Virus record (IMG/VR): IMGVR_UViG_3300019458_000033
Location: 1-64,000 of that record
Length of the DNA stretch: 64,000 nt
DNA from: a virus
Direction: 5' to 3' (one strand)
Shown: piece by piece, positions 1-64,000 of the stretch
Numbering within the stretch: position 1 is the first letter of the stretch
Layout of the letters: each line of letters opens with the position of its first letter
The notes under the pieces: model-generated
What the model was told of the DNA's origin: nothing
Database searches by the model: none
What the model saw: the letters and a program-made list of their open reading frames with translations, nothing else
Position numbers and translations under genes: made by a program

Positions 1-164
1 GGAAGCGATGAGAAAGCTAGGCAAGCCGGTGCGGATTTCATTTGTTGATCATCACGATGCAGCCTGGTGAGACGGTTGAGATCCGCCAGGACGGGGAATT
101 TGTGATGGTGCGCTACAGCTGGATTGAGCGTGGGGCGCCGAGTTTTTCGGTGAGCTGGAGTTGA

Positions 165-359
165 GTGGATGAGCCAGGGCACATCGATCGAGTGGACCGA
201 GGACCTGCGGGTCAGGGAGTATCCGCGATGAGGATTGATCGCGAAGGCGGGCTGGTGTGGCTCTACTGCGAGGTGGGCGGGCTGCGGCTGAAGCTGCCGT
301 TTCGCACCGAGTTAGAGGCGCGGTCGTGGTGGTGGAGGCGGGGGAAGGCGGCACAATGA
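165..359 (+). CDS. small hypothetical protein (start uncertain, ATG at 228 also possible)
   Basis: ORF in track. Its TGA overlaps the ATG of the next gene (ATGA at 356-359), suggesting translational coupling. No recognisable motif. Confidence 0.3.
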   Translation: MDEPGHIDRVDRGPAGQGVSAMRIDREGGLVWLYCEVGGLRLKLPFRTELEARSWWWRRGKAAQ

Positions 360-1792
360 ATATAACGGCCTACGAGTTGGCTCAGCGCTATATCGGGATT
401 GCCGAGCTGTCCTCGGCCGGCCGCGACCATCCGCTGATCCAGTGGTGGCTGTCGCTGTGCTCGGGATTTGATATCGAATCCCCCGACGAGACGCCATGGT
501 GTATGTCTGGCGACGTTGAAATTTTAACGTCATCTGGTTTTACCCGCTTTGACCAACTCTCTGATTTTTGCCACGTGGCGCAGGTCGACCCACTATTTGG
601 AATCAGCTTTACCAGGCCGCTGCGCGTCATTCGTAAAAAATACTGCGGGCCCATTGTGTTTTTTAGCAGCCGTAGCCTTTCGATGAGGACCGATCCAGAA
701 CACCGCTTTTGGGGTATCTGGAATAAGGCTGGCGCCATGACAGGCCAGGTGGAAAAACGACCGATCCGCGAATTGTCGAGCGTTCTCCACGTCCCGCGTG
801 TCGCTTCACGAAACGAGGTTGACGACCTGGAATTTAGCGATAGAGAAATTGGCCTGATGGCCGCCTTCCTCTCGGACGGATTTCTGAGGACTGGTGGAAC
901 GGGAAGAATCGCAATCCAGGTAAGCAAGCAACGAAAGATCGACGCCCTTCACTCGCTGGTTCCGAGCAATTGGTATAGGGCGAAAATAGCCTATGGCCAG
1001 AGTACAGTTCCGCTGACAACTTTCGAGTACCAGATTCCGGCATGGCTGAGTAGCGCTTTCGTTGATTACAAAAAACCGAAATGGTCTATCCTGACCACCT
1101 GGAGCCGGCGCCAACTTCAGCACTTTGTCCTGTCTTACGCTACGTTTGACGGCTCGGCGCGTGGAGATCGCCGAATGATCTATACTTCAAGTCCTGATTT
1201 GCGGGATTGGCTCCAGGCGGCAGTGACCCTCGCAGGGTTTCATTCGAGCCAGAGACAAGGCAGCCAAAGCCCGATTAGCGGCCGACCCTGCTATACGATC
1301 AGCTTTAGTACAGCGAAGAGGACGCGGACCATCAGGCGCGGAGACTTTAGCATCGAAAGCGGCGGCGAGGACCTGTTTTGCGTTGAGGTTCCAACGGGGG
1401 TTATCTTGATTAGGGATCCCAATGGGACCGTTCTGCCGGTGGGCAACTGCTCGGCGTTTGTGAACGGCATCGCCTGGGAGCTGCGGCTGCCGCGGTCGAA
1501 ATCTGCCATGGCGCGGTCGTGGCTGGGAGTGGGGCAGGCGGTCGAGGCAGTCGAAGGCTTTCCTTCCGGGCCGCAAATCAGCCGGATCGGCTTTGATGTC
1601 GTCGTGCTCATGCGTGGCAGCGGCGACCAGCCGGGGCCTGATATCGTGGATGCCCCGGGCCATGTCGGCTTTTTTGGCGGCTGGGATGGCGGACGTGTCA
1701 ACGTGCTGGGCGGCAACCAAGGCAATGCCGTCAGCGTCCAGAGCTTTCCAAAAGACCGCATTCTGGGGATCCGGCGCTTGCGCTCGGAGTAG
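356..1792 (+). CDS. NlpC/P60-CHAP-like cell-wall peptidase (TIGR02594-like phage lysin) interrupted by an intein
   Basis: ATG at 356 follows GAAGG. N-extein ends ...SPDETPW. C-extein starts CSAFVNG and carries GHVGFFGG and LGGNQGNAVS, typical of the small phage Cys-His peptidases. The joined exteins give about 162 aa. Confidence 0.8.
   Translation: MNITAYELAQRYIGIAELSSAGRDHPLIQWWLSLCSGFDIESPDETPWCMSGDVEILTSSGFTRFDQLSDFCHVAQVDPLFGISFTRPLRVIRKKYCGPIVFFSSRSLSMRTDPEHRFWGIWNKAGAMTGQVEKRPIRELSSVLHVPRVASRNEVDDLEFSDREIGLMAAFLSDGFLRTGGTGRIAIQVSKQRKIDALHSLVPSNWYRAKIAYGQSTVPLTTFEYQIPAWLSSAFVDYKKPKWSILTTWSRRQLQHFVLSYATFDGSARGDRRMIYTSSPDLRDWLQAAVTLAGFHSSQRQGSQSPISGRPCYTISFSTAKRTRTIRRGDFSIESGGEDLFCVEVPTGVILIRDPNGTVLPVGNCSAFVNGIAWELRLPRSKSAMARSWLGVGQAVEAVEGFPSGPQISRIGFDVVVLMRGSGDQPGPDIVDAPGHVGFFGGWDGGRVNVLGGNQGNAVSVQSFPKDRILGIRRLRSE
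500..1447 (+). mobile_element. intein with double-motif LAGLIDADG homing endonuclease (316 aa)
   Basis: Starts CMSGDVEILTSSG (block A-like) and ends DLFCVEVPTGVILIRDPNGTVLPVGN, followed by the +1 Cys of CSAFVN. Internal LAGLIDADG motifs are IGLMAAFLSDGF and FVLSYATFDGSA. GC is visibly lower than the flanks. Confidence 0.75.
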
Positions 1793-1807
1793 CCGGGCTG
1801 GTATATA

Positions 1808-1836
1808 AGGAGAGGGGCTGTGAACGCCCCTCTCCT
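1808..1836. terminator. hairpin between convergent genes (possible bidirectional terminator)
   Basis: AGGAGAGGGGC-tgtgaac-GCCCCTCTCCT gives an 11-bp perfect stem with a 7-nt loop. It lies between the stop at 1792 (+) and the stop at 1891 (-). There is no strong U-tract. Confidence 0.5.
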
Positions 1837-1890
1837 GTAAGGGTGGTTTGGGCGGGGGCTGGTCTTGGGGGGCCAGCCCCCGCTGTGGCC

Positions 1891-2574
1891 TCAGTCCCAG
1901 AACTCGAAGCTGACGTGCTCGATCGTGAACGGCAGAGAGCCCTCAACCGCGGCCAGATTCAAAACCACCGAATCCTGGTAGAAGTAGATCCCACCGATCT
2001 GTGGCCGCTTCAGCTCGATGACCCGCTTGGAGTTATCGGCAGTTTTGGCCAGCAGTTGATGCCGCACCTGAGACGGCGGCGAGAAGGTCTCGACCTCGCC
2101 CGGCCCGGTCACCGCCTGCTCGACGGTAAAGATGACATCGCGCGGCGCGTCGCCCGGGTTGCCGGTCTTCACGGTGACAAAGATGCCCTTGAAGGTGCGG
2201 AAACGTGGACCGATCGACCAGGATGCCACAACCGTGTCGGAAGTGCTACATTCGCCTGACCCGATAATTCCGTGCTTGATCCCCAGGGCGCAAAGCTCAC
2301 CAGATTTAAAGGTCAGCCTCGCCTCGTAGTGGTCCTCGCGCGAGCGCACCTCGCCCATTGGCCCGACAGGGCCAACAGGCCCGGCTGGTCCTGGAGCGCC
2401 CTGGGGCCCGACGATCGACTGCCCCGCCGGCCCCCGTGGCCCGGTCGCGCCCGCCGGCCCTGCCGGGCAGGTGGCCGGGCAGGTTGGCCCCTTTGAGCCG
2501 GTCGAATTTGCGAATTCCGCAAAACCCAAAAGCGCCAAGGCGCAGACGATCACAAAACGTTCGGATCTTTTCAT
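1891..2574 (-). CDS. secreted collagen-like repeat protein
   Basis: Start MKRSERFVIVCALALLGFAEFANS looks like a signal peptide. A G-X-Y run follows (GPAGATGPRGPAG...[19 protein letters not shown]), then a globular C-terminus. ATGA overlap with the upstream gene at 2571-2574. Confidence 0.7.
   Translation of the reverse strand: MKRSERFVIVCALALLGFAEFANSTGSKGPTCPATCPAGPAGATGPRGPAGQSIVGPQGAPGPAGPVGPVGPMGEVRSREDHYEARLTFKSGELCALGIKHGIIGSGECSTSDTVVASWSIGPRFRTFKGIFVTVKTGNPGDAPRDVIFTVEQAVTGPGEVETFSPPSQVRHQLLAKTADNSKRVIELKRPQIGGIYFYQDSVVLNLAAVEGSLPFTIEHVSFEFWD
2353..2460 (-). repeat. collagen-like G-X-Y coding repeats
   Basis: Triplet-periodic Gly in the translation of the - strand gene. Confidence 0.7.
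2508..2522. repeat. palindrome family copy, 1 mismatch (TTGCGAATTCCGCAA)
   Basis: Lies inside the signal-peptide coding region of the - gene, where it reads FAEFAN. Confidence 0.7.
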
Positions 2575-3239
2575 GTCAGTCCAAGCTCCTTTTTGAGTTC
2601 GCGCATCAAGCGCAGGTTCTGTTCGGCCTTTTTGAGCCACGGCCCCACTCCTCGGCCCGCCCGCCAGTCCGCCGCCTCCATGAAGGCAATCCCGGCCCGG
2701 CGCGCGCATTCGCGGTCTTCGTCGCTGTCGCCTACCATCAGGCAGTCTTCCAGATGCACCACCCCGGCCTTCAAGCGGGTGATCACGTTCTGCATTCCGG
2801 CGAAAAGCATACCAGGATTGGGCTTGCGGAAGGCATTCGATTCCTCGTCGCCGGGGCAGATCAGGATGTCGTCAAACATAAAATCGGCCCGCCGGCCGTT
2901 CAAATCAAGCGCCGGCTTCGCCATCCGTCCAGTGCGCCGGGCGACACCGACCGCCATCTCCCAGGTCAAATCGCCCCGGGCCACCCCTTCCTGGTTCGAT
3001 ACCCCCACAATGCGCCAGTAAGCCGCCTTGAACCGGTCCATCATCGCCAACGCCTCCGGGTAGACCGCAACATCCTCGGGGCGGTTGCAAAACCCCGACG
3101 GATCGGTCGAATAACGCACCGTGCCGTCCAGATCCAGAAACAATAAATTCAAGCGTGGCGTACGGGCCATAAGTCTAGAAGTACAAAGGGCCAACTGGGC
3201 TCGCGTGGAAACCAGATTCTCGCTCATGGGACCCATCAT
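2571..3239 (-). CDS. HAD superfamily subfamily IIIA phosphatase (GmhB / polynucleotide 3'-phosphatase-like)
   Basis: HAD motifs are present in order: LFLDLDGT (I), GVSNQ (II), RKPNPGM (III), GDSDEDRECA (IV). An alternative start exists at 3170 (MARTPRL). Confidence 0.75.
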   Translation of the reverse strand: MMGPMSENLVSTRAQLALCTSRLMARTPRLNLLFLDLDGTVRYSTDPSGFCNRPEDVAVYPEALAMMDRFKAAYWRIVGVSNQEGVARGDLTWEMAVGVARRTGRMAKPALDLNGRRADFMFDDILICPGDEESNAFRKPNPGMLFAGMQNVITRLKAGVVHLEDCLMVGDSDEDRECARRAGIAFMEAADWRAGRGVGPWLKKAEQNLRLMRELKKELGLT

Positions 3240-3247
3240 AGCACAAA

Positions 3248-3276
3248 ATTATCAAATTCGGCTTGACATGTGACAT
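3248..3276 (-). promoter_or_regulatory. candidate sigma70-like promoter for the leftward genes
   Basis: On the - strand ATGTCA, 17 nt, GATAAT. The -10 ends about 8 nt before the ATG at 3239, which would give a near-leaderless mRNA. Confidence 0.35.
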
Positions 3277-3291
3277 TTTGGGCGGTAGGAT
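3263..3291 (+). promoter_or_regulatory. candidate sigma70-like promoter for the rightward genes
   Basis: TTGACA (3263-3268), 17 nt, TAGGAT (3286-3291). The -35 boxes of the two divergent candidates abut as TTGACA-TG-TGACAT. Confidence 0.45.
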
Positions 3292-3310
3292 GACTGCGGA
3301 AGTCGCAAAA

Positions 3311-3628
3311 ATGGAAGTCTCAAGTCAAGACCCCAACGGCCTGCGGATGTGGGCCATCGTCGAGGTGATGGGCCACCAGCGCTATGTCGGCGAGATGAGC
3401 GAGCAGGTCATCGCCGGACAAGGCTTCATCCGCGTCGACGTCCCCAAAACCGACGAGTTGCCGGCATTCACGAAAATCATCGGCCCTCAGTCGATCTACG
3501 CGATCACGCCAGTAGACGAGCAAATCGCTCGCGGCATGGTCGCCAACATCCGGGCACGCCCCATCGAGGTTTTTGAGCTCAGGAATCTGCTTCCAGCGGC
3601 GCAGCGCGACTTGGAATACGAATCATGA
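3311..3628 (+). CDS. hypothetical protein
   Basis: ORF 3263-3628 in track. ATG at 3311 is the first start downstream of the candidate -10; ATG at 3290 is an alternative. No motif recognised. Confidence 0.55.
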   Translation: MEVSSQDPNGLRMWAIVEVMGHQRYVGEMSEQVIAGQGFIRVDVPKTDELPAFTKIIGPQSIYAITPVDEQIARGMVANIRARPIEVFELRNLLPAAQRDLEYES

Positions 3629-4212
3629 TCGGCCTCTACGTCAAAGCGTGGCGCTCGCGGGAAAACTTCAGCCAGGCCGAGCTCTCCAAGCGCCTGCGCA
3701 ACCACGGCTGGCCGATCACCCAGTCGAAGCTGTCGCGGCTTGAGCTCGACGCCGAAAAAGGGATCGACCACCGGCTCGATTTCGACCAGATCGACGCCAT
3801 CTGCCGGGCAACCGCAGCGCCCAGGTGGGAGGTCTACTTCCACGCCGGCCTAATTCCTGTCGAGTTGCGGCAAACTAGTCCACTGCCGCTGGCCCCCGAT
3901 CCACTCTCGACCGCCCGCGCCAAAGTCGCCATGGCCATGCTCTATGCGGCCATGGGAAAGCCTGAGCTTGGCCCGGTGGTCAGCCCCGAGGTGGCGATCG
4001 AGGCTGGCCTGTGGCCGCCGCCTGAGACCACCGGCGCGCGCGCCGAACTAGAAGCCGATCTTGCTACGCGCGGCATCAGCCCGCCGAGCGCCGAGGAGCG
4101 GGCGCTCGCCGCCAAGGTGCGCGCCGTGCTGCCGGCCAGGCCGGAACCGGGCCCATCGGCCGTCGAGCCGGAGGCTGCGGCGGTGGATTTGAGGAAGCTC
4201 TACGGAGATTAG
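3625..4212 (+). CDS. XRE-family helix-turn-helix regulator
   Basis: N-terminus FSQAELSKRLRNHGWPITQSKLSRLE is a classic HTH_3 pattern. ATGA overlap with the upstream gene. Confidence 0.7.
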   Translation: MIGLYVKAWRSRENFSQAELSKRLRNHGWPITQSKLSRLELDAEKGIDHRLDFDQIDAICRATAAPRWEVYFHAGLIPVELRQTSPLPLAPDPLSTARAKVAMAMLYAAMGKPELGPVVSPEVAIEAGLWPPPETTGARAELEADLATRGISPPSAEERALAAKVRAVLPARPEPGPSAVEPEAAAVDLRKLYGD

Positions 4213-4216
4213 CGCA

Positions 4217-4741
4217 ATGATCCGCCGCCTGCTATTTGCCATCTCGACCGCCAATGCGCGCTGGCTCCAAAGCTACGGCCAGGCGCACGAGTTCGGCTAC
4301 ATCCACCGCAATTCGCTGCGCCTGGCGATTCAGAAGGCGACAGGGCTTCAGGGGGCGTTTGCGTTCTGGCGCACGGGCGATGAGGCGATTCGGCCGGGCG
4401 ACACGATGCGCATCGAGACAGAAGAGTTTGGGATGCTTGAGCTGCTGGTCGTGCGCTCGATCCAGACCGACCGCCACGGCACCTACGGAACCGCGGTGCC
4501 CTCGATCTGGCAGCAGCAGGCGGCAATGGAGGCGGCTTGGCAGGACTTCCGGCGACAAGCCGACAGGGAACTCGAAATGCTGCGGCAGGTGGTCTACGGG
4601 CTGGTCGCACAGTCGCCAGGATCGACCGTTACAGTGCCCTGGAGCTACTTCACCCAGCGCGAGCCGGTCGAGGTCGAGCTGATTCCCGACGGGGAAGGGG
4701 TGTTTGTGCGGGTGACGGCGGGCGAGGTGCGGCATGGATAG
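4217..4741 (+). CDS. hypothetical protein
   Basis: ORF in track, same strand as the operon, tight spacing. Confidence 0.6.
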   Translation: MIRRLLFAISTANARWLQSYGQAHEFGYIHRNSLRLAIQKATGLQGAFAFWRTGDEAIRPGDTMRIETEEFGMLELLVVRSIQTDRHGTYGTAVPSIWQQQAAMEAAWQDFRRQADRELEMLRQVVYGLVAQSPGSTVTVPWSYFTQREPVEVELIPDGEGVFVRVTAGEVRHG

Positions 4742-4910
4742 AGAAACGCTGGCGAAGGCCGCGCTGCTCACGGTCGCGTTAATCACGGGTTCCTTGCTGG
4801 GAATAGTAGAGAAGCAGCTAGGGCCTGAATTTGTCGCCCCGATGGGGTTTACCTGCCTGCTGGTCGCGGCCTCTGTTCTGTGCCGCAGTATCGGCTGGCC
4901 ATGGTTTTGA
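4734..4910 (+). CDS. small two-helix membrane protein (58 aa, below the track cutoff)
   Basis: My own translation: MDRETLAKAALLTVALITGSLLGIVEKQLGPEFVAPMGFTCLLVAASVLCRSIGWPWF. It overlaps the upstream stop by 8 nt and ends 1 nt before a palindrome copy. Confidence 0.4.
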   Translation: MDRETLAKAALLTVALITGSLLGIVEKQLGPEFVAPMGFTCLLVAASVLCRSIGWPWF

Positions 4911-4911
4911 C

Positions 4912-4926
4912 TTGCGGAATCCGCAA
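4912..4926. repeat. palindrome family copy, perfect (TTGCGGAATCCGCAA)
   Basis: Intergenic, 7 nt upstream of the ATG at 4934. Confidence 0.9.
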
Positions 4927-4933
4927 ATTTAAA

Positions 4934-5161
4934 ATGGATTTTGATAAAATCGTTGCTTTGGAATCTGGGGCAATCGTCAAGCTCCACGCCCATGGTGGAA
5001 AAATTATCGAGCGCCGAGTCGTGCGGGTTCACCAATTAAAAAAACATGGCAAGGTCTACGATGTGCGGCCCGAAATTGTCAACGAAGAAGAATGGCTGAA
5101 ACGCGGGAAGAAGTCTCGTGGTATCTGCTGGCCAGCAGATGACGTGGTCGCTGAAGTTTGA
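4934..5161 (+). CDS. hypothetical protein (75 aa), low-GC island
   Basis: MDFDKIVALESGAIV... The ATG follows the palindrome. The region is visibly AT-richer than its neighbours. Confidence 0.55.
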   Translation: MDFDKIVALESGAIVKLHAHGGKIIERRVVRVHQLKKHGKVYDVRPEIVNEEEWLKRGKKSRGICWPADDVVAEV

Positions 5162-5163
5162 AA

Positions 5164-5757
5164 ATGCCAACCTGGCTCAAACCCGACGAAGCGGCTCGAT
5201 ATCTTGATATCGAACCATCCGAGCTTGCGGAGTTGACCGCAAATGGAGAGGGCCCCAAGCACTACCGCAAGGGGCCGCTGGTCCGCTTCTCGATCGAGGA
5301 TCTCGATGCCTGGGTCGAGGCGGCGCTCGCCGACCAGACACCGGAGAACTCCACGGGCTGGGAGGCGGTCGCCGCCGGGACGATGAGCGCGGCCGGTGAG
5401 ACAAAGCCAGCCAAACAAGAGACGCCGGCGCGCGACCTGCGCGAGTTGTATATCGATCCCGAGACGGGCGAGCGGGTGATCGTACCAGCCCCTGAGGAAG
5501 TTGTTCAAGGCCTGCTCGGCCCCGATGGCCGTCCGGTCGATCGCAACGAAATACGGATCGCAACCCGAGGGCAGTTTGTGGGCGTGGGCGACTATGGCAA
5601 CGAGTTTGTGGCGCCGGACCCGACTGCCGGCATACCCCAGGAGCGGTTGGCTGGGACTGGACTAACCCCGCCGCACGTTGTGGAATCATGCGTAGAGGAC
5701 CAACAAGAGCAGCGCCGCCTGTGGACCGAGCGGATGTCGAGAGCTCCCGTCCGCTGA
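5164..5757 (+). CDS. excisionase/MerR-like (HTH_17) DNA-binding protein
   Basis: WLKPDEAARYLDIEPSELAELTANGEGPKHYRKGPLVRFSIEDLDAW matches the Xis/AlpA-type winged HTH pattern. Confidence 0.6.
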   Translation: MPTWLKPDEAARYLDIEPSELAELTANGEGPKHYRKGPLVRFSIEDLDAWVEAALADQTPENSTGWEAVAAGTMSAAGETKPAKQETPARDLRELYIDPETGERVIVPAPEEVVQGLLGPDGRPVDRNEIRIATRGQFVGVGDYGNEFVAPDPTAGIPQERLAGTGLTPPHVVESCVEDQQEQRRLWTERMSRAPVR

Positions 5758-5996
5758 TCGAGTGCGACGGGGTGGCTATTCGCGCGCTGCGGCGTCAGCT
5801 CGGGCTGACCCAGAACGAGTTTGCGCGCCAGATCGGCATCGCTCGCGAGACGCTGTCGCGGCTGGAGAACCTGAAATGGGCTCCCACCCGCGGCGTGCGG
5901 CGGCGCTTCTACGAGATTTGGGAAGTCGAGCAGGCGCGCCGCCAGCGGCTCCAGGACCCGCGGCACCGCGCCGTGATTGCGAGGCTGAATTTATGA
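5688..5996 (+). CDS. XRE-family helix-turn-helix regulator (start uncertain)
   Basis: IRALRRQLGLTQNEFARQIGIARETLSRLEN is an HTH_3 pattern. The ORF overlaps the upstream gene, so the true start may be an internal GTG near 5771. Confidence 0.6.
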   Translation: MRRGPTRAAPPVDRADVESSRPLIECDGVAIRALRRQLGLTQNEFARQIGIARETLSRLENLKWAPTRGVRRRFYEIWEVEQARRQRLQDPRHRAVIARLNL

Positions 5997-6556
5997 AGAA
6001 AATTCCGTCTGTTTTCAAGCGCGATTATGTGGGAACACGTCTTGTCTTTGACGAAGTCGTGCCCGGCTGCGAGTGGGTTCTGGCAGGCGAGGGCGCAGCG
6101 ACCAGAAAGTTCGACGGTACCGCTTGTATGGTGAGTGGCGGTAGGCTGTTCAAGCGGTACGACGCAAAAAACGGCAAGCAGCCACCTGTCGGTTTTGTGC
6201 CAGCGCAAGATCCTGACGAGAAGACCGGCCATTGGCCGGGGTGGGTTCCCTGTGACCGCCACAATCCAGCCGATCGCTATCATTTCGAGGCATGGGATAA
6301 CTTCGAGGAAATTCCAGAAGATGGCACCTATGAGCTTTGTGGGCCGAAAATCCAAGGCAACCCGGAAGGTTGCGAGTCTCACAATTTAGTCCCCCACGGC
6401 TTCGAGCTGATTTCAGAAGAGCCTGGCTTGGACCTGCGAAGCTTTGAAGGTTTGAAAAGATACCTCGGATCGGCTGGCATCGAAGGGATCGTTTTTCATC
6501 ACCCCGACGGCCGCATGGCGAAGATCAAGGCAAGGGATTTCTGCATCAAGCGTTAA
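5993..6556 (+). CDS. minimal ATP-dependent RNA/DNA ligase-like nucleotidyltransferase (187 aa)
   Basis: Motif I KFDGT (ATRKFDGTACMV), EGIVFHH (motif IV-like) and AKIKARDF (motif V-like). MKKIPSVFKRDY N-terminus. ATGA-type overlap with the upstream gene. Confidence 0.65.
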   Translation: MKKIPSVFKRDYVGTRLVFDEVVPGCEWVLAGEGAATRKFDGTACMVSGGRLFKRYDAKNGKQPPVGFVPAQDPDEKTGHWPGWVPCDRHNPADRYHFEAWDNFEEIPEDGTYELCGPKIQGNPEGCESHNLVPHGFELISEEPGLDLRSFEGLKRYLGSAGIEGIVFHHPDGRMAKIKARDFCIKR

Positions 6557-6558
6557 AT

Positions 6559-6573
6559 TTGCAACATCCGCAA
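6559..6573. repeat. palindrome family copy, degenerate (TTGCAACATCCGCAA, right arm intact)
   Basis: Starts 2 nt after the stop at 6556 and ends 23 nt before the ATG at 6597. Confidence 0.5.
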
Positions 6574-6596
6574 ACCACACAGGAGAAGGATAGATC

Positions 6597-7088
6597 ATGG
6601 ATACTCTGAAACTCTCGATGGTTTCCGCCCGCGGCGGCGGAATTTTAATCGGCACTGAGCAGGTGAAACTCAACGTGGTGTTCGGTTGCCCGTTCACCAA
6701 GGCGGCGGCGAAAGTGCTCGGTATCGAGTGGCTCTACGAGCAGAACGAAAACGGTGGCCTGCGCGGGTTCACCGAGCACAAAACCGGCATTACCTACAAG
6801 GATGCCGACCTGTCGTTTAAGCGCGCCGAGGGCGCAAGCGAGTGGGATTTGGGCCTGTCCTGCCCGGTTGACGCGATCGAGGTAGTGCGCGAGGATCGCG
6901 GCAACATCCTGAAGTTTCGTGTGACGGTTCCGATCGACACCCCCGAGATGACAACCTATCTGGTCGAGGCGCGCAAGGAGCCTTGCTGGCAGGTGGTCAT
7001 TCAGGGCAAGCAGAAGGAATTCGACTTCGAGCCCAAAGAAAAGAAACCGCGCGGACGCCCGCGCAAGGACAAGAAAGGCGAGGAATAA
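6597..7088 (+). CDS. hypothetical protein with C-terminal AT-hook-like tail
   Basis: SD AGGAGAAGG upstream. The C-terminus KKPRGRPRKDKKGEE contains the GRP AT-hook core. Confidence 0.6.
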   Translation: MDTLKLSMVSARGGGILIGTEQVKLNVVFGCPFTKAAAKVLGIEWLYEQNENGGLRGFTEHKTGITYKDADLSFKRAEGASEWDLGLSCPVDAIEVVREDRGNILKFRVTVPIDTPEMTTYLVEARKEPCWQVVIQGKQKEFDFEPKEKKPRGRPRKDKKGEE

Positions 7089-7501
7089 TGGCGACATACA
7101 CTGCTTTCCAGGGCAACCAGCTTGCCAAGACGATCCTTCACGACATCGGCAAGGCGCTCGAAGCCCATCCGGCGTTTCAGGCCTACATCGGCCACCACGA
7201 AGCGCGCTACACTGTGAAGATCCATATGGAGTCGTACCCCTACGACGCAGGCCGCGTCCATGACATCGAACTGGCGGGCGCTGCGGCCACGGGCCCAGCG
7301 CCGCCCGCGGTGGCTGAGGCACTGACCAAAAACGACGATGGCTCACCGGCCCTGGTCAAAGGCGACGTGCCCGAGATCAGCCGCGAGGTCGTGATGCCCA
7401 ACGCCGTGCGGCAGGAAGTAGGGCTGCCGGTCGAGGAGATGCAGGAAGTCTCGCCTGGAAACTTCGCCGACCTCAAGGCTGGCGAGACGCCGTTTGACTA
7501 A
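7088..7501 (+). CDS. hypothetical protein
   Basis: TAATG overlap with the upstream gene; ORF in track (internal ATG of 6983-7501). Confidence 0.55.
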   Translation: MATYTAFQGNQLAKTILHDIGKALEAHPAFQAYIGHHEARYTVKIHMESYPYDAGRVHDIELAGAAATGPAPPAVAEALTKNDDGSPALVKGDVPEISREVVMPNAVRQEVGLPVEEMQEVSPGNFADLKAGETPFD

Positions 7502-7502
7502 G

Positions 7503-7769
7503 ATGCCGCTGTTTACCATCAATGCCGACCTTGCCTCGCTCACCGCCGCGGTAGCCGACCTTGCCAGAGCAGTGCGGGAGGCTGCTGGAATTAGGGCGCC
7601 GAAGGGGGCGCCGACCGCGAAGGGCGAGCCCACCGGCTCGGTCGACTACTGCGGCAACGAGTTGCTGATCGAGCAGCACATCGCCAAGGCCATGGCCGAG
7701 TTGCGCAACCAGCCCGCGGAGGTGCAGCGGGAAGTGCTGAGCTATCTGGGGTACGGAGACAATCAATGA
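7503..7769 (+). CDS. hypothetical protein
   Basis: ATG at 7503 within track ORF 7494-7769. Confidence 0.5.
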   Translation: MPLFTINADLASLTAAVADLARAVREAAGIRAPKGAPTAKGEPTGSVDYCGNELLIEQHIAKAMAELRNQPAEVQREVLSYLGYGDNQ

Positions 7770-7803
7770 GCCTGCTCGACAAGGTGGCACAGGCGGACTG
7801 AGG

Positions 7804-8430
7804 ATGAAAAAGGGCCAGCGCCAGATCATCGACGTCACCCCCACGGTAGCTCCCGGCGAGACCCTGCCGGCGAAGCCCGACAAGCCGGGCCGGATGCGCA
7901 CCTACGAATTCCCGATCTCGTTTGACTATCTTGCCAAGGAAATCTTTGGCACCAAGCAGACCGGCCCCGCCGCGCGCGGGCGCTTCATCGACCTGCTGCG
8001 CAATTGCGGCGACGATGAAATCCGCAAGGTGGTAACCCTGTGGGACTCGACGCCGCCATCCAGGCGCAGCAAGTTGCTCATCGAGGACCTCTGCCAGCGA
8101 GCGAACGTCGAATGCCGCTGGCTGGTCGAAAAGGCTGCCGGGCTGATGTTTGACCTGGGCGGCGACGTGTCGAAGATGATTGTGGCGATCTCGCAGCCCG
8201 AGGTGATTCGCAAGACCGTCCAGCAGGCGCTCAAGGCCGATGGGCACAAGGACCGCAAGCTGTTCCTGCAAGGCTCTGGATTTGTGCCCGCGCCGGTCAA
8301 TCAGTTCGGCCTGATGGTCAACAACCAACTGCCGGGGCCCGGCCAGCCGCCCGCGCACGGGCCAGCGCCGATCACCAACGTACTGTCAATCGAAGAGCAG
8401 AATATGGCCGAAGACCAGTTTGGGGAGTAG
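7804..8430 (+). CDS. hypothetical protein
   Basis: ORF in track, co-oriented. No motif recognised; a small-terminase role cannot be supported from sequence alone. Confidence 0.55.
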   Translation: MKKGQRQIIDVTPTVAPGETLPAKPDKPGRMRTYEFPISFDYLAKEIFGTKQTGPAARGRFIDLLRNCGDDEIRKVVTLWDSTPPSRRSKLLIEDLCQRANVECRWLVEKAAGLMFDLGGDVSKMIVAISQPEVIRKTVQQALKADGHKDRKLFLQGSGFVPAPVNQFGLMVNNQLPGPGQPPAHGPAPITNVLSIEEQNMAEDQFGE

Positions 8431-8439
8431 ATTATATAG

Positions 8440-9198
8440 ATGGCTACGTCACCCAGGATCGTGTGTTTCTTCTCATGCGGGGCCGCATCAGCGGTAGCCA
8501 CAAAACTGATTCTGTCGAAATACGACCGGTCAAGGGTAGTAATTCTGAATGCATTCATCCTGGAAGAGCATCCCGACAATCGTCGCTTCCTAACCGACTG
8601 TGAAAAGTGGTTCAACCACCCGATCACGATTTTGCGCGACGAGAAGTGGAGCGCCTCAGTTCATGAGATTTGGCGTCAAAAGCGGTACATCGTTAACGGG
8701 ATATATGGGGCTCCGTGCTCCGCGCATCTCAAAAGAGACGTGCTAGAAGCTGCCTGCTTGCCGGATGACATTTATGCCTTCGGTTACACAGCAGACCCAA
8801 AAGACGTTAGGCGCTCCGAGCGGCGCAGGGGGCCACAAGCCCTATTCCCCCTGATTGAAGCAAACCTCACCCATAACGATTGTCTGGCGATGGTTGAGCG
8901 GGCTGGGATTAGACTGCCAGAAATGTACCGACTTGGCTTCAACAACGCGAACTGTATTGGCTGCTGCAAGGGCGGCGAGGGCTACTGGAACAAGATTCGA
9001 GAGGTTTTCCCGGAGAGATTTGCTGAGGTGGTTCAGATCCAAGAGGCAATCGGACCTGGTTCTTACATGTTTCGCAACCGGAAGACCGGCGAGCGCTTCG
9101 CGCTGAAGGATCTTCCGGTTGGGGCTGGCCGCCACGATGAGCCGCTACCCAACTGCTCCATTTTCTGCGACTTAGCGGAGCAGGATATGAATCAATAA
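8440..9198 (+). CDS. PAPS-reductase-like PP-loop ATPase family protein
   Basis: N-terminal IVCFFSCGAASAV resembles the SGGxDS PP-loop. Cys cluster NANCIGCCKGGEGYW. GC lower than its neighbours. Confidence 0.55.
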   Translation: MATSPRIVCFFSCGAASAVATKLILSKYDRSRVVILNAFILEEHPDNRRFLTDCEKWFNHPITILRDEKWSASVHEIWRQKRYIVNGIYGAPCSAHLKRDVLEAACLPDDIYAFGYTADPKDVRRSERRRGPQALFPLIEANLTHNDCLAMVERAGIRLPEMYRLGFNNANCIGCCKGGEGYWNKIREVFPERFAEVVQIQEAIGPGSYMFRNRKTGERFALKDLPVGAGRHDEPLPNCSIFCDLAEQDMNQ

Positions 9199-9200
9199 AT

Positions 9201-9215
9201 TTGCGGAATCCGCAA
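9201..9215. repeat. palindrome family copy, perfect
   Basis: Starts 2 nt after the stop at 9198 and ends 17 nt before the ATG at 9233. Confidence 0.9.
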
Positions 9216-9232
9216 AAACAGAAAGGTATTCC

Positions 9233-9934
9233 ATGGGAAACGTTTATCAGATCCAAAATCCTGTCACCGGAAATCCCTACACCGTCGCGGATGGCCCGGT
9301 GCCAGGATTTGTCCTGGCTCCCGAGCGGTGGCGCTCGCAATATGCGCCCTATTGGCAGGTGTCGCCGTTCATGCCCGCGCCGTGGACGGCCTTCCCGCTC
9401 GATCCGGTGGAGCACGACGCCAAGCAAGAGCAGTTTGAGCGCGTGCAGGGCGTGATGCTGACCCGCAAGCAGTGGAACGACGCGGGCGGCTCAAACGCCG
9501 ACTACAAGCCGTTTTTGAGCCGCTACGGCCAGGACTACGAGTATTTCCTGGGGATCATTGACCCGATCCCCGCTGATCTGGCGGCGGGCATCGCCGCGCA
9601 CCAGCAGATGTGGGACGCCTACGGGCTGGGTTTGGCCGGCTGCAACGGCTTTGTGAATCGCGGCGCTGACCAGGCCGGGCGGCCCGAGATCGTCAACCTG
9701 TTTTTCGAGGACGCGCCGCTGCCGCCGCCCGCGTCGAAGCGAAGCGGCCGGCTGAAGTGGCGTAAGGAAGACGTGACGCCCGAGGCCCTTTCAAATAGCG
9801 CTGTCTGGGCGAACCAGTGCGTTATCGACTACCAGAAGGCGCTGATCGACGGCGGCATCTACGTGCCGCTACTGCACCCGCACGCGCCGGGTGAGTTGCA
9901 GCAGCGCAATGCGGCCCTGGCCCCGAAGGGCTAA
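9233..9934 (+). CDS. hypothetical protein
   Basis: ORF in track; GAAAGG upstream. Confidence 0.6.
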   Translation: MGNVYQIQNPVTGNPYTVADGPVPGFVLAPERWRSQYAPYWQVSPFMPAPWTAFPLDPVEHDAKQEQFERVQGVMLTRKQWNDAGGSNADYKPFLSRYGQDYEYFLGIIDPIPADLAAGIAAHQQMWDAYGLGLAGCNGFVNRGADQAGRPEIVNLFFEDAPLPPPASKRSGRLKWRKEDVTPEALSNSAVWANQCVIDYQKALIDGGIYVPLLHPHAPGELQQRNAALAPKG

Positions 9935-9944
9935 GGTGGAAAGC

Positions 9945-10160
9945 ATGTCCCTGAAAAGGCGGGAGTTTTTGGCGGCGCTGGTCGGAGCGCCGCTGACTAG
10001 CGCAGAGTTGCGGAATCCGCGAATCATCGTATGGAAGCCTCGTTCACTTGGCGTGACGACAGGGCAGAGGCTTCTCGTTTTGCAGCAGTGGCGCAATGGG
10101 TACATCAGTCCAGGCCCGGCCGAACTATTTCAGTTTATGTCCACGCTCACTGTAGAATAG
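9945..10160 (+). CDS. small protein with twin-arginine (Tat)-like N-terminus, paralogue 1
   Basis: SD AAGGTGG precedes the ATG. N-terminus MSLKRREFLAALVGAPLTSAELRNPR. The 5' end is near-identical to 13649-13729. Confidence 0.6.
   Translation: MSLKRREFLAALVGAPLTSAELRNPRIIVWKPRSLGVTTGQRLLVLQQWRNGYISPGPAELFQFMSTLTVE
9957..9991 (+). repeat. 35-bp perfect direct repeat, copy A (partner at 13661-13695)
   Basis: AGGCGGGAGTTTTTGGCGGCGCTGGTCGGAGCGCC is identical at both sites. An 18-nt core also occurs at 13229-13246. Confidence 0.9.
10008..10022. repeat. palindrome family copy, 1 mismatch (TTGCGGAATCCGCGA)
   Basis: Inside the CDS, where it reads LRNPR. Confidence 0.75.
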
Positions 10161-10167
10161 CTTCCAG

Positions 10168-12363
10168 GTGTACGACGCCGAGATCAACGAGCGGCGGCTG
10201 TTTAAGGCCGAGCAGGGTCTGGGGTTCAAGCTGACACGCTACGAACCCGGGGACTCGATCGACCGGGCCGCCGCCATCATCCGCAAGTACGACCCGCGTG
10301 CAAGACGCTGGAAGAATCCGCCCAATAAATCCGAGCACGAGTTCATCCTCAACGAGCGAACGCTGTGCCGGCATGACTTCCCATATTACACCCGCTACTG
10401 CCACGTCATCGACAAGGAATCCGGTCTAGTCCCCTACCGGCCATACAAGGCGCAGTGGATGCTCAACGAGTTTCGTGCCGAGCACGAGCGCGCTGGCATC
10501 GCAATGGAGTTCTTTAACCTCAAGGCGCGCCAGCTTGGGGTTTCGACCGATTCTGAGATGGTGGTCTCGCACCGGGCGCAGTTCGGCAAGTACCTGTATT
10601 GCCTGGTAGCCTCCGCCGACCCCGACAAGTCGAAAACGATGTCGGAAATGATGATCCGAAACTGGAAGGCGATGCCGTTTTTCCTTATGCCTGATCTAAC
10701 CTCGATTCGTAGCGGGGAGGAAATCCAGTTTGGCAACCAGGATGTAACAATCGCGATTGAGTGGCTCAACCAGAAGTCGGGCTTGGCGCGCGGCCAGACG
10801 CCGCACGTGGCCCACGTCAGTGAGGTCTCAATGTGCGAAGACCCGGAGGACAAGATCGACGCATCGCTAATGCGCGCCATGCACCCGTCGGCCAAGCTCT
10901 ACGCGATGTATGAATCGACCGCCAACGGCCAAGGAAACTGGTACCACGATACCTGGAAAACTACCAAAAAAGAGTATGCGGCAAGGCGCTCCAGGCTGCG
11001 GCCGGTCTTTCTGCCATGGTTTGTCGGAGATGACAAGTATCCGACGCCGGCATGGCTGAGAGCACAGCCTATCCCGAGCGATTGGAAGCCGCACGAGCTG
11101 ACCATCCGGCACGCCGAGCGCGCCGCGGTGCATGTAAAGAATACGCCGTATCTGTGGAAGCGACTTGGCCTGGGCTGGAAAATGCCGGTCGAGCAGATGT
11201 GGTTCTGGGAATGCACGCGAGAGACACACCGCCGAAATAAAACTCTAAACGTTTTCTATCAAGAGTTGTGCTCTGACGACATTGAGGCTTTTCAACTGGC
11301 GCTGACCTCGGTTTTCGACACTGAGCAAATCGCGCTATTCCTGGAGCATCAGAGGGAGCCGCTTCAGATTTGGGGCCTGCGCGCCTCCCCGGACGTAATT
11401 CCACCGCGTAACCAGCCCCAGGATTACGAGGTTGAAAAGGGAAGCGTGCGGCCAGGCAACGAGCCAAGGACGCTGACTTGTCCCAACGGCCAGAAGTTCG
11501 ATATGGTGCCAATTAACTACGAGCAGGCCAAAGCCGACCCGATGGGCAAAATCTTTATCTGGGAAGAGGCGAAACCAGGGAATCTCTACGGCATTGGCTG
11601 CGACCCAGGGCACGGCGTCGGCGAAGACCGCTCGGTAATCGAAGTCATGCGTAAATCGACCATAGCTCGTTGCCCAGGACTGGTTGCCGAATACGCAAAT
11701 GACCGCATCGGCGCTTCCGATATGTTGCCATTCGCCTATGCGCTAGGTGTGCTCTACACGACGACGGTGGAGGACTACCTGCGGCAGCCCAAATTCGTTG
11801 TCGCCGTTGACACCAGCGGCGACACACTGATGAAGGCGTTGATTCGGTTGGGGATGACCAATCAGCACATTTGGGTAACCTACGATCGGTACGGCCGCCA
11901 GATTACCAATAACCCGCGCCTGGGAGTGCTCGGGGTGCATTGGTTTCGCGAGAAGGCGACCGAGAAAATCGTCAAATCGTTGCGAGACTACCTGATCGAG
12001 GTCGATTCACCGTGGTTCCTCGAGGAGATGGGGACGTTAGGGTACGACCCTGGAAAAGATCGCTACGAAGCAAGCGCCCAGGCGCACGACGACCGATTCA
12101 TGGCAGCGGCTTATGTCCATCTTTCGCTTCACGTTGATGATCCAGAGCCGGCCAACTCCGCCTTTGGGCTGCGCAAGATCGAGGCCGAGGTGCCTATCGA
12201 GCAACGCTACGCCCGCTTCCCAGGAGACGCCTTCGCCTCGTCGCTGCCGCTGGGCGATGAGATGCGGGCCTATATGGACCGCTTTATGGGCGGCGCGCCA
12301 CCGCGCGCGCCCCAGCAGGCTAGCCGCGTCAGCTACATAAAGACAAAGCCGCCCGCATCGTGA
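10168..12363 (+). CDS. terL: terminase large subunit
   Basis: KARQLGVSTD Walker-A-like ATPase segment, CLVASAD, and a C-terminal RNaseH-like nuclease part (GIGCDPGHGVGEDRSVIEV, AHDDRFMAAAY). Lies upstream of the portal gene. GTG start is uncertain. Confidence 0.8.
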   Translation: MYDAEINERRLFKAEQGLGFKLTRYEPGDSIDRAAAIIRKYDPRARRWKNPPNKSEHEFILNERTLCRHDFPYYTRYCHVIDKESGLVPYRPYKAQWMLNEFRAEHERAGIAMEFFNLKARQLGVSTDSEMVVSHRAQFGKYLYCLVASADPDKSKTMSEMMIRNWKAMPFFLMPDLTSIRSGEEIQFGNQDVTIAIEWLNQKSGLARGQTPHVAHVSEVSMCEDPEDKIDASLMRAMHPSAKLYAMYESTANGQGNWYHDTWKTTKKEYAARRSRLRPVFLPWFVGDDKYPTPAWLRAQPIPSDWKPHELTIRHAERAAVHVKNTPYLWKRLGLGWKMPVEQMWFWECTRETHRRNKTLNVFYQELCSDDIEAFQLALTSVFDTEQIALFLEHQREPLQIWGLRASPDVIPPRNQPQDYEVEKGSVRPGNEPRTLTCPNGQKFDMVPINYEQAKADPMGKIFIWEEAKPGNLYGIGCDPGHGVGEDRSVIEVMRKSTIARCPGLVAEYANDRIGASDMLPFAYALGVLYTTTVEDYLRQPKFVVAVDTSGDTLMKALIRLGMTNQHIWVTYDRYGRQITNNPRLGVLGVHWFREKATEKIVKSLRDYLIEVDSPWFLEEMGTLGYDPGKDRYEASAQAHDDRFMAAAYVHLSLHVDDPEPANSAFGLRKIEAEVPIEQRYARFPGDAFASSLPLGDEMRAYMDRFMGGAPPRAPQQASRVSYIKTKPPAS

Positions 12364-12501
12364 TAGAGTCTGTGCAGGGCGGTGGTCGTTTACGACGGGT
12401 TCGAACCGGATCGACGGGACTTGGGGGCACGCCCTGGAGAGAGTCCAGGCCCGCCCGTTAAACGGAAGCGCAGTTTTGGTAAACAAAAGGAGCAAATTGG
12501 C

Positions 12502-12693
12502 ATGCCCCACGACAAGAACGGTAAACTGCTGCAAGCTGGCGATAAGGTGATCCTGCGCGGGACCGTCAAGGAAGTCTACACCAGCGAAGATTATTGTAAT
12601 TGCGCCGTAGTCCTTGAAGAGAAGATGCCCCCGGACAACACCGACACTGAGATCGCGGCGATTAACACGCACCAAGTCGAAAAGGCGGAATGA
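12502..12693 (+). CDS. hypothetical protein (63 aa)
   Basis: Strong SD AAAGGAG lies 10 nt upstream of the ATG at 12502. Confidence 0.55.
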   Translation: MPHDKNGKLLQAGDKVILRGTVKEVYTSEDYCNCAVVLEEKMPPDNTDTEIAAINTHQVEKAE

Positions 12694-13265
12694 CCACCTG
12701 CGAAAATTGCGGCGGCCCGGTCGAGATCGGGGATTTCCCGCTCTGCCGCGGCAACCCGGCTGACCACAAGGGCGGGCACGGCTCGATGCTGATCGGCAAT
12801 GCCGCCCGTATCGACACCGTGGTCTATTTCAAGAACTCCAAGGGCGAGGTCTGCCTGCCGGGGCGCAACGACGAGGCAACCCCGCGCGGCTACGAGCGCT
12901 GCGAGACGACGCAGCCCTCGGAGGTTCGCGGGCTGCTCAAGCGCATGGATACCGAGTCGCGCATCCAGCACGAGATGTCCCAGATGCGGCAAGAAATAGC
13001 GATGAACGAGCAGCGGACCGCGCTGCGCTCCGAGCTTCGCCGCCAGATGCAGTCGATGTCGCCCAGGGGCCGCGACTTTGCGCGCCTGGCGATCGAGCGC
13101 ACCAACAACCGCGCCCGGCCGCGCTTTGAGCCCGGCAACCATATGGTGGCGCTCGAATACAACGACTCCAACCACGATGCGGCGATGGCCAAGAACGGGA
13201 GAAACGACCATGCAGTTCAGCAGAAGGAAGTTTTTGGCGGCGCTGGGGCTGGCTCCGGCCACTAA
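12690..13265 (+). CDS. hypothetical protein with N-terminal zinc-ribbon-like CxxC
   Basis: MTTCENCGGPVEIGDFPLC. ATGA overlap with the upstream gene. The 3' end overlaps the next start. Confidence 0.5.
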   Translation: MTTCENCGGPVEIGDFPLCRGNPADHKGGHGSMLIGNAARIDTVVYFKNSKGEVCLPGRNDEATPRGYERCETTQPSEVRGLLKRMDTESRIQHEMSQMRQEIAMNEQRTALRSELRRQMQSMSPRGRDFARLAIERTNNRARPRFEPGNHMVALEYNDSNHDAAMAKNGRNDHAVQQKEVFGGAGAGSGH

Positions 13266-13662
13266 CCTCCCAGAAGCGAGGAAGGCGGTTGCGAAAAAAT
13301 CAGCACCAAGCCTCGATCACTTCGGACTTGGCAAACCGCTCTATGCCGGTGAATGGCTCTCTGACCTGATCGTCACGGAAGGCAATAAATACAGGCCGCC
13401 TGAGACCTTCGTATTGGTGATGCTGTCGCGTTCTGATGGTCGGCTGTTTGCCATGAAAACGCGGCAGTATGACGAGGTTACCGCCGGGTCCTGCGAGGCA
13501 GCGAAGCTCAGCGCGCAGATCCGTCTCGCCAAGGCGCTATTCGCAGAGAATCCTCAATTCTTGCGGTTTCACGGAGAAATAGCCAAGATCGCGGTACCGT
13601 TTCCGTTTGAGATCGTCAGCAGGGCTCTCGATCGATGGGGGATGGCGTATGTCGCTACGTAG
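13210..13662 (+). CDS. protein with Tat-like N-terminus, paralogue 2
   Basis: GGGAGA SD. N-terminus MQFSRRKFLAALGLAPATNLPEA. Confidence 0.55.
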   Translation: MQFSRRKFLAALGLAPATNLPEARKAVAKKSAPSLDHFGLGKPLYAGEWLSDLIVTEGNKYRPPETFVLVMLSRSDGRLFAMKTRQYDEVTAGSCEAAKLSAQIRLAKALFAENPQFLRFHGEIAKIAVPFPFEIVSRALDRWGMAYVAT

Positions 13663-14008
13663 GCGGGAGTTTTTGGCGGCGCTGGTCGGAGCGCCAGCGG
13701 CTAGCGCGGCCGGTTTGCGGATTCCGCAAATGGTCATGAAGACGCGCGCCATTGGGCCTACTGACCTTAGCCTGGCCGAGGTTCTCAACGACGGAATAAA
13801 TCCGAGTTGGGATGGGACGATCGAGGCGGCATACGCCGAAGCCGCGATCGGTGCCGGTGAGCCGGATCTGGGCTGGATGAACGCCGAGGCCATGCGGCAC
13901 TTCGAAGACTCTTTCTATCGGGTAGAGCCCACATTGAACGATATCAATCGATTCACCGTGCGCGAGATAAATAAGTCGGTGGTTGACGAGATTTTCGGCC
14001 GTGCCTGA
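13649..14008 (+). CDS. protein with Tat-like N-terminus, paralogue 3
   Basis: N-terminus MSLRRREFLAALVGAPAASAAGLRIPQMVMKTRAIGPT. The continuation resembles paralogue 1 (IIVWKPRSLGVT). Confidence 0.6.
   Translation: MSLRRREFLAALVGAPAASAAGLRIPQMVMKTRAIGPTDLSLAEVLNDGINPSWDGTIEAAYAEAAIGAGEPDLGWMNAEAMRHFEDSFYRVEPTLNDINRFTVREINKSVVDEIFGRA
13661..13695 (+). repeat. 35-bp perfect direct repeat, copy B
   Basis: Identical to 9957-9991. Confidence 0.9.
13715..13729. repeat. palindrome family copy, perfect (central T)
   Basis: Inside the CDS, where it reads LRIPQ. Confidence 0.9.
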
Positions 14009-14024
14009 CCAGACACCCAGCTAC

Positions 14025-16127
14025 ATGATCCCGGACCGATACTCGAAAGAGGAAGATCGGCTGGGGTGGCTGCGCGAAGCCTACCAGGAAGGCGACTCGT
14101 GGCTGCGCTCCCAAAAGGCGATGTCGCAGATGCGCGCGGCGATGGACCTGCTCGCCGGCAAAGAGATCGAGGACATTCCCGCCGAGTTATCGAAAGCCTT
14201 CCACAACCGCCTGAAACGCCAGATCCGCGAAGCTGTCGCCGTCCAGTCGCAAATCAATCCATCGTGGTACTACGAGACCTCGAATCCGCAGTTTGAGCCG
14301 GTCTCAGAGCAGGTTAACCAGTTGCTAAAAAGCTGGTGGTCGTCGTCGTTTGCCGACCTTGCCATTCGCAAGACCGTCCAGTATAAGGTGCCTCTGGGGA
14401 CCGGGTACTCGTCGCCGCGCTGGTCTAAGCCGCGAGGCTCATTCGGCGACGGCGAGATTGTGCTCGACTCGTTTGGGCCGGCTGACGTGCGACTGATCCA
14501 GCCGCCGCGCGACTACGACATTCAACGCTCCTACGCCGTAATCACTACGGTCGAGATGCCGATCAACATGGCGCGGGCAATGTACCCGGCCAAGGCTGCG
14601 CGCATCATCCCCGACCGCGACACGCCGACGTTTGGCGACTCGCAGGCAAAGCGCTGGATGGAGCGGATGACGCGCGGGTTCGGCTCGCTCGCCTACCGCA
14701 TGTTTGGCGTCAAAAAGACCAAAAAGGATCTGGAGACGCGCTTTCCGACCGTGGACGTGCACTATATGTACGTCAACGATGAGGCCATCAACGACTCGCA
14801 GACGGTCGTCTCGATGGGCCAGCCAGGTTCCACGTGGCACTATCAGGTGCCCTATTTCGGCCAGGACATCCCCGACGGGCTGCCCGACCCGGCTACCGGC
14901 CGGCAGACGATGCGGCCGGCCAAACTCGAAGATATCCGGCTCTATCCGCTGCGGCGGCTGGTGATCTTCACCAACACGGCGCTGCTCTACGACGACACCT
15001 CGATCTACTGGCATGGGCGGGTGCCGCTGGTGCGGTTCCGCTCCGACGATTGGCCCTGGGAAGCGCTGGGCTACGGGATGATTCTCGACGGCGCGCCGCT
15101 TCAACGCGAGTTGAACAACGTGCTGCGCGGGCTGGGCGACCGGGTGAACGTGTCGCTGCGGCCAGGGCTGTTGTTTGATGAGAACTCGATCTCGGCGCGC
15201 GAGATGGAGAAAGTTGATCCGCGCAAGCCCGGCGCCCGTATTCGGCTGAATCTGGCCGGCGCGCTGAACCCGATCTCGACGCTGCTGCCGCCCGAGTTGT
15301 TGCGGATTGATTCCTCCTGGGTCGAGTATATCCGGGTTATTGCCGAGTTCATGGATCATCAGTCGGCGGTGACCGACTTCCGCAATCTCGCGAAGGCGAA
15401 GCAAATCCCCTCCGACGCCACCATCGACAAAATCCTGGAGATTTCAGGGCCCCTGGTGCAGGACGAGACGCGCACGATGGAGAAGGCGATGGCGGAGTTG
15501 GGAGAGATGATCCTGCCGATGCTGTTCCAGTTCTACTCCCAGAAGCGCAAATTCTCGATTATTGCCAACGACAAAATTGGGGTGAGTTTCTTCGACTTCG
15601 ACCCGAAAAACCTCGTGCCTAATGAAATGCAGCCGGTGCTGAGCCGCATTCCAGAAACGCAGAAGTGGCGCGTCATGCAGGAGTTTCAGCACGCTTTCCG
15701 AATGGTCGTCCTGCCCAACAGCTTGCACGAAGCAACCCAAACACAGCAAAAGCTGCTCATGCTGCAACTGTGGCGGGACGGCCGCTTCCCGCTCGACCCG
15801 GTGACGCTGGCCCAAACGCTCGGTATCCGCAACTTTGGCGATCCGTGGCCGGAGGTGACCAGCGTCTACGACCGTTACAAGCACTATCTCAAGGACATGA
15901 CCGAGTTCCAGGCGATCCTGGGCGTGCTGGCGACCATGGTGCAGATGCGCGCCGGGCTCGGTGCGATGGCGGGAGGCGCTGGCGGCATGGAGCAGGGTGG
16001 CGCGCCGGGCGAGCAGCCCAAGGCGTTCCAGAACGGCGAGGAGCGGGGCCGGCCACCGAGCGGGCAGAAAATGCCGCAGATTAAATCGAAAGACGGCGGC
16101 GCGCGAACGACTGTAGCCGAAAGTTGA
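14025..16127 (+). CDS. portal protein
   Basis: About 700 aa, lying between the terminase and the scaffold/capsid genes. Acidic and glycine-rich C-terminus. ATG at 14025 follows the upstream stop at 14008. Confidence 0.7.
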   Translation: MIPDRYSKEEDRLGWLREAYQEGDSWLRSQKAMSQMRAAMDLLAGKEIEDIPAELSKAFHNRLKRQIREAVAVQSQINPSWYYETSNPQFEPVSEQVNQLLKSWWSSSFADLAIRKTVQYKVPLGTGYSSPRWSKPRGSFGDGEIVLDSFGPADVRLIQPPRDYDIQRSYAVITTVEMPINMARAMYPAKAARIIPDRDTPTFGDSQAKRWMERMTRGFGSLAYRMFGVKKTKKDLETRFPTVDVHYMYVNDEAINDSQTVVSMGQPGSTWHYQVPYFGQDIPDGLPDPATGRQTMRPAKLEDIRLYPLRRLVIFTNTALLYDDTSIYWHGRVPLVRFRSDDWPWEALGYGMILDGAPLQRELNNVLRGLGDRVNVSLRPGLLFDENSISAREMEKVDPRKPGARIRLNLAGALNPISTLLPPELLRIDSSWVEYIRVIAEFMDHQSAVTDFRNLAKAKQIPSDATIDKILEISGPLVQDETRTMEKAMAELGEMILPMLFQFYSQKRKFSIIANDKIGVSFFDFDPKNLVPNEMQPVLSRIPETQKWRVMQEFQHAFRMVVLPNSLHEATQTQQKLLMLQLWRDGRFPLDPVTLAQTLGIRNFGDPWPEVTSVYDRYKHYLKDMTEFQAILGVLATMVQMRAGLGAMAGGAGGMEQGGAPGEQPKAFQNGEERGRPPSGQKMPQIKSKDGGARTTVAES

Positions 16128-16130
16128 GTG

Positions 16131-16145
16131 TTGCGGAATCCGCAA
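16131..16145. repeat. palindrome family copy, perfect
   Basis: Junction reads TGA-GTG-palindrome-ATG: 3 nt after the portal stop and 0 nt before the ATG at 16146. Confidence 0.9.
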
Positions 16146-16418
16146 ATGCGCGTAACGTCAATAGAATACTTCTTCAATGACACCGAGGAGGCTCTCGCCT
16201 TCGCGAAGGCGAACGATCTGACCTGTTCGATCAGGATCAATCTCAGAAACGGCGTAATCTGCGGCGGCGCAAACCTGAGTACGCCTCGCCAGATCGATAC
16301 CGCCAACGGTATAATTGCGGAGTCGCCTCACGACCGGGGGCGGGGCGGCGAGGGCGACAAGCCCTCCCGTGAGTATTCCGGGAGTACAACCGCCGCCTCG
16401 CCCTTGACAAACCTGTAG
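16146..16418 (+). CDS. hypothetical protein (90 aa)
   Basis: MRVTSIEYFFNDTEEALAFAKANDL... The ATG directly abuts the palindrome and there is no SD. Confidence 0.5.
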   Translation: MRVTSIEYFFNDTEEALAFAKANDLTCSIRINLRNGVICGGANLSTPRQIDTANGIIAESPHDRGRGGEGDKPSREYSGSTTAASPLTNL

Positions 16419-16471
16419 CGTCGTGTCTTAATTGGTTCAGGCGGACGGCCCTTCCAAGGCTTACCGACTTG

Positions 16472-16509
16472 CCTCAATGGGATTTATTCCTGTTGAGGCT
16501 TTTTCTTTT
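16472..16509 (+). terminator. weak hairpin plus T-tract
   Basis: CCTCAA-15 nt-TTGAGG followed by CTTTTTCTTTTG. Confidence 0.3.
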
Positions 16510-16519
16510 GGGGCGCACA

Positions 16520-16732
16520 ATGGCCGGCGAGTTGTCAAAGGTCAGGAGCTTCACAAAGAAAGCCAGAACGCCAAAGCAAGCGCGGCAATGGAAACACGTC
16601 TACAACTCCCAGAAGCAGCGCGGGCTATCCGAGGGCAGGGCAATCGCTTCGGCGAGTGCGGCTGTCGGGCGGTCGGGTCGGGGCAAGCGAAGAGGCCGCT
16701 ACCGCAGACGGGAACGTTCCAGAGGGAGGTGA
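16520..16732 (+). CDS. small basic protein, ChaB-like pattern (tentative)
   Basis: ARTPKQARQWKHVYNSQKQRGLSEGRAIASASAAV followed by an Arg-rich tail. GC3 is higher in this frame than in the overlapping frame. Confidence 0.45.
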   Translation: MAGELSKVRSFTKKARTPKQARQWKHVYNSQKQRGLSEGRAIASASAAVGRSGRGKRRGRYRRRERSRGR

Positions 16733-16736
16733 TCCG

Positions 16737-16967
16737 TTGAAGGACTCAGGTCCCTACAAGGCCCGCACCGGGGATACGGTGAACCAGGTTCACTCCCCCA
16801 GCGGCACCATCGGCACCCACAAGGGGATGTCGATGAACCCGGCGAGCTACCCGAAGCGCTCGGGTGGCCAGACGGTTGGTCAGGTCCATTCCTCAGCCGG
16901 AACCATCGGCGAGTCGAAGGGTTTGATGCAGAACAAGGATAGCCAAATCCGCGGCGGCTCGAAGTAG
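16737..16967 (+). CDS. hypothetical protein with an internal 2x repeat
   Basis: GGGAGGTG SD upstream of the TTG at 16737. Repeats are GDTVNQVHSPSGTIGTHKG and GQTVGQVHSSAGTIGESKG. Confidence 0.45.
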   Translation: MKDSGPYKARTGDTVNQVHSPSGTIGTHKGMSMNPASYPKRSGGQTVGQVHSSAGTIGESKGLMQNKDSQIRGGSK

Positions 16968-16979
16968 CCGCGATTCAAC

Positions 16980-17294
16980 ATGGCAACCAGCGCGCTACCG
17001 CCTCTTCCCTCCCCAACGCCCGAAGGCCGGGCGATTCCAGAACTCATGTCGGCTCAGGCCGGGCTCAACCCTGGCGCAGCGCCGCCTCGTCCCGAGGATG
17101 CGCTGCAGGGGTACATGCGAATGATGGCCGAGTCGCACATGAACGTGGAAGAGGTTGCGCGGCGGTTTGCCACACGGCCGGATGTCACCGAAGCCGCCCA
17201 GGTGGCGCTTGAGGCTATCCGGAATCTGATGCAACGCATCACAGCCTCCGCGGACCTCGGAGTTGGCGACGAATCCGTACCGATCGGCGGGTAG
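16980..17294 (+). CDS. hypothetical protein
   Basis: ORF in track within the head module. Confidence 0.55.
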   Translation: MATSALPPLPSPTPEGRAIPELMSAQAGLNPGAAPPRPEDALQGYMRMMAESHMNVEEVARRFATRPDVTEAAQVALEAIRNLMQRITASADLGVGDESVPIGG

Positions 17295-17316
17295 CTGCCG
17301 ATGGCCCGAGGCCCGT

Positions 17317-17331
17317 TTGCGGAATCCGCAA
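17317..17331. repeat. palindrome family copy, perfect
   Basis: Intergenic, 22 nt after the stop at 17294 and 70 nt before the scaffold ATG. Confidence 0.9.
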
Positions 17332-17401
17332 ATCTGACTGGCTCGATGCGCGGGAGGGCTTAGCCTGGCCCCGCAGTCAATCGAAGGTCGAGAGATAAGC
17401 G

Positions 17402-18370
17402 ATGGCAAAAGCACCAGAATTCAGCGTTTCCGAATGGCTGGCCGAGCAACTCAAAGGCGCTCAGGTCTCAGACGAGGAACGCAAGGCAGTCGAGAAAGTA
17501 CTCGCCCAAGACGCCGTGGCTAAAAACATCTCAGCATCGGTGATGCGCCACAGCGACTATTCGCGTCGGCAGGATGAGCTTCGCCAGGAGCGCGAGAGCT
17601 TTGACGCCGACCGCAAGAAAATCAACCAGCAGTACCAGGATCGGCTTGCGGAGCTTTCCACCTGGGAAGGCACCGCCAAGCAAAAACTGGCCGAAGAGGA
17701 AAAAGCTCGCAAGCAAGCCGAGGCGGCAGCGGCCGCCGCCCAGCGCAAATACGCGAAAGCGGTCAAAGAAGCCGGGCTTGATCCGGCCGATCTTGGCCTC
17801 GACGATGACGACGATCTCGACCCGCCCCCGCGCCGTCAACCGGCATTCGATCCGGCCAAGGAGTGGGAGGCTCGCGAGGCTAAACTGCGCGCCGAGTTGA
17901 AGAAGGAATTCGAGAACGGCGCCGCCGAGTTGGTCAAGGTCATGGGGCCTTACCCGATTCAGCTTATGCAGCTACAGGCCGAGCACCAGCGGCTTTTCCC
18001 AGAGCAACCATTGGATGTTGGAGCCCTTTACAAGCAGTCGGTTGAGAAGGGCAAGCCGATGGATGAGATTTGGGCAGACCAGTTCCACGTCGCCGACCGG
18101 CGGGCGGAAATGGCTCAGAAGGCGATTGACGATCAGATCTCGCAGGCGCGCGCCGACGAGCGCCGCAAGGTGACCGAAGAGCTTGCGCGGCCACCGATGA
18201 TCGAACCGGAAAGTTACGGCTCCCCGGCCATGAAGAAGTTCGCGGCGAAACCCGGGAGTTCCGAGCAGGACGGCCTTAGCGGCATTGAACGCGCCGTGAT
18301 CGCCGCCCGACAGCACAAACACGCGCCGCCCTCAAGCCCTCACTGGAAGGGCCACCAAAACGGCGCTTAA
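17402..18370 (+). CDS. scaffolding protein (putative)
   Basis: Highly charged, Ala/Glu/Lys-rich coiled-coil-like sequence immediately upstream of the capsid gene. Confidence 0.6.
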   Translation: MAKAPEFSVSEWLAEQLKGAQVSDEERKAVEKVLAQDAVAKNISASVMRHSDYSRRQDELRQERESFDADRKKINQQYQDRLAELSTWEGTAKQKLAEEEKARKQAEAAAAAAQRKYAKAVKEAGLDPADLGLDDDDDLDPPPRRQPAFDPAKEWEAREAKLRAELKKEFENGAAELVKVMGPYPIQLMQLQAEHQRLFPEQPLDVGALYKQSVEKGKPMDEIWADQFHVADRRAEMAQKAIDDQISQARADERRKVTEELARPPMIEPESYGSPAMKKFAAKPGSSEQDGLSGIERAVIAARQHKHAPPSSPHWKGHQNGA

Positions 18371-18406
18371 CGACCGAAATCCGAGGGGCGGCCATTAGGA
18401 CGAAGC

Positions 18407-19519
18407 ATGGACCCACAATTTGACGAACTCAATGCAACGACCAAGATGGAGATGTACCCCTCGGTCCTCGAGGATGTCTTCTTCAAGGGCTCGCCGTTTC
18501 TGGCCTACATGAAGCAGGAAGGGCTGCACCCGTTCCACGGCGGCAGCTCCATGCGGAATGCCTTCGTGTTCCGGCCAGGCATTGGCGGCCCCTACTCGCC
18601 TGGTGACAATTTCCCCACCACGCGCGTCCCTTCGATCTCGGCAATGCAGTTTCGCCCGAAGTACTACTTCGCTGGCGTGCCCGAGTTCAAGGAAATCCTG
18701 CAAGTCGAAAACATCGGCGAAAACGCCGTCTACTCGATTGTCGATGTTGATCTGCGCAACGCGATGCAGACCATCAACGCGATCATTGCCATCGCGCTCT
18801 ACCGCGAAGGGCAGTCGGCGGGCCGCATTAAGCACCTCAACGGCCTCTCCGAGGTGATCGGCAACGGCACCGATCCGAGCTGGGAAGGCACGATTGCGAC
18901 CAGCTACGGCGGGCACCTGCGCGGCGGCGTTGTCGGCGACAAGCTGAGCGCGACACCGCTGTGGGTGGGCAACTCGGACGGCTCGGCTGGCACGATCCAG
19001 TACAAGCACCTCACCGAGTCGTATTGGGATTCCGCCCAAGGCGAGGATGAGCCCAATATCGGCCTCTGCAACAAGGCCGTGTTCGCCTTCATCCTGCAGC
19101 GCATCCAGCCGCAGCAACGCTTCGCCCAGGAGCAGGATCCCTACTGGGGCGCGACCAGCTTCAAGATGTTTCGCGCACGCATCATGGTCGACGAGTACGC
19201 ACCCTCGGCGATCTACGGCGAGTCGCACGCGGTGCTGGGGTCGAACCTGACCGGCAGCTTCGCCGGGCCGACGACACCGACCACCAAGTCGCGCATCCCC
19301 TCGGGCGCGGTGACGCTCACCATCGGCGAGACCTTTTTCTGGCTGAACACGCGCACGCTGATGTTCCGCATGGCGACCGACGAGGAATTCGGGTTTGGCT
19401 GGTCTGGCTTCAAGCCGGGCTTCGACAACACCCGCGTGTTCGGCGAGATCAAGGCGGCGATCAACCTGCAGTGTATCTCGCCTAAACTCAACAAGATGCT
19501 TTTTGGAATAGGGAGTTGA
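18407..19519 (+). CDS. major capsid protein (putative)
   Basis: 370 aa, positioned after the scaffold. The long antisense ORF opposite it is treated as a GC artefact. Confidence 0.7.
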   Translation: MDPQFDELNATTKMEMYPSVLEDVFFKGSPFLAYMKQEGLHPFHGGSSMRNAFVFRPGIGGPYSPGDNFPTTRVPSISAMQFRPKYYFAGVPEFKEILQVENIGENAVYSIVDVDLRNAMQTINAIIAIALYREGQSAGRIKHLNGLSEVIGNGTDPSWEGTIATSYGGHLRGGVVGDKLSATPLWVGNSDGSAGTIQYKHLTESYWDSAQGEDEPNIGLCNKAVFAFILQRIQPQQRFAQEQDPYWGATSFKMFRARIMVDEYAPSAIYGESHAVLGSNLTGSFAGPTTPTTKSRIPSGAVTLTIGETFFWLNTRTLMFRMATDEEFGFGWSGFKPGFDNTRVFGEIKAAINLQCISPKLNKMLFGIGS

Positions 19520-19560
19520 TCGATCCATTGGAGACAAGGAAACAAAGGAGATAGACCAAC

Positions 19561-20124
19561 ATGCGCACCAACGTTATCCAGGTCGCCAACGGTTCGATCC
19601 TCGACGCTGACGACCTCTATCCTGGCGGCGGAAACGAAGCGCCGGGCCTTGCGCCGGGCCAGTTGGGCAAGTCGATCGAGGTGGCCCCCGGCTATCTCGA
19701 TGTGGACTTCTGGGGCCGGGTGCAGTACGTGAAGCTCGACGCGGCGATCACGGTTGTACCTGTCCGCGGCACGCTCGCCTACTGGTCGGACAAGCCGAAT
19801 TTCGGGGTCACCTGCGACAACCCCACCGTGGGCGTCGCGCTGGCCGGAATCATTCTCGGCACGACCACCGACGGCCGCTATGTCTGGATTCAGAAGGAAG
19901 GCCGGGCTGTCGTCAAGTTCCTGTCGTCTACGACTAAGACGACTCCGGCGGCCGGCGATGCGGTTGTTCACAGCGGCACTTCCGGTCTGGCCGACGTGCT
20001 GGCCGATGCTACCGCGGTTGTGTTCGGAACCGACGCGGCACAGCTTAACCGGCTGATCGGCCATTTGGCCGGGTCGGTCGCGTCGCAGTTGGGCTCGGTC
20101 GATCTGATCCCGATCCCCGACTAG
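19561..20124 (+). CDS. head-associated structural protein (decoration-like, tentative)
   Basis: SD AAAGGAG. Position directly after the capsid gene. Confidence 0.5.
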   Translation: MRTNVIQVANGSILDADDLYPGGGNEAPGLAPGQLGKSIEVAPGYLDVDFWGRVQYVKLDAAITVVPVRGTLAYWSDKPNFGVTCDNPTVGVALAGIILGTTTDGRYVWIQKEGRAVVKFLSSTTKTTPAAGDAVVHSGTSGLADVLADATAVVFGTDAAQLNRLIGHLAGSVASQLGSVDLIPIPD

Positions 20125-20128
20125 CATT

Positions 20129-20143
20129 TTGCGGAATCCGCAA
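20129..20143. repeat. palindrome family copy, perfect
   Basis: Starts 4 nt after the stop at 20124. Confidence 0.9.
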
Positions 20144-20148
20144 ACGGC

Positions 20149-20168
20149 GGGGCCTGGCCTCAGGCCCC
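20149..20168 (+). terminator. strong GC hairpin after the capsid genes (attenuator/terminator candidate)
   Basis: GGGGCCTG-gcct-CAGGCCCC gives an 8-bp stem. No U-tract follows. Confidence 0.4.
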
Positions 20169-20190
20169 AGCCAACTTGAGCGAGGCAAGC

Positions 20191-20595
20191 ATGGCTATCA
20201 CCAGACCGTTTCTCGAACAGTGGATGGAAGGCAACGTTTGCAAGATCATTGCCGACGTGGTCTTGCCGACGAGCTATGCCGCTGGCGGCATGTCGATTAC
20301 CGCGGGCGATCTGGGGATGGCGAAAATCCTCGGCGCACGGCAGTTGGGCGTGGTAACCGCCGGCGTCGGCGCGCTCTACGTCTGGAATCAGACCACGGGC
20401 AAGCTGATGGTCATCCTGCCGACCGGCGGCGCTGAGGCTTCGCCGACGACGCTGGCGGCTCCGGCTATTGCGGAAGCCGGCTCGGGTGGCGACTCGGCCG
20501 ATTTCACGATCGTTCCCGGCGTGGGCAAAGAGATCGCCGCGACCGCAAACCTTTCCAGCGTGACCGTTCGCATGGAATTCACCTGCATCCCCTAG
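20191..20595 (+). CDS. hypothetical structural protein
   Basis: ATG at 20191 within track ORF 20176-20595. Confidence 0.55.
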   Translation: MAITRPFLEQWMEGNVCKIIADVVLPTSYAAGGMSITAGDLGMAKILGARQLGVVTAGVGALYVWNQTTGKLMVILPTGGAEASPTTLAAPAIAEAGSGGDSADFTIVPGVGKEIAATANLSSVTVRMEFTCIP

Positions 20596-20606
20596 CAAGC
20601 AAATGA

Positions 20607-21569
20607 ATGTCATACGCGACCACGTGGGCGTTCCTCCAGGCGCAGCTCCCCGAGCTGAACGCGCTGATGGCTCAGCGGCTTGTTCAGCGCGCCTGGGAAA
20701 AACTCCGCGATGAGCGCGATGTTTGGTCGTTTCTTGTCAGAAAGACTGCCCTCAACGTTCATGCCGCCGTCACCGCCGGCAGCGTCACTGTAACCATCAA
20801 CGACAACGAAGTCACCGCGGATTCGACCGCCAAGGCCGCTCTCGATGCCCAGGATGCGCTGAACGGGTCGATCTGGCTGGGCTGGATCTTCCGCATCGGC
20901 AGCGGGCCGGTCTACCGGATTTCCTCTTACGACACTGGCACGGGCGTCATCACGCTCGACCGGGTTTACTTTGAGGATTCCGCCTCGGGCGCGACCTACG
21001 CCGTGCAGCAGGCTTATCTGCGCCCGCCGGCTAACTTCAAGTCCTGGGTCTCGGTGGTTGACACCTACGAGGACTTCGCGCTGGATTTGGAAACCACCAC
21101 TCAGGAGATCGACCGCGCCGACCCGCTGCGCTCCGCGGTCGATACGCCGACCCTGCTCGCGCCATTCACGTTTGAGGCGACGGCGGGCTACACGGGGCCT
21201 CTTTATGAACTCTACCCGCACGCGGTCTCGCGGCGCTCCTATCCGGCGCTCTATCGGACGGATGATTACGACTGGGTCGGCGGGCGCGATCTGCCGGTGT
21301 CGATTCCACAGACGCTGATCGAGGATCTGGCGATGGTCGAAGCCTACGAGTGGGCCGAAGCCAACCGCGAGCGCCACAAGGGCCTGGCCGGCGCCGACTG
21401 GCGGTTTCTGATTGCCGGCAAGGCGCGCGTGATCGAGGATGCCAAGCGCAAGGCGCGCAACAACGACGCAAACCTGCTGCTGACGACGTTCGGGTCGAAC
21501 TATCTCAAACCAAAGCGAGGTGTGGGGGCGAACTACCTGATGACGCACGCACCCTATACGCCTCAGTAA
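20607..21569 (+). CDS. hypothetical structural protein
   Basis: ORF in track; the antisense ORF of similar size is rejected. Confidence 0.6.
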   Translation: MSYATTWAFLQAQLPELNALMAQRLVQRAWEKLRDERDVWSFLVRKTALNVHAAVTAGSVTVTINDNEVTADSTAKAALDAQDALNGSIWLGWIFRIGSGPVYRISSYDTGTGVITLDRVYFEDSASGATYAVQQAYLRPPANFKSWVSVVDTYEDFALDLETTTQEIDRADPLRSAVDTPTLLAPFTFEATAGYTGPLYELYPHAVSRRSYPALYRTDDYDWVGGRDLPVSIPQTLIEDLAMVEAYEWAEANRERHKGLAGADWRFLIAGKARVIEDAKRKARNNDANLLLTTFGSNYLKPKRGVGANYLMTHAPYTPQ

Positions 21570-21581
21570 AAGGAGTCACGT

Positions 21582-21788
21582 ATGAACCTTCCCAAGATCG
21601 CAAACGGCGGCAAGGTGGTCCAAAGCCACGAGCCGTCTCCGCTATCCCAGATCGCCAAGCACGGCGATGGGCCGATTCCCTACATCACCAGGGACAACCG
21701 CATCCCCCACAACCTGCCGCCCGGCATGGGCCACGGCACCGGCACGGCTCGGCCGCCTGCCGGCGGCAACAAGAAAGAGGGGTACTAA
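21582..21788 (+). CDS. hypothetical protein (68 aa)
   Basis: SD AAAGGAG upstream. Confidence 0.5.
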   Translation: MNLPKIANGGKVVQSHEPSPLSQIAKHGDGPIPYITRDNRIPHNLPPGMGHGTGTARPPAGGNKKEGY

Positions 21789-21791
21789 GCC

Positions 21792-22148
21792 ATGGCGATC
21801 CCCGGCGGAACACCGGCCCCGCTCGGCCTCGTGACGGTCACGACGTCGGGGACGCCGGTTCCGATTACTGCGAATTTCGCAAATATGGCTGCCGACGGCA
21901 TCCTGCCGGGTGTCGAGTTGGCCTGCAAGTTGAACTTTATGCCCAAGCTCACCAACACGGGCAACGTCTACGTCGGCAAGGCTGGCATGGACATCGCAAC
22001 CGGCGAGGGCGTGCTGTTCGAGCTCGCGCCGGGGCAGGGCTGGCCGCTGGGCGAGCAGGGTGGCCCCAACATTTACAACGTGCATGATTTCTGGCTGGAC
22101 GCCGACCAAGACGGGGACCAATGCTATGTCTCTTATGAAGCTGGCTAG
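21792..22148 (+). CDS. hypothetical structural protein
   Basis: ORF in track, tightly packed. Confidence 0.55.
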   Translation: MAIPGGTPAPLGLVTVTTSGTPVPITANFANMAADGILPGVELACKLNFMPKLTNTGNVYVGKAGMDIATGEGVLFELAPGQGWPLGEQGGPNIYNVHDFWLDADQDGDQCYVSYEAG

Positions 22149-23535
22149 GCTGGCGGCGTTGGCCGTGGCCATGGGCGGGGTTGCCTGGCCGCAGGCAGCC
22201 CCACCGCTGCAGATCGAGGACGAGGCGACAAACCTCGGTGTTGCCTCGCGGCTGCGCTTTGCCGGCGACAGCGTGACCTGCACCAGGAGCGGGTCGAGAA
22301 TCACCTGCACGATGGCCGAAGGCGGCGCTGGCCTGACATCCTGCGTCTCGTCAACCCCCAACGACGCCTATCAGGCCGATTGCACCCCGGCGCTCACCGC
22401 CCCGCCAACCGATGGGATGGTCATCACCTTCAAGGCCACCGCGGCGGCAAACACCGGGCCGGCCACGGTCACACTGACCGACCCCGACCCAGACGCCGGG
22501 CCATACGCGATCTACAAGAACCACGACGCGCAGGATCTTGACGATAACAACCTGCGCGTGGACGAAACCTACCTGTGGCGATTTTGCGCGGCGTGCGATT
22601 CGGCAAATGGAGCGTTTATCGGAACTACGCCGGAGGATTCAGGATTCGCGCCAGCGAGCTACTACGAAAACGGCGGTGCCGAGGAACTCGACCTGACCGG
22701 CCTCGACGGCGTTGACCACGGGGCGATCGCCGGGCTGACCGACAACGACCATCCGCAGTACGCCTGCCCCGGATGCACCTCGGCGGAACTCACACTCGAC
22801 ACAAACGGCGATATCACGATCCCGGCCGGCGGTGGGGTGTTCTCGCTCGATACGTTCTCAAATGCCGCATCGGACACCTTGGATACCATTGCCTGCACGG
22901 CAGGGAACTCGTTTGTGCTGCGGGCCGAGAACGTCGCGCGAGTGGTGACGATCGCGGCGGCCAGTATCCCGATCTGGGGCGATTCCAACTTCGCCTTCGA
23001 TGAGGCTGCCGATCGCGCCTTTGGGATCTGCCCAGCGACCGACACGCCCTACATTTATGCCGTCTTCAATGCGGCGGGCCGAATCGATGTGCAGGAGATC
23101 GGCGTCGGGACAGCGACCTATAATATCCGCTCGACGGTGATCGAGTTAGAGGTCTTCCCGCCTGGAGAAGTCATCACGACCGGAGACCAGCAGTCTTGCT
23201 TCACGGTTCCTAACACCGTCATCTGGGCAACTTCGCCAACGCCGATGCTGCTGACAGATCTAGAAATCCGCCAGCAGAACGTGGCCGATACAACCGGGTT
23301 ATCGGTCATGGTCTCGCGCAAGCGCATGTCGAGTCCAACCGCCGAAGGCTCTGTGGACATGCTCAGCGCGGCCTGCACCACCGACGCCAACGAATTCTAC
23401 TCCGCCGACGACGCAACTGGCTGCACGGTGAACACCTCAAACGATGACGTTCAGCCGGGCGACAGGGTCTGCGTCGACGTGGATACGGCGAGCAACGGCG
23501 AGGGGCTGCACGTGTGGATGTTGTTCGGGCCGTAA
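22126..23535 (+). CDS. fibre/spike-like protein with signal-peptide-like N-terminus
   Basis: N-terminus [27 protein letters not shown]. Thr/Asp/Gly-rich. Confidence 0.55.
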
Positions 23536-23537
23536 AG

Positions 23538-24503
23538 ATGCTGAAACGTATTCTCATCCTTTTAGCGGTGGTCGCCGTGGTTCTGCTGGCGCAGCGCACA
23601 GGCTTGCGCAGGGATCTGGCCAACATCTCGGCCGTGGGCACCTCTGGCACCGATTCCTATGCGGCAAGCCTTCCAGTCACCTTCGCGTACTACTCGAATT
23701 GTAACATTCGGCTGGTCCTGTTCTATCCTGATGCGCCCAACACCGGCGCTGCCTGTCTGGCGCTGAATGGTCTTTCTTGCCTGCCAATCTATCTCGGCGC
23801 TGACGGCGTGGACTTGACCGACGGCCTGCTACAGGCCAATGTGCCGACGTTTCTACGCTACTGCCCGTCGTGTAACTCGGGCGGCGGCGCGTTCCTAATG
23901 ACTGGTGCGGTTGGCCCAAGCGGACCTCAGGGGCCAACCGGTCCACAGGGTGCGCAAGGAGCTACTGGCGCAACTGGCACACAGGGCGCACAGGGGGAAT
24001 TCGGACCGACAGGACCCACTGGACCAGCTGGATCAAATGGCGCTGTTGGGGCGACAGGACCCACGGGCCCGACTGGTCCATCAGGCGCAGACGGAACCAG
24101 CAATTACGTGATCCAGGCTGGCTCCGGGGTCAACCTCAGCCCCGCCGACGCCACCACCTACTACACGGGCTGCTTCAACGCGCAGGCCCCGACGACCACC
24201 GCTGACCGCACGCGCTGCTACATTCCAAAGACCGGAACGGTGAAGGTGATTTACGGGGTAATTTGGGTTGCCACGACGCTTGGATCATCGGAAACATCCA
24301 CCATCAATTTCCGGCTGAACAACACGACCGACACGGCTATCAGTTCCTCGGTGGTTGCCAATGCCGTCACCACAACGTTCTCCAATACCGGGCTGAGTAT
24401 TGCGGTGACAGCGGGAAATTACTTCGAGTTGAAGTGGGTCTGCCCGACATGGGCCACCAACCCCACAGCGGTGCGCGTGGCCGCCATGGTCTACATCGAA
24501 TGA
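23538..24503 (+). CDS. collagen-like repeat tail fibre protein with hydrophobic N-terminus
   Basis: N-terminus [19 protein letters not shown]. About 64 residues of G-X-Y ([22 protein letters not shown]...). Confidence 0.7.
23904..24095 (+). repeat. collagen-like G-X-Y coding repeats
   Basis: Uninterrupted Gly at every third residue. Confidence 0.8.
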
Positions 24504-25291
24504 AAGTTTTTGCACCGATTCTCGTGTTTCTACTGGTCGCCTCGCTCGCAGGGCAGACCACGATCATGTTCACCAAGGGTCGCACGGATGGCGGCTCGGG
24601 GATCACGCCTTACCCGACGCCGTCGAACCAGTGGGACTTTAGCGACGGCTCTGGGTCAACGATCACCGCCCAGATTGGCGGGGTGAATCTCACCTGCACC
24701 AATCTGGGGACGTGGGCCTCGTCGCCGATAGCCGCGGATTTCAACGGCACCACTTCGGAATGCACATCTGCCTCGACGATCCTGGACAACCTGACGGCGT
24801 GGTCGATCAGTTTCTGCCTGCAAGCAGATACCAGAGGCGAAAATAACGCCGGCGTGGTGATCACCAAAGGCAGCTCGACCACAGTCAACGACTGGCGAAT
24901 CGAGACAGGCGGATCGTCTGGAAACGAGCGGCTACAGAACCTAGTTTTCAACACGTCAGAAGCCTTCGACCGCTGGCACTCGCCAGCGACCTCACTCGCC
25001 GTCGACGGAACGACTTGGGCCCATTGGGCGGTGACATGCACAGCCTATACCAATATGGCTGGCACCTGCACTTGGTATAAGAACGGCTCGGCGGTCACCA
25101 CGGCGAATGACAACTCAACAACAGGCTCGCGGCGTGATTCGACCGGGTATACGGTGCGCGTTGGGAATCGCGTCGGGGCTACCGACCGCACCCTCGATGC
25201 GCGGCTGCGAAAGTTGAAGGTGTGGGCCACGCAGGCGCTCAGCGCCGGAGATGTGGCGCTAGTCGCAGCGGCAGATCCCTGCGGGACCTAG
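24500..25291 (+). CDS. LamG/concanavalin-A-like lectin domain protein with signal peptide
   Basis: N-terminus [26 protein letters not shown]...[10 protein letters not shown]...WAHWAVTC...WYKNGS fits the LamG jelly-roll pattern. ATGA overlap with the upstream gene. Confidence 0.6.
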
Positions 25292-25476
25292 GGATGCTCA
25301 ATACTGTAGTCTTCGGGATGATTGATGAGCCAAATGTCAGGACCGACCAGTAGCGCCGCCATGACCACAGCCAGGGCCAGGACACAGAGGAAAAACTTGA
25401 TGCGATCCAAGAGCCGTTCGTGTTTCGGGTTCATGATTAAAGGGTACACGATTTCGGTGATCGCCACGTGCGCCAT
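25288..25476 (-). CDS. small single-pass membrane protein, antisense to the fibre module
   Basis: GGAGGT lies 3 nt from the ATG. Translation MAHVAITEIVYPLIMNPKHERLLDRIKFFLCVLALAVVMAALLVGPDIW... Confidence 0.5.
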   Translation of the reverse strand: MAHVAITEIVYPLIMNPKHERLLDRIKFFLCVLALAVVMAALLVGPDIWLINHPEDYSIEHP

Positions 25477-25519
25477 ACTACCTCCAAGCCTCGCTGCACC
25501 GATCGGGCCTAGCGAGTTG

Positions 25520-25795
25520 ATGCTTGCTTTCCAGGCGCCGCCGATCCACGTCACGATCAATCTGTACGTCGAGAATCTGTTCGTCGGAGAACAGCCCCTG
25601 CCGCCGCCGGATCCTTCCCCGGCCGTGACCAACACGCCCAGTTGCATCGACCTGCTGGCGAGCTACAACGCCGCGGCAGGACAAGCCGACACGTACGAGC
25701 GCACTACGGAAGCGGAATTTCGCGGTGACCCAAATGGCGCTTCGGGGGCGAATAACGGCTGCCAGATTCAGGCGGCGGTGCCTTTGCGGAATTAG
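25520..25795 (+). CDS. hypothetical protein (91 aa)
   Basis: C-terminal part of track ORF 25322-25795. GC-rich third positions. Start uncertain. Confidence 0.35.
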   Translation: MLAFQAPPIHVTINLYVENLFVGEQPLPPPDPSPAVTNTPSCIDLLASYNAAAGQADTYERTTEAEFRGDPNGASGANNGCQIQAAVPLRN

Positions 25796-25800
25796 TCAAG

Positions 25801-28800
25801 ATGCGAAGAATTATCCTGCTGGCTTTGCTGTGCGCTGCTCCCTTGGCGGCCCAGGGAACGATCTCGTCTTTGCAGTGCCTTAAGCGCGACCGTGCCGTGA
25901 TGATGCGCTGGATCGTGACGCCGGCGCTCAGCAACGACGCCGTGCGGTGCGCCTACGACTACGACACCGTCTCGCTTGACCGCCGCACCCGTCAGATGAG
26001 CGCGTTTTCCGCCAACAGCGGCAGGCGCTCATGCGTCATGTATGACCTAACCCCAGACGATGACGTTTACCTCGGGCCGCAGGTGTCTGATTCCAGCAAA
26101 ACGTTGTGGTCACCGTTCCCAATCTGTTCCGGAGCCTGCACGAATTGTGACAGCAGCGATGATTTATTCTTCCTTTTCGGCGGTAGCGGGTGTGACTGTG
26201 GCGGCGTCGGAGAGTACCCAAAGGTTCACACGGACGCCGAAGACTCCGACCCCACCCCAGATCCGCCGACCACGAACGCGGCAGTCATCCCGCCAGTAGT
26301 CACCGGGCAGACATTCACCGTAGCTTCCGATTGCAGCGACTTCGAGGATCGCAAAAACGATGCTGAGGCCGATGCGGCTTCCGCGCCGAACAGGGTGAGC
26401 GAGTTGCTCGTTCCACCGCAAGGTCCTAACGGCGACGTAGAGTGTGCCCTCAACAAGGCCACGACGTTTCAGCTTGAGCCGATCGCCAATAACGGCAAGG
26501 TGTACATGCACGCGAACGTGGACCCGAAACTGGTGCCGCCTCCTGGAGCGCAAATTGATAAGACCTATCTGCCGTTCCTAGCCGCCTTTACATGGACCGC
26601 CGGAGGGCTACAGGATGCGGACGGCTACAGCCCGTTTTTCGAGGCGCAGGCCAACGCTCGCGGCTACTACATCCGGCACATCGAGGTCCGGCCACCAAAG
26701 TGGCAAACCCATACGCCGATCGTGCTCACCGTAACCGGCGTCAACCAATCGACCGATGTCATCACGGCGAGCGCGACGATTCCCTCGACGATCTCCAACG
26801 GCATGACGGTGATTTCTGACTTGGGATCGACCGGCATTCGCGGCGGGCAAGGCATTTTCAACATCTGCGCGATTTCCGGGGCCACGTTCAAGCTCTCGGT
26901 TGGCATGAGCACGACGACCAACAGCAGCTCGTGCGGCACGGTTGCTGACTTGGTCGGGACGTATGGCTCGGGGGGAACGGTCCAGCGCGTGGTCGCTCTG
27001 CCAATCACGGGCCACGGTGAATCGGGAGGGTTCCACACCGTCACGGTCACCGGGCACAAGCTCCCCACCTATCTTTCGATGGCGATTACGGCCGGTTCTG
27101 GGACCACGATTACCGTTTCTGGAACGCCTGGCGAATACCAAATCGGGAACAGCGCATTTGTTACCCGCAACGCGAGGGCGGTCATCGTCGAAGGAACCGG
27201 CGTGGGCTCCTGCAACGGCCTTTGGCAGGCGACGGTCTCTGGTTCTGTCATCACACTGACTCGCACAGGCAGCACGGCGAACTGCAACACCGTGTCCAGC
27301 GGGACCGTGCGCGGGATCAGGGCTATCTCAATTTTTAAGACGAACAGCGACACCATCGGCGACCACGAGCCACAGTCGCACAACTACGCAGCGCTCGATG
27401 CGAACACACTTCAATTACTTGAGGTTCCCGCGCAGCCTGGAGTCACTGGCGGCTATCTGTTTTGGGACCTGGAGATGTCAGGGCGGCTGATCAACGCGAA
27501 TGCCGCGCCTGACTCAGCGCCTCTGCGGGATGTCACCTTCGACCAAATCGTCGTGAACTGGTGCATGCCATACCGTTCCAGTATCTACAGCATTTTCAAC
27601 AGCGTGGACGTGGCAATCGTCAACTCACACCAGGACATCTGCTCCTACATCCGCGAGAATCCGGTGTCGGCCAGCAGCGATGGCATCCAGGAAAAAGTGT
27701 GGCCGGGAGACGGCGGCTGGTACATTGACCCGCGAGACACCGATGGTCTCGTGATAAAGAACAACTACCTGAGCGACACATTTCTATTTAATGACGATTC
27801 TACAGGCGGCAACCGAACACAGGTCGAAGACTTCACCTTCTCGCAAAACGCTATCTGGAAGCAGGATTGGAAAATCAAATCGACCGCGCTATTCCGAAGG
27901 CATTTCTTTCGGCAAGGCTTCTTTGTCGAGCAAAAGTCGGCCGGTCCGAGAATGCTGATGCGCGGCAACTATTTCAAGGGCTGGCTCTCTGATTTCCAGC
28001 AGACTGCTGCCGCTGTCGCCCTGTCAGCCAACGGCTCACAAAGCGCTGTGCCCAACGGCGCAGCGCACTGGAACATCGAGTACAACGTATTCGATCGCGG
28101 CGGCACGCTGTTCGCTTTCACGCAGGCCAACGACGGTACGTATGGTGCCCAAAAGTTATTCAATATCCACGAGAAATTCCGCATCGCCCACAATCTCGGC
28201 GTGCGTATTGACGTTCCCAAGTACAAAAGCGGGCAGGCCGGAGCCTCTACTGGAGGGTTTCTGATTGCGTCCCATGGATATCGGGATTTTGTAGTCGAGA
28301 GAGATACTTGGATTCCTGAGCGTGTAAACCAGGGCAACGTATTCGCTTTCGGAACGCACCGCAATTCAGGCCTTAGGGTCCTTAACAACATTCTCGGGTT
28401 CACCGAAGGTTGGTTCAATACGTTCATCGGCATCGATGCCGGCGTGCCGATCACTGGCGGCCTGCCGGTCATGTCAGAAAACAGCGGCTATGCTGCGCTG
28501 CAGGCCTTCCATATTCGCGGGACCTCGACCGACCCGCTGACAGACGTTTCGGGTAACATCGGCATCCCGATGCTCAAGACTTCATCGTCTGGAACGTTTG
28601 CGGTCAAGGCGGCGAGCCCCAATATCGCCGATGCCCATTGCGTTGACTCTGTTTCGTCACTTGCCAAAGTACTCAATATTCCAATGACATGGGTCGGTGA
28701 CCCGAATCCCTGCCCGAGCTCTTTGGTCGAGACGGTTGCCGATCGCCTGAACAGCGTGTTCGAGCCCGGGACCTGGATGCCGAAGCCTGCATATTCAGGA

Positions 28801-29127
28801 AAGGGTGCTGACATCCAAGGCATTGCCGATGCCATGGGTCAGCCCGGCCCGGTGACAGTGACCGCCGACAATGATGAGTTCACACTGAGCTTCCACGCTC
28901 CCTCAACCACCGGCTGCTACGGCCAACGCGCCGTGTTCGATACCGACTGGGCGACGACGTGGAGCGAAGCGAACCTGGCGAACATGTCGAATTGGATTCA
29001 GGACGCCAGCGCCTCGCAGACGCAGTCGATCAATTTGCCAGGTCTTGCTGCCGGGACGCGGTATCTCTGGCGGCTGTATTGCTCGAAGGGAGCGATCGGG
29101 GATATGACGACCGAGGGGACGCCCTAA
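25801..29127 (+). CDS. large structural protein with signal peptide (tailspike/depolymerase candidate)
   Basis: N-terminus MRRIILLALLCAAPLAAQG, 1108 aa. Beta-rich repetitive middle and an FN3-like C-terminus. The function call is inference only. Confidence 0.6.
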   Translation: MRRIILLALLCAAPLAAQGTISSLQCLKRDRAVMMRWIVTPALSNDAVRCAYDYDTVSLDRRTRQMSAFSANSGRRSCVMYDLTPDDDVYLGPQVSDSSKTLWSPFPICSGACTNCDSSDDLFFLFGGSGCDCGGVGEYPKVHTDAEDSDPTPDPPTTNAAVIPPVVTGQTFTVASDCSDFEDRKNDAEADAASAPNRVSELLVPPQGPNGDVECALNKATTFQLEPIANNGKVYMHANVDPKLVPPPGAQIDKTYLPFLAAFTWTAGGLQDADGYSPFFEAQANARGYYIRHIEVRPPKWQTHTPIVLTVTGVNQSTDVITASATIPSTISNGMTVISDLGSTGIRGGQGIFNICAISGATFKLSVGMSTTTNSSSCGTVADLVGTYGSGGTVQRVVALPITGHGESGGFHTVTVTGHKLPTYLSMAITAGSGTTITVSGTPGEYQIGNSAFVTRNARAVIVEGTGVGSCNGLWQATVSGSVITLTRTGSTANCNTVSSGTVRGIRAISIFKTNSDTIGDHEPQSHNYAALDANTLQLLEVPAQPGVTGGYLFWDLEMSGRLINANAAPDSAPLRDVTFDQIVVNWCMPYRSSIYSIFNSVDVAIVNSHQDICSYIRENPVSASSDGIQEKVWPGDGGWYIDPRDTDGLVIKNNYLSDTFLFNDDSTGGNRTQVEDFTFSQNAIWKQDWKIKSTALFRRHFFRQGFFVEQKSAGPRMLMRGNYFKGWLSDFQQTAAAVALSANGSQSAVPNGAAHWNIEYNVFDRGGTLFAFTQANDGTYGAQKLFNIHEKFRIAHNLGVRIDVPKYKSGQAGASTGGFLIASHGYRDFVVERDTWIPERVNQGNVFAFGTHRNSGLRVLNNILGFTEGWFNTFIGIDAGVPITGGLPVMSENSGYAALQAFHIRGTSTDPLTDVSGNIGIPMLKTSSSGTFAVKAASPNIADAHCVDSVSSLAKVLNIPMTWVGDPNPCPSSLVETVADRLNSVFEPGTWMPKPAYSGKGADIQGIADAMGQPGPVTVTADNDEFTLSFHAPSTTGCYGQRAVFDTDWATTWSEANLANMSNWIQDASASQTQSINLPGLAAGTRYLWRLYCSKGAIGDMTTEGTP

Positions 29128-29131
29128 AGCG

Positions 29132-29150
29132 GGCCGCAAGTGGTGCGGCC
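29132..29150 (+). terminator. hairpin after the large gene
   Basis: GGCCGCA-agtgg-TGCGGCC; no U-tract. Confidence 0.25.
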
Positions 29151-29195
29151 AGAACATCAAGCAGCAGTAGTCGCATCGTTTGATTGTAATAGCCG

Positions 29196-30548
29196 ATGCC
29201 TTATTCGCACACAAGCTGGGGTGATCTCAAGGACGGTCTTGTCGATCGGCTTGGCGGCGGGGCCTTCTGGACAGACACGGCGACGTTCTCAGAGGTTGGC
29301 GGCTACCTGCGCGAGGCGATGCGGCTCTATGCCGCGCTGTCGCTGCGCTGGAAAAAGCGCGTCACATTCAACCTGACCAGTGGCGACAGGTTCTACGACC
29401 TCGCACCGCATATCGGCTTCCAGAACGTCACCAACCGCGAAGTCGCCGCCCAGGCCCTCTATCACTTGCTCGAGCCTCCTGATACCTCCACCTGGAGTTG
29501 GATCGGGACCGAGCAGTTTACCATTGCGCAAGTTGCAAATGCGATCCGCGAGATGCGCGACCAGTTTCTGCTGGAGACCGGCATCCGCCTGGTGCGCCGC
29601 GATCAGGCCGTGTCTTCTCCCAACGCCAGCGGGCGCTACGAGCTGACAACGCCGGCGATCGCCGTCCAGCGCATCACGTGGCTACCCGGGGTTGGCAACC
29701 GAGTGCACCTGTGGCGGGAAGATGAGTTCCAGGCCAACTCGCTCGCCGCTGGCTGGCACTCTTCGCAAGACGCTCCTTCAGCCTATTCGGTTGCGGTCAC
29801 CCCGCCCATCACCGTGCAACTCATCAAGCCGCCATCGGCGGCTGGCACGATGGAAATGGTCCTCATCGAGCCCGGCGCCGACATGGACCTTGCCTCGTCG
29901 ACGCCGCTGGGCATCCCCGACAACCTCGCTTGGGCAGTCAAGTGGGGAGTTGTCGCCGACCTGCTCTCCAAAGACGGTCAGGCACGCGACCACCAGCGCG
30001 CCGACTACGCCACCAACCGCTACCAGATGGGCGTGAAGCTCGCCCTACTGAACCCCTCGGTTGCGGTCGCCTACGTCAATGGCGCGCACGTCCCGGTCGT
30101 CTCGCTGCAGGAGCTTGACGCGATGGAGCCTGAGTGGGAGTCGACAACTCCCGGCCAGCCGCAAGTGCTCGCCTTGGCCGGTCACAACCTCGCGGCCTTC
30201 TGGCCAACGCCTGACGCCGACTACGGCGTCGAACTCGATGTCACCGCCGAGGCCCCCATTCCGGCGACCGATGGTGCCGACGTGCAGATCGGCCAGGAAG
30301 AGCTATCGGCGATTTCCGATATGGCTTTCCACCTTGCCTGTTTTAAGATGGGGGCGGATGAGCTTTCGGCAACCATGCAGGCTTCGGAGAACTTGTTTGC
30401 GATCGCAACCGCCCAGAACGAGCGCATTCGCGGATTCACCACCTCGCCAGAGCCACTCCACGACCGCTCGCAGCGCGAACGTAAGCGCCGCCGCTACCGC
30501 GAATCTTCCGCCGATCAGGAGTTACCGGCCGTAGTAGACAATGCCTGA
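29196..30548 (+). CDS. hypothetical structural protein (450 aa)
   Basis: ORF in track. It overlaps the next gene by 8 nt. Confidence 0.6.
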   Translation: MPYSHTSWGDLKDGLVDRLGGGAFWTDTATFSEVGGYLREAMRLYAALSLRWKKRVTFNLTSGDRFYDLAPHIGFQNVTNREVAAQALYHLLEPPDTSTWSWIGTEQFTIAQVANAIREMRDQFLLETGIRLVRRDQAVSSPNASGRYELTTPAIAVQRITWLPGVGNRVHLWREDEFQANSLAAGWHSSQDAPSAYSVAVTPPITVQLIKPPSAAGTMEMVLIEPGADMDLASSTPLGIPDNLAWAVKWGVVADLLSKDGQARDHQRADYATNRYQMGVKLALLNPSVAVAYVNGAHVPVVSLQELDAMEPEWESTTPGQPQVLALAGHNLAAFWPTPDADYGVELDVTAEAPIPATDGADVQIGQEELSAISDMAFHLACFKMGADELSATMQASENLFAIATAQNERIRGFTTSPEPLHDRSQRERKRRRYRESSADQELPAVVDNA

Positions 30549-33500
30549 GCGATACCAGCGCGTTGCGATCCCCTTCCTGGCCTCCGGCGTCCAGACGGCT
30601 ACCCCCGACGACTCGAAAAGTCCCGGCAAGTTCGCCAAGTTGTTGAACGTTCGCGCCTACCGCAAGGGAGAGATCGCGCCACGCGGCGGGCTGGTCGCTC
30701 CCTTCGGCAACAACCCCGGCGGCGGCGCGGTGCATTCGGGGCGGCAGTTTCTGGATTCAAACGGCGTCGAGGTGTGGGTGCTGGGGGTTGGCACCACGGT
30801 CAAGCGCGGCACCGGAGCGGTGGCTTGGTCCACCATCGACACCAGTTTTTCGGGCTTCCCGGTCTCGGTGCTGTTTGACCGTCCCGAAACGCAAGGCCTC
30901 GCCTACGCCTACATCTACGATCAGTCGAAGCAGGAGAAAGTCGATAGCTCGTTCAACCTGCGTAACATCGGCATCGCCCCGCCAGGCAAGTCTGCCTCGG
31001 CTGCCTACACGCTGACGCCAGCGGGCGCACCGACCGTGGCGGTGGGATCGGCCGGCGGTCCGACGGGCGTCTACCAAGTCAAGTACCGCTACCGGCATGA
31101 AGCCTCGGGGGTGACGTCGAATTACTCGGCAGAATCCGACGAGGTGACCGTCGATAACGAAGCGATCGACGTTTCCGATCTTGCCGATCGAACCGACACC
31201 AGCTACGACAAAATTGATATCTTCCTGCTCGGCGGCACGATCCAGCAATGGACCTACGTCGACACGGTCGATAAGGCCGTGGCGACCTATTCGATCACGG
31301 CCACAGACTCTGATCTTGCCGGCAACGAGACCCAGGAGACGTTTGAGCGCGACAAGCCCTGGGTGCTGACCGATTCCTCGGGAGTGGCAACGGGTGGCAA
31401 TCCCCTGGGGCGCACCTGGGGGCCGGTCTACGGGGTGATCTTTGCGATCCTCTCCGGCGCGCAGGCGCATTGGATTTGCTGGACCAACGGCAATGAGCCA
31501 GACACCCAGGATCGGGCGAACACCTTGCAAGTCTCTGGGGCCAACGAGCCGCTCATCAACGGCTGCATCTACGACAATCGCGCCTTCGCCTACTCGAACG
31601 AAACCTTCTATGTCATCTATCCGACCGTGGCCGGGCTGGCGAGTTTCGAAGCGCTGCCGACCGGCTGCAGCCGCGGGCCGGTGCATCCGTGGGCTGTCAC
31701 GGTTGGCCCGGAGATGTATTTCATCGCCCGCGACGGCATCTTTGCGACATCGGGCGGCCCCGAGCGTTCCCTCACCGAAGACCTGTACGACATGTTCCCG
31801 CACGAGGGGATTACCGCTGGCCCAACAGCGAAGAACGGCGTTGTGCCGCCCAACCTGAACGTGGTGGTCGTGGCCGACCTGCCGCGGCTGACCTACCACG
31901 ATGGGTACCTGTTTTTTGACTACAAGGGCACAGACAACAATTACTACACCTGGGTCTATGACCTCTCAACCGGCGGCTGGTTCACTGACGCCTATGCGAT
32001 CGTTTCGGACCACGTGACGCTGCACATCGCTCCTGAGGGGCAGATCCAAACCATTGGCTTTCCGCCGGTTGCCGCCAAGCGCATCTTGATCGGGACCGAG
32101 CAGGGTGGCGCGTTCAACTACGTCCGCGGATTCCGCGACAACGGCTTGACGTTTTCCTGCGCGGTGTGGCCGCCAAAGGACGATGGCGGCGATCCAACGA
32201 CGCAGAAGCTTTATGGCGATTTCATTATGGAGCTCGACCGCGACGGCCGCACGGTGACCATCCAGCCGGCATTTGACAACGACAGCAACGTCCCTGGTGC
32301 CGACTCCGAGGCGATCGCGTCGGGGTCTGGGCGTCAGCGCTACATCGTCGATTTGAACTCAGGATCAGGCCGGCTGGCCCGCAATGCCTCCCCGCGTGTG
32401 TCCTGGGATGTGGACTCAAGCGACGGCAACAAGGTCGGCCCAATCCTCTACAAGTGGCACCCGCGGCGGATGCTCAAGCCCGACGAGGTGCAGCAACGCG
32501 CCGTCGAGTGGCATGAGTTTCGCGAAGGGCTGAAGGACGCCTACGTCTGGGGCTGTGAGCTTTGGGTCGATACAGAAGGCGAAGACATCGACTTCTCGGT
32601 CTTTGCCGACCAGGCCGACACGGGCGTCAACTTCACGGCCAATGCCGATGGCGAGCAGAAGCTGCGGTTCACCTGGGTTGGCAGCGTCTTTCGTGGCTCG
32701 CTCGGCAAACTGGTGATCGATACCTTCGACGGCCCGTGGCGGCTGACCAGGCTGCTGTGGCTGGCCGATGAAGAGCCGCCGCTGACGCCCGACTTCGACT
32801 CCAACTGGCGAAAGCCGCTCGATGGGTGCGGCGTGGCCTACGTGACCGGCGTCAAGGTTCGGCTCGACACGCTGAACATTTCCAAAGCGCTGATCTTTAA
32901 GTCCGAGCACGAAGGCACGGTCTCGACTCTTACCGCGCGTGAGTCGCAAACCGCGCAGCACAACGGGCCGCGCACCAAGACGTTTACCTTCGAGCCGTTC
33001 CGCGCTTCGCAGGTGCGAGCTTACTCAACCGATGGCGTCGAGGCCCGTGTCTACGATATCTGCTGGATCGCGCACCCCGAGCCTCCGGCGCTCGCGCACG
33101 GCGATGCGCTTTATCAGGACTTTGGAAAGATCGTCATGGTCAAAGGCGTTGAGGTTTTTGCGGATTCCGCAAATCTCGCCAAAGACGCCAATATCGAACT
33201 CGATGGGTCGGTTTACACCACGATCAACATTCAGCACAACGGCCGCCAGCGCAAAGCCTATGCGATTCCGGTGGCTGGCGGCGATTCGGAGTTTCCGCGG
33301 GCGGGCTCGGCGCGGTTCATGCCCCAGGACACCGACGACCTCTACCTCTATAACGTTCGCTGGATCGTTGAGGAAGAGCCGGAATTTCTGACCCACTTCG
33401 CGCCCGTGTGGTCGAATGGCGGCCGCATCGGCGCAAAGCTCGTGCAGGGCGTCAAGGTCACTGCCGACACGCGCGGGGCCTCAAAGACATTCCTGGTCGA

Positions 33501-34035
33501 GCACGATGGCGGCGCGGCTCTTGGGCCGTTCACTATCCAGACCACGCGCAAGCAGACGGTGCCGTTCTGGTTCACCACGCCCATCATCGCCTCACAGATG
33601 CGCGTGCGCCCGACCGACTCAAACGCAGGCTTCCGCTACGAAGAGGACTGGATCTTCAACCCGGCCCCTGAGGCTGCTGCGGTATGGCGACCGCCGGTAA
33701 CCTCACATGGGTTTCCAGGCTATCATCACGTGCGCGACCTACAGGTAGCCGTCTTTGGAGCAACGGCGGCGATCGGGCTGACGCTCAATGGCGATGGCGC
33801 GGCGGTTGGCTCGCCGCTGTCGTTCACGCCGTCCTCGTCCGGCTACCACAAGGTCTACTTGGTGCCGGCGCCTAACAAGGCCAAGCAATTCGAGTATGTG
33901 TTTTCCTCAGCGAACCCGTTTCGGCTGTTCCTGCAGGACTCGGTCGTTCGCGCCAAGGGCTGGGGCGATGGCGGTCCCTACCGCGAGCTGCGGCCGTTTG
34001 GCGATGACTCGTTCACCTCGGGGGCGCGCATCTAA
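30541..34035 (+). CDS. large structural protein (1164 aa; tail tube/nozzle-like by position)
   Basis: Long uninterrupted ORF with coupled starts on both sides. It contains one perfect palindrome copy and one core copy. Confidence 0.65.
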   Translation: MPERYQRVAIPFLASGVQTATPDDSKSPGKFAKLLNVRAYRKGEIAPRGGLVAPFGNNPGGGAVHSGRQFLDSNGVEVWVLGVGTTVKRGTGAVAWSTIDTSFSGFPVSVLFDRPETQGLAYAYIYDQSKQEKVDSSFNLRNIGIAPPGKSASAAYTLTPAGAPTVAVGSAGGPTGVYQVKYRYRHEASGVTSNYSAESDEVTVDNEAIDVSDLADRTDTSYDKIDIFLLGGTIQQWTYVDTVDKAVATYSITATDSDLAGNETQETFERDKPWVLTDSSGVATGGNPLGRTWGPVYGVIFAILSGAQAHWICWTNGNEPDTQDRANTLQVSGANEPLINGCIYDNRAFAYSNETFYVIYPTVAGLASFEALPTGCSRGPVHPWAVTVGPEMYFIARDGIFATSGGPERSLTEDLYDMFPHEGITAGPTAKNGVVPPNLNVVVVADLPRLTYHDGYLFFDYKGTDNNYYTWVYDLSTGGWFTDAYAIVSDHVTLHIAPEGQIQTIGFPPVAAKRILIGTEQGGAFNYVRGFRDNGLTFSCAVWPPKDDGGDPTTQKLYGDFIMELDRDGRTVTIQPAFDNDSNVPGADSEAIASGSGRQRYIVDLNSGSGRLARNASPRVSWDVDSSDGNKVGPILYKWHPRRMLKPDEVQQRAVEWHEFREGLKDAYVWGCELWVDTEGEDIDFSVFADQADTGVNFTANADGEQKLRFTWVGSVFRGSLGKLVIDTFDGPWRLTRLLWLADEEPPLTPDFDSNWRKPLDGCGVAYVTGVKVRLDTLNISKALIFKSEHEGTVSTLTARESQTAQHNGPRTKTFTFEPFRASQVRAYSTDGVEARVYDICWIAHPEPPALAHGDALYQDFGKIVMVKGVEVFADSANLAKDANIELDGSVYTTINIQHNGRQRKAYAIPVAGGDSEFPRAGSARFMPQDTDDLYLYNVRWIVEEEPEFLTHFAPVWSNGGRIGAKLVQGVKVTADTRGASKTFLVEHDGGAALGPFTIQTTRKQTVPFWFTTPIIASQMRVRPTDSNAGFRYEEDWIFNPAPEAAAVWRPPVTSHGFPGYHHVRDLQVAVFGATAAIGLTLNGDGAAVGSPLSFTPSSSGYHKVYLVPAPNKAKQFEYVFSSANPFRLFLQDSVVRAKGWGDGGPYRELRPFGDDSFTSGARI
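32126..32136. repeat. palindrome core only (GCGGATTCCGC)
   Basis: 11-nt core without the TT/AA flanks; reads RGFRD. Confidence 0.4.
33158..33172. repeat. palindrome family copy, perfect, intragenic
   Basis: Reads FADSAN in the frame of 30541-34035. Confidence 0.9.
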
Positions 34036-34457
34036 TGGCCGGACCGGTCAACCGGATGCTATTGCCGGAGGTTTTGGACGGCGAGGGCAAACTCAATCCG
34101 CGCAAGACCCAGGACATTCTCTACCTGCTCCACAAGGCGATCCGGTTTCTTGAGAGCCGTGTTGCGGCTGGCGATAGCGGGGTCACTGTCACCGGGGCGG
34201 CCGGGATCGTCTTCATCGATATTTCGCTGACGGCTGACCACAATATCTCGGACCCAACCGTCCCCGACGACTCGGTCGTCATCTACACGTTCACGCAGGC
34301 AAACGGCGGCGGCTGGGTGGTGAATTGGACGGCATCGTTTACGACCGCGCCGCGCGTGCAATCGCTCGAAGGCTGGAAAACAACGATCATGTGGCGGTCG
34401 ATCGCGGGCGGCACGTTTGAGCCGCTGCGCGACCATGGGAGCTACGAAGGGCCATGA
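34035..34457 (+). CDS. hypothetical structural protein
   Basis: TAATG overlap with the upstream gene. Confidence 0.6.
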   Translation: MAGPVNRMLLPEVLDGEGKLNPRKTQDILYLLHKAIRFLESRVAAGDSGVTVTGAAGIVFIDISLTADHNISDPTVPDDSVVIYTFTQANGGGWVVNWTASFTTAPRVQSLEGWKTTIMWRSIAGGTFEPLRDHGSYEGP

Positions 34458-34629
34458 GATTCAAAATTCCGGCGCTGGGCGTGGCCGGGCACAGGCATAT
34501 CCCCGGCATCATATGGCAGGTGCGCACCCTGTCGTTTTGCCGGGCAGGGTGCTACCATGCTCCCGGCTGGGCGCTGGTTTACTGCAAAGAGAACTGCGTT
34601 GCGCTGATTTTTCCGCTGGGGATGAATTG

Positions 34630-37600
34630 ATGAGAAAACTACTCAGGCTCGCGCTGGTCGCGCTCGCATTTGCGAATTCCGCAAACGCTCAGAACCCGGG
34701 GACCGACGACTTCGCAAACTCGATGACCGTGTGGGGTGGGGTGCGCTTCCGCGACATCGCCGACTCGGGCGAGTCGGTCTACGTGCGCGGCCCAAAGGGC
34801 ACGGCGTCTGCGACCTACTCGATCCACTGGCCGGTCGATCCTCCGGCGGTTGGCAATGTGCTCGCGGTCGATGGGACCGACGCGCAGCAACTGGTCTGGT
34901 CGGCGGGGTCGTTCTCCTGCTCGACGGCGAATGACTGCGTCAACATCACCGGCACACAGACCGTTACGGGACTGAAGACGATCAACAACTCGCTCGACTT
35001 CACCAACGATCAGGATCTTCGATGGCAGGACGCTACCGGGACGCCGGTCATCCTCGCGACCCTGGGGACCGACAACGAGTTCCATATCGGACTGGGGTTC
35101 AACAACGTAGCAACCGGAGGCGGCACCAATATCTACGCCGGTGGCGGATCCGGCGGCGATGTCCATCTGAAGCTGCACTGGCTCGGTGCCGGGGCGGGCG
35201 TGTTCGCCCCCGAGAGCGGCCACGTGGTTGATGTTGGCACGACGACTGTGTCTGGTCTTGGGATTTTCGACCACTTCCGCGGACACGAGCTGATCCTGCA
35301 CGATCCAGGCGCCGGCCGTGGCGTCATCACCTTCTGGGACGATACCGAGACAGATTTCCTGGCGTTTGGGGCGCCGGCGACGATGGCCGCAGGGGATGTT
35401 CTGCTCGTGCTGCCGGAGGATCTGCCAGCCGTCGGCGACACGATGACGATCACTGCCGATTACGGCGCCGGGCAGTTTCAACTGAATTGGGAGCCCAGCG
35501 GCTCCTGCTCGACAGCGTCTAACTGCGTCACCCTCGACGGGGCGCAGACGATCACCGGGTTGAAAACGATCAACAACGTTCTAGATTTCACCAACAACAA
35601 GGCACTACGCTGGCAAGATTCGACGGCAACGCCGGTCACCGGAGTGATTCTCGGCTCAAACAACGAGTTTCACGTTGGCCTTGGCTTTAACAACGTGCCG
35701 ACAGGCGGCGGGTTGAACCTCTACGCGGCTGGCGGATCGAGTTCCCCGGTCCACCTCAAGCTTCACTGGCTGGGGGCCAATGCTGGGGTCTTCGCCCCCG
35801 AAAGCACGGAAACTGTCGAGCTTGGAACGACGACGGTGTCTGGCCTTGGAATCTGGCAGCGGCTCTGGACTAAGGATGTCCAGATCCGCGACCCAGGGAC
35901 TGGTCGCTCAGTGCTTGGGTTTTGGGATGACTCGAATTCTGCAACGCTGACGTTCGGCGGCCCAGCGACGATTTCAGGCGGCACGATCGCCATGGTACTT
36001 CCTGATGACTTGCCAGCCGTCGGCGACACGCTAACGGTTATTACAGACCTCGGAGCGCGGCAGTATCAACTCGCGTGGGAGCCTGGCGGCGGCGTGTGCG
36101 GCGGCAATTTCGCCTGCCTCGACGCCGAGAACATCTTCACGGGCAGCCCGCAGACCATTTCGACAACTACCGAGAACGCGCGCCTGCTGCTTGAAACCGA
36201 CTTCACTGGCGCCGCAGCCGTGCTTTCCGGGTTCATGTATTCGGGGGCATCGGCGCCGACAGGATTCGACATGGCTGGCCTATCGGCCCGCGGCTCGAAG
36301 GCTTCCCCGACGGCCGTCCAGGATCAGGACATGTTCTTCCGGCTATCGGGTGCTGGCTACGACGGCTCGACGCACGGTAACGCGGTCGAGATCCGCGGAC
36401 GGGCGCTGGGAACCTTCAGCGGGTCAAACCACGGCGGGAAGCTGACGTTTGGCACGGCTAGTCAGGGATCAACAACCGTCACCGAGCGCATGGCGATCGG
36501 CGTCGACAACTCCTGGTTGCGCGTCGGCCCGACCGTCACGCCGCTTGCGCCGACGAAACTGCTCGTAAGCGCCAGCGGCGAGACGACCCAAGCCACGCTT
36601 TATGGAGACGCCGCACAGGCGCAAGTTATTCGCGTTGAGAAAGGCGATTCGACGGCGTGGTCGCTCTACCGGCCAGGAAGCTCGAGCGAATTCCGCTTCT
36701 TCCATTCCGCGATTGGCGACCTGGTGGCGATTGAAAGTGACGGAGACTTTCGGCTGACGCGGAACAACGTCGGATTTTGGATCAACGATACGGGAGGTAC
36801 GGCGATCCGTCAGGTTTGGATGGATGGCTCGAACAACCTGAACCTTGGCCCATCGAATCAGGTAGTCCCGTCTGGTGGCGACACGATCCTATGGGCGGCT
36901 GGCACGGTAGCTAGCGGGCAAATTGGCATGTCTGTCGACTGGACAGGATCGAATAATGGCGTCTTCCATCCGATCAGCGGCGACAGCATCACCATCGGCA
37001 CCAACGGCGTCGACGCCGAACAGCCAACCGGGGTTTACACCAAAAACACGGTCCAGATCAACAGCTCTGGCGGTGGCTTCATCGCTGCGACGCTGTCGAT
37101 CGAGGATCTCTCCGATGGCGGGGCTTACACCTCGATCCGGCGAGCCTCGGGCGGCTCGACCCACACCCTGACGCTGCCGAATGCGAACGCGGCTGGGGCG
37201 TTGACCAACGACGGGGCTGGGAACCTTTCGTGGTCTATTGGTGGCGGATCGTTCACTTGCAACACGGCGTCGAACTGCTTCAACCTGACCGATGCCCAGA
37301 CGGCGGCCGGAAACAAGATTCTGACCGGGACGCTTAGTGTTCGCAACACGCTTTCGGTCCAAAGCTCCGGTGGCAGCAACAGGGCCGTCTTGCAAGAGGT
37401 ATCATCCCAGGGCCGGTTAACGCTGGTCAATGCTTCGGGGATCAGTGAAATGCTGTTCCATGCACAATCTTCGTCAAGTTCCGGCCAGAACATCCTGATC
37501 AACAATTCATCCGGCTCGGAGCGCTTCCGATCTGGCGTCATCGCCTCTGGCGGCGAGTATCAAATCAGGCTGACAGGACTGAACACGGTGCAACTCCACA

Positions 37601-37755
37601 CGACATCGCCAGCCGGGCTGGCGATCAACGGGAATATGGTCGTGACTGTTCGCCAGTTGGCCGTCGCCAGCCCGTCAGCCGACGTAACAAGTCTAAAGAC
37701 AGCGGTGGACGCTATTCGCGCGCGGCTGATCGCACACGGGCTGATCTCTCCCTAG
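34630..37755 (+). CDS. repeat-containing tail fibre protein with signal peptide
   Basis: N-terminus MRKLLRLALVALAFANSANAQNP. Contains a 196-aa tandem duplication. Recurring module LP..G..L..DG.G.L.W followed by CSTA(S/N)(D/N)C. Confidence 0.65.
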   Translation: MRKLLRLALVALAFANSANAQNPGTDDFANSMTVWGGVRFRDIADSGESVYVRGPKGTASATYSIHWPVDPPAVGNVLAVDGTDAQQLVWSAGSFSCSTANDCVNITGTQTVTGLKTINNSLDFTNDQDLRWQDATGTPVILATLGTDNEFHIGLGFNNVATGGGTNIYAGGGSGGDVHLKLHWLGAGAGVFAPESGHVVDVGTTTVSGLGIFDHFRGHELILHDPGAGRGVITFWDDTETDFLAFGAPATMAAGDVLLVLPEDLPAVGDTMTITADYGAGQFQLNWEPSGSCSTASNCVTLDGAQTITGLKTINNVLDFTNNKALRWQDSTATPVTGVILGSNNEFHVGLGFNNVPTGGGLNLYAAGGSSSPVHLKLHWLGANAGVFAPESTETVELGTTTVSGLGIWQRLWTKDVQIRDPGTGRSVLGFWDDSNSATLTFGGPATISGGTIAMVLPDDLPAVGDTLTVITDLGARQYQLAWEPGGGVCGGNFACLDAENIFTGSPQTISTTTENARLLLETDFTGAAAVLSGFMYSGASAPTGFDMAGLSARGSKASPTAVQDQDMFFRLSGAGYDGSTHGNAVEIRGRALGTFSGSNHGGKLTFGTASQGSTTVTERMAIGVDNSWLRVGPTVTPLAPTKLLVSASGETTQATLYGDAAQAQVIRVEKGDSTAWSLYRPGSSSEFRFFHSAIGDLVAIESDGDFRLTRNNVGFWINDTGGTAIRQVWMDGSNNLNLGPSNQVVPSGGDTILWAAGTVASGQIGMSVDWTGSNNGVFHPISGDSITIGTNGVDAEQPTGVYTKNTVQINSSGGGFIAATLSIEDLSDGGAYTSIRRASGGSTHTLTLPNANAAGALTNDGAGNLSWSIGGGSFTCNTASNCFNLTDAQTAAGNKILTGTLSVRNTLSVQSSGGSNRAVLQEVSSQGRLTLVNASGISEMLFHAQSSSSSGQNILINNSSGSERFRSGVIASGGEYQIRLTGLNTVQLHTTSPAGLAINGNMVVTVRQLAVASPSADVTSLKTAVDAIRARLIAHGLISP
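34670..34684. repeat. palindrome family copy, 1 mismatch (TTGCGAATTCCGCAA)
   Basis: Reads FANSAN in the signal peptide. Confidence 0.7.
34909..36090 (+). repeat. tandem duplication, 2 x about 588 nt (196 aa), inside the fibre gene
   Basis: SFSCSTANDCVNITGTQTVTGLKTINNSLDFTN... versus SGSCSTASNCVTLDGAQTITGLKTINNVLDFTN... Both units end with ...LPAVGDT.T...G..Q.QL.WEP. Confidence 0.85.
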
Positions 37756-38044
37756 CGAGCCGTCGCAGCCATTCGTCGGCTTCGGCCTGCTGCTGCTGGA
37801 CGAGCGCTGGGTTAGGCTCGCAGAAAGCGTAGAGGTAGGTGATGGATGGATCGCCGATTTCGCCGAAAAGCGGCACGCAATCCCAGCCAACCGGCGGCGG
37901 CATGTACCCGCCTCCCAAAAACAGCCAGTTGATGGCAAAACGCATTTCGGCGTTTTCTTTCGCGCCGGGCTGATCGAAGGGCGGGTCGGGGACCTGGGCG
38001 GCAAGCGGCAAGCAGAGGCAGAGCAGAAGCAGCAGTTTTCTCAT
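37712..38044 (-). CDS. small secreted protein, antisense to the late operon
   Basis: SD AGGAGAAC. N-terminus MRKLLLLLCLCLPLAAQVPDPP. Its 3' end overlaps the fibre gene's 3' end. Confidence 0.55.
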   Translation of the reverse strand: MRKLLLLLCLCLPLAAQVPDPPFDQPGAKENAEMRFAINWLFLGGGYMPPPVGWDCVPLFGEIGDPSITYLYAFCEPNPALVQQQQAEADEWLRRLARERSARVRSAARE

Positions 38045-38114
38045 CGAAGTTCTCCTGTGTGGTTTGGGCTGGCGTCAAACCAGCCGGACTCATAATAGTC
38101 CAGAAGGGGGCTAT

Positions 38115-38129
38115 TTGCAAATTCCGCAA
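38115..38129. repeat. palindrome family copy, 2 mismatches (TTGCAAATTCCGCAA)
   Basis: Intergenic, 27 nt before the ATG at 38157. Confidence 0.55.
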
Positions 38130-38156
38130 ATTCGTCTGCAATTAGGGAGGATCAAA

Positions 38157-38513
38157 ATGCCTGTGGAAGTCTTCAAAGGCACCGGCGGCGGCCTGGGCGG
38201 AACGGTGGGGGCGCTAGCCGGAAGCGGCTTGGTCGGCATGACCGACGTGCCGCATCACGTCAAAACGATCGTCGAATACGCCGTCTATGTGCGGCATTCC
38301 GACCTGCCGCCCGAGGTGCTCATGGCCCTCCAGGGGTTGGCGGTGTTTTTTGCAAACGCGGTCACGTTCCTGGTTGGGGTGGCGATGTCGGCGGGGCTGG
38401 CCTGGATCGGCGCGCACTTCGGCCAGGCCACGCAGAATGGCGGCCAGGGGCCTGGCGGGTTGGCCGAGGAAGTGGTAGGGCCTAATGGCGATAAGGCAAA
38501 GGTTCTGGAGTAA
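38157..38513 (+). CDS. membrane protein (holin-like by topology only)
   Basis: GGGAGG SD. Gly-rich and hydrophobic segments GGGLGGTVGALAGSGLVGM and LAVFFANAVTFLVGVAMSAGLAWIGA. Confidence 0.5.
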   Translation: MPVEVFKGTGGGLGGTVGALAGSGLVGMTDVPHHVKTIVEYAVYVRHSDLPPEVLMALQGLAVFFANAVTFLVGVAMSAGLAWIGAHFGQATQNGGQGPGGLAEEVVGPNGDKAKVLE

Positions 38514-38916
38514 GGTTGCTGTCGGCGAGCCTTCGGAATGCTGGCCGTGGACAGGGTTTGTAAACCCTGGAGGATATGGAATGTTCAGGTGTGGCGGGGT
38601 CCCATCCAGTGCCCATCGCGCTGCATGGGTACTGGAGCACGGGGAAATTTCTCCGGGGTTTCATGTCTGCCATCATTGTGACAATAAAAAATGTTGCAAC
38701 CCAATGCATTTATTCGTCGGCACGCGGTCCGACAATATGCAGGACGCCATCAGAAAGGGCCTGAAGCCGCGTAGGTTCACACCGGACCAGGTGCGGGAGA
38801 TCCGAGCAGCCATCGATAGAGGGGTTAGGGTGGCCACGTTGGCGGCAGTGCATGGTGTAAGTTGGCAGCCGATTTGGATGATTGGCAAGCGCCGTTCCTA
38901 TGGCGATGTCCGATAA
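38485..38916 (+). CDS. free-standing HNH homing endonuclease
   Basis: ECWPWTG...GGYGMF...AHRAAW...HVCHHCDNKKCCNPMHLFVGTRSDNMQD is the classic phage HNH_3 pattern. Lower GC. It overlaps the upstream gene by 29 nt. Confidence 0.8.
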   Translation: MAIRQRFWSKVAVGEPSECWPWTGFVNPGGYGMFRCGGVPSSAHRAAWVLEHGEISPGFHVCHHCDNKKCCNPMHLFVGTRSDNMQDAIRKGLKPRRFTPDQVREIRAAIDRGVRVATLAAVHGVSWQPIWMIGKRRSYGDVR

Positions 38917-38935
38917 ACGGTGATATAGTGGGCCT

Positions 38936-39307
38936 ATGGGCAAACTGATCGCAGTGCTCTTGCTGGGGGCTGGTCTCGCTATGGCCGCCGATCCCGGACC
39001 GGTCGCTCCCGCCGACCTTGTCGAATGGCTGCAATTGCGCAGCGAGGCCGCCGAGGTTGAGCGCGATTTCGCGCAAAATGAAGCCGAGATCAACAAGTAC
39101 CTGCAGGCGATGCGGCGCAGGCATCCGCTCGACTCAAAGCAGGACGCGCTGCTCAAGCAATTCGAGGGGCTGCAAAACCAGTTGAACTTGCTGCGCGACA
39201 AACTGACCGAGAAGTATCAGGCCAAAGGCTACACGATGAAACCCGATGGCACCTGGGAGAAGGTCGTCGCGCAAGCGCCAGCCGTCGAGTCTCCCGCTAA
39301 AGAGTGA
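38936..39307 (+). CDS. secreted coiled-coil protein
   Basis: N-terminus MGKLIAVLLLGAGLAMAADP, then a heptad-like charged helix. Confidence 0.55.
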   Translation: MGKLIAVLLLGAGLAMAADPGPVAPADLVEWLQLRSEAAEVERDFAQNEAEINKYLQAMRRRHPLDSKQDALLKQFEGLQNQLNLLRDKLTEKYQAKGYTMKPDGTWEKVVAQAPAVESPAKE

Positions 39308-39311
39308 GCCG

Positions 39312-39998
39312 ATGCCGTTTCCGCTTTTGATTCCGATCATTGCCTCGCTTGCCGGAAGCGTTGGTGGTTCGCTTGCCAACAAAGCTCTGAGCGGTGGTGG
39401 CAAAAAGGGATCCTCGCCTTCCTACAACGACACAGAACGCAGCTTCCTCGATACGACTCGCGGCATTGCCGAGACGGCGATGCCATTCTCGAAAGACTTC
39501 CTTGGAAAGGCCGGCGAAAGCCTTGGCCTCTCCCAAGACTTCTGGAAGTCGCTGATGCAGATGGACCCGGCCACGCTTGCGCAGGTATTCAGCCCGGAAA
39601 TCTCTAGGATTCAAAAGAACAAGCAACAGAAGATCGACACCGTGAGCCGGTTTGCGCCACGCGGCGGCGAACGCGACCGCGCGCTGACCGAGAGCCGCAC
39701 CGATGCACTGTCGCAAATCTCGCGGCTGTTTTCGTCGGCGCGGCCGATGGCAGCGGAAGGGCTGAGCACGGTTGGCGGCCAGTTCGGCTCGTTGGGTTTG
39801 GGCGCTGGGAGCCTTGCGCTGGGCGGCGCATCGAGCGGCCTTGATTTTCTTTCGGCGCGGCGCAATCAGAACCTCCAGAAAGGATCGGCGATCGGCGAGG
39901 GCTTGGGCGGGCTGATCGGGCAGTTGCTGCCGATGCTGCTGGGCAGGGGCGGGTCGAGCGGCGGCGGCTATTCTGATCCGAGAATTACCGGCGGATAA
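39312..39998 (+). CDS. internal virion protein-like, Gly/Ser-rich
   Basis: MPFPLLIPIIASLAGSVGGSLA hydrophobic start, low-complexity Gly-rich ends, and a position before the giant protein. Confidence 0.5.
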   Translation: MPFPLLIPIIASLAGSVGGSLANKALSGGGKKGSSPSYNDTERSFLDTTRGIAETAMPFSKDFLGKAGESLGLSQDFWKSLMQMDPATLAQVFSPEISRIQKNKQQKIDTVSRFAPRGGERDRALTESRTDALSQISRLFSSARPMAAEGLSTVGGQFGSLGLGAGSLALGGASSGLDFLSARRNQNLQKGSAIGEGLGGLIGQLLPMLLGRGGSSGGGYSDPRITGG

Positions 39999-40003
39999 AA
40001 TCC

Positions 40004-41110
40004 ATGGGAACTTGGGGTGGTTTGGCTGGCGGGCTGCTGCGCGGTTTCTCAAACGAGACGGCGCGGCAGGAGGCTATTCGACGCGACGAGGACTCGCGCC
40101 AGCAAGGCGTTGCGATCGACTTCTGGTCGAACATCCTCTCCCGCGGCGACCTCACCCCCGAAGGCCGCCAGTTCGTGCTTCAGAATATCGGCCAGACGAT
40201 GGGCCAGAAACCATCGCGCGGGTTTGGCGGCGTGCGCCGCGGCGGCAAAGGTAAAGGCCAGTTCGACATTACAAACCTTATCAGCCAAGCAATGGATTTC
40301 GAGGCGCAAGGACCCTCGCAAGGCCAGATGCCGTTCGGCGAGTCCGGCGGCACGATGATGGAGGTTCCCGGCGTCAAGCGGGGCATGTTCTCCGACCCCG
40401 AGCAGATGCTGCGCAGCGAGTTGAACATCCGCAATGAGGCCGGCATTGCTGGCGCGCGCGGCGAGGCGGAGGCTAAGCTCACGATCGAGCGTGGCGAGGT
40501 CGAGCGGCGCGGCAAGATGATCGAACAATGGCAGAAGGAAGGCAAGATCGACGCCGCAACCGCTCAACAGATGGCCGCGCTGAATCTGTTCGGCCATACC
40601 CTGCCGTCTCAGCCGCGGCAGGCAGCCGGTAAAAAGGTTGGGGTCTATAACGATAAGTTCTCCTACTACAACGAGATCCTCGGGCTGCCGCCCGACGAGG
40701 CTCATGGCCGTGCCCTTGGCGATATCGAGAAAGAGGACAAGGCCACTGCCGACCAAGCGGCGCTCGACCTCAAGCTCAAGCAGGCTCTACTCGCCAATCG
40801 CATCGACACGGGCGATGACGATTTGTCGCCGGCGGCCAAGATGTCGAATATGCGCATCCTTCGCCAGCAGGCGATGGCGCAGGCGCTGACCGCTGAGCAG
40901 AACGCCATGTTCGACCCACGCTATCGGGCACTCGATCCTGACGCGCAGCGCCGCTATCTGCAGCAGGTACGCGATGAGACCTACCGGCGAGCCATCGCCC
41001 CGCTGACGCCCGAAGAAATCGACGCGGCCATGCTGAATCTTCGCGATACCGGCAATACCGATGCCTTGCGCGAGCGCGGCCCTGGAGACTTTGCCGACGA
41101 CATGCAGTAA
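40004..41110 (+). CDS. internal virion protein-like
   Basis: ORF in track; charged helical sequence. Confidence 0.55.
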   Translation: MGTWGGLAGGLLRGFSNETARQEAIRRDEDSRQQGVAIDFWSNILSRGDLTPEGRQFVLQNIGQTMGQKPSRGFGGVRRGGKGKGQFDITNLISQAMDFEAQGPSQGQMPFGESGGTMMEVPGVKRGMFSDPEQMLRSELNIRNEAGIAGARGEAEAKLTIERGEVERRGKMIEQWQKEGKIDAATAQQMAALNLFGHTLPSQPRQAAGKKVGVYNDKFSYYNEILGLPPDEAHGRALGDIEKEDKATADQAALDLKLKQALLANRIDTGDDDLSPAAKMSNMRILRQQAMAQALTAEQNAMFDPRYRALDPDAQRRYLQQVRDETYRRAIAPLTPEEIDAAMLNLRDTGNTDALRERGPGDFADDMQ

Positions 41111-41120
41111 ATGACCCACG

Positions 41121-44100
41121 ATGCCCACTGGTGCCGAGCGCGAATTCTACGAATCCCTGAAAAAGACGCGGCTTCTACCATCTGAAGCTCGCGAGATTTG
41201 GGACGCCCGCTCGGATCAGTCCAAACTCCAGCAGGCTCTCACCCGCTACCGGAACTACATCCCCGACGCCCTCCGCGGCGAGATCAACGAGCGCGCCCGC
41301 AACACAGCACTTGAGATTACGGGCTCCTCGCCCGCTGGCCGCGCCGCGCGGCTGATGTCCACCTTCGGTATCGAGGCAAAGCCCGAGCCCGTTCAGCCCG
41401 CCCCCGGCGCGCCGATGACATTCGGCGAGATCGGCCGCTCGGTCGCCGAGGGCCTGCCGATCAAACCCACTATCACCGGCAAGACGCCCGGCGGTGCGCT
41501 GGGCCAGTTCGCCCTGGGGACCGAAGAGCGCCCGACACTACTGGGTGGGGCGCTGCGCTCCAGCCGCGCGATCGAGCCACTGAGCGAAGTTCCCGGCATG
41601 CTGCTTGAGCCGGCGGTCGATGTTACTGCCCTGACGCCAGAGCGGGGCGCGGCGCGCGGAGTTGCGGAATTCGCAACCGGGATGGCATCGCCTGCTGGCC
41701 TTGCGCTTGGCGCTCTGGGCCTGCCAGCCATTGGCGCAACCGCCGGCTCACGGCTGCTGTCGCAGATGGCGGCGCGGCTGGGCTTGGGCGCATCGCTGGC
41801 CTACGAGGCTGGCAAGCGCGTTCCTGGGTTCTTCGAGCGACTCAATGAGATCGTCAAGCCTGGCAGCGATCCTGAACTCGTCAAGATCCAGCAGGAAGAA
41901 ATGACGCAGGCGTTGCTGGAGAGCGCGACAGGCCTCGGCCTGATCCGCTCGGGTCTTGGGCCGCTGCGAAGCGTCGCGCGCGCCGGGGCTGCTCCTAAAG
42001 CCGCCGCTGGCGTAGCTGGCGCGCGCGCAGGGCTGCCGCCTCCACGCCCGCCGGGCATTGAGGCTCCCAGACCCCTAATCGAGCCTCCTGGGCCACGCAC
42101 GGCGACCGGACGCAGGCCGCCTGCCGGTGCGCCGCGCGCCATGCCTGGCCAGCGCCCACCGGCCGCGCCACGCTTCCGGCCCGACCAGCCGGTGTTGCGC
42201 CGCGATCTGCCGCCCATGCCCGGCAAGAGTCCATTCCCGCCGCTGCCCACGGGTGCGCCAGGGATGCCGCCGATGCGCCAGCGGCCCAAGGGCTTCCTGC
42301 CCCGTGGCGCGTTTCAGATGGGGCCCGCAGCGGGCGTGCCGCAGGACCTCGAAGCGACTGGCGGGGCGCCGCCGCGCGCGCTCGACTTCACGCCTTCGGA
42401 CATGGCAAAGCCGGGCGGCTCGCAGCCGCTGTCGCGCGGCCGGCCGGTTTGGATGAAGGCGGGCGAGTCGTCGGTAATGGGTGAGTGGGCTGTCGTGCGC
42501 AACCGGGACCTGGTGACGTCGAACTCGTCGGCGCTGGTGGAGAACCCCGACTATCCGCAGTTTCTCCAGAACCGCGATCGTTCGTCGCGGGCTTCAGAGG
42601 CCTCGATCCGCCAGATTCAGTCGCGGCTCGACCCGGAGCAGTTGGGCGAAAGCTATCTGGCGTCGGATGGCGCGCCTGTTATTGGCGGCGACATGGTGGT
42701 CGAGGCGGGCAACGGCCGCACAATCGCCCTGCGGCGCGAGTACGACTCCGAGACGCCGCGCGCGGCGCGCTACAGGGACTGGCTGCTGAAAAACGCCGAG
42801 CGCTTCGGCGTCGACCCCAAGGCCATCGAGAGCGTCCCCGATCCTCAGCTTGTGCGAATCCGCTCGGATGCGAACCCGATCGACCGGATGGAGTTTGCCA
42901 GGTTGGCGAACGTGTCGCAGGTCGCCCAACTCTCCCCCGCCGAGCTTGCCTCGCAGGACGCCGCACGGATGCCGCCGCGGCTGCTTGAGTTGTTCGACAC
43001 CGAATCCGAGGCCGGGCTGCTGGCCGAATCAAACCGTGACTTTGTGCGCGGCTTCGCCGAGACGCTGGTCGAGCCGTCCGAGCAGCCTGGGTTCATGGCC
43101 GCTGGCGGGGAGCTATCCTCGCAAGGGCTGACGCGCGTGCGCAACGCGATCATCGCCAAAGCCTACGGCGACCCGCAGATTCTGGCGCGAGTTGCGGAAT
43201 CCGCAAACGACGAGCAGAAAAACATCCTGGGCGCGCTGGTTGGCGCGGCCCCGAGAATGGTCTATTCCCAGAAGGGCATCGCCGACGGCGTGTTTCATGA
43301 CCTGCCGATTCACCAGGACGCGGCGCGCGCGGCAAACCTGATGACGGAGCTTGCCGGCCGCGGCTTCACGGTCGAGGATTTCGTCCGCCAGCAATCGCTA
43401 TTTGCGACAGGCCGCGAGTTGACGGCCGAGCAGGAAGCCATCGCGCGCTACTTCGAGGCAAATGCCCGTTCGCCGCGCAAGCTGCAGGCCTATCTCGACA
43501 ACTACAACGAGGCGCTGGTGGCGGCCGGCAACCCGCGGCAGAGCGCCATCTTTGGCGGTCGGCCGCCATCCAGGGTTGACCTGCTCGAAGCCGCGCGGCA
43601 GGTGACGGAGGCCGAGTATGCAGAAAAAGCCAGACAACGCAAAGGGCTCAGGGAAGCCGAAGCCAAACCCGGTCGTCGTGCGCAGGTTGGTCAGAAGGAT
43701 GCAGGCCTTAAAGCGCGCCTCGGCGACCGCCAACTCCAGCCGTTCCAAGGCTCATTCAAAAACCCCGTAGACCTGATGCAGGGCGCGGACATGGTGTACC
43801 GCAAGCCGCGCAAGAATCGGCCGGGCATGTTGTTCGTCAATGAAGGCGGCTCAGCGCTTGTCGAAATCATGTCAGGCCACATGGGCTCGGGCCAGTTGCT
43901 CGGAGCGCAGATTCCTGAGAAAGCCTCCCGCTCGATGCTCAAGAGGATGGACGAGGTTATCGGCAGGGAAACGACACAGCTATTGCCCTGGGTGCGTGAT
44001 AAATTGCAACTGATGCGTCTTGAGATGCAGCGCGCGCTGGACGATAACGGACAGATTCTCGTGGCACGTGCCGATCGCCCGATGGGCGAAGTTAAAGAGA

Positions 44101-47100
44101 CCATCAGGCACGAGCGCGCCCACTACTTCATGGAAGCGCTAGGCCTGAAGGTAGATCCCGTCGCGCTCCTGTCCGACCCACTGTTCTACGATTACGGGCA
44201 CGAGTTAACCAAACTCGGCTACGGCAATGCCAACGCCCGCCAGATTGTCGAAGAAATTGCCAACTATGCGATGGCTGGCCGTGGGAACTGGAAGCAGATC
44301 GGTATGCCGCGCGTCGACGCGCGGCAAGTCGTCGCCTCATGGATCATGCACCTGGCCGAGCGAAACGGCTCCGCTGCTTTTGCCGTCTCAGAAATGGCGA
44401 GCCCCGAACTGTTTGAGACGGTTCGCATAGTCCGCGAACAGGCTTCTGAAGCCTTTGGGATTGATTATGACCCTGCCACCGTTGCCCAACAAATCGAAGC
44501 TCTTGTCGGTGGAGGACGCCCAGCGGGCGGCCTTGAACATGCAGCGCCTGCTGAAGGCGGCGCAGGCGGGGGGCCGCCAGGCGGTACTGGAGGAATTCGA
44601 CCGCCTGTTCCCGGAGACACCGGAGGACCGGGCGGACCCAACTTCGCCCTCCGCCGCCCCCGGCTCGACCCCAAAATCGAGCAACAGCTTGCCGCAACTG
44701 CCAAAAAAGCCAATGCCCTGACGCGCGCTAAAGACTTCCTGGGCGAGCGCTTCATTCACGAGTGGAAGGTCCGCCACCTGCCGGAATTCTCGAACCGCCT
44801 CCGGCTGTTCCGCGGCGCTGGCATCGATTCTGCCCGGCGCGCGGTCACCCAACTGGAAACGGTGCTCGAAGGCTTGCGGCGCGACGAGTATAAGCAGTTC
44901 TTCTCGCCGCTGGCAATCCTTTACGACTTCCGCGCCACGGCACAGCGCGGGCTGGGATTGCCGAACGACATTGACCCGGTGGCGGTCGATCAGGCTATTG
45001 CGGCGCTCGAAAAGGCTGCGCCGAAGCCTGTCTTTGCGGCGCTGGCCCGCCACATGGATCTGGTGCAGCGCGAGGTGGGTGCCGACCTGGTGGCCCGCGG
45101 CAAGATCACGCCCGGGGCGGCCGCCTCGCCTTACTTCCCGCACATGGTGATGGACTATTCGGAGCGGCTGGGCGAGATGGCCTGGATGCCGTCGCGGCTG
45201 CGCACGCCGGGCCGGCGCTACGCCCGCAAGCGTTCCGGCTCGAAGCGGCTCATCAACCCCGACTACATCGATGTCATGTACAAGCACCTGATGCGGGTGC
45301 ACCTCGACAACGCCGTCGATGACTTCATCCAGGGCGTGGCGAACGACTACGACCAGTTGGGCTCGCTCACGCCGCAGGAGCGGCTGAACCTGTTCGGCAA
45401 GACGCGGCAACCGCGACCTGATGAACTCGTTGAGATCCAGAGGCTTGTCACGCGCACCGTTGCCGGCCCGCGTGGGCCTGTCGTGCAGCGATCTCTTGAG
45501 ACGGTGACACTCGTTGGCTGGTCGCCCAACCCCGGCAACCGCTTCGAGAACGTCAACACGATCACCGACGCGCGGCTCGACAAGGCGAAGGCCCAGCAGA
45601 TGACCGCCGACCAGATGGAGCAGGCCGGCATGTTCGGCGAGCGGCTGGCGATGGCGGGACCAACCAAGACCTACCTGCTTGAGCCTGCGATCGCCGAGCG
45701 GCTCAACAAGTTCCGCGAGCCCAAGCAGAACTCGATCCTGATGGACTTGCCCTACGGCACGCCTGAGTGGAAGCGCTGGACGCTCGCTTGGGCAGGGTTG
45801 CCGTTCCAGGTGCACAATTTTGTCGGTGACGCCGCGGCGGCCTATCTGTTCATGCCGAGTTACGTGGGCCTCGTTGTCGGCAATGCCGCCGGCACGGTGA
45901 TCGGTGGCCTGCTCGGTGGACCTGCGGGTGCGATCATTGGCGGATACGGCGGCTCGATCCTCGGCGGTGCGATGGGCATCGAGTTCTTCGAGGCAATCCA
46001 GGTGCTATCGGCCAACCCCCCGCCGCATCTGGCCGGCATCAAGGACATGATGTACGCGCAGCGCGTCGTCGAGACGTCGACGCTGCAGGGCGGCGAAGTC
46101 CTTGGGCAGGTTCCCCGACCGGAGTTGTCGCGCAAGATCGGGCCACTGGTGCCTTTTGAAAACCCCTACATCGAAAAGGTGTTCGGCGGCTGGAAAGGCG
46201 CATGGGCGAAGTGGAATCCGCTGCACCTGTACGAGACGGCCGGCACCTACAGGGAGAGCTTGCTGCGCACGGCAATCTTTCTTCGTGGCATGAAGAAAAT
46301 CCAGGCTGGCCAGTACGCTCAACTCGAAAGGCGCATGGCGAAGATGTTCAAGGTCAGCGGCCTGAAGCCTATCGACGTAGTCGGCAAGGCCAGCCGGCGG
46401 CTGCTGGTCGATTACGGGGAATCAGCCCCAGTCTACGAGCGTGAGGTGCGCGGGCTGGTGCTACCGTTTGTTCATTGGGCAGCGTCGATGACCTACAATG
46501 TCGGCCGCTACGCCTGGAATTTTCCGTTTGAATTGGCGGCAAAGATCGGTATCCCGCTGACGCTGCTCTACCTGTGGAATACGATGGGCGACCGCGCCGA
46601 AAGCGAAGCCAACGCTCCAGACTATCTGCGGTCGATGACGCACTTCAACACCGGCTGGCGCGACGACGAAGGCAAAGAGATCTGGATCGCCTTCGAGAAT
46701 CCCTGGGACATGTTCGCGCGGGTGTTTGGGTTCGACAAGGCGCGGGACTATTTCGAGCAAGTCGAGCGTGGGGAGATTACGCCTCTCGATGCCGGGGCAA
46801 AGTTCGCACGCGACGTGATGATTGGCAAAGCTGGGCCGTTGGCTGTAGCCCACGACATGCTGCACCCGGTTGCGAAAATCTTAGAAGGCTGGGCGTCGGG
46901 AAAGGACCAGTTTTCCGGCCGGCCCATCTGCCCGCCGTCGATCGAGGGCACCGGCGAATGCGCAATGATAAAAGGCATGTGGGGTGTCGGGCAGCTGTTC
47001 TCACCAGTGGGAGCGTTTCTGAGGGCTGAGAACGTTGTCGGAGAAGGTGGCCCGCTGAGGCGCACGCTGCAGCGACCGATCGACTGGCAGCGCGCGCTGG

Positions 47101-47522
47101 GGATCTACAAGGTGGACCCCTACCAAAACGCCGTCCGCCGCAACTACGAGTCGCAGGCTGAGGCTGAGGCTGGCTATAACGAGATGATGTACCGGCTCGA
47201 AACCGCGCTGATCGCCCGCGAGACCATGGGCGACGTCGAGAGCTTCTACAAAGAGGACTTCGACCGGATCGTCAACGAATACCCGTTCGGCGGTAGCCGT
47301 GTGGCCATGGACATCGTCAAGCGGCAGAAGTCGGTCGGGTTCCAGGCGCGGCGCACGCGCGAGATGCTCATCAAAGGCGACCTGACAGAGGCCCAGCGCG
47401 AGCAGTTGAAGCGCCAACTCGAAGCGCTCCAGGACCGCCAGATGATCGAGTCTCGCAAGAATATCCGCGTTGGGGCGCGGCCCGTGCTGCCACCGCTGCC
47501 GGCGCCCGAGCAGGAGCCCTGA
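41121..47522 (+). CDS. giant multi-domain (polyvalent-type) internal/ejected protein, 2133 aa
   Basis: ParB/Srx-like segment (FLQNRDR...VVEAGNGRTIALRRE). HExxH zincin motif HERAH at 44109-44123. Pro-rich linker around 42000-42300. Gly-zipper hydrophobic block VVGNAAGTVIGGLLGGPAGAIIGGYGGSILGGAMG. Confidence 0.7.
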   Translation: MPTGAEREFYESLKKTRLLPSEAREIWDARSDQSKLQQALTRYRNYIPDALRGEINERARNTALEITGSSPAGRAARLMSTFGIEAKPEPVQPAPGAPMTFGEIGRSVAEGLPIKPTITGKTPGGALGQFALGTEERPTLLGGALRSSRAIEPLSEVPGMLLEPAVDVTALTPERGAARGVAEFATGMASPAGLALGALGLPAIGATAGSRLLSQMAARLGLGASLAYEAGKRVPGFFERLNEIVKPGSDPELVKIQQEEMTQALLESATGLGLIRSGLGPLRSVARAGAAPKAAAGVAGARAGLPPPRPPGIEAPRPLIEPPGPRTATGRRPPAGAPRAMPGQRPPAAPRFRPDQPVLRRDLPPMPGKSPFPPLPTGAPGMPPMRQRPKGFLPRGAFQMGPAAGVPQDLEATGGAPPRALDFTPSDMAKPGGSQPLSRGRPVWMKAGESSVMGEWAVVRNRDLVTSNSSALVENPDYPQFLQNRDRSSRASEASIRQIQSRLDPEQLGESYLASDGAPVIGGDMVVEAGNGRTIALRREYDSETPRAARYRDWLLKNAERFGVDPKAIESVPDPQLVRIRSDANPIDRMEFARLANVSQVAQLSPAELASQDAARMPPRLLELFDTESEAGLLAESNRDFVRGFAETLVEPSEQPGFMAAGGELSSQGLTRVRNAIIAKAYGDPQILARVAESANDEQKNILGALVGAAPRMVYSQKGIADGVFHDLPIHQDAARAANLMTELAGRGFTVEDFVRQQSLFATGRELTAEQEAIARYFEANARSPRKLQAYLDNYNEALVAAGNPRQSAIFGGRPPSRVDLLEAARQVTEAEYAEKARQRKGLREAEAKPGRRAQVGQKDAGLKARLGDRQLQPFQGSFKNPVDLMQGADMVYRKPRKNRPGMLFVNEGGSALVEIMSGHMGSGQLLGAQIPEKASRSMLKRMDEVIGRETTQLLPWVRDKLQLMRLEMQRALDDNGQILVARADRPMGEVKETIRHERAHYFMEALGLKVDPVALLSDPLFYDYGHELTKLGYGNANARQIVEEIANYAMAGRGNWKQIGMPRVDARQVVASWIMHLAERNGSAAFAVSEMASPELFETVRIVREQASEAFGIDYDPATVAQQIEALVGGGRPAGGLEHAAPAEGGAGGGPPGGTGGIRPPVPGDTGGPGGPNFALRRPRLDPKIEQQLAATAKKANALTRAKDFLGERFIHEWKVRHLPEFSNRLRLFRGAGIDSARRAVTQLETVLEGLRRDEYKQFFSPLAILYDFRATAQRGLGLPNDIDPVAVDQAIAALEKAAPKPVFAALARHMDLVQREVGADLVARGKITPGAAASPYFPHMVMDYSERLGEMAWMPSRLRTPGRRYARKRSGSKRLINPDYIDVMYKHLMRVHLDNAVDDFIQGVANDYDQLGSLTPQERLNLFGKTRQPRPDELVEIQRLVTRTVAGPRGPVVQRSLETVTLVGWSPNPGNRFENVNTITDARLDKAKAQQMTADQMEQAGMFGERLAMAGPTKTYLLEPAIAERLNKFREPKQNSILMDLPYGTPEWKRWTLAWAGLPFQVHNFVGDAAAAYLFMPSYVGLVVGNAAGTVIGGLLGGPAGAIIGGYGGSILGGAMGIEFFEAIQVLSANPPPHLAGIKDMMYAQRVVETSTLQGGEVLGQVPRPELSRKIGPLVPFENPYIEKVFGGWKGAWAKWNPLHLYETAGTYRESLLRTAIFLRGMKKIQAGQYAQLERRMAKMFKVSGLKPIDVVGKASRRLLVDYGESAPVYEREVRGLVLPFVHWAASMTYNVGRYAWNFPFELAAKIGIPLTLLYLWNTMGDRAESEANAPDYLRSMTHFNTGWRDDEGKEIWIAFENPWDMFARVFGFDKARDYFEQVERGEITPLDAGAKFARDVMIGKAGPLAVAHDMLHPVAKILEGWASGKDQFSGRPICPPSIEGTGECAMIKGMWGVGQLFSPVGAFLRAENVVGEGGPLRRTLQRPIDWQRALGIYKVDPYQNAVRRNYESQAEAEAGYNEMMYRLETALIARETMGDVESFYKEDFDRIVNEYPFGGSRVAMDIVKRQKSVGFQARRTREMLIKGDLTEAQREQLKRQLEALQDRQMIESRKNIRVGARPVLPPLPAPEQEP
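41662..41676. repeat. palindrome family copy, 1 mismatch (TTGCGGAATTCGCAA), intragenic
   Basis: Reads VAEFAT. Confidence 0.7.
43192..43206. repeat. palindrome family copy, perfect, intragenic
   Basis: Reads VAESAN. Confidence 0.9.
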
Positions 47523-47524
47523 CC

Positions 47525-47701
47525 ATGTCCAAGCAGGAAGCCGAGCGTCAGATCGAGCGCGTCAAGTTTTTGCGCGAGCTCGCCGAGGTGGATCGCCAAC
47601 GCGCCGAACGGCTGGATGAGCGGGCTCAGGCTATGGAGATCGAGGCGCTTGAAACCCTCTCCGAGCTTTGGCGGCAGGAGCATAGCGGGCAGGAGGTCTG
47701 A
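47525..47701 (+). CDS. small coiled-coil protein (58 aa, below the track cutoff)
   Basis: My own translation: MSKQEAERQIERVKFLRELAEVDRQRAERLDERAQAMEIEALETLSELWRQEHSGQEV. Confidence 0.45.
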   Translation: MSKQEAERQIERVKFLRELAEVDRQRAERLDERAQAMEIEALETLSELWRQEHSGQEV

Positions 47702-47703
47702 TT

Positions 47704-47913
47704 TTGCAACTTCCGCATACCGGAACGTGGCGCGAGTTGGTCGCCTGGATTCTCACCGGCGCGCTCGGAGCCGCTGCGGCCTACACTGAGATGCGCCGCG
47801 GCGAGACCGAGGTTGGCTGCGCCCAGACGGTCGAGCGGGCCGTTGCCGCCCAGCGCGACAAGGATACGGAAACCCTCAAAATCGTAGTTGAGATCGCGCA
47901 GGGGAGACTCTGA
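47704..47913 (+). CDS. small membrane protein
   Basis: AGGAGG lies 7 nt before the TTG start. Contains WRELVAWILTGALGAAAAY. Confidence 0.5.
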   Translation: MQLPHTGTWRELVAWILTGALGAAAAYTEMRRGETEVGCAQTVERAVAAQRDKDTETLKIVVEIAQGRL

Positions 47914-48561
47914 TTGATCCAGCCAAACGTTCTTGTCGGCCTACTACTGGCTATAATTGCCTGTACGGTTGGAATCCAGTTCGCTATTCTCCAGATCGCC
48001 TTCGGGTACTGGCGGCCGGATTGGCGGCTGTGGATACGCCGCGGCGGCCACATGGTCATGTTCATGATGGTGCTGGTGGCTGGCGGCGGCAGCCAGAATA
48101 CTCCGGCGCAAGCCCAGCAGGACGCGACCACGCGCCGCGTCGAGCGGCTTGAGGATCAGGCGACTGGGTTCACCGCAACCGATGCCGACCTGAAGGCCAT
48201 CGTCGCGCAGCAGAAAGACATGCTGCAGCAGTTGATTGCCACAAACGCCAAACAGGACGAGCGAATCAACGTCAACACCGACACATTGCAAAAAATCTCG
48301 ATCGCCGCCGACACAATAAAGGAATCCCAGGATCAATTCGCCGACCGTGTGACTTGGGTCGGCGGACTGCTGACAACGGCGGTTATTTTGGCTGGTTTTT
48401 TCCTGGACAGGCTCCGGGAACGCAGAATGCGCAACGGGCACAGCCCGTTCACCGAGCCGTTTGTAAAGCTGGAAAAGAAGATGGCGGAAGGTCGCAGCGA
48501 GACTAACGAGTTACTGCGGCAGTTGCTTGATGTCCAGACTGGAAGAAGGAGAACACGATGA
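47914..48561 (+). CDS. membrane protein with coiled-coil ectodomain
   Basis: Two N-terminal TM segments and one C-terminal TM segment. TTG start. Confidence 0.5.
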   Translation: MIQPNVLVGLLLAIIACTVGIQFAILQIAFGYWRPDWRLWIRRGGHMVMFMMVLVAGGGSQNTPAQAQQDATTRRVERLEDQATGFTATDADLKAIVAQQKDMLQQLIATNAKQDERINVNTDTLQKISIAADTIKESQDQFADRVTWVGGLLTTAVILAGFFLDRLRERRMRNGHSPFTEPFVKLEKKMAEGRSETNELLRQLLDVQTGRRRTR

Positions 48562-48755
48562 AACACCTGATCGATTGGAGCCCTATCGGGCTGTTCATTG
48601 TCGGAGCGCTGGCCATCGGCGGCGCGCTGCTGAAGGTGGCGGGGATCGACCCGCAGTCGTTCCGCCAGAACGGGATGGAGCAGTTGATTGCCTGCGCCGG
48701 GTGCCCGGAGCCGCCTTGCCCCTCGCCATTCCCAGGGATCTGCGAGGATAGCTAG
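48558..48755 (+). CDS. small membrane protein, Cys-rich tail
   Basis: ATGA overlap with the upstream gene. Contains IGLFIVGALAIGGALLKV. It is the last + strand gene. Confidence 0.5.
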   Translation: MKHLIDWSPIGLFIVGALAIGGALLKVAGIDPQSFRQNGMEQLIACAGCPEPPCPSPFPGICEDS

Positions 48756-48847
48756 CTCCAGCGGCGAATCGCCGAGTAGAGAAACGCCGCCACCGAGAAC
48801 CCAACCAGCACGCCGGCGGCGAACCCAAGTCCGTATGCCAGGCTCAC
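48752..48847 (-). CDS. possible 31-aa membrane peptide coupled to the VRR-NUC gene
   Basis: GTGA start/stop overlap. Translation SLAYGLGFAAGVLVGFSVAAFLYSAIRRWS. Confidence 0.2.
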   Translation of the reverse strand: MSLAYGLGFAAGVLVGFSVAAFLYSAIRRWS

Positions 48848-49368
48848 AAGAGATGTGCTTTCGGCGGGATATAGAGCCTGAGGTCCTCCGGACTCGACAC
48901 CAGCCACCACAGCGCGTTCTGCTTGCGGCAGAGGTCCTGAAACTCGCGCTGTTCGCGGCTTAACCGGCCACTGGATGATTTTGTTTCGATCCATGCGATC
49001 CTCGCGTAAGTGGTTGCGGCCGTCTCGCCGCTCCAGATGTCATGCACCGGCCTGCCTGCCGGGATCATCAGCAACATGTCGGGAGTTCCGGTCGGTGCCA
49101 GGTCGATCCACTGCTCAGCGGTGCGCACGATGCCCTTGTGGGCGCCAGCGAGCGCGGCTGCCGGGTTCTCGTCAGGGAACACATTGGCTGGCAGCGTGAA
49201 TCCGGGGGCGAACCGCCCGCCGTGGCGCGCCTTGCCGCAATGCACGCGCATCGCCCAAATGGATTCCCAGCCGAGGTATTCCTTGACGTGGCGCAGCAGG
49301 TTGCCCTCTTTCGAGGGGGCCTTGTGGCCGAAGCGTGGCCGGCGCTTAGTGGATGATTCCCGCACCAA
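48844..49368 (-). CDS. VRR-NUC domain nuclease
   Basis: GTPDMLLMIP...IAWIETKSSSGRLSREQREFQ is the PD-(D/E)xK VRR-NUC pattern. Confidence 0.7.
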   Translation of the reverse strand: MVRESSTKRRPRFGHKAPSKEGNLLRHVKEYLGWESIWAMRVHCGKARHGGRFAPGFTLPANVFPDENPAAALAGAHKGIVRTAEQWIDLAPTGTPDMLLMIPAGRPVHDIWSGETAATTYARIAWIETKSSSGRLSREQREFQDLCRKQNALWWLVSSPEDLRLYIPPKAHLL

Positions 49369-49594
49369 GCACCGCCGTTGTCAACCGGGTGACTTCTTCG
49401 TCTTCGGGGAATTGATGCTGCGCGTGGCGCGCGACGACTGCCGCGCCGGCGTGCTCGCGGTCGGGACAGTGTAGGACATCGACGAGCAGGTCGATCAAAA
49501 ACTGCCGCCAGTGGGCGTCGTCAGCGGCCTTCTCGCGCGTCGTGGCACGCGGCGCAGAGCCCTGTGGTTGTTTCGGGGAGGTCTTTTCTGCCAT
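49346..49594 (-). CDS. hypothetical protein
   Basis: GAAGGAGAAGCC precedes the ATG at 49594. It overlaps the HNH gene's 3' end. Confidence 0.45.
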   Translation of the reverse strand: MAEKTSPKQPQGSAPRATTREKAADDAHWRQFLIDLLVDVLHCPDREHAGAAVVARHAQHQFPEDEEVTRLTTAVLGAGIIH

Positions 49595-49874
49595 GGCTTC
49601 TCCTTCGGGTATGGTGTCCCTGTAGTGGTTTGATCTTGCCGCAGTCAGCGCACTTCCAACTCTGGCGCTTGAACACAAACGCGCACACGCGCCGCCAGTT
49701 CATCTCGACCAAGTCCAGCAGCGCCTCGCCCTCGGTCGGCCCGCTGCCGAATGCCGCCTCGATCTGCTGCTCAGGGTGGCGGCCGGAAGCCACCCAGCCC
49801 TCGTGGCAGGGCGTGATGACGATCTCAAGCTCGGTGATCGTGCGGGCGTTTTCGAGAGTCAATGGTGGTACCAA
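49521..49874 (-). CDS. HNH nuclease with HicB-like N-terminal domain
   Basis: N-terminal LEIVITPCHEGWVASGRHPEQQIEAAFGSGPTEGEALLDLVE. C-terminal CADCGK...LQGHHTRRRSHGRKD...GLCAACH. Confidence 0.6.
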   Translation of the reverse strand: MVPPLTLENARTITELEIVITPCHEGWVASGRHPEQQIEAAFGSGPTEGEALLDLVEMNWRRVCAFVFKRQSWKCADCGKIKPLQGHHTRRRSHGRKDLPETTTGLCAACHDAREGR

Positions 49875-50251
49875 GCCTCCGGGAACTGATTCCCTGGTTC
49901 GAAGATGTTATCTGAGATACGAATCCCGACAGTGTCTGCGTCTTGCAGCGTGATGTATGCGCCTTCTCCTGGCGGCGTTATAGATGGGAATGAGATCTGG
50001 AAATTATCACTCGGTACGCATACCGGGCTGAGTTCGCGCAGCATAGCATGGGCCTTATCGACCGCCTCGAATTGGCGCTTAATGACCTTGTCCTGGTAGG
50101 CTATCACGGCGCTTTGGGTGTCAATCGTTGCCCTTAAGATATCAACCGGTTGATGCCTGCGATGCTGCCAAAAGGCGTTCCCAAGCAGCGCAATCGAAAG
50201 GCAGCAAGCGCAAACACACGCAGAAAATACCACAACTTTAAGAATCTTCAT
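49859..50251 (-). CDS. membrane-anchored hypothetical protein, low-GC island
   Basis: GGAGGCGAG SD. N-terminus MKILKVVVFSACVCACCLSIALLG. Confidence 0.55.
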   Translation of the reverse strand: MKILKVVVFSACVCACCLSIALLGNAFWQHRRHQPVDILRATIDTQSAVIAYQDKVIKRQFEAVDKAHAMLRELSPVCVPSDNFQISFPSITPPGEGAYITLQDADTVGIRISDNIFEPGNQFPEAWYHH

Positions 50252-51003
50252 CTCGCCTCCTGAGCCTCCTGAATTTGCGAAATCCGCAACTCCTGCTGGT
50301 AGCCCCTGGCCAGCGCCGCCTCGGCCTCGGCCTCATTCTGGCGATCGCGGTAGTAGGCGACAATCCATCGCATCTCGGCTTCCGAGCGCGGGTTGCGCAT
50401 ATTGCTGACCACGCCTTGGAGTTCCTCGGGGATCGCCTCCGGCTTCCCCAGCACTTCGGCCAGCCACTGGTTGATCTTGGCGATGGCCTGCTGCCCAGTC
50501 GCGACCTGGTCGGCAGGCTCGAACAGCGCACCCACCGGATCCACCGCTCCGGCAATCAACTTGGGCGTGTAGCGGCTGTAGATGGTCACAAAGCCAGCCT
50601 CGGCCGGCGTCTCCTGGAACTCGTTGGGTGCGCCGCCGAAAAACTTGACGCCTTCCTCAGTCAACTTGGGCCCGGCAATCAGCGCGCCGATCTGCCAGTC
50701 GAGCAGCTTGTCGTTGTTGGCGAGTAGCCCGCCTGCGAGCGAGGTCGCAAAGCCCAGGATCTGCAGCCCGCGGATCACCCGCTGCTTGCGCGAGCGGTAG
50801 TTTGCCGTCGAGCCAAGTTGGGTCACCTTGGCGTTACGCACCGGGGCGATACCGTTGGCGGTCAGCAGGTCCCAGGCCTGATCGTAGTCCATGCGCTTAC
50901 AGGACCACTCGCTGATATCGGACAGCGCAGGCGTGGGCTGCTGGGAGCAGGTCTGCGGCCAGGCAATGGCTTGGAATAGGACAATGGCGAGTAGGAATTT
51001 CAT
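50248..51003 (-). CDS. secreted hypothetical protein
   Basis: N-terminus MKFLLAIVLFQAIAWPQTCSQ looks like a signal peptide. Confidence 0.6.
   Translation of the reverse strand: MKFLLAIVLFQAIAWPQTCSQQPTPALSDISEWSCKRMDYDQAWDLLTANGIAPVRNAKVTQLGSTANYRSRKQRVIRGLQILGFATSLAGGLLANNDKLLDWQIGALIAGPKLTEEGVKFFGGAPNEFQETPAEAGFVTIYSRYTPKLIAGAVDPVGALFEPADQVATGQQAIAKINQWLAEVLGKPEAIPEELQGVVSNMRNPRSEAEMRWIVAYYRDRQNEAEAEAALARGYQQELRISQIQEAQEAR
50275..50289. repeat. palindrome family copy, 1 mismatch (TTGCGAAATCCGCAA)
   Basis: Lies in the 3' end of 50248-51003 (reads ELRISQ), 23 nt before the start at 50251. Confidence 0.7.
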
Positions 51004-51018
51004 GGGTTAGCTATCCCT

Positions 51019-51546
51019 TTACATGTCAAGGTCGTACTTGCGTGGCTTTGGCTCTGCCTGGTTGTAGGCCGGGGCCTTGGGAGACGGGGGTAGGCCTTGC
51101 AAACCAGCCCAACGACCAGGCGAACCCTTGCTGGCTATCTTGCGAAGCCTGGCTATCTCGGCAGCGTACTGGTCTGGCCGGTCCTTGCGCCATTGGATAT
51201 CGGCATCAAGACATTGACGGAGTTGTTCGATTGGCATCGAGGCAAGGTCGGCGATATCGATCGCGCCATATGCGGAGTACTCAAGCAGAATTGCACGCTG
51301 GGCATCGTTAAGTAGGCGCATTGTATCGGCTGGCGTGCGGCGCTCGGATTCGCCCTTGACGGTGACCGAGAACAGTGTGAATTCTTCGGCGCACGGATCT
51401 GGCTCGAAGCGTAGCGTGGCTTTGGTTTCCATGGTGATTTGGTGGTAGCCGCGATACGGCGCCGGTGGAATCTTGACTGCTTCTTGGCCGGCGACTACCC
51501 AAGCGCCACTCGGAAAAACTCCGTCAATCAGGTAGTTAACAGGCAT
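51019..51546 (-). CDS. hypothetical early protein with conserved C-terminal tail
   Basis: ATG lies 1 nt from the palindrome and there is no SD. C-terminus PPSPKAPAYNQAEPKPRKYDLDM. Confidence 0.55.
   Translation of the reverse strand: MPVNYLIDGVFPSGAWVVAGQEAVKIPPAPYRGYHQITMETKATLRFEPDPCAEEFTLFSVTVKGESERRTPADTMRLLNDAQRAILLEYSAYGAIDIADLASMPIEQLRQCLDADIQWRKDRPDQYAAEIARLRKIASKGSPGRWAGLQGLPPSPKAPAYNQAEPKPRKYDLDM
51029..51076 (-). repeat. 48-nt repeat encoding the shared C-terminal tail, copy 1
   Basis: 44 of 48 nt are identical to 52361-52408. Confidence 0.85.
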
Positions 51547-51547
51547 T

Positions 51548-51562
51548 TTGCGGATTCCGCAA
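51548..51562. repeat. palindrome family copy, perfect
   Basis: On the - strand the junction reads TGA-AAG-palindrome-A-ATG. Confidence 0.9.
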
Positions 51563-51565
51563 CTT

Positions 51566-52351
51566 TCAGCGCTGCGCCCCAAAGGCTGCATCAGAGACAC
51601 CGTTGACCCATTGCCTGGTCGCCTCATCGCCTTCCTGGCGAATTCCGGCCGCCACGTGCGTTGCTACGTAGCCCAGGATCGCATCGATGCGGTTGTCGGG
51701 CCCCTCCCCAGCATAAGCCACTAGGTCGGCTGACTCAATGAAGTCGGCAAACGCCTTGGCCGCCTCGGCGCTCGCTCCGGCGAGTACCTTCAGGATGCGC
51801 TCGATCTGGCCCGCGGCGGCTTTGTCAGGGACCCACACACGCACCGTGGCCCCTTCCTCGGCGGAGACTTCGCGGCGGAAGTCGCGCGGGCGCAGCGTCA
51901 CCGCCTGCTCGACGATTCCAGGGTCGAGCTTTTTGCCGGAGGCTTTCTGCGCCTTCTCGACCTTAACGATCGTTCGGGCGTTGGTCAGCGGCAGCGCGGC
52001 AAGCCTTTCGGGGTCAAGCGATGCGATCGCCTCCGACTCAGCCATCTCGATCGCCTCGTAGGCGGTGCGCGTCGCCACAAACGCCAGCGCCGGCATGTCG
52101 TCCATGAACGCGCCCCAACCGTCGTAACCCCACTCCAAGTGCAGTTTGCGCTGCTTGGTTTCGGCCAGCACATGCCCCAGCGCCTTGCGGGCTGGCGTGC
52201 CGGCGTTCTCGACCGCCTGTAGAAAGCGTCCTGCTTCGCGCAGGATACCCTTGACGGCGTCGGGGGCGGCGCGGTGGAGCTTTGCCTGCCAGTCTGGCAG
52301 TACCAGCGCTGCGGCGTCAGGAACGAGCTTGATGGTGGTCTGCACGGTCAT
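51566..52351 (-). CDS. hypothetical early protein
   Basis: ORF in track; ATGA-type overlap with the upstream gene. Confidence 0.6.
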   Translation of the reverse strand: MTVQTTIKLVPDAAALVLPDWQAKLHRAAPDAVKGILREAGRFLQAVENAGTPARKALGHVLAETKQRKLHLEWGYDGWGAFMDDMPALAFVATRTAYEAIEMAESEAIASLDPERLAALPLTNARTIVKVEKAQKASGKKLDPGIVEQAVTLRPRDFRREVSAEEGATVRVWVPDKAAAGQIERILKVLAGASAEAAKAFADFIESADLVAYAGEGPDNRIDAILGYVATHVAAGIRQEGDEATRQWVNGVSDAAFGAQR

Positions 52352-52887
52352 TCTCCTGAAAGGTCGTACTTACGTGGCTTGGGCTCTGCCGGGTTGTAGG
52401 CTGGGGCCCTGGGCGGCGGGGGTTGCTCTGGTGGTGGCGGCGGTGGATCATCGACGACGACATCACCCCAGCCGTCAGGCGCCGTGAAAGCAAGGCGACC
52501 CTGCCCTCCGAGCCACCTTAGAATTTTATCTTGCTCAGCCTTTCGGGCCTGCTCTGCCGCCTCATTACGTTCGTTCCGTTCGCGCACCGCCGCGAGGTCG
52601 GCTTGGAGCTTGGCGATGAACTCGGCGTAGCGCAGAACGGCGGTGCTGTCCGGGTCTGTCTGGTAAAGGCGATCCATAGTCCGCTGTAGCGCGGCGATCT
52701 GGATGTAAAGCGACTCCTCACTAGGCAGGATGGCAACGCTACGCGAGTCGCCAACAAACCGCTGCAACTCAGCCGCGGACAAACTCCCGCCGGCCACTAC
52801 GCGCCCGCGAAGGCGCCTGCGAAGGGAGTCGACCTCCCTGTCGCGGTTGAACCCCTTGGCGATGTCGATGTCAAATTGGTCAGGCAT
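52348..52887 (-). CDS. hypothetical early protein with conserved C-terminal tail
   Basis: Start MPDQFDIDIAKGF overlaps the upstream stop (TGATG). C-terminus PPPPRAPAYNPAEPKPRKYDLSGE. Confidence 0.55.
   Translation of the reverse strand: MPDQFDIDIAKGFNRDREVDSLRRRLRGRVVAGGSLSAAELQRFVGDSRSVAILPSEESLYIQIAALQRTMDRLYQTDPDSTAVLRYAEFIAKLQADLAAVRERNERNEAAEQARKAEQDKILRWLGGQGRLAFTAPDGWGDVVVDDPPPPPPEQPPPPRAPAYNPAEPKPRKYDLSGE
52361..52408 (-). repeat. 48-nt repeat encoding the shared C-terminal tail, copy 2
   Basis: See 51029-51076. Confidence 0.85.
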
Positions 52888-53306
52888 CAAGCCACCTCCC
52901 GCTGTTTGCGGTGCGAGATCAGCCGGCCGATGTGGCACGTGCATAGGCGCGCCTGGGTCAACCCCGGCCGATTGGGGACCGGCTCCTGCCTCCAGCCGGT
53001 GTTGCTGCACTCGGGGCAGTTCTGCTTGTCGGCCAGCGTGCGCAGCTTATCAGCCAGTGACAGCGTCCACAGGTTCGCCTTCGACATCGCCTCGACGTGG
53101 CCCGGCGTGGGACGCTTATGGGAGGGGTCGAGCAGGAAGGCGTCGATCGCCTCGTCGATGTGCTCCTCGCCCACCCACTTCTCAAACGCCTCGACCAGCG
53201 CATCCCACGCCGCAGGCTCCATGAACGGGCCATCGAGGCAGGACAGTCGCGTCACCTTGTTGCGGAACTCGTCTGACGCGCGCTTGGTTCGACGTTTACT
53301 TGGCAT
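52887..53306 (-). CDS. zinc-finger-like hypothetical protein
   Basis: NCPECSNTGW...RLCTCHIG. Basic N-terminus. Confidence 0.5.
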   Translation of the reverse strand: MPSKRRTKRASDEFRNKVTRLSCLDGPFMEPAAWDALVEAFEKWVGEEHIDEAIDAFLLDPSHKRPTPGHVEAMSKANLWTLSLADKLRTLADKQNCPECSNTGWRQEPVPNRPGLTQARLCTCHIGRLISHRKQREVA

Positions 53307-54330
53307 GTTTGTACTCGTTCTCGAACGTGGCGGCTTCGCGTTTATTGCAGCCCTTGATGGCTTCAAATAAGATCCCCATCACCTGAGATCCATCGAGGCC
53401 ATCATAGCCGTTGGTGCGGTCGTAGACCGGGCCGCCATAAACTTCATCCTCAAAGTAGTTTGGGAATGCCATCCTGAACCCGTCCACCTCCTGCCATTTC
53501 CAATCTGGTACGTCAGCGCCAAGTTTTGTTTCGATGTCCCTTTCTTCCAACCATTTGACCATATTGGAACAGGCTGGGAATACGTTTGCGCCGCGCTCTC
53601 GGCCGCTCCGGCCGATCTTGCGTGGCAACTGCTTAGGGCCGCCGCCGCCGTTGCGCTGTTCCGACGACACAAACCGGACTTTCAGTAGGCGCTCTCCAAG
53701 TGGCAGGCCTGCCGGCTCGGCACGGTACTCTGTCATGGCACCGGCCAGCGCCTCCCGGTACGAGCACATCTGCTCAAACCCCTCCAGGCGTGCTACCTGG
53801 TCACGCTGGCGAATCTTTACGAGTACAGCCTGGCCGGGGAGCCTGGCTCCGATCTCCTTGCAGGCGTCACGAATCCCATTCTTGATCGACCCAGAACAGG
53901 GAAGACTTAGGGCTGGTAGTTCTTCCTTCTTGTCTTCCAAGTCTTCTTGTTTAAGATATATAGTGGGGTCCGCCTGATACTCGGGCGGGGGCGGCCCGGA
54001 TTGGCTGGCCGCAGGGGGCGTGTTACCAGGCTCCCTAACGATCTCGTAGAGGCGACCACTGGGGTCGTCTTGAACTCTCAGAATTCCGATGTCGACCAAC
54101 CTAGCTGTCGCCCTAGTGAGCGAGTCTCGGCTGTTTTCACAGAGGCTGCGCAACTCGTCACGGCCGAACTGAACAGTTGCCTTGCCTTCACCAATAGTCC
54201 ATCGGCAGAGCACAATCAAGAGCTTTAATTCACACCCTGAGAGGGTTGGTAAAACTTCATCCACCAACTGGTGGGGAAGCATGGTAAAATGGCTTGCAGG
54301 GTAGCGATACTTTCCCATAAGCGATTCCAT
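53296..54330 (-). CDS. replication initiator-like protein (winged-helix N-terminus)
   Basis: FTMLPHQLVDEVLPTLSGCELKLLIVLCRWTIG resembles the phage O/DnaD-type HTH_36 N-terminal domain. Confidence 0.55.
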   Translation of the reverse strand: MESLMGKYRYPASHFTMLPHQLVDEVLPTLSGCELKLLIVLCRWTIGEGKATVQFGRDELRSLCENSRDSLTRATARLVDIGILRVQDDPSGRLYEIVREPGNTPPAASQSGPPPPEYQADPTIYLKQEDLEDKKEELPALSLPCSGSIKNGIRDACKEIGARLPGQAVLVKIRQRDQVARLEGFEQMCSYREALAGAMTEYRAEPAGLPLGERLLKVRFVSSEQRNGGGGPKQLPRKIGRSGRERGANVFPACSNMVKWLEERDIETKLGADVPDWKWQEVDGFRMAFPNYFEDEVYGGPVYDRTNGYDGLDGSQVMGILFEAIKGCNKREAATFENEYKHAK

Positions 54331-54381
54331 TCAGCCCTCGGGGTCACTCAATCCGGCCCCGGGGGCTTTCCCTTTTTAAAT

Positions 54382-54396
54382 TTGCGGATTCCGCAA
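54382..54396. repeat. palindrome family copy, perfect
   Basis: Lies in the 193-nt intergenic region, 51 nt upstream of the start at 54330. Confidence 0.9.
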
Positions 54397-54523
54397 AACG
54401 CGGCTGGATGGCACCACTGCGTCGAAGGGGATGGCGGGCGGGGTCGACGCCCCCGCCGCCAAAGTAGAAGTGCAAACAGCCGAGTCGGCCAAACCAGGCG
54501 AGAACGAGAGTAACACCAAAGCC

Positions 54524-56398
54524 CTACACTGTCAACTCCGTTGCTGTCGCCTCGCCAGTCCCATTGCGCTCGACCCACCAAGTTCGCCATGCGGCCCCAG
54601 CCGGCGGCGCCGTCTTCTCGTCGGAGGTGTAGACTTGGATGATCTGGCAGCCCGACCCCATCAGGGCTTTAGCCAGCAACCTCTCGCGGGTCTTCGACAG
54701 CGGCGCGGCATGCTCGATCACCGCCACGCCGATGCCGGTTGTCTTCGCTGCGGCAACCCGGAACGCAGCTTCGAGGATCTGCCGGCGCTCGCCGTCCGAC
54801 CAGCGCTCGGCCTCCCAGGTCTCGGTGCCAAAGCCCGAGTCAAGCTCGTAGCGCACCGGGCCCAACCCGAACGGCCTCAGGAACTCGTTCATAGCCTTGA
54901 CCACCGCGCCGATCCTAGACTCGACAATACGGGTGCGCTCCGATTCCAGTTGCTTGACGAGTTCTTTCACCTCGCGCACGCCGGCCGTGGTTGCCTCCAG
55001 GTCCGCCATGTAGGCCGTCGCCTTCTGGTCGGTGCGTTCGTAGTCGGCAATCTCCTCCAGGGCTGTTTCGGCCTTGGTGAGGATCATCTGCACGGTCGAG
55101 AGTTTCTGTTTGGCGGCGTCGAGCTCCGCAGTAACCGCGGCGAGGCCGGCCTCGTGCTGCGAGGCGGTGGCTGCCGCGCGGTGGGATTCAAGCCTCAGCG
55201 TGGACTCTCGCAGGGTTTCCCTAGCAGCGCGCAGCCCCTCAGCAAGCGCCGCCGCCGCGGCTTGGGCGTCCTGCTCGGCCTGGATCGCCTTCTTCTGCTC
55301 CTTGTCGAGCTTGGTGTAGGCTCCCTCCAGCCGCTTGAGCTTGGCCTGCTGCTCGGCGTTCTCCTTGGCGGCCGGCGAGTCGGCAAACGCGGCGAGCACG
55401 GGACAGGCCTTGGCTGGACACTCGACCGGCTCGGGGGTGATCAAGCCCTTCACGCGAAGCTGCTCAGCGAGGTTTTTCTGCATCGCCTCGCTAGCTTTCT
55501 GCCGCTCGGCTGTGGCCCCCTTCGACTTCTGCTCGGCGTCGGCCCACAACGGCTCATTGCGCGCGATTGTTGCGGTGAGTTTCTCGATCGCCTCGGCAAG
55601 ATTGGCGGCAGCGGCCTCCGATAGCGCCTCCCCACCTGTTTTGCCGGCGGCGATTGCGGCTTCTAGATCGGACTTACGGCGCTCGATCGCCCCCAACTCG
55701 CGGTTGATCTTGTCGCGCTGCTGCTGGGCCTGCTGGTGGCCTGAGCGCAACTGCTCGGCTGTCTTACCCTCGCGAGGCCATTTAGGCCGCTCGACGGCGG
55801 AATCCTGCAGCCGCTTGAGGTCTTTGTTGAGCGAGCGCAGGGTGACGTCTTTGAGGTCCCGAACGGTGCGGTCGATCTGCTCAAGACTCGCCAAGCTCTC
55901 GATCGAGTATTTGCGCATCAACTCGGTAATCTTGACCGGCTCAGGCTTCAGCACCCGCGAGATCAGCACCTTCTGCTGCTGTGGGTCGCGGTCCATAATC
56001 GGCAGCGGGTCGAGCAGCGCCGTCAGCAGTTGCTCGTTGCCGCCCATGCGCTCGTAAAGCAGCGCCTGGCAGGTATCTACGTTCGCGCTGTCAACTCCAG
56101 CAACCTGCAAGCGGTGGCCGCCCATGCCGCGCCCGCTGCCACGCTGCCGCGCCCACGTGGCGATGTCGGAGACGACCTTGACGCCGACCGAGTCGGCGCC
56201 CCACGACACCAGCCGCTCCCATTTGGCGCCGCTCAGGTGCGTCTCGCGGCAAATTCCGGTGGCGGCCCAAGCCAGCGCCATCAGGATCGAGGATTTTCCA
56301 GCGCCGTTGTCTCCACGAAGGATCGTGTAGTCGCCGAACTCGATGGGCGCGTTAGGAAACCCTCGAAAGTTTTTCAGGTGGATTTGGCTGATTTTCAT
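54524..56398 (-). CDS. SMC/SbcC/RecF-like AAA ATPase
   Basis: MKISQIHLKNFRGF...GDNGAGKSS (Walker A), a long coiled-coil middle, and C-terminal SDGERRQ signature with VAVIEHA. Confidence 0.75.
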   Translation of the reverse strand: MKISQIHLKNFRGFPNAPIEFGDYTILRGDNGAGKSSILMALAWAATGICRETHLSGAKWERLVSWGADSVGVKVVSDIATWARQRGSGRGMGGHRLQVAGVDSANVDTCQALLYERMGGNEQLLTALLDPLPIMDRDPQQQKVLISRVLKPEPVKITELMRKYSIESLASLEQIDRTVRDLKDVTLRSLNKDLKRLQDSAVERPKWPREGKTAEQLRSGHQQAQQQRDKINRELGAIERRKSDLEAAIAAGKTGGEALSEAAAANLAEAIEKLTATIARNEPLWADAEQKSKGATAERQKASEAMQKNLAEQLRVKGLITPEPVECPAKACPVLAAFADSPAAKENAEQQAKLKRLEGAYTKLDKEQKKAIQAEQDAQAAAAALAEGLRAARETLRESTLRLESHRAAATASQHEAGLAAVTAELDAAKQKLSTVQMILTKAETALEEIADYERTDQKATAYMADLEATTAGVREVKELVKQLESERTRIVESRIGAVVKAMNEFLRPFGLGPVRYELDSGFGTETWEAERWSDGERRQILEAAFRVAAAKTTGIGVAVIEHAAPLSKTRERLLAKALMGSGCQIIQVYTSDEKTAPPAGAAWRTWWVERNGTGEATATELTV

Positions 56399-56943
56399 TT
56401 CTTCCCTTTCATGGCCCTGACGCGCTTCGCAACAAACTGTAAGCGCAGGCCGTATTCATGGATTACTCCCGGCCGGTAGCCGTTTTCTTTGCCAATTGCT
56501 TTATATCTTGACAGCCACTCACCAATTGGCAGAGAGTGGCATCCGACGCGGACCTCATCGCATCCCGCCACCGCGATGATGTCATGGCCAAGTCCAGAAA
56601 TGCGCAGGATTCCTTTGGCCCCGCTCAGGTCGGCCCCGCTCAGCTTGGCCCCGCGCAGGTCGGCCCCGCTCAGGTCGGCCCCGCGCAGGTCGGCCCCGAT
56701 CAACTCGGCCTCGCGCAGGCCAGCCCCGCGCAGGTTGGCCCCGCGCAGGCCAGCCCCGCGAAGGTCGGCCCCGATCAACTCGGCCCGGCTCAGGTTGGCC
56801 TCGCTCAGGTCGGCCCCGCGAAGGTTGGCCCCGATCAGGTCGGCCTCGCGCAAGCTGGCCAGGCGCAGGTTGGCCCCGGTGAGCGACGAGGCATCGACGA
56901 TGCGCAGCACGGCGCCGGATAGGGATTTGATCTCGATTGGCAT
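56395..56943 (-). CDS. pentapeptide-repeat protein
   Basis: AAGGAG SD. About 20 consecutive A(D/N)L-type pentapeptides (ANLRGADLSEANLSRAELIGADLRGAGLRGANL...). Confidence 0.8.
   Translation of the reverse strand: MPIEIKSLSGAVLRIVDASSLTGANLRLASLREADLIGANLRGADLSEANLSRAELIGADLRGAGLRGANLRGAGLREAELIGADLRGADLSGADLRGAKLSGADLSGAKGILRISGLGHDIIAVAGCDEVRVGCHSLPIGEWLSRYKAIGKENGYRPGVIHEYGLRLQFVAKRVRAMKGKK
56617..56885 (-). repeat. 15-nt periodic coding repeats (pentapeptide repeats)
   Basis: GGCCCCGC(T/G)CAGGTC-type units in tandem. Confidence 0.85.
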
Positions 56944-56962
56944 GGGTTCTCCTTTTTTGTGG

Positions 56963-58105
56963 TTAGTCAAACATCTTGTCCAGATCGTCGAGCGAAGCCT
57001 CGCCCTTAGCCGGTGGCAGCTCCGCACTGAAGGGATCGTCACCCGACGGCTCGGCTTGCTTCTCCCCTTCCGGCTCATCGGGATCGCCAATCGACTCGAC
57101 AAAGTCGTCAACCTCGGGCTTTACTTGTTTAGCGAGCGCCTTGGCGGCCTCAGCCGTTGTCTTTGCCGCAGCGGGCTTTGAGCGGGGCTTTTTGGCTTCG
57201 AGTTTGCCGCTGTAGGCCTCGATCAGCTTGAGCACGCTGGCGTTGACGTAGGCTTTGGGATCGTCCTGTTCGCTAGACGCCATGCAGATATCGAGCATCA
57301 CGTTGATCGCTGTGGCGATTGGCACGCCAGCCTTGTGCGCCAACTCTTTGACCTTCTGCTGGTCGGCAATGGAAATCAGCGCCTCGTCGATGTCGTCGCT
57401 GACGGCAGCCTGCTGCTGCATGGCTTCGAGCTTTTCCTCGGTGGTTGCGGGCGGCAAGGCTTCAGGCTGATGGTCGATGTCGATGGCCTCCTCGGAGGTG
57501 TACATGCCGCCGATAATGTCAGGAGCGATCTCGCGCGCCGCCTCCGAGCAGGCCCGCTGCCGCAGCATGTTCTGAAGCTCCTGGCCCGAGCGCCGCCACT
57601 TCTCGGCAAGGTTGGAGCGCTCCTTAGGACCGTCGCGGTCTTGCTTGTTGGGCAGCCAGACCGGATAAGCCTCGGCGCGCGCCTTGGTCCACGTCGCGGC
57701 GTAGCTTTGAGGCTTGGAGCCGTTGACGCCCGGCCGGGTGACATTGCAAACAACCTTCTCGGCCTCGTTGACCGGGTATTCCACCGTGCAGCCAGCCTGG
57801 ATCAGCAGCGCCCGCATAGCCTTTGCCTCCAGGCCCAGGTTGCCGCCAGGAGTGGGATAGATGACCTGTAGCGCCATACCGAACGGCATCCCAAGCTCGC
57901 GCGCGCGCAGCATCATGAACATGACCGACATCGGCTTGCCGCGGGCGTGGACGGGAATCTGCGGCGCGTTGCAGATCAGCGCCGCCTTGATGAGGTTGGC
58001 GCGGTCGGGGTCATCGGCCGGCAGCATCTCGGCGTATTTGAGAATTTGGTCCATGCCGGCCGTGGTCGGCAGGCCCGCGCTAGGTGTCTGAGGATAGTTT
58101 CCCAT
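56963..58105 (-). CDS. recT: RecT/Bet-family single-strand annealing protein (putative)
   Basis: MFMMLRARELGMPFGMALQVIYPT.GGNLGLEAKAMRALLIQAG and LQNMLRQRACSEAAREIAP fit the RecT pattern. Acidic C-terminal tail. CAGGAG SD before the ATG at 58105. Confidence 0.6.
   Translation of the reverse strand: MGNYPQTPSAGLPTTAGMDQILKYAEMLPADDPDRANLIKAALICNAPQIPVHARGKPMSVMFMMLRARELGMPFGMALQVIYPTPGGNLGLEAKAMRALLIQAGCTVEYPVNEAEKVVCNVTRPGVNGSKPQSYAATWTKARAEAYPVWLPNKQDRDGPKERSNLAEKWRRSGQELQNMLRQRACSEAAREIAPDIIGGMYTSEEAIDIDHQPEALPPATTEEKLEAMQQQAAVSDDIDEALISIADQQKVKELAHKAGVPIATAINVMLDICMASSEQDDPKAYVNASVLKLIEAYSGKLEAKKPRSKPAAAKTTAEAAKALAKQVKPEVDDFVESIGDPDEPEGEKQAEPSGDDPFSAELPPAKGEASLDDLDKMFD
58031..58068 (-). 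repeat. 38-nt perfect direct repeat, copy 1 (RecT codons about 13-25)
   Basis: GGCGTATTTGAGAATTTGGTCCATGCCGGCCGTGGTCG is identical to 58302-58339. Confidence 0.9.
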
Positions 58106-58376
58106 TGTCAATACTCCTGATAATGCCTGTCAGTTTGTCTCGGAATTCTGTCAATTGCTGGCGGCTGCTGAACCGCAGCAGTGTGCGCACCGAGTTTGCG
58201 CTACCGTGGATGAGTAGATGCACCTCGGGGGAGCCGGCGCGCGGTCGCCACAGCCGCCACGACTGAACCTTGTGCATGTAGAGCTCGCGCTGGATGGACG
58301 GGGCGTATTTGAGAATTTGGTCCATGCCGGCCGTGGTCGTCGGCAGGCTGCCGAATGACTTCAGGATCCACTTCAT
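58080..58376 (-). CDS. hypothetical protein sharing an N-terminal segment with RecT
   Basis: AGAGG SD. N-terminus MKWILKSFGSLPTTTAGMDQILKYA... It overlaps the RecT start by 26 nt. Confidence 0.45.
   Translation of the reverse strand: MKWILKSFGSLPTTTAGMDQILKYAPSIQRELYMHKVQSWRLWRPRAGSPEVHLLIHGSANSVRTLLRFSSRQQLTEFRDKLTGIIRSIDNGKLSSDT
58302..58339 (-). repeat. 38-nt perfect direct repeat, copy 2
   Basis: See 58031-58068. Confidence 0.9.
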
Positions 58377-58414
58377 CGGATTGCCTCTTTTGAACATACA
58401 TTCTCATTAAAAAG

Positions 58415-59215
58415 CTAGATGAGGAAAACCTCTGTTGGTTTATCCTGCTCGCTTACTCGCATCGCCAGGGGCAGCCCGCGCTTGTCATAGGCTTTGCGCA
58501 GGACCCGACGCAGCAGTTCAGGATCGTTGTTCTCCCTGGACACATGCACAAACACTGCCACGCGCGCCTCGGGGCCCATCCCGCAAACCACCTCGGCGGC
58601 TTGGTCGTTCGACAGGTGCGTGTGGTAGGTGCGCTCGTTGATATGCCGCGGGCGTTTCTCGTTGTCGGCGCACATGTAGGGGTCGTGGTTGGCTTCGATC
58701 ACGTAGCCTTGGGCGCCCGCGCCGAGCTTGAGCATCTGCGGGGTTACCCGGCCCGTCTCGACAAACATCGCGAGCTTTGAGGCGCGCTCCTTGACGAAGT
58801 AGGTCACCGCGCCAGCCGCGTTGTGATGCGTCTCGACGGCAATGAATTTGACGTGCGGCAACTTGGGCATAAAGAACACCTTGCCGGGCTCGACCACCTC
58901 GCACAGCAAGGGGTGCGCGGCAAGATAGTCGACGCTCTCGATGGTGGCGGCGGTGGCGTAGACGCGGTCAAAACCTTCGCGCTCAACCAGTGTTTTGATC
59001 GACTGGATATGGTCGCCGTGCGAATGCGTCACAAGCAGCGTGTGGATCTGCGCCAGCGGCACGCCCCGCTCGGCGCATCGCAGGCGGATCTGCTTGCAAG
59101 ACAGGCCGGCGTCGATGAGCACACCCCAGTCCTCTCCCCACGCCGCAATGGCGTTGCCCGCCGAGCCAGTACCGAGGCAGCAGAAGTTCAAGGGGTGCGC
59201 CCCTCCTTGACGCAA
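58415..59215 (-). CDS. metallo-beta-lactamase fold hydrolase, YycJ/WalJ-like
   Basis: LGTGSAGNA...LIDAG...LLVTHSHGDH...ANHD...THLSNDQAA...HVSRENNDP. Confidence 0.75.
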   Translation of the reverse strand: MRQGGAHPLNFCCLGTGSAGNAIAAWGEDWGVLIDAGLSCKQIRLRCAERGVPLAQIHTLLVTHSHGDHIQSIKTLVEREGFDRVYATAATIESVDYLAAHPLLCEVVEPGKVFFMPKLPHVKFIAVETHHNAAGAVTYFVKERASKLAMFVETGRVTPQMLKLGAGAQGYVIEANHDPYMCADNEKRPRHINERTYHTHLSNDQAAEVVCGMGPEARVAVFVHVSRENNDPELLRRVLRKAYDKRGLPLAMRVSEQDKPTEVFLI

Positions 59216-59424
59216 TCGGGGCAGAGATCAACCGTATCCCAGCGGCATTGTCGGCGGCCCTTTTTGTCGGCGTAACTGAGGTGGTATGTCGACACTTTCT
59301 TGGCGCACTGGCGGCAGACTTGCCTGTCACAGGTCTTGCCGTCTGGCAGGCGCCCATCACAGAGAAGGTTCGACGGCTGACCACAGAACGCGCAGACCAC
59401 AAAGCCTTGGTCGTCTAACGGCAT
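59188..59424 (-). CDS. Cys-rich zinc-finger protein
   Basis: GAGGAGG SD. Contains CAFCGQ...CDRQVCRQC...CPDC. Confidence 0.55.
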   Translation of the reverse strand: MPLDDQGFVVCAFCGQPSNLLCDGRLPDGKTCDRQVCRQCAKKVSTYHLSYADKKGRRQCRWDTVDLCPDCVKEGRTP

Positions 59425-59426
59425 TC

Positions 59427-59804
59427 TCACCCCTCCTCGTTTGCGGATTCCGCAAATTTGGTCTCGATCCGCTCCAGCACATCAAGCAGCCGATAGCCGT
59501 TGATGCGGGCGGTCGGGCCGCAGTGCTGCAGCCACTCGGCCAACAGCGGCAGTGCGAGGCGCTCGGCCTTGGCCGGGTCCCCCAAATAGTCTTCAAGGAT
59601 CTGCCGGCAGATGCACCAGCCTTCGTGGTTGTAGCCGGTGCCCGTGGTGATACCTTGGTCGCCGAGGTCGACAAACTTGATGGCGAGTTCCTGCTTGCGG
59701 ATCGGCGGCTCAAGCTCGCCGCTAGTGAGGTCCGTATTCTCTCGCCACAGTCGGCGCTCGTGCTGGCTGGAGCGGATCTCGTAGGTTGTGGTCTCGTCTC
59801 GCAT
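59427..59804 (-). CDS. hypothetical protein
   Basis: ORF in track. The C-terminus KFAESANEEG is encoded through a palindrome copy. Confidence 0.55.
   Translation of the reverse strand: MRDETTTYEIRSSQHERRLWRENTDLTSGELEPPIRKQELAIKFVDLGDQGITTGTGYNHEGWCICRQILEDYLGDPAKAERLALPLLAEWLQHCGPTARINGYRLLDVLERIETKFAESANEEG
59441..59455. repeat. palindrome family copy, perfect
   Basis: Lies in the 3' end of 59427-59804, 16 nt before the start at 59424. Confidence 0.9.
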
Positions 59805-59919
59805 GTGGTATTCTCCTTGTCAAAGCAGCAGCAGTTGGGGCCGAGCCCGTTCACACTCCTTCCAAGAGCCGATGCGGGCTATCCTGGGTAGCGAAGCAAA
59901 CCAAAAGGCTCGGCCCCCC

Positions 59920-60129
59920 TCACATCTTCCTGAAGGCGTATTCCCCCTTTACCAGTCGCCGCAGCGCCGCCCCGACCGAGCCGGCCTGAATCAGCGCCTG
60001 GAAGGTTTCGGGCGGCAGGCCGTCGTATTGATAGACCGAGCCGTTGAGGAATTCAACCTCCAGGGTGCGGCTCGCCTCGTCGTAGCCGATGGCGGCAATC
60101 TGTGAGGATTTAACTGGGTGTCTTTCCAT
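59920..60129 (-). CDS. KTSC domain protein
   Basis: VKSSQIAAIGYDEASRTLEVEFLNGSVYQYDGLPPETFQALIQAGSVG is the KTSC pattern. AGGAGA SD. Confidence 0.7.
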   Translation of the reverse strand: MERHPVKSSQIAAIGYDEASRTLEVEFLNGSVYQYDGLPPETFQALIQAGSVGAALRRLVKGEYAFRKM

Positions 60130-60142
60130 GGGTTTTCTCCTG

Positions 60143-60640
60143 TCATCCAACTTTCTTTCGAGGCCATGGCGTCACGATATAGCCAGGCTCGACCATCCCG
60201 CCTTCTATCGGCTCCATGTCGTACGCTTCACGGTTACGCAGGGCCTCGCGGCCAGCTTCAGTAATCCGAATTGACCGGGCACAACGCTTCTGCGACCAGC
60301 GCCCTCGCCGCCACCAATCCTTGTGGGAATCAAGCCAATAGTAAAACTCGTTGCTGCCCAGCAGGCCGAACACGTAAACGCCGTCGTCGGGGACCTGATC
60401 TAACACGCTCTTACAGCGAACGCATCGCCATTGGTGGCCGTCGGGCTCAAACGTCCGGGACTCGCACTTGCAGCGAGGTCCATGGCGATGATATTTGTCC
60501 CACGGGCACATCCAGACAACGCCCTCGCGTGCCACGCGCTCCATGAATTCCCATTGGGAATCGCGCTCCCTGCGCGCCATGAGCCGCGAGCTACGGTCTG
60601 CTAGGCGCTTCGGTTTTGCGGATTTTACGGAGGTAGTCAT
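60143..60640 (-). CDS. Cys-rich hypothetical protein
   Basis: ORF in track. Contains CPWDKYHRHGPRCKC...CVRC. Confidence 0.5.
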   Translation of the reverse strand: MTTSVKSAKPKRLADRSSRLMARRERDSQWEFMERVAREGVVWMCPWDKYHRHGPRCKCESRTFEPDGHQWRCVRCKSVLDQVPDDGVYVFGLLGSNEFYYWLDSHKDWWRRGRWSQKRCARSIRITEAGREALRNREAYDMEPIEGGMVEPGYIVTPWPRKKVG

Positions 60641-60660
60641 CTAATGCAAATCTCCTTCCG

Positions 60661-61599
60661 CTATCGCCAACACACTTTCTCAAACGCACATCTGCCCGGG
60701 TAATGGCAGGCGAACGGGTTGCGGCCGAGGTTGCCGTTGAACCGAAAGCGCGTTGCTTGTAGCGCCGTGCCAACCGCCAATCGGCAGTACTCCCAGTTCT
60801 CGGCCACGCGCCGCGGCGACCGAAACGACTCGGTGAATGGGCTCTCGCTGCCCGATGGCCGCTCGCGGTAGGCTTCCCAGAGCGCATCGACCCAAGCAAC
60901 GATCTGCTCGGTTGACTCAAAGATTTCCTTGTCGCCAGAGCGCCGCTTGCGGGTCTGGCCCGAGGGGTCGCGCGGGTCGCGGTAGGTGAGCGTGTAGACC
61001 TGCTGGCCGTTCGAGAGCCGGTAGCGGCGCGTCCAGGGGTTCTCGTAGGTATCTGGCGAGCGGCGCCCCACAATGACCGGCACGACCGTGGCGATCTGGT
61101 CCTGGTCGACCTCCATCGACCACGTCGGATCGCGCTCAAGCGTGGCTGCGGCGTCGTCGTCAAACTCGCCATAGCAGCGGAAAAAGTAATGCATATTGCC
61201 CATCACCAGCCGCGTTTGGCGGATGTAGGGAAAGGGTGGACCATCGATCTTGCCGCTGGCCCAGTTTGCGCCCCCAAGGCCTGCCAGCTCGGCCCATTTC
61301 GAGCCAGCATAGAGCACGCCGGCCGCGCACAGCTTCTCGCGTACCAGCATCGCCGAAGGGTCGGGTTGGTCAAGCCTCAGCCGCTTCTGGCGCGGCAGAT
61401 TCGAGATGGCTGCGTAGGCCTCGCCCAGCGCGAGCTCGAATTGGCCGCCGGCGGCTTGGGGCAGCAGGCGCTCGATGATTCGGCGCGTCTCGGGTCCAAG
61501 GTCGTACTCGCCTTGGTCTGGCCAGGTTCGTGCGAACTCGAACAGCTGGGCGCAGCGGAAGGCGTTGTAGAGGTCAGCATGGCGGTAGGGTTGATCCAT
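60661..61599 (-). CDS. hypothetical protein with C-terminal Cys cluster (nuclease role speculative)
   Basis: AGGAGA SD before the ATG at 61599. The C-terminus ACHYPGRCAFEKVCW plus an N-terminal Cys is reminiscent of Cas4/AddB-type 4-Cys nucleases, but the spacing differs. Confidence 0.5.
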   Translation of the reverse strand: MDQPYRHADLYNAFRCAQLFEFARTWPDQGEYDLGPETRRIIERLLPQAAGGQFELALGEAYAAISNLPRQKRLRLDQPDPSAMLVREKLCAAGVLYAGSKWAELAGLGGANWASGKIDGPPFPYIRQTRLVMGNMHYFFRCYGEFDDDAAATLERDPTWSMEVDQDQIATVVPVIVGRRSPDTYENPWTRRYRLSNGQQVYTLTYRDPRDPSGQTRKRRSGDKEIFESTEQIVAWVDALWEAYRERPSGSESPFTESFRSPRRVAENWEYCRLAVGTALQATRFRFNGNLGRNPFACHYPGRCAFEKVCWR

Positions 61600-61915
61600 T
61601 GGGGTCCTCTCCTGGCATCCTGCCGACCACATCCTTGAGCTTATCGATTGATTCTCGAATCACGCGCAGTAAGGCAACTACACCCTCGGGCGTCGCCACG
61701 TCGATCAGGATGCGGCAGGGGTCCTTGAGCTTGAGGAAAGTTGACTCAACCGCTTTAGGATGATCGACATGGGTCGAGGCTCTGGTTACCTGAACGGCGA
61801 ACTCGATTTTGAGCCTGACGCGGCCACGGCTGTAGGCCGCAGCAAGGATTTCATCGTTCGATGGCGTGCCAAGGCGCGACAGAACGCGCACGCGGCGGGA
61901 TTGTGGGTCTCGCAT
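61574..61915 (-). CDS. hypothetical protein
   Basis: ATG at 61915 within track ORF 61574-61951. Confidence 0.45.
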   Translation of the reverse strand: MRDPQSRRVRVLSRLGTPSNDEILAAAYSRGRVRLKIEFAVQVTRASTHVDHPKAVESTFLKLKDPCRILIDVATPEGVVALLRVIRESIDKLKDVVGRMPGEDPNGSTLPPC

Positions 61916-61961
61916 AAATGAGAGCCTACCGAAAATACGTGCGGCAGTCAAGTCCAGTTAC

Positions 61962-61989
61962 ATCATAAATGTAGAGAGCGGTACGTCAC
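61962..61989 (-). promoter_or_regulatory. candidate sigma70-like promoter
   Basis: On the - strand GTGACG, 16 nt, TATGAT, upstream of the 61915 gene. Confidence 0.3.
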
Positions 61990-62062
61990 ACTTGGCGGCG
62001 TGCCTAATGTTTCAGTGGCCCCCTGGACCCGCTGTGACGCGCTCCGGCGTGACGTAGGCGGT

Positions 62063-62077
62063 TTGCGGAATCCGCAA
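62063..62077. repeat. palindrome family copy, perfect
   Basis: Lies in the 310-nt intergenic region, between the terminator and the candidate promoter. Confidence 0.9.
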
Positions 62078-62212
62078 ATTGGGCCGATTCGTGTCTGGAT
62101 TTGTCACGCTGGCGTGTCTGATTGTGTGGCTCGTTTGGTGCTGTGGGGCTGGCGCGTCTAGCGCCGTCGCGGGCATTATTCCTGATTGGTGCTGGATCGT
62201 ACCTCGGGCGCA

Positions 62213-62242
62213 AGAAAAACCCCGGGCCGTGGGCGCCCGGGG
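62213..62242 (-). terminator. rho-independent terminator
   Basis: On the - strand CCCCGGGC-gcccacg-GCCCGGGG followed by TTTTTCTTG, about 20 nt after the stop at 62262. Confidence 0.8.
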
Positions 62243-62261
62243 TCGGATTCGGGAGGGGCTG

Positions 62262-63239
62262 TTACTGGGTCAGGTCGTAGCGGCGGGTCCGGGTCGTCGC
62301 GGCGGCGTCCAGGGCTGCCTTGATCTCGGCCATATTGCGGGCGGTGGCGTCTCGCAGGGCCTCGTTCGAGCGCAGGTCCTTAGGGCTGACGCCCTGGAGC
62401 ATCTCGCGGGCCTGGTCAACGAGTCCGGCCAGTTCTGAATCATTGGTCACGTTGCGCAGGGGGAAGGTCTCGAGGTACTCGGCCATGTTGGCAACGAGTG
62501 AATCGCGAAAGACCTTGGGCTTGCCGTCGTCGCCCGGAGTGAGCCGCTCGGCCATATGCTCGACGAGTTCGGCGAAGCCGGCGCGGAGCAAGTCCCGGAT
62601 CTCGTCGGAGGCCTGGCGCCATGCGGCGGCCGTCTTCGCCTTTTCGCGCTCCCAAACGTCGCGGCTGATGCCCTGTAGGGCGTCGGGGGCTCCCAGGGTC
62701 ACGTAGCGCCACTCGATGCGAAACAGCCGCTGTACGGCGCTTTGATCGACGTAGACGGCGCCGTCAGGGGAGATCTGGGCTTGCGGGTAGTCGGCGGGGT
62801 TGAACTGGCTCCTAAGCCGCGCGCGGGCCGCTGCCACTAGTCCCGGATAGGCGCTCGCAAACAGCGCAGCGAGGTCGGAAAGCTGTACTTGGTGGGACTG
62901 CAAGCGCTGGTCGACGTCTTCGACCATGGCCACGGGTAGCACGTAGACGCCAGCCCTAAACAGCGAGGGAACCTGCAGCGCCTTCTTGTAGATCCACTGG
63001 CGTAGCTGGCCGTTCAGGGTCTCGATAGCCTTGAGCTCTTCGGAGTCGAAAAGCTCTTTCGACAAGCTGAGCATATCGCGGTCGGCGTCGGTCTCGATCT
63101 GGTCAAGCCGGCCCTTGCGGCGCTTACCGGGGCTGGTGATGGTGAGCGAGAGCAAGACAGTTGCCTTATCAAGGCGGGGCTCGGCGGTGGTCGCACCGTT
63201 TGGCGCGGTCGCCGCCCATAGCGGCTGATTCTGAGTCAT
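62262..63239 (-). CDS. hypothetical early protein (325 aa)
   Basis: ORF in track, followed by a clear terminator. Confidence 0.65.
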   Translation of the reverse strand: MTQNQPLWAATAPNGATTAEPRLDKATVLLSLTITSPGKRRKGRLDQIETDADRDMLSLSKELFDSEELKAIETLNGQLRQWIYKKALQVPSLFRAGVYVLPVAMVEDVDQRLQSHQVQLSDLAALFASAYPGLVAAARARLRSQFNPADYPQAQISPDGAVYVDQSAVQRLFRIEWRYVTLGAPDALQGISRDVWEREKAKTAAAWRQASDEIRDLLRAGFAELVEHMAERLTPGDDGKPKVFRDSLVANMAEYLETFPLRNVTNDSELAGLVDQAREMLQGVSPKDLRSNEALRDATARNMAEIKAALDAAATTRTRRYDLTQ

Positions 63240-63322
63240 TTGGCGGTTTATCTCCTGTTTCTGGGGCGCGTAGGGCGCTCCGGGGCGGGCCCTGGGGTCA
63301 AGGCCCGCTGGCGGAGAGTCCT

Positions 63323-63514
63323 TTAGGCGTGTGGCTCGATGTTGAGTCCTCCGTCTTCGCAGAGGGCCTCCTCAGCGATGCGAATATGGGCCAACACGGT
63401 CTCGGTAGCCCTGTGTGCTTGGCTGCTGTACCCGATATCCCTGATTCGCTCAAGGGCAATCCGAAGTAGATCCACGCGCTTGGTGAGCATCAGTAGTCGG
63501 TGTGCCTTCTTCAT
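63323..63514 (-). CDS. hypothetical protein
   Basis: ORF in track; ATGA-type overlap with the upstream gene. Confidence 0.45.
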   Translation of the reverse strand: MKKAHRLLMLTKRVDLLRIALERIRDIGYSSQAHRATETVLAHIRIAEEALCEDGGLNIEPHA

Positions 63515-63714
63515 TGCCCAGCCTTCGCTTTCTCGCCTTCGTGGGCGTGTTCGTGGTGGTGGGCGTGGCCCTGTTTGCGTTTGCGCTCGGATTTGCCAAG
63601 GGTCGCCACGGCGCGGAAGAGCCCCTCGGCTGATGCGTGGTTAGGCCCGCTGATCTTGTCAGCGCTGGCACGGATGCTGCCGTCTGGCAGGATATCGATA
63701 ATGATCTCGTCCAT
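63511..63714 (-). CDS. small protein with His-rich C-terminus
   Basis: C-terminus KQGHAHHHEHAHEGEKAKAGQ. Confidence 0.5.
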   Translation of the reverse strand: MDEIIIDILPDGSIRASADKISGPNHASAEGLFRAVATLGKSERKRKQGHAHHHEHAHEGEKAKAGQ

Positions 63715-63748
63715 AGGTGTGCTCCTGTGTGGTTAGTCCTGATTTGGT

Positions 63749-63763
63749 CTGCGGAATCCGCAA
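63749..63763. repeat. palindrome family copy, 1 mismatch (CTGCGGAATCCGCAA)
   Basis: Intergenic, 34 nt upstream of the start at 63714. Confidence 0.75.
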
Positions 63764-63785
63764 GCCGCGATTGTTCAATGGGCGT

Positions 63786-63908
63786 TCACCTGCCACCAAA
63801 AATACCATGCAAGATCATGCCCACGCCAATTGCCACAAGGCCTGTCCTTAAGGCCTCCATCCCGGTCTTGAAACCGTCCGCTAAAATCTGTGCAACCTCT
63901 GGTGTCAT
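63786..63908 (-). CDS. small membrane protein (40 aa)
   Basis: GGTGGAGG SD. Translation MTPEVAQILADGFKTGMEALRTGLVAIGVGMILHGIFGGR. Confidence 0.45.
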   Translation of the reverse strand: MTPEVAQILADGFKTGMEALRTGLVAIGVGMILHGIFGGR

Positions 63909-64000
63909 TCCTCCACCGCCTTTCTGATTGCCGCGCCTATGTCCGGCGCAGTCTATCGCTTTCTGACTTTGTACTGCCCCTCGGCCGTCTTGGTGCACGC

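Follow-up and report, generated by a model that had tools for sequence, protein, structure and literature searches.

The window analysed here is a stretch of 64,000 nucleotides, positions 1-64,000 of the IMG/VR virus record IMGVR_UViG_3300019458_000033, which probably represents a soil phage with a host among the Acidobacteriota. The phage group is podovirus-like, linked to Acidobacteriota and barely studied. At two junctions of the window, a stop codon, a 15-bp palindrome and an ATG follow closely upon each other. On the plus strand (16125-16148), the portal stop codon TGA (16125-16127) is followed by GTG (16128-16130), TTGCGGAATCCGCAA (16131-16145, + strand) and the directly adjoining ATG (16146-16148). 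On the minus strand, TGA (51568-51566), the stop codon of the gene 51566-52351(-), is followed by AAG, TTGCGGAATCCGCAA (51562-51548), a single A (51547) and ATG (51546-51544). Both copies of the palindrome are perfect and begin 3 nt past the stop codon, and both junctions, which lack a Shine-Dalgarno (SD) sequence, have a gap of 18-19 nt between stop codon and ATG. The layout given in the initial annotation was confirmed base by base.

The first junction palindrome precedes a 90-aa ORF (16146-16418, + strand) with a weak coding signal, downstream of which a strong terminator (16471-16499) follows. This ORF has no homologue in the relatives and no family match. The second precedes a 175-aa ORF (51019-51546, - strand), also without a family match. 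Since GTG 16128 and TTG 16131 share the frame of ATG 16146 (ORF 16128-16418), the true start could precede the palindrome or sit inside it. The minus-strand ORF has further in-frame ATGs upstream, at 51591 and 51627 (ORF 51019-51627). In the gene calls of an identical public contig, the two genes start at 16146 and 51546.

The 15-bp core TTGCGGAATCCGCAA is part of a 17-bp dyad with a single central base pair, tTTGCGGA-A-TCCGCAAa (8+1+8 bp), which can equally be written as the arms TTTGCGG and CCGCAAA around an AAT centre (7+3+7). We found 20 sites with at most two mismatches in the window (38 strand matches), 12 of them perfect and 8 with one or two mismatches, while 0.36 sites are expected and 100 shuffles yielded a maximum of 4. 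The copies agree in their exact sequence and not merely in structure (12 identical 15-mers). In every copy with at most two mismatches the central base pair is A or T, never G or C. Only 7.0% of the window is non-coding, yet this fraction wholly contains 8 of the 12 perfect copies (p=2e-7); two perfect copies lie deep within ORFs. Among the aligned window copies, no sequence is conserved on the 3′ side, where A-rich or mixed sequence is found.

Several further copies had been described as starting directly past stop codons or ending 7-27 nt before start codons, and their positions hold (starts at 4934, 9233, 6597, 38157, 50251 and 59424). The perfect copy 4912-4926 (+) starts 1 nt past the stop codon of ORF 4734-4910 and ends 7 nt before ATG 4934; its position at a stop codon requires that this 58-aa ORF, plausibly coding for a small membrane protein, is genuine. 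Two other perfect copies are 9201-9215 (+), 2 nt past stop 9198 (gene 8440-9198) and 17 nt before ATG 9233, and 20129-20143 (+), 4 nt past stop 20124 and 47 nt before ATG 20191, which is followed by a G+C-rich hairpin without a T run. Copy 6559 does follow stop 6556, but it carries three mismatches (TTGCAACATCCGCAA). Three perfect copies occupy longer spacers. Copy 17317-17331 (+) lies in a spacer of 107 nt, 22 nt past stop 17294 and 70 nt before ATG 17402. Copy 54382-54396 (-) lies in a spacer of 193 nt, at a distance of 127 nt from the stop at 54524 and of 51 nt from ATG 54330, and has an 8-nt 3′ flank, ATTTAAAA, in common with copy 4912. Copy 62063-62077 (+) is found in a 346-nt spacer of a leftward operon, with T as the central base on the sense (-) strand. 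A further perfect copy, 59441-59455 (-), is located in the last codons of gene 59427-59804(-), 16 nt upstream of ATG 59424 with its strong SD (GAGGAGG).

The remaining perfect copies are intragenic. Copy 13715-13729 (-) lies inside ORF 13649-14008, directly past a Tat-like signal peptide; on the plus strand it is adjoined by the in-frame ATG 13730. It belongs to a segment of ca. 80 nt that is duplicated at 9945-10022, where the one-mismatch copy TTGCGGAATCCGCGA (10008-10022, +) is found in a small Tat-like ORF (9945-10160) upstream of TerL. Copy 33158-33172 (-) is deep in gene 30541-34035, antisense as judged by its central base, and encodes F-A-D-S-A-N, while copy 43192-43206 (+), deep in the gene for a 2133-aa protein (41121-47522), which we take to be a virion protein, encodes V-A-E-S-A-N. 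One-mismatch copies are also found at the junction of genes 50248-51003(-) and 49859-50251(-) (50275-50289, +; sense strand TTGCGGATTTCGCAA), 23 nt before ATG 50251, which has an SD, and at 63749-63763 (+; sense (-) strand TTGCGGATTCCGCAG), which follows the stop of a 39-aa ORF by 24 nt and precedes ATG 63714 by 34 nt. The latter variant recurs outside the window (L274, 3422-3436). Three others lie inside genes: TTGCGGAATTCGCAA at 2508-2522 (-) in gene 1891-2574(-), 34670-34684 (-) in the signal-peptide codons of gene 34630-37755, and 41662-41676 (+) in the 2133-aa gene. A two-mismatch copy, 38115-38129 (-), is located in the divergent spacer 38045-38156. A degenerate copy with three mismatches (CTGCGGAAGTCGCAA, 3294-3308, +), possibly a chance match, ends 2 nt upstream of ATG 3311.

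Related phages, with portal proteins 28-48% identical to that of the window, have junction repeats of their own. Of 34 related loci examined, only four (L115, L116, L120 and L147) show a repeat, and the sequences differ. The repeat of L116, GTGCGGA-A-TCCGCAC, has both outer bases changed together relative to the window. In L120 the repeat is TCCGCAAA-T-TTTGCGGA, so that the half-site is everted compared to TTTGCGGA-A-TCCGCAAA in the window. There are 7 sites in L120 and 8 in L147, with 0.01 expected in each case, while L115 has 4 sites in the locus and more on the extended contig. Further junction repeats of relatives are GTCCAACGTTAGAC and TCCACAAGTTGGA; in Tunturi_1, no repeat was found in 50 kb. 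Cultured relatives form clear plaques (PMC11924767). Even at a portal identity of no more than 41-47%, phages retain the GCGGAATCCGC core and the 8-nt half-site, which implies long-term selection on the sequence. The palindrome of the window also occurs in an unrelated viral contig as a cluster of 4-5 repeats inside one gene. From its sequence alone, this gene can be read as a lambda-O-like replication initiator, and there a protein thus probably binds the palindrome as DNA.

The two SD-less junctions had been set against most other genes, which were described as having clear SDs. This holds for about two thirds of the genes only. When SD-less is defined as an anti-SD duplex weaker than -4 kcal/mol, 23 of 72 genes fall into this class, among them portal (14025), TerL (10168) and the 2133-aa gene (41121). 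The genes at 16146 and 51546 score -3.5 each. As a third of the phage genes are SD-less anyway, the lack of an SD after a copy does not point to a special mechanism, and the palindrome can hardly be regarded as an SD substitute. One could still imagine that the palindrome itself is a device for translational coupling, which holds the terminating ribosome or juxtaposes stop and start codon so that an SD is dispensable. The two junctions with only 18-19 nt from stop to ATG would fit, as would copy 3232 of L116, which is likewise found 5′ of an SD-less ATG. However, most junction copies, in the window as well as in relatives, are followed by a normal SD, nearly all SD-less genes lack a palindrome, and some copies are far from any start while others are within ORFs. 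We thus consider such a device very improbable.

Nor is the layout fixed. Between stop and palindrome there are 1 to 184 nt, and between palindrome and start 0 to 147 nt, with no constant geometry in roomy spacers. A transcript 5′ end at the ATG had also been proposed, but neither ATG 16146 nor ATG 51546 has a -10 element at the correct distance. Conservation of the junction spacing, checked at the junction 3′ of portal, is largely lacking: there is no palindrome at this position in L116 and L115, while in L120 it occurs 163 nt downstream. In L147 the repeat starts 1 nt past the portal stop and falls within the first codons of the next ORF, as this ORF begins at an overlapping TAATG. For another of the options, cleavage into leaderless mRNAs, no positive evidence emerged. 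What remains of the proposed intercistronic function is a functional element between cistrons, for which, among the options listed in the initial annotation, an operator fits best.

Three copies touch sigma-70-like sites. The degenerate copy 3294 starts 2 nt past the -10 of TTGACA-17-TAGGAT (3263-3291, +), which is at the head of the rightward operon, and covers the expected start site. The perfect copy 4912 fills the 17-nt spacer of TTGACT-17-TAAAAT (4907-4935, +). In TTGCAA-17-TATTAT (38120-38092, -), the TTGCAA arm of copy 38115 is the -35 hexamer. Thus 3 of 12 distinct predicted promoters are in contact with a copy, while ca. 0.3 would be by chance, as estimated from the fraction of the window near a copy; these promoters are consensus matches, no more numerous in total than in shuffles, and the promoters of the host are uncharacterised. 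In each of the three cases the copy has a different position relative to the hexamers. The perfect copy 62063 is located ca. 140 nt downstream of a predicted terminator (62244-62218, -) and ca. 75 nt upstream of a promoter-like site (61989-61962, -). No copy is found near TTGACA-18-TATACT (L274, 2347-2318), which is the genome's strongest promoter-like site.

Two simple roles were considered and rejected. The palindrome is not itself a sigma-70-type promoter, as no downstream hexamer is conserved and only three copies coincide with promoter-like sites. It is not an intrinsic (rho-independent) terminator either, given a hairpin of only -7.2 kcal/mol and no T run after the copies; canonical terminators are predicted elsewhere, at 16471-16499 and 62244-62218.

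Two helix-turn-helix (HTH) proteins are encoded by the rightward operon headed by the promoter-like site 3263-3291. The gene 3625-4212 (+) codes for a protein of 195 aa with a weak HTH_31 or repressor-like N-terminus. Its homologue in L270 is the first gene past a divergent region, with L270's own repeat 13 nt upstream, a position that corresponds to that of the degenerate copy 3294 at the start of the HTH_31 operon. The gene 5164-5757 (+) codes for a protein of 197 aa with an HTH_17 N-terminus (excisionase/MerR-type winged helix). Among the relatives compared, clear HTH_17 homologues are restricted to the repeat-bearing L115, L116 and L120, with a weak match in the repeat-less L119. When the HTH_17 homologues are compared, their recognition helices do not clearly covary with the repeats.

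We tentatively favour the interpretation that the palindrome is a multi-copy operator for a dimeric HTH protein of the phage, squeezed into minimal spacers, and hold it with confidence a little short of even. Operators of HTH dimers, such as those of lambda and 434, are typically 17-bp dyads with an A/T centre. The binding protein may be the product of 3625-4212 or of 5164-5757. Copies that touch core promoter elements would modulate initiation, while those between cistrons may act as roadblocks or local regulatory sites, similar to the stoperators of mycobacteriophages or the KorB sites of RK2. As ca. 93% of the genome is coding, a fixed sequence of 15-17 bp survives mostly in short intergenic gaps, and for this reason a copy often fills the whole spacer between stop and start or between stop and SD. 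Both SD-less downstream cistrons would be translated by termination-reinitiation or by SD-independent initiation, as may be the case for the other SD-less genes.

An operator is favoured by the exact sequence conservation, the dyad geometry, the symmetric changes between lineages, the promoter contacts and the position of copy 62063 between terminator and promoter. It is also favoured by the antisense copies within ORFs, the weakness of the hairpin, the occurrence of the L147 and L115 repeats in both orientations, the placement of the HTH_31 gene in L270, the co-occurrence with HTH_17 and the repeat cluster of the unrelated contig. On the other hand, the proteins scanned include neither an integrase nor a lysogeny module, so that it is not obvious what a stoperator-type repressor would do. 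The lack of HTH_17 helix covariation, the copy-free strongest promoter, a bias for A on the sense strand and variants compatible with G-U pairing also count against an operator, and the everted half-site of L120 is hard to reconcile with one rigid dimer architecture.

The bias for A and the G-U compatible variants would fit an element of the transcript, with a 7-bp stem and an AAU or AUU triloop that is bound by an RNA-binding protein or endoribonuclease of phage or host. Such an element may serve in processing, stability or translational control, and cleavage at its 3′ base would yield leaderless or short-leader mRNAs for 16146 and 51546. All eight perfect copies at transcribed junctions have A as the central base on the sense strand. 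In L120, the five copies at or adjoining junctions have T on the sense strand and the two intra-ORF copies have A. Four variants (50275, 63749, L274 3422 and 10008) allow G-U or U-G pairing exclusively on the sense strand, and in four phages junction copies are found 0-27 nt 5′ of start codons. A weak point in favour is an MBL-fold protein (58415-59191), as this fold includes RNases but Apyc1-type enzymes match too. Against this stands that the hairpin of -7.2 kcal/mol is weak and is missing from the minimum-energy fold of the 51548 junction. When variant copies are included, the junction bias becomes 8 A versus 4 T, which is not significant. The perfect copy 62063 lies past a strong terminator and before the next promoter-like site, and the perfect copies 13715 and 33158 are antisense within ORFs. 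The repeats of L147 and L115 are asymmetric but occur in both orientations within co-directional gene blocks (3 versus 4 and 2 versus 2, respectively), which argues against a transcript-level element. In long spacers the distance to the start varies (47, 51, 70 and 147 nt), and Rfam 15 gives no match at gathering score anywhere in the window. We regard an RNA element as possible but rather unlikely.

Recognition of the repeat as a folded hairpin may also be envisaged more broadly, be it RNA, extruded DNA or single-stranded DNA but not a B-form duplex, that is bound or cut by a sequence- and structure-specific phage protein, e.g. by an endoribonuclease that cleaves polycistronic mRNA at the base of the stem. 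The upstream mRNAs would then be hairpin-capped, and the downstream mRNAs would begin at ATG 16146 and one base before ATG 51546. As eversion in L120 keeps the stem duplex and places the loop at the opposite end, recognition of the stem explains this case more easily than does a rigid dimer. Overall, this possibility appears improbable to us.

Stem-loops can also act as promoters. The early promoters of phage N4 have a stem-loop shape that resembles that of the palindrome, and a promoter for a phage RNA polymerase or sigma factor, with its start at or near the next ATG, would agree with the 6-7-bp stem, the 3-nt loop, the central purine on the sense strand of most copies and the two copies that abut an ATG. 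However, Pfam and PHROGs scans of the large and early proteins revealed neither an RNA polymerase nor a sigma factor. Also, ca. 20 copies are too many, including late-gene, antisense and deep intragenic ones; the sequence downstream of the copies is not conserved, and the distance to the start varies from 0 to 147 nt. After most junction copies the SD follows so closely that a downstream start site would remove it. A promoter of this type is thus the least probable of the roles considered.

Several copies are associated with gene insertions. L272 lacks the insertion of two genes (4734-5161) to which copy 4912 belongs; there, the HTH_17 gene directly adjoins the homologue of 4217-4741. Copies 9201 and 10008 belong to a block (8440-10160) which, compared to L116 and L115, is inserted between TerL and the possible small-terminase gene 7804-8430. 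Identity between gene 8440-9198 and its L270 homologue, which has another locus and strand, is 62%, compared to 27-53% for the other shared proteins. Together with the copy-bearing segment of ca. 80 nt duplicated upstream of TerL and of portal, and the flank common to copies 4912 and 54382, this would be consistent with a palindrome that marks or promotes indels and shuffling of small accessory genes by short homology and spreads with them, any regulation being secondary. Recombination between repeats has been proposed for the 17-bp repeat of Cluster O mycobacteriophages (PMC4351075). However, no transposase, RAYT or integrase was detected among the proteins scanned, the GCGGAATCCGC core and half-site are kept in phages with strongly diverged portals, and copies 17317 and 20129 are flanked by conserved genes in synteny with those of relatives. 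That recombination is the primary role seems doubtful to us, about on a par with recognition as a folded hairpin.

Dispersed phage-specific palindromes have already been described, the closest known analogue being the Cluster O repeat. In Corndog and its relatives it reads 5′-TGTTCGG-NNN-CCGAACA, and its authors suggest that it is bound by a dimeric regulator (PMC4351075). TTTGCGG-AAT-CCGCAAA has the same 7+3+7 layout, with 7-bp arms and an A/T-rich 3-bp centre. In both systems the copies are near-invariant, number in the tens in a genome of ca. 70 kb, occur in short gaps and at gene 5′ ends with a minority deep in genes, and are associated with indels. Sequence, host phylum and virion type differ, and no homology is implied. 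Orientation preference is slight among the 34 copies of Corndog; of the 20 copies in the window (12 perfect, 8 variant), the perfect ones at junctions tend to have A on the sense strand. Arms, centre and the many junction-enriched copies thus agree with a repeat of the Cluster O type, but sharing across the cluster does not: one repeat is common to all five Cluster O genomes, whereas it has diverged or been lost among the relatives of the window phage.

Dispersed palindromes are also known from phiC31, and dispersed sites occur as the stoperators of Cluster A mycobacteriophages. The latter (L5 gp71) are ca. 20-30 repressor sites across the operons, mostly in short gaps and overlapping stop or start codons, with one operator at the early promoter and an orientation preference relative to transcription. 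They are asymmetric 13-bp sites to which the immunity repressor of a temperate phage binds as a monomer, whereas the window site is a dyad; its orientation signal is restricted to one base pair and, in contrast to stoperators, not significant once variants are included. A stoperator system was rejected, as there is no consistent orientation, and the proteins scanned gave no integrase and only weak HTH_31 or repressor-like matches. The KorB operators (OB) of RK2 and the inverted repeats of the phiC31 repressor comprise 12-18 copies of a 13-17-bp palindrome in replicons of 40-60 kb, some at promoters and some far from any, and in each system a single global regulator binds them all. KorB is a ParB-family protein, whereas the only ParB-type match in the window is the ddrB-ParB domain of the 2133-aa protein, and no HTH of the KorB type was detected. 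phiC31 is temperate, whereas no lysogeny module was found among the scanned proteins of the window phage. To our knowledge, neither system prefers positions directly past stop codons. In this respect the palindromes resemble REPs, which are found just 3′ of stop codons inside operons and can affect upstream-gene expression and mRNA stability. REPs, however, are imperfect, 20-40 nt long with a GTAG or CGTC head, more stable and mobilised by RAYTs, while the element described here is a weak hairpin (-7.2 kcal/mol) of 15-17 nt. A REP/RAYT element was rejected, as the dyad is perfect and no transposase was detected among the proteins scanned.

The copies are of use for annotation, as they mark gene boundaries, predicted promoters and recent insertions, while a missing SD downstream of a copy is not to be taken as a sign of a special initiation mechanism. 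The fast change of the repeat among relatives, by symmetric base changes, everted half-sites and loss, provides a natural series in which the protein that reads the palindrome and the role of the site may be found.

The dispersed palindrome of the window is a real and functional element. In its 15-mer, TTGCGGAATCCGCAA, one central base is flanked by arms of 7 bp each, and an extended 17-mer form, TTTGCGGAATCCGCAAA, is present in 8 of the 12 perfect copies. Together with 8 further copies that have one or two mismatches, these stand against 0.36 copies expected from shuffled sequences, and one more variant copy was found in the 3,988 bp of the genome that lie outside the window. Eight of the 12 perfect copies are wholly non-coding, compared with 7.0% of the window as a whole (p=2e-7, based on a curated gene list).

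An exact scan of IMG/VR with the 15-mer and a scan of metagenome contigs with the 17-mer returned, among the matches listed, almost only single, chance-level occurrences. The multi-copy matches were rejected as unrelated, being an intragenic repeat cluster (L006) and longer tandem or duplicated repeats (L159, L191). On L006 (IMGVR_UViG_3300013131_003009, 3990-4150), an unrelated viral contig, 4-5 clustered copies of GTTGCGGAATCCGCAAC lie within a gene for 257 aa. From its sequence, this gene looks like a lambda-O-type replication initiator and the cluster like origin iterons; the initiator-like protein has no homologue among the window proteins. On L159 (Ga0065721_10010896, 135-345), a metagenome contig unrelated to the window phage, the palindrome occurs in every unit of a tandem array with a period of 65 nt.

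The initial annotation had drawn attention to two junctions, at 16125-16148 (+) and 51568-51544 (-), where the palindrome occupies the space between a stop codon and the next ATG and a Shine-Dalgarno (SD) sequence is missing. Both read exactly as reported. The other copies listed as adjacent to stops or starts are all present, but the one at 6559 carries three mismatches; the stop at 4910, which adjoins the copy at 4912, ends an ORF of 58 aa. The layout itself turned out not to be special. The anti-SD duplex is weaker than -4 kcal/mol in 23 of the 72 genes, including those for the portal, for TerL and for a protein of 2133 aa, and the two junction genes (starting at 16146 and 51546) score -3.5. 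Spacing is variable, as the perfect intergenic copies lie 1, 2, 3, 3, 4, 22, 127 and 184 nt past a stop and 0, 1, 7, 17, 47, 51, 70 and 147 nt before a start. In roomy spacers the palindrome is at no fixed distance from either neighbour. It "fills" short spacers because these contain little else, and an SD, if present, occupies the 10-15 nt next to the start and thus pushes the element against the stop. In addition, GTG 16128 and TTG 16131 are in the same frame as ATG 16146 and represent alternative starts. The ORF at 16146-16418 has a weak coding signal and no homologue in the relatives.

The genome assembly is circular, with 67,988 bp, and the window covers 64,000 bp of it (G+C 0.62). Circularity is based on ENA contig k141_894899 (68,129 nt, terminal overlap of 141 nt) and on another contig which bridges both window ends and is from the same sample as Logan contig SRR7811943_22166. 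The Logan contig (44,395 nt, corresponding to window 13666-58060) was compared with the window over 26 kb, at its two ends, and shows 100% identity; therefore the same phage has been sampled at least twice. Genes are on the + strand from about 3.3 to 48.8 kb and on the - strand from 48.8 kb to past the window end. The + strand begins with an early/regulatory block, followed by the genes for the TerL-like protein (10168-12363), the portal (14025-16127), the major head protein (18407-19519), several proteins of more than 1000 aa, and the 2133-aa protein, which has a ddrB-ParB domain (41121-47522). A collagen-repeat protein is encoded at 23538-24503. Products of the - strand are an SbcC-like ATPase, a RecT-like protein, an MBL-fold protein with a weak match to anti-Pycsar Apyc1 (58415-59191) and a pentapeptide-repeat protein (56395-56943). 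An RNA ligase 1-like domain (5762-6556) and a HAD/polynucleotide-kinase-3'-phosphatase-like protein (2571-3239, - strand) together suggest an RNA-repair function, which may counter host anticodon nucleases. Rfam and tRNA scans gave no matches.

The nearest deposited phages, and the only ones matched by tblastn, are the Tunturiibacter phages Tunturi_1 and Tunturi_2, with a portal that is 28% identical. Both are podoviruses that infect Acidobacteriota, and their plaques are clear (PMC11924767). The sole match among genomes of bacteria and archaea is a contig that was binned with an Acidobacteriaceae MAG, and the best portal matches in 5.8 billion proteins show 47-48% identity. A megablast search of INPHARED with window 14000-22000 and a single-protein portal scan of IMG/VR gave no matches, and INPHARED, IMG/VR, tblastn and the 5.8 billion proteins yielded no close relative as a partner for fine-scale comparison. 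The set of relatives includes 30 IMG/VR loci, obtained from an alignment of 20 portals, and two Logan contigs found by identity look-up.

Conservation of the junction layout in related phages had been proposed as a check. At the post-portal junction of four repeat-bearing relatives it is not kept: L116 and L115 have no repeat there, and in L120 the repeat is 163 nt downstream. In L147 it is found 1 nt past the stop, but the next ORF begins at an overlapping TAATG, so that the repeat sits within the first codons of that ORF; between the window and L147, the ORFs that follow the portal show no similarity (E=0.18). The evidence does not support the idea that the palindrome replaces the SD or places a transcript start at the ATG, and a translational coupling device is unlikely.

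Another option of the initial annotation, an operator, is supported. We tentatively favour the reading that the palindrome may be a multi-copy binding site for an HTH dimer of the phage, packed into minimal intergenic spacers; the putative dimer would bind the individual copies. A role at the DNA level is preferred because the copies match in sequence and because the 8+1+8 dyad with its A/T-only centre has the geometry of an operator for an HTH dimer. The main rival is a hairpin element acting at the RNA level, which we consider rather unlikely. The central base on the sense strand is A in 8 of 8 perfect copies at transcribed junctions, and several single-transition variants (50275, 63749, 10008, and 3422 on L274, a contig with sequence from outside the window) are wobble-compatible only on the sense strand. 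However, the central base is A in 8 and T in 4 cases when variant junction copies, one of them outside the window, are added, and both trends are then non-significant. The hairpin is weak (-7.2 kcal/mol) and missing from some minimum-energy folds, and there are intragenic perfect copies in antisense orientation. Overall, fewer points support the RNA element than the DNA site.

In favour of a DNA-level role, three sigma-70-like sites coincide with copies, and the position of the copy differs from one promoter to the next, but promoter calls are consensus matches with a count no higher than in shuffled sequences, which counts against an operator. For TTGACA-17-TAGGAT (3263-3291, +) a degenerate copy lies past the -10, over the expected start site; for TTGACT-17-TAAAAT (4907-4935, +) a perfect copy fills the spacer; and for TTGCAA-17-TATTAT (-) the -35 is one arm of the copy at 38115. 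That the palindrome is itself a promoter is unlikely: inspection of the sequence at each copy revealed no conserved -10 downstream, which led us to reject both ECF-type and sigma-70-type promoters. A terminator was rejected since the stem is weak and a T run is absent. Two strong canonical intrinsic terminators, with stems of 12 bp and 10 bp followed by T runs, are found at 16471-16499 (+) and 62244-62218 (-). The former closes the operon ending in the portal gene and ORF 16146-16418, and by implication the head and tail genes have a promoter of their own; no such promoter was found. The perfect copy at 62063 lies between terminator 62244-62218 and the next promoter-like site, which again favours a DNA site.

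Also in favour of a DNA site, candidate binders are encoded by two genes of one operon. The product of 3625-4212 has weak HTH_31 and repressor-like matches, and that of 5164-5757 has an HTH_17 domain with a profile match to the excisionase-type factor RdfS (E=7e-10). In L270, which is the same phage as L115, a copy of its own repeat precedes the HTH_31 homologue by 13 nt, this homologue being the first gene past the divergent region, and at the counterpart position in the window a degenerate copy heads the HTH_31 operon. Clear HTH_17 homologues were found only in L115, L116 and L120, all of which bear repeats, while L119, without a repeat, has one weak match. The HTH_31 protein retrieved only itself in a homologue search, and the HTH_17 profile retrieved five proteins beyond the query but no additional repeat-bearing genome. 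Several observations count against the operator. The HTH_17 recognition helix and the repeat sequence, compared across four phages, show no visible covariation. A second divergent regulatory region, outside the window and between its positions 64000 and 1 on the circle (L274 2181-2758, with a gene for a 512-aa AAA ATPase downstream), has a promoter-like site that is stronger than any other in the genome (TTGACA-18-TATACT, 11/12 matches) but no palindrome copy.

The closest known system is the 17-bp repeat TGTTCGG-NNN-CCGAACA of Cluster O mycobacteriophages. The recombination role suggested for that repeat fits the association of our copies with rearrangements. Copy 4912 is inside a two-gene insertion that is missing from the relative L272, in which the HTH_17 gene adjoins the homologue of 4217-4741. 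Copies 9201 and 10008 belong to an inserted block that separates gene 7804-8430, possibly the small terminase, from TerL. Gene 8440-9198, which precedes copy 9201, codes for 252 aa that are 62% identical to the product of L270 7426-8166(-), at another locus and on the opposite strand next to a PNK-phosphatase-like gene; other shared proteins show 27-53%, and by this measure the gene has probably moved recently. Finally, a duplicated segment of about 80 nt, with a copy in it, is found upstream of both TerL and portal. We nevertheless regard a boundary of cassettes or recombination, be it as a rival explanation or as a secondary role, as quite improbable and rank it after the RNA element. The regions 9945-10022 and 13649-13729 belong to two small ORFs, one immediately before TerL and one immediately before the portal gene, whose common N-terminus, MSL(K/R)RREFLAALVGAP...(T/A)SA, resembles a twin-arginine (Tat) signal peptide. 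They share an identical stretch of 35 nt, upstream of which differences are synonymous or conservative, and each contains a palindrome copy just past the predicted cleavage site. Tat-type signals are unexpected on packaging-module phage proteins.

L116, L120, L147 and L115/L270 each have a junction repeat of their own. The L116 repeat, GTGCGGA-A-TCCGCAC, has the core found in the window with both outer bases altered together, and two copies are located 3 nt past stops, followed by an SD. L120 (IMGVR_UViG_3300042196_000161; portal 41% identity) has 7 sites (2302-18166, against 0.01 expected), two of them at junctions that read stop, 2 nt, repeat, SD, ATG. The most unusual detail is that this related phage has retained the half-site and inverted the order: the window has TTTGCGGA-A-TCCGCAAA and L120 has TCCGCAAA-T-TTTGCGGA, with the identical 8-nt half-site in everted order. 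None of the explanations tried accounts for this inversion; for a rigid dimer the everted order is awkward, which also counts against the operator. The repeats of L147 (GTCCAACGTTAGAC, 8 sites against 0.01 expected) and L115/L270 (TCCACAAGTTGGA) are asymmetric and occur in both orientations inside same-direction gene blocks (3 vs 4 in L147, 2 vs 2 in L115). Two copies in L270 (8644-8669, 13576-13602) have the longer form TCCAC(A/T)AGTTGGAGTTGACATAAT, after which an ATG follows within 0-2 nt. The 3' GGAG of the repeat could serve as SD, and the arrangement is reminiscent of the start-associated sequences of Cluster K mycobacteriophages. In the same phage the TerL homologue (1070 aa, L115 5594-8806, equivalent to L270 15247-18459) contains an intein, which bears a homing endonuclease domain of the LAGLIDADG type.

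No comparable repeat was detected in the remaining 30 related loci, and the initial 50 kb of the genome of the cultured phage Tunturi_1 contain no dispersed palindrome. Judged by the sequences compared, the repeat is under selection for its sequence and not for structure alone. With four relatives having their own versions, such repeats thus represent a recurrent, fast-changing feature of this phage lineage.

Follow-up and report, generated by a model that had tools for sequence, protein, structure and literature searches.

The window analysed here, a 64,000-nucleotide stretch of the IMG/VR virus record IMGVR_UViG_3300019458_000033, is assigned to a phage genome because its plus strand encodes portal, major head and tail proteins. 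By portal protein, its nearest isolates are phages of Tunturiibacter (Acidobacteriota), at 28% identity. The minus strand carries a gene cluster in the order MBL-fold hydrolase, RecT-like protein, pentapeptide-repeat protein, ATPase and RepO-like protein, and no terminator-like site was found on the minus strand inside this cluster. The features are as follows.

58415..59215, minus strand: metallo-beta-lactamase (MBL)-fold hydrolase at the head of the cluster (Lactamase_B_2, E 2.7e-13; phrog_392, E 2.5e-32)
56963..58105, minus strand: RecT-like single-strand annealing protein, immediately upstream of the pentapeptide gene in the operon
56949..56953, minus strand: Shine-Dalgarno AGGAG, 5 nt upstream of the pentapeptide-gene ATG, read from the sequence
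56395..56943, minus strand: pentapeptide-repeat protein gene, 182 codons plus TGA (ORF and translation, PF00805, AF2 model with pLDDT 87)
56893..56943, minus strand: N-terminal cap, aa 1-17 (MPIEIKSLSGAVLRIVD), a beta-hairpin with strands at residues 2-6 and 12-17 (DSSP on the AF2 model)
56608..56892, minus strand: pentapeptide solenoid, net charge 0 (Tandem Repeats Finder, unit table, per-face charges, Foldseek)
56398..56607, minus strand: non-repeat C-terminal domain, aa 113-182, four strands and two helices (alignments A1 and A2; AF2)
54524..56398, minus strand: SbcC/Rad50/SMC-like ATPase, 624 aa (AAA_15, AAA_23, SMC_N; phrog_77, E 1.1e-20)
53296..54330, minus strand: O-like replication initiator gene, following the ATPase gene (matched weakly by Phage_rep_O and phrog_678)

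The pentapeptide gene encodes 182 aa on the minus strand, from an ATG at 56943-56941 to a TGA at 56397-56395. The stop codon of the RecT-like gene (56963-56965) lies 17 nt ahead of its AGGAG/ATG, and the ATG of the ATPase (56398-56396) shares an ATGA overlap with its TGA, which confirms the translational packing between the two neighbours described in an earlier, sequence-only reading of this DNA. That reading also named the upstream neighbour as RecT. The name is supported by PHROG phrog_4171 (E 8.8e-15) and by tblastn matches to Gordonia phage RecT-like proteins, although the Pfam RecT profile scores 22.1 bits, under its 24-bit cutoff. The MBL-fold hydrolase has a weak Anti-Pycsar_Apyc1 match (18 bits against a 50-bit cutoff) and may act as a nuclease in partnership with the recombination module or, alternatively, as a cyclic-nucleotide phosphodiesterase.

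The protein matches the Pfam Pentapeptide family PF00805 with E = 3.8e-31 (106.7 bits; cutoff 20.2). It had been described as consisting almost entirely of repeats; the near-consensus repeats are real, but they span only aa 18-112, about 52% of the protein, as 19 contiguous units making up ~4.75 coils. Membership of the pentapeptide-repeat family calls for 8 or more contiguous A(D/N)LXX units, and the window array has 19. The 15-nt periodicity reported earlier at the DNA level is recovered by Tandem Repeats Finder (56617-56878, period 15, 17.5 copies, 75% matches, 0% indels), which gives an additional 75-nt higher-order period in the gene, and agrees with base autocorrelation (0.74-0.78 at lags 15, 30, 45, 60 and 75 against ~0.26 at other multiples of 3). 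Codon usage accounts for this periodicity, since the genome has 62% GC and the protein repeat is near-consensus, and a DNA-level function for it was dropped. The AF2 model has one-residue strands every 5 residues and is matched by Foldseek to pentapeptide-repeat crystal structures (E 6.5e-9 to 1e-5), in support of the proposed fold, a predicted right-handed quadrilateral beta-helix of the pentapeptide-repeat type. The strongest of these matches are to pentapeptide proteins that are either consensus or synthetic designs or of cyanobacterial origin, rather than to the Qnr/MfpA group.

What had been noted as a short globular C-terminus is indeed a non-repeat part, but it is a conserved domain of 70 aa and the family-defining part of the protein. 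Its hallmark is R-[IV]-G-C-x3-[PT]-[LI]-x-E-W ... G-x3-G-Y-[TS]-x2-E-I-x-E-Y, and when modelled alone by AF2 it reaches a pLDDT of 90.6. We define here the GC-EW family as proteins that combine a solenoid with a C-terminal domain of ~70 aa matching the A1 profile. The window protein scores 92.6 bits against this profile (E 1.1e-21 library-wide) and its tail keeps the invariant A1 columns G134, W143, Y156 and Y164; Cys135 is not essential, being Arg in a relative at the same locus (L109). Comparison of the tail model with the PDB by Foldseek gave no fold match (best E 0.37), the tail HMM found no match among PDB sequences (best E 0.39), and the tail alone found nothing credible in Pfam at E <= 10. 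Against PHROGs, it matches only weakly, to the unknown-function families phrog_32789 and phrog_5353. Beyond the repeats, the window protein has no Pfam, NCBIfam or PADLOC assignment, and it carries no enzymatic signature.

An HMM of the C-terminal domain retrieves 1,848 cluster representatives (678 at E <= 1e-10), all of them short proteins (60-317 aa) that carry the domain C-terminally. Among the best 144 of the 1,848, 83 have a pentapeptide solenoid, ~41 have another N-terminal part (mostly hexapeptide-type) and 20 are stand-alone domains. Family members share the N-cap motif M.IEIK..G.VL. The window protein matches ~240 GenBank phage records, while a tblastn search of 50,697 GenBank phages for window-type tails returned nothing beyond Vibrio phage 1.081.O and a pair of unannotated faecal contigs; tails of this type are therefore almost absent from cultured phages. 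Scans of IMG/VR with the window tail, the window ATPase and the window RecT returned no relatives. The top-scoring matches to the full-length query are phage proteins of ~280 aa with a DUF5758 (PF19062) tail, which have a similar N-cap (IKNRWTG.VLF) and a near-consensus pentapeptide solenoid. Their C-terminal domain is different and larger (..C.GIHFF..), however, and the window-type tail HMM does not match it. No publication on DUF5758 was found in the literature.

The GC-EW tail is also remotely homologous, judging from sequence profiles, to the tails of Vibrio phage 24 gp60 and ST64T orf232 over its first ~55 residues. Aligned by hhalign to a 6-sequence gp60/orf232 tail alignment, A1 gives a probability of 95.2% (E 2.8e-8) over 42 columns in the first half of the domain, whereas hhalign with a single sequence gives only 47%. 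The relationship is further suggested by hmmsearch (14 bits, p about 1e-6) and by tblastn with the whole window protein, in which matches to gp60/orf232-type phages extend past the repeats to aa 143-145. The gp60 group (SBVc24_0060, orf232, epsilon34 gp42, Edwardsiella PVN06, E. coli P64441 and Providencia PSTCR6) has the same plan of cap, solenoid and tail, shares the motif R-x-G-C-x3-T-x2-E-W within the homologous stretch, and likewise sits in early operons near recombinase, methylase and anti-restriction genes. It differs in the second half of the tail, where G-x3-G-Y-T-x2-E-I-x-E-Y and a long helix of the window type cannot be aligned with M-D-G-x3-L-x-F-Y-P-R-L-L-D-x-I-D-F-Y ... R-P-[ED]-W of the gp60 type, and in the N-cap, which is unlike that of the window protein in most members.

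This link provides the family with a precedent in anti-defence. Deletion of gp60 is reported to render phage 24 highly sensitive to the RexAB-like system Sucellos, and Sucellos escapers carry gp60 substitutions (bioRxiv 10.1101/2024.07.02.601686, a preprint on one defence system). A placement of the escaper mutations in the tail was dropped: N110, Y112 and N115 fit the repeat spacing N-L-Y-G-A-N, which corresponds to N40-N45 in the deposited gp60 sequence, and the escaper residues more likely lie on the solenoid surface. Anti-Sucellos activity is reported for gp60 only. The sequence-only reading had proposed a nuclease or defence inhibitor, and the second half of that proposal gains a precedent from this remote homologue of the same architecture.

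Repeat number is hypervariable within the family: caps and tails that are nearly identical enclose anywhere from 2 to ~45 units. In L109/L110 (two independent and concordant assemblies), which carry the nearest relative at the same locus, the solenoid has ~5 units against 19 in the window, with tails 78% identical and neighbouring ATPases 61% identical. Instability of the 15-bp repeat extends to the gp60 group, where phages L and ST64T are >99.9% identical and their orf232 differs by one 15-bp repeat (PMC8022706). Tandem paralogues occur in two loci (L016 and L017) and in a Leptospira phage-plasmid, and Vibrio phage 1.184.A has a frameshifted copy. The free drift in repeat number, the absence of the gene from most phages and this frameshifted copy would all fit a transient early 'junk' gene without important function, or an array acting at the DNA level. 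We regard either as extremely improbable, given that frame, N-cap and tail are conserved across diverse nucleotide compositions and ~1,800 clusters, that the tail is better conserved than the adjacent ATPase, and that the homologue gp60 has a deletion phenotype (preprint, bioRxiv 10.1101/2024.07.02.601686). Fast repeat turnover of this kind is typical of conflict genes.

We next consider the neighbourhoods of relatives, in small surveys (~12 pentapeptide-branch and 55 hexapeptide-branch loci) based on naive ORF calling. In the window and in four other loci (L001, L002, L023 and L024), a same-strand RecT or Rad52 gene is found no more than 2 kb away. These four, together with phage L and Vibrio phage 1.184.A, place a relative upstream of RecT, Rad52 or Erf; the distantly related orf232 of phage L is ~1 kb upstream of erf, in the order N, ral (anti-restriction), pentapeptide gene, 17, cIII, kil, erf, abc1, abc2, and the relative in Vibrio phage 1.184.A adjoins Erf. 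A 591-aa 'coil' protein following that Erf was considered as an SbcC-like ATPase and rejected (BLASTP against the window ATPase, E 3.1). The N-terminus of this coil protein looks YqaJ-like. Elsewhere the setting changes: gp60 of phage 24 is flanked by methylases and primase, and the freshwater branch neighbours Dam, C5 and N4 methylases, Lar, SNF2 helicases and YqaJ. In the 55 IMG/VR loci, a non-redundant set, the ORFs of 180-420 aa that lie no further than 3 kb away include RecT twice, ERF twice and YqaJ three times, and none of the three appears among the top 25 Pfam families, the extent of that summary, for ORFs at least 4 kb away. Recurrence of pentapeptide genes beside recT, raised earlier as a point to survey, therefore holds for the window and a handful of relatives, but a family-wide annealase association was rejected, with an annealase within 3 kb in ~4/55 loci. 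No publication connecting pentapeptide proteins with RecT turned up in a literature search.

The gene order of the window also raises the possibility that the protein is an accessory subunit or regulator of the phage recombination machine. It would bind the ATPase, the MBL hydrolase or RecT and could serve, for example, as a rigid adaptor or to gate nuclease activity. RecT and the ATPase flank the gene in a cluster that shows no internal terminator, the ATGA overlap with the ATPase gene is kept in L109/L110, the only known relative of the window ATPase, and the pentapeptide tail there is better conserved than the ATPase itself. We nevertheless consider such a role unlikely. A jackhmmer search over 113 loci found an SbcC-like ATPase beside family members only in the window and L109/L110, and most relatives adjoin unrelated genes (methylases, helicases, ral, 17). 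Moreover, repeat number differs four-fold between the two ATPase-linked orthologues, which would be odd for a fixed structural subunit.

The sequence-only reading proposed, as a plausible inference, a Gam-like analogue with a fold that mimics B-DNA; in the form considered here, it would inhibit RecBCD/AddAB, or restriction enzymes, and so protect DNA ends while RecT works. The predicted pentapeptide-repeat fold is that of the accepted DNA mimics MfpA and Qnr (PMC8145042; PMC7980463), and the RecT-like neighbour, with RecT, Rad52 or Erf near relatives, recalls lambda gam-bet-exo. The surface argues otherwise. Counted from the sequence, the solenoid has no net charge, with its four faces at 0, 0, +1 and -1, while the full-length protein comes out basic (+7, pI 9.73; 20 D+E against 27 K+R); this sequence-based test gives no acidic, DNA-like surface. 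Net charge in the family is not consistently acidic either (median -2, range -18 to +15). Length is likewise unconserved: the solenoid of the same-locus orthologue makes only about one coil, the 2-5 units of some relatives are too few to imitate a DNA duplex, and many relatives swap the pentapeptide solenoid for hexapeptide repeats. Distant relatives in P22-like phages occur alongside the genuine anti-RecBCD genes abc1 and abc2, which phage L carries together with its related pentapeptide gene, and annealase genes are only weakly associated with the wider family, as noted above. McbG and QnrB do not inhibit BREX (PMC7261183), so mimicry alone is insufficient. Taken together, this evidence leaves the Gam-like proposal unsupported and makes DNA mimicry improbable, although the window protein may inhibit a nuclease by a non-mimic mechanism. 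Lambda Gam, T7 gp5.9, P22 Abc2, Ocr and ArdA are likewise small early phage proteins, some encoded beside recombinase genes (lambda gam-bet-exo, P22-type erf-abc1-abc2), and act by stoichiometric binding of host enzymes, as we propose for the window protein. They have no sequence or fold relationship to it, however, and the mimics among Gam, Ocr, ArdA and gp5.9 are strongly acidic where the window protein is basic or neutral.

The same fold invites comparison with Qnr, MfpA, AlbG and McbG, which are also right-handed quadrilateral beta-helices of A(D/N)LXX repeats and of similar size (183-218 aa against 182 aa). A role in modulating the DNA gyrase or topoisomerase IV of the host in the manner of Qnr/MfpA, with host supercoiling adjusted to suit phage replication, would fit placement in a DNA-metabolism operon; QnrB1, MfpA and AlbG are among the Foldseek matches, and phages are known to encode the small gyrase inhibitors Gip and Igy (PMC10886550). 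Yet the NCBIfam models score far below cutoff (penta_rpt_Qnr 28.2/240, MfpA 48.3/360 and QnrA 32.5/450 bits), the best structural matches fall outside this group, and the uninterrupted window array of ~4.75 coils lacks both the Qnr loop insertions and an acidic DNA-like surface. The window protein further differs in being phage-encoded and of variable length, and in carrying a distinct alpha/beta tail of 70 aa where those proteins have a short dimerising helix. A solenoid of variable length is incompatible with the fixed geometry of a T-segment mimic, and we judge gyrase modulation very unlikely.

These observations lead us to favour, tentatively and at somewhat less than an even chance, a role in which the window protein blunts a host anti-phage or DNA-surveillance system by stoichiometric protein binding, neither as a B-DNA mimic nor as a Gam analogue. 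On this reading the gene encodes an early-expressed phage accessory protein, whose architecture the analysis shows to be a short N-cap, a beta-solenoid that varies in length and type across the family, and the conserved domain of ~70 aa. The C-terminal domain may be the constant module, for docking or oligomerisation, and the solenoid a rigid, rapidly evolving interaction surface whose repeat number would expand and contract through its own 15-nt DNA repeats. Both the anti-defence activity and the choice of host target are what we infer from this pattern, and co-location with RecT and the ATPase would then reflect phage protection while recombination intermediates form. The gene is placed in an early operon, a context that does not discriminate between readings because early operons also hold phage replication and recombination accessory factors. 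Since the coupling of the pentapeptide gene to the ATPase is kept in the one available relative, a link to the ATPase is at least as much indicated.

A more specific and rather unlikely version of the anti-defence reading is that family proteins serve as decoys or plugs for RexAB-type abortive-infection sensors, with an 'accordion' solenoid whose changes would represent arms-race retuning of the binding surface. It would accommodate a novel 70-aa domain fused to interchangeable pentapeptide and hexapeptide solenoids whose length changes on very short timescales, and placement beside recombinase genes would follow if the sensors detect the recombinase or its intermediates.

Hundreds of phage genomes have annotated pentapeptide-repeat genes without an established function, and our analysis indicates that the informative part of such proteins is the unannotated tail rather than the repeats. 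This tail unites ~1,800 protein clusters in a single family, proteins with hexapeptide solenoids among them, and remotely ties that family to the sole phage pentapeptide protein with an anti-defence phenotype. The results also caution against the reflex labels given to phage pentapeptide proteins, such as Qnr-like, DNA mimic or quinolone-resistance gene. If the family is indeed anti-defence, it would offer a marker for counter-defence loci that is both widespread and easy to recognise, and would illustrate how a protein inhibitor can evolve through 'accordion' changes in repeat number.

The window encodes a pentapeptide-repeat protein of 182 aa on its minus strand (ATG at 56943-56941, TGA at 56397-56395), with an AGGAG Shine-Dalgarno sequence 5 nt 5' of the start. 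The sequence-only reading had described a gene with a 15-nt periodicity packed between RecT-like and ATPase genes, and this description is borne out. Tandem Repeats Finder places an array at 56617-56878 (period 15, 17.5 copies, 75% matches, no indels) with a higher-order period of 75 nt, base autocorrelation at multiples of 15 nt is 0.74-0.78 against about 0.26 elsewhere, and the protein matches Pfam PF00805 (Pentapeptide; E 3.8e-31, 106.7 bits, cutoff 20.2). The stop codon of the RecT-like gene (56963-56965) lies 17 nt before the pentapeptide gene, whose TGA overlaps the ATPase ATG (56398) as ATGA. The minus-strand order is metallo-beta-lactamase (MBL)-fold hydrolase, RecT-like, pentapeptide, ATPase and RepO-like, and no terminator-like site was found on this strand within the hydrolase-to-RepO-like cluster. 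Portal, major head and tail genes identify the window as a phage genome, with Tunturiibacter (Acidobacteriota) phages as the nearest isolates by portal protein (28% identity).

Features of the window
41121-47522, plus strand: very large ORF of 2,133 aa among virion genes, strongly matching unknown-function PHROGs (phrog_5143, E 1.9e-81)
51019-51627, minus strand: early protein ending in ..APAYNQAEPKPRKYDLDM
52348-53010, minus strand: early protein ending in ..APAYNPAEPKPRKYDLSGE
54524-56398, minus strand: SbcC/Rad50/SMC-like ATPase gene, 624 aa, also matching PADLOC LmuB (Lamassu SMC-like) models (E 7.9e-15)
58031-58068 and 58302-58339: direct repeat of 38 nt, copies identical and 271 nt apart
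58415-59215, minus strand: MBL-fold hydrolase, first gene of the RecT cluster, strong match to phrog_392

The almost identical C-terminal peptides of the two early proteins recall shared docking tails like the one on SSB. The 38-nt repeat duplicates codons of the RecT N-terminus (..PTTAGMDQILKYA..) inside a small upstream ORF (58080-58397); recombination may have left it as a scar, or RecT and the small ORF may share an N-terminal peptide. The hydrolase matches Anti-Pycsar Apyc1 (18 bits, cutoff 50) and PADLOC LmuA weakly; it could work with RecT as a nuclease, or degrade cyclic nucleotides as an anti-defence enzyme.

All structures considered here are predicted, and charges are calculated from sequence. 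The AlphaFold2 model of the window protein (pLDDT 87) has three parts.

Parts of the window protein in the AlphaFold2 model
aa 1-17: beta-hairpin cap
aa 18-112: quadrilateral beta-helix
aa 113-182: compact domain of four strands and two helices (the tail)

The protein had been read as almost entirely repeats with a short globular C-terminus; repeats are indeed present, but their 19 units make up about half of the protein, and what follows is a conserved 70-aa domain. Foldseek searches of the PDB with the model return pentapeptide-repeat structures only, led by synthetic consensus solenoids and cyanobacterial Np275/276 (45-55% identity), with QnrB1, MfpA and AlbG ranking lower; the repeats are therefore of the near-consensus ADLRG/ANLSG type. 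The tail modelled by itself (pLDDT 90.6) has no significant fold match in the PDB (best E 0.37), no match among PDB sequences and no Pfam family, and its PHROGs matches are weak and to unknown-function groups only.

Full-length searches are dominated by pentapeptide proteins, many with another tail, DUF5758. In the subset with the window-type tail, G134, C135, W143, Y156 and Y164 are invariant, save that the cysteine is Arg in the relative sharing the window's ATPase type. A tail profile recovers 1,848 cluster representatives among 1.84 billion (678 at E <= 1e-10), all of them short (60-317 aa) and with the domain always C-terminal. Pentapeptide repeats precede the tail in 83 of the 144 top representatives, 20 are essentially stand-alone tails, and about 41 carry another N-terminal part, mostly hexapeptide-type repeats (e.g. 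GDARVYGNAQVS or IGDGSTIGDD). On these profile matches, the family is defined by its tail, not by its repeats. Since hexapeptide repeats form another kind of beta-solenoid, it is the tail that is conserved as a module, and the solenoid can be exchanged.

The solenoid also varies in length. Members with near-identical caps and tails carry anything from 2-3 units (106 aa), through intermediates of 116, 121, 126, 131 and 136 aa, to about 45 units (301 aa) in the longest of the series (locus L004). Phages L and ST64T, >99.9% identical, differ at two sites only, one of them an indel of a 15-bp repeat in orf232, their pentapeptide gene (PMC8022706), which shows that the repeats do change in number and that assembly error is not the cause. 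We further note tandem paralogues, with two pentapeptide genes side by side in L016 (627-1880) and L017 (147-1577), and four hexapeptide-repeat genes in a row after a Gp157 gene in the Leptospira phage-plasmid p2 (L112, 4073-6240), the last of which holds the tail match. In a freshwater contig (L008, 9776-12430), a pentapeptide ORF runs without a stop into an SNF2 helicase / N6-N4 DNA methylase ORF (884 aa in total); the two may be truly fused, or a stop codon may have been lost.

The window ATPase has a single homologue at E <= 1e-10 among 5.8 billion proteins. Directly 5' of its one close relative (61% identity) lies a pentapeptide gene whose tail is 78% identical to the window's, with the ATGA overlap kept and about 5 units against 19, in two independent sequencing runs. 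This translational coupling, conserved in two related phages, would fit a protein that partners or regulates the SbcC-like ATPase/RecT machine of the phage itself, but such ATPases are absent beside every other family member examined, and we regard this role as doubtful.

Recurrence near recT is seen in some branches, but not throughout the family.

Annealase genes near pentapeptide-branch loci
L001: RecT 1.3-1.5 kb downstream
L002: Gp157 and RecT 1.7 kb downstream
L021: no annealase within 8 kb
L022: RecT 6 kb off, opposite strand
L023: Rad52-like gene adjoining, methylases 2 kb off
L024: RecT 0.3 kb downstream

In the freshwater branch the gene is placed 3.5-6 kb downstream of YqaJ and directly adjoins Dam, C5 or N4 methylases, Lar, PAPS reductase, SNF2 helicases and primases. 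An IMG/VR survey of 55 non-redundant loci, mostly of the hexapeptide branch (ORFs of 180-420 aa, naive ORF calling), finds YqaJ 3, RecT 2, ERF 2, Gp157 2, PD-(D/E)XK 2 and DNA methylases 5 times within 3 kb; at 4 kb or more RecA occurs once, and RecT/ERF are absent among the 25 commonest Pfam families, to which the context summaries refer. These samples are small and come from metagenomic contigs. Together, the loci and counts indicate that a link to annealases does exist but is confined to some branches. What family loci share is a position in an early DNA-metabolism and accessory operon; the plasmid matches come from phage-plasmids, in which a cI/Cro-like switch lies just upstream of the gene.

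A functional lead comes from a preprint on Vibrio phage 24, in which all escapers of Sucellos, a RexAB-like system, are reported to carry substitutions in 24_60, a pentapeptide-repeat protein (gp60) whose deletion reportedly leaves the phage highly Sucellos-sensitive and for which the authors postulate an anti-defence role (bioRxiv 10.1101/2024.07.02.601686). The deposited gp60 (140 aa) shares the architecture of the window protein, and its tail starts with the window-family hallmark ...VRAGCQSYTIEEW.... The window-family HMM scores gp60 at 14 bits (p ~1e-6, single test), and hhalign of six gp60-type tails (phage 24, phage L, Edwardsiella PVN06, E. coli P64441, Providencia PSTCR6 and Vibrio 1.184.A) against A1, the alignment of window-type tails, gives a probability of 95.2% (E 2.8e-8, 42 columns). 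Similarly, tblastn alignments of the whole window protein extend beyond the repeats to aa 143-145 in gp60-type phages. The second tail halves are not alignable, so the homology is remote and covers part of the domain only. The reported escaper positions N110, Y112 and N115 have a spacing that exactly fits N-L-Y-G-A-N in a repeat (N40-N45 of deposited gp60), and the authors sequenced the repeat region anew (bioRxiv 10.1101/2024.07.02.601686). This suggests that the surface of the solenoid matters for gp60 function. The neighbours of gene 24_60 are two methylases with a TetR-like gene on one side and the primase on the other. In Vibrio phage 1.184.A (L118, MG592550.1), an unannotated pentapeptide gene at about 2780-3240, with a MIEIK cap and gp60-type tail and followed by Erf and exonuclease genes, is frameshifted inside the repeats, reflecting either a sequencing or assembly error or a pseudogene.

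The sequence-only reading had proposed a B-DNA mimic analogous to Gam. The predicted beta-helix agrees with this proposal, but the charges do not. MfpA is held to imitate B-DNA in size, shape and electrostatics (PMC8145042), whereas the window solenoid is neutral (14 acidic and 14 basic residues, four faces of net 0, 0, +1 and -1), the tail carries +7 and the whole protein has a pI of 9.73. Net charge over the 144 representatives has a median of -2 (range -18 to +15). A solenoid that can shrink to a single coil, or be swapped for a left-handed-type hexapeptide helix, also makes mimicry of a defined duplex stretch unlikely, and mimicry by pentapeptide proteins was not sufficient to block BREX (PMC7261183). 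In the phage L pL operon (N, ral (anti-restriction), orf232, 17, cIII, kil, orf66, erf, abc1, abc2), orf232 has host-interference genes for neighbours and the annealase gene about 1 kb downstream; it coexists with the established anti-RecBCD genes abc1 and abc2, and so is not the Gam analogue there. A Gam-like or anti-restriction mimic is thus unlikely. The window protein falls far under every cutoff of the NCBIfam Qnr and MfpA models, and we think it very unlikely to be a gyrase modulator; that it lacks an important function is the least credible reading.

We tentatively favor, at somewhat under even chances, an early protein that works by binding, either against defence systems or to interfere with the host, in which the conserved tail would serve as a constant module and the fast-evolving solenoid as a variable surface.
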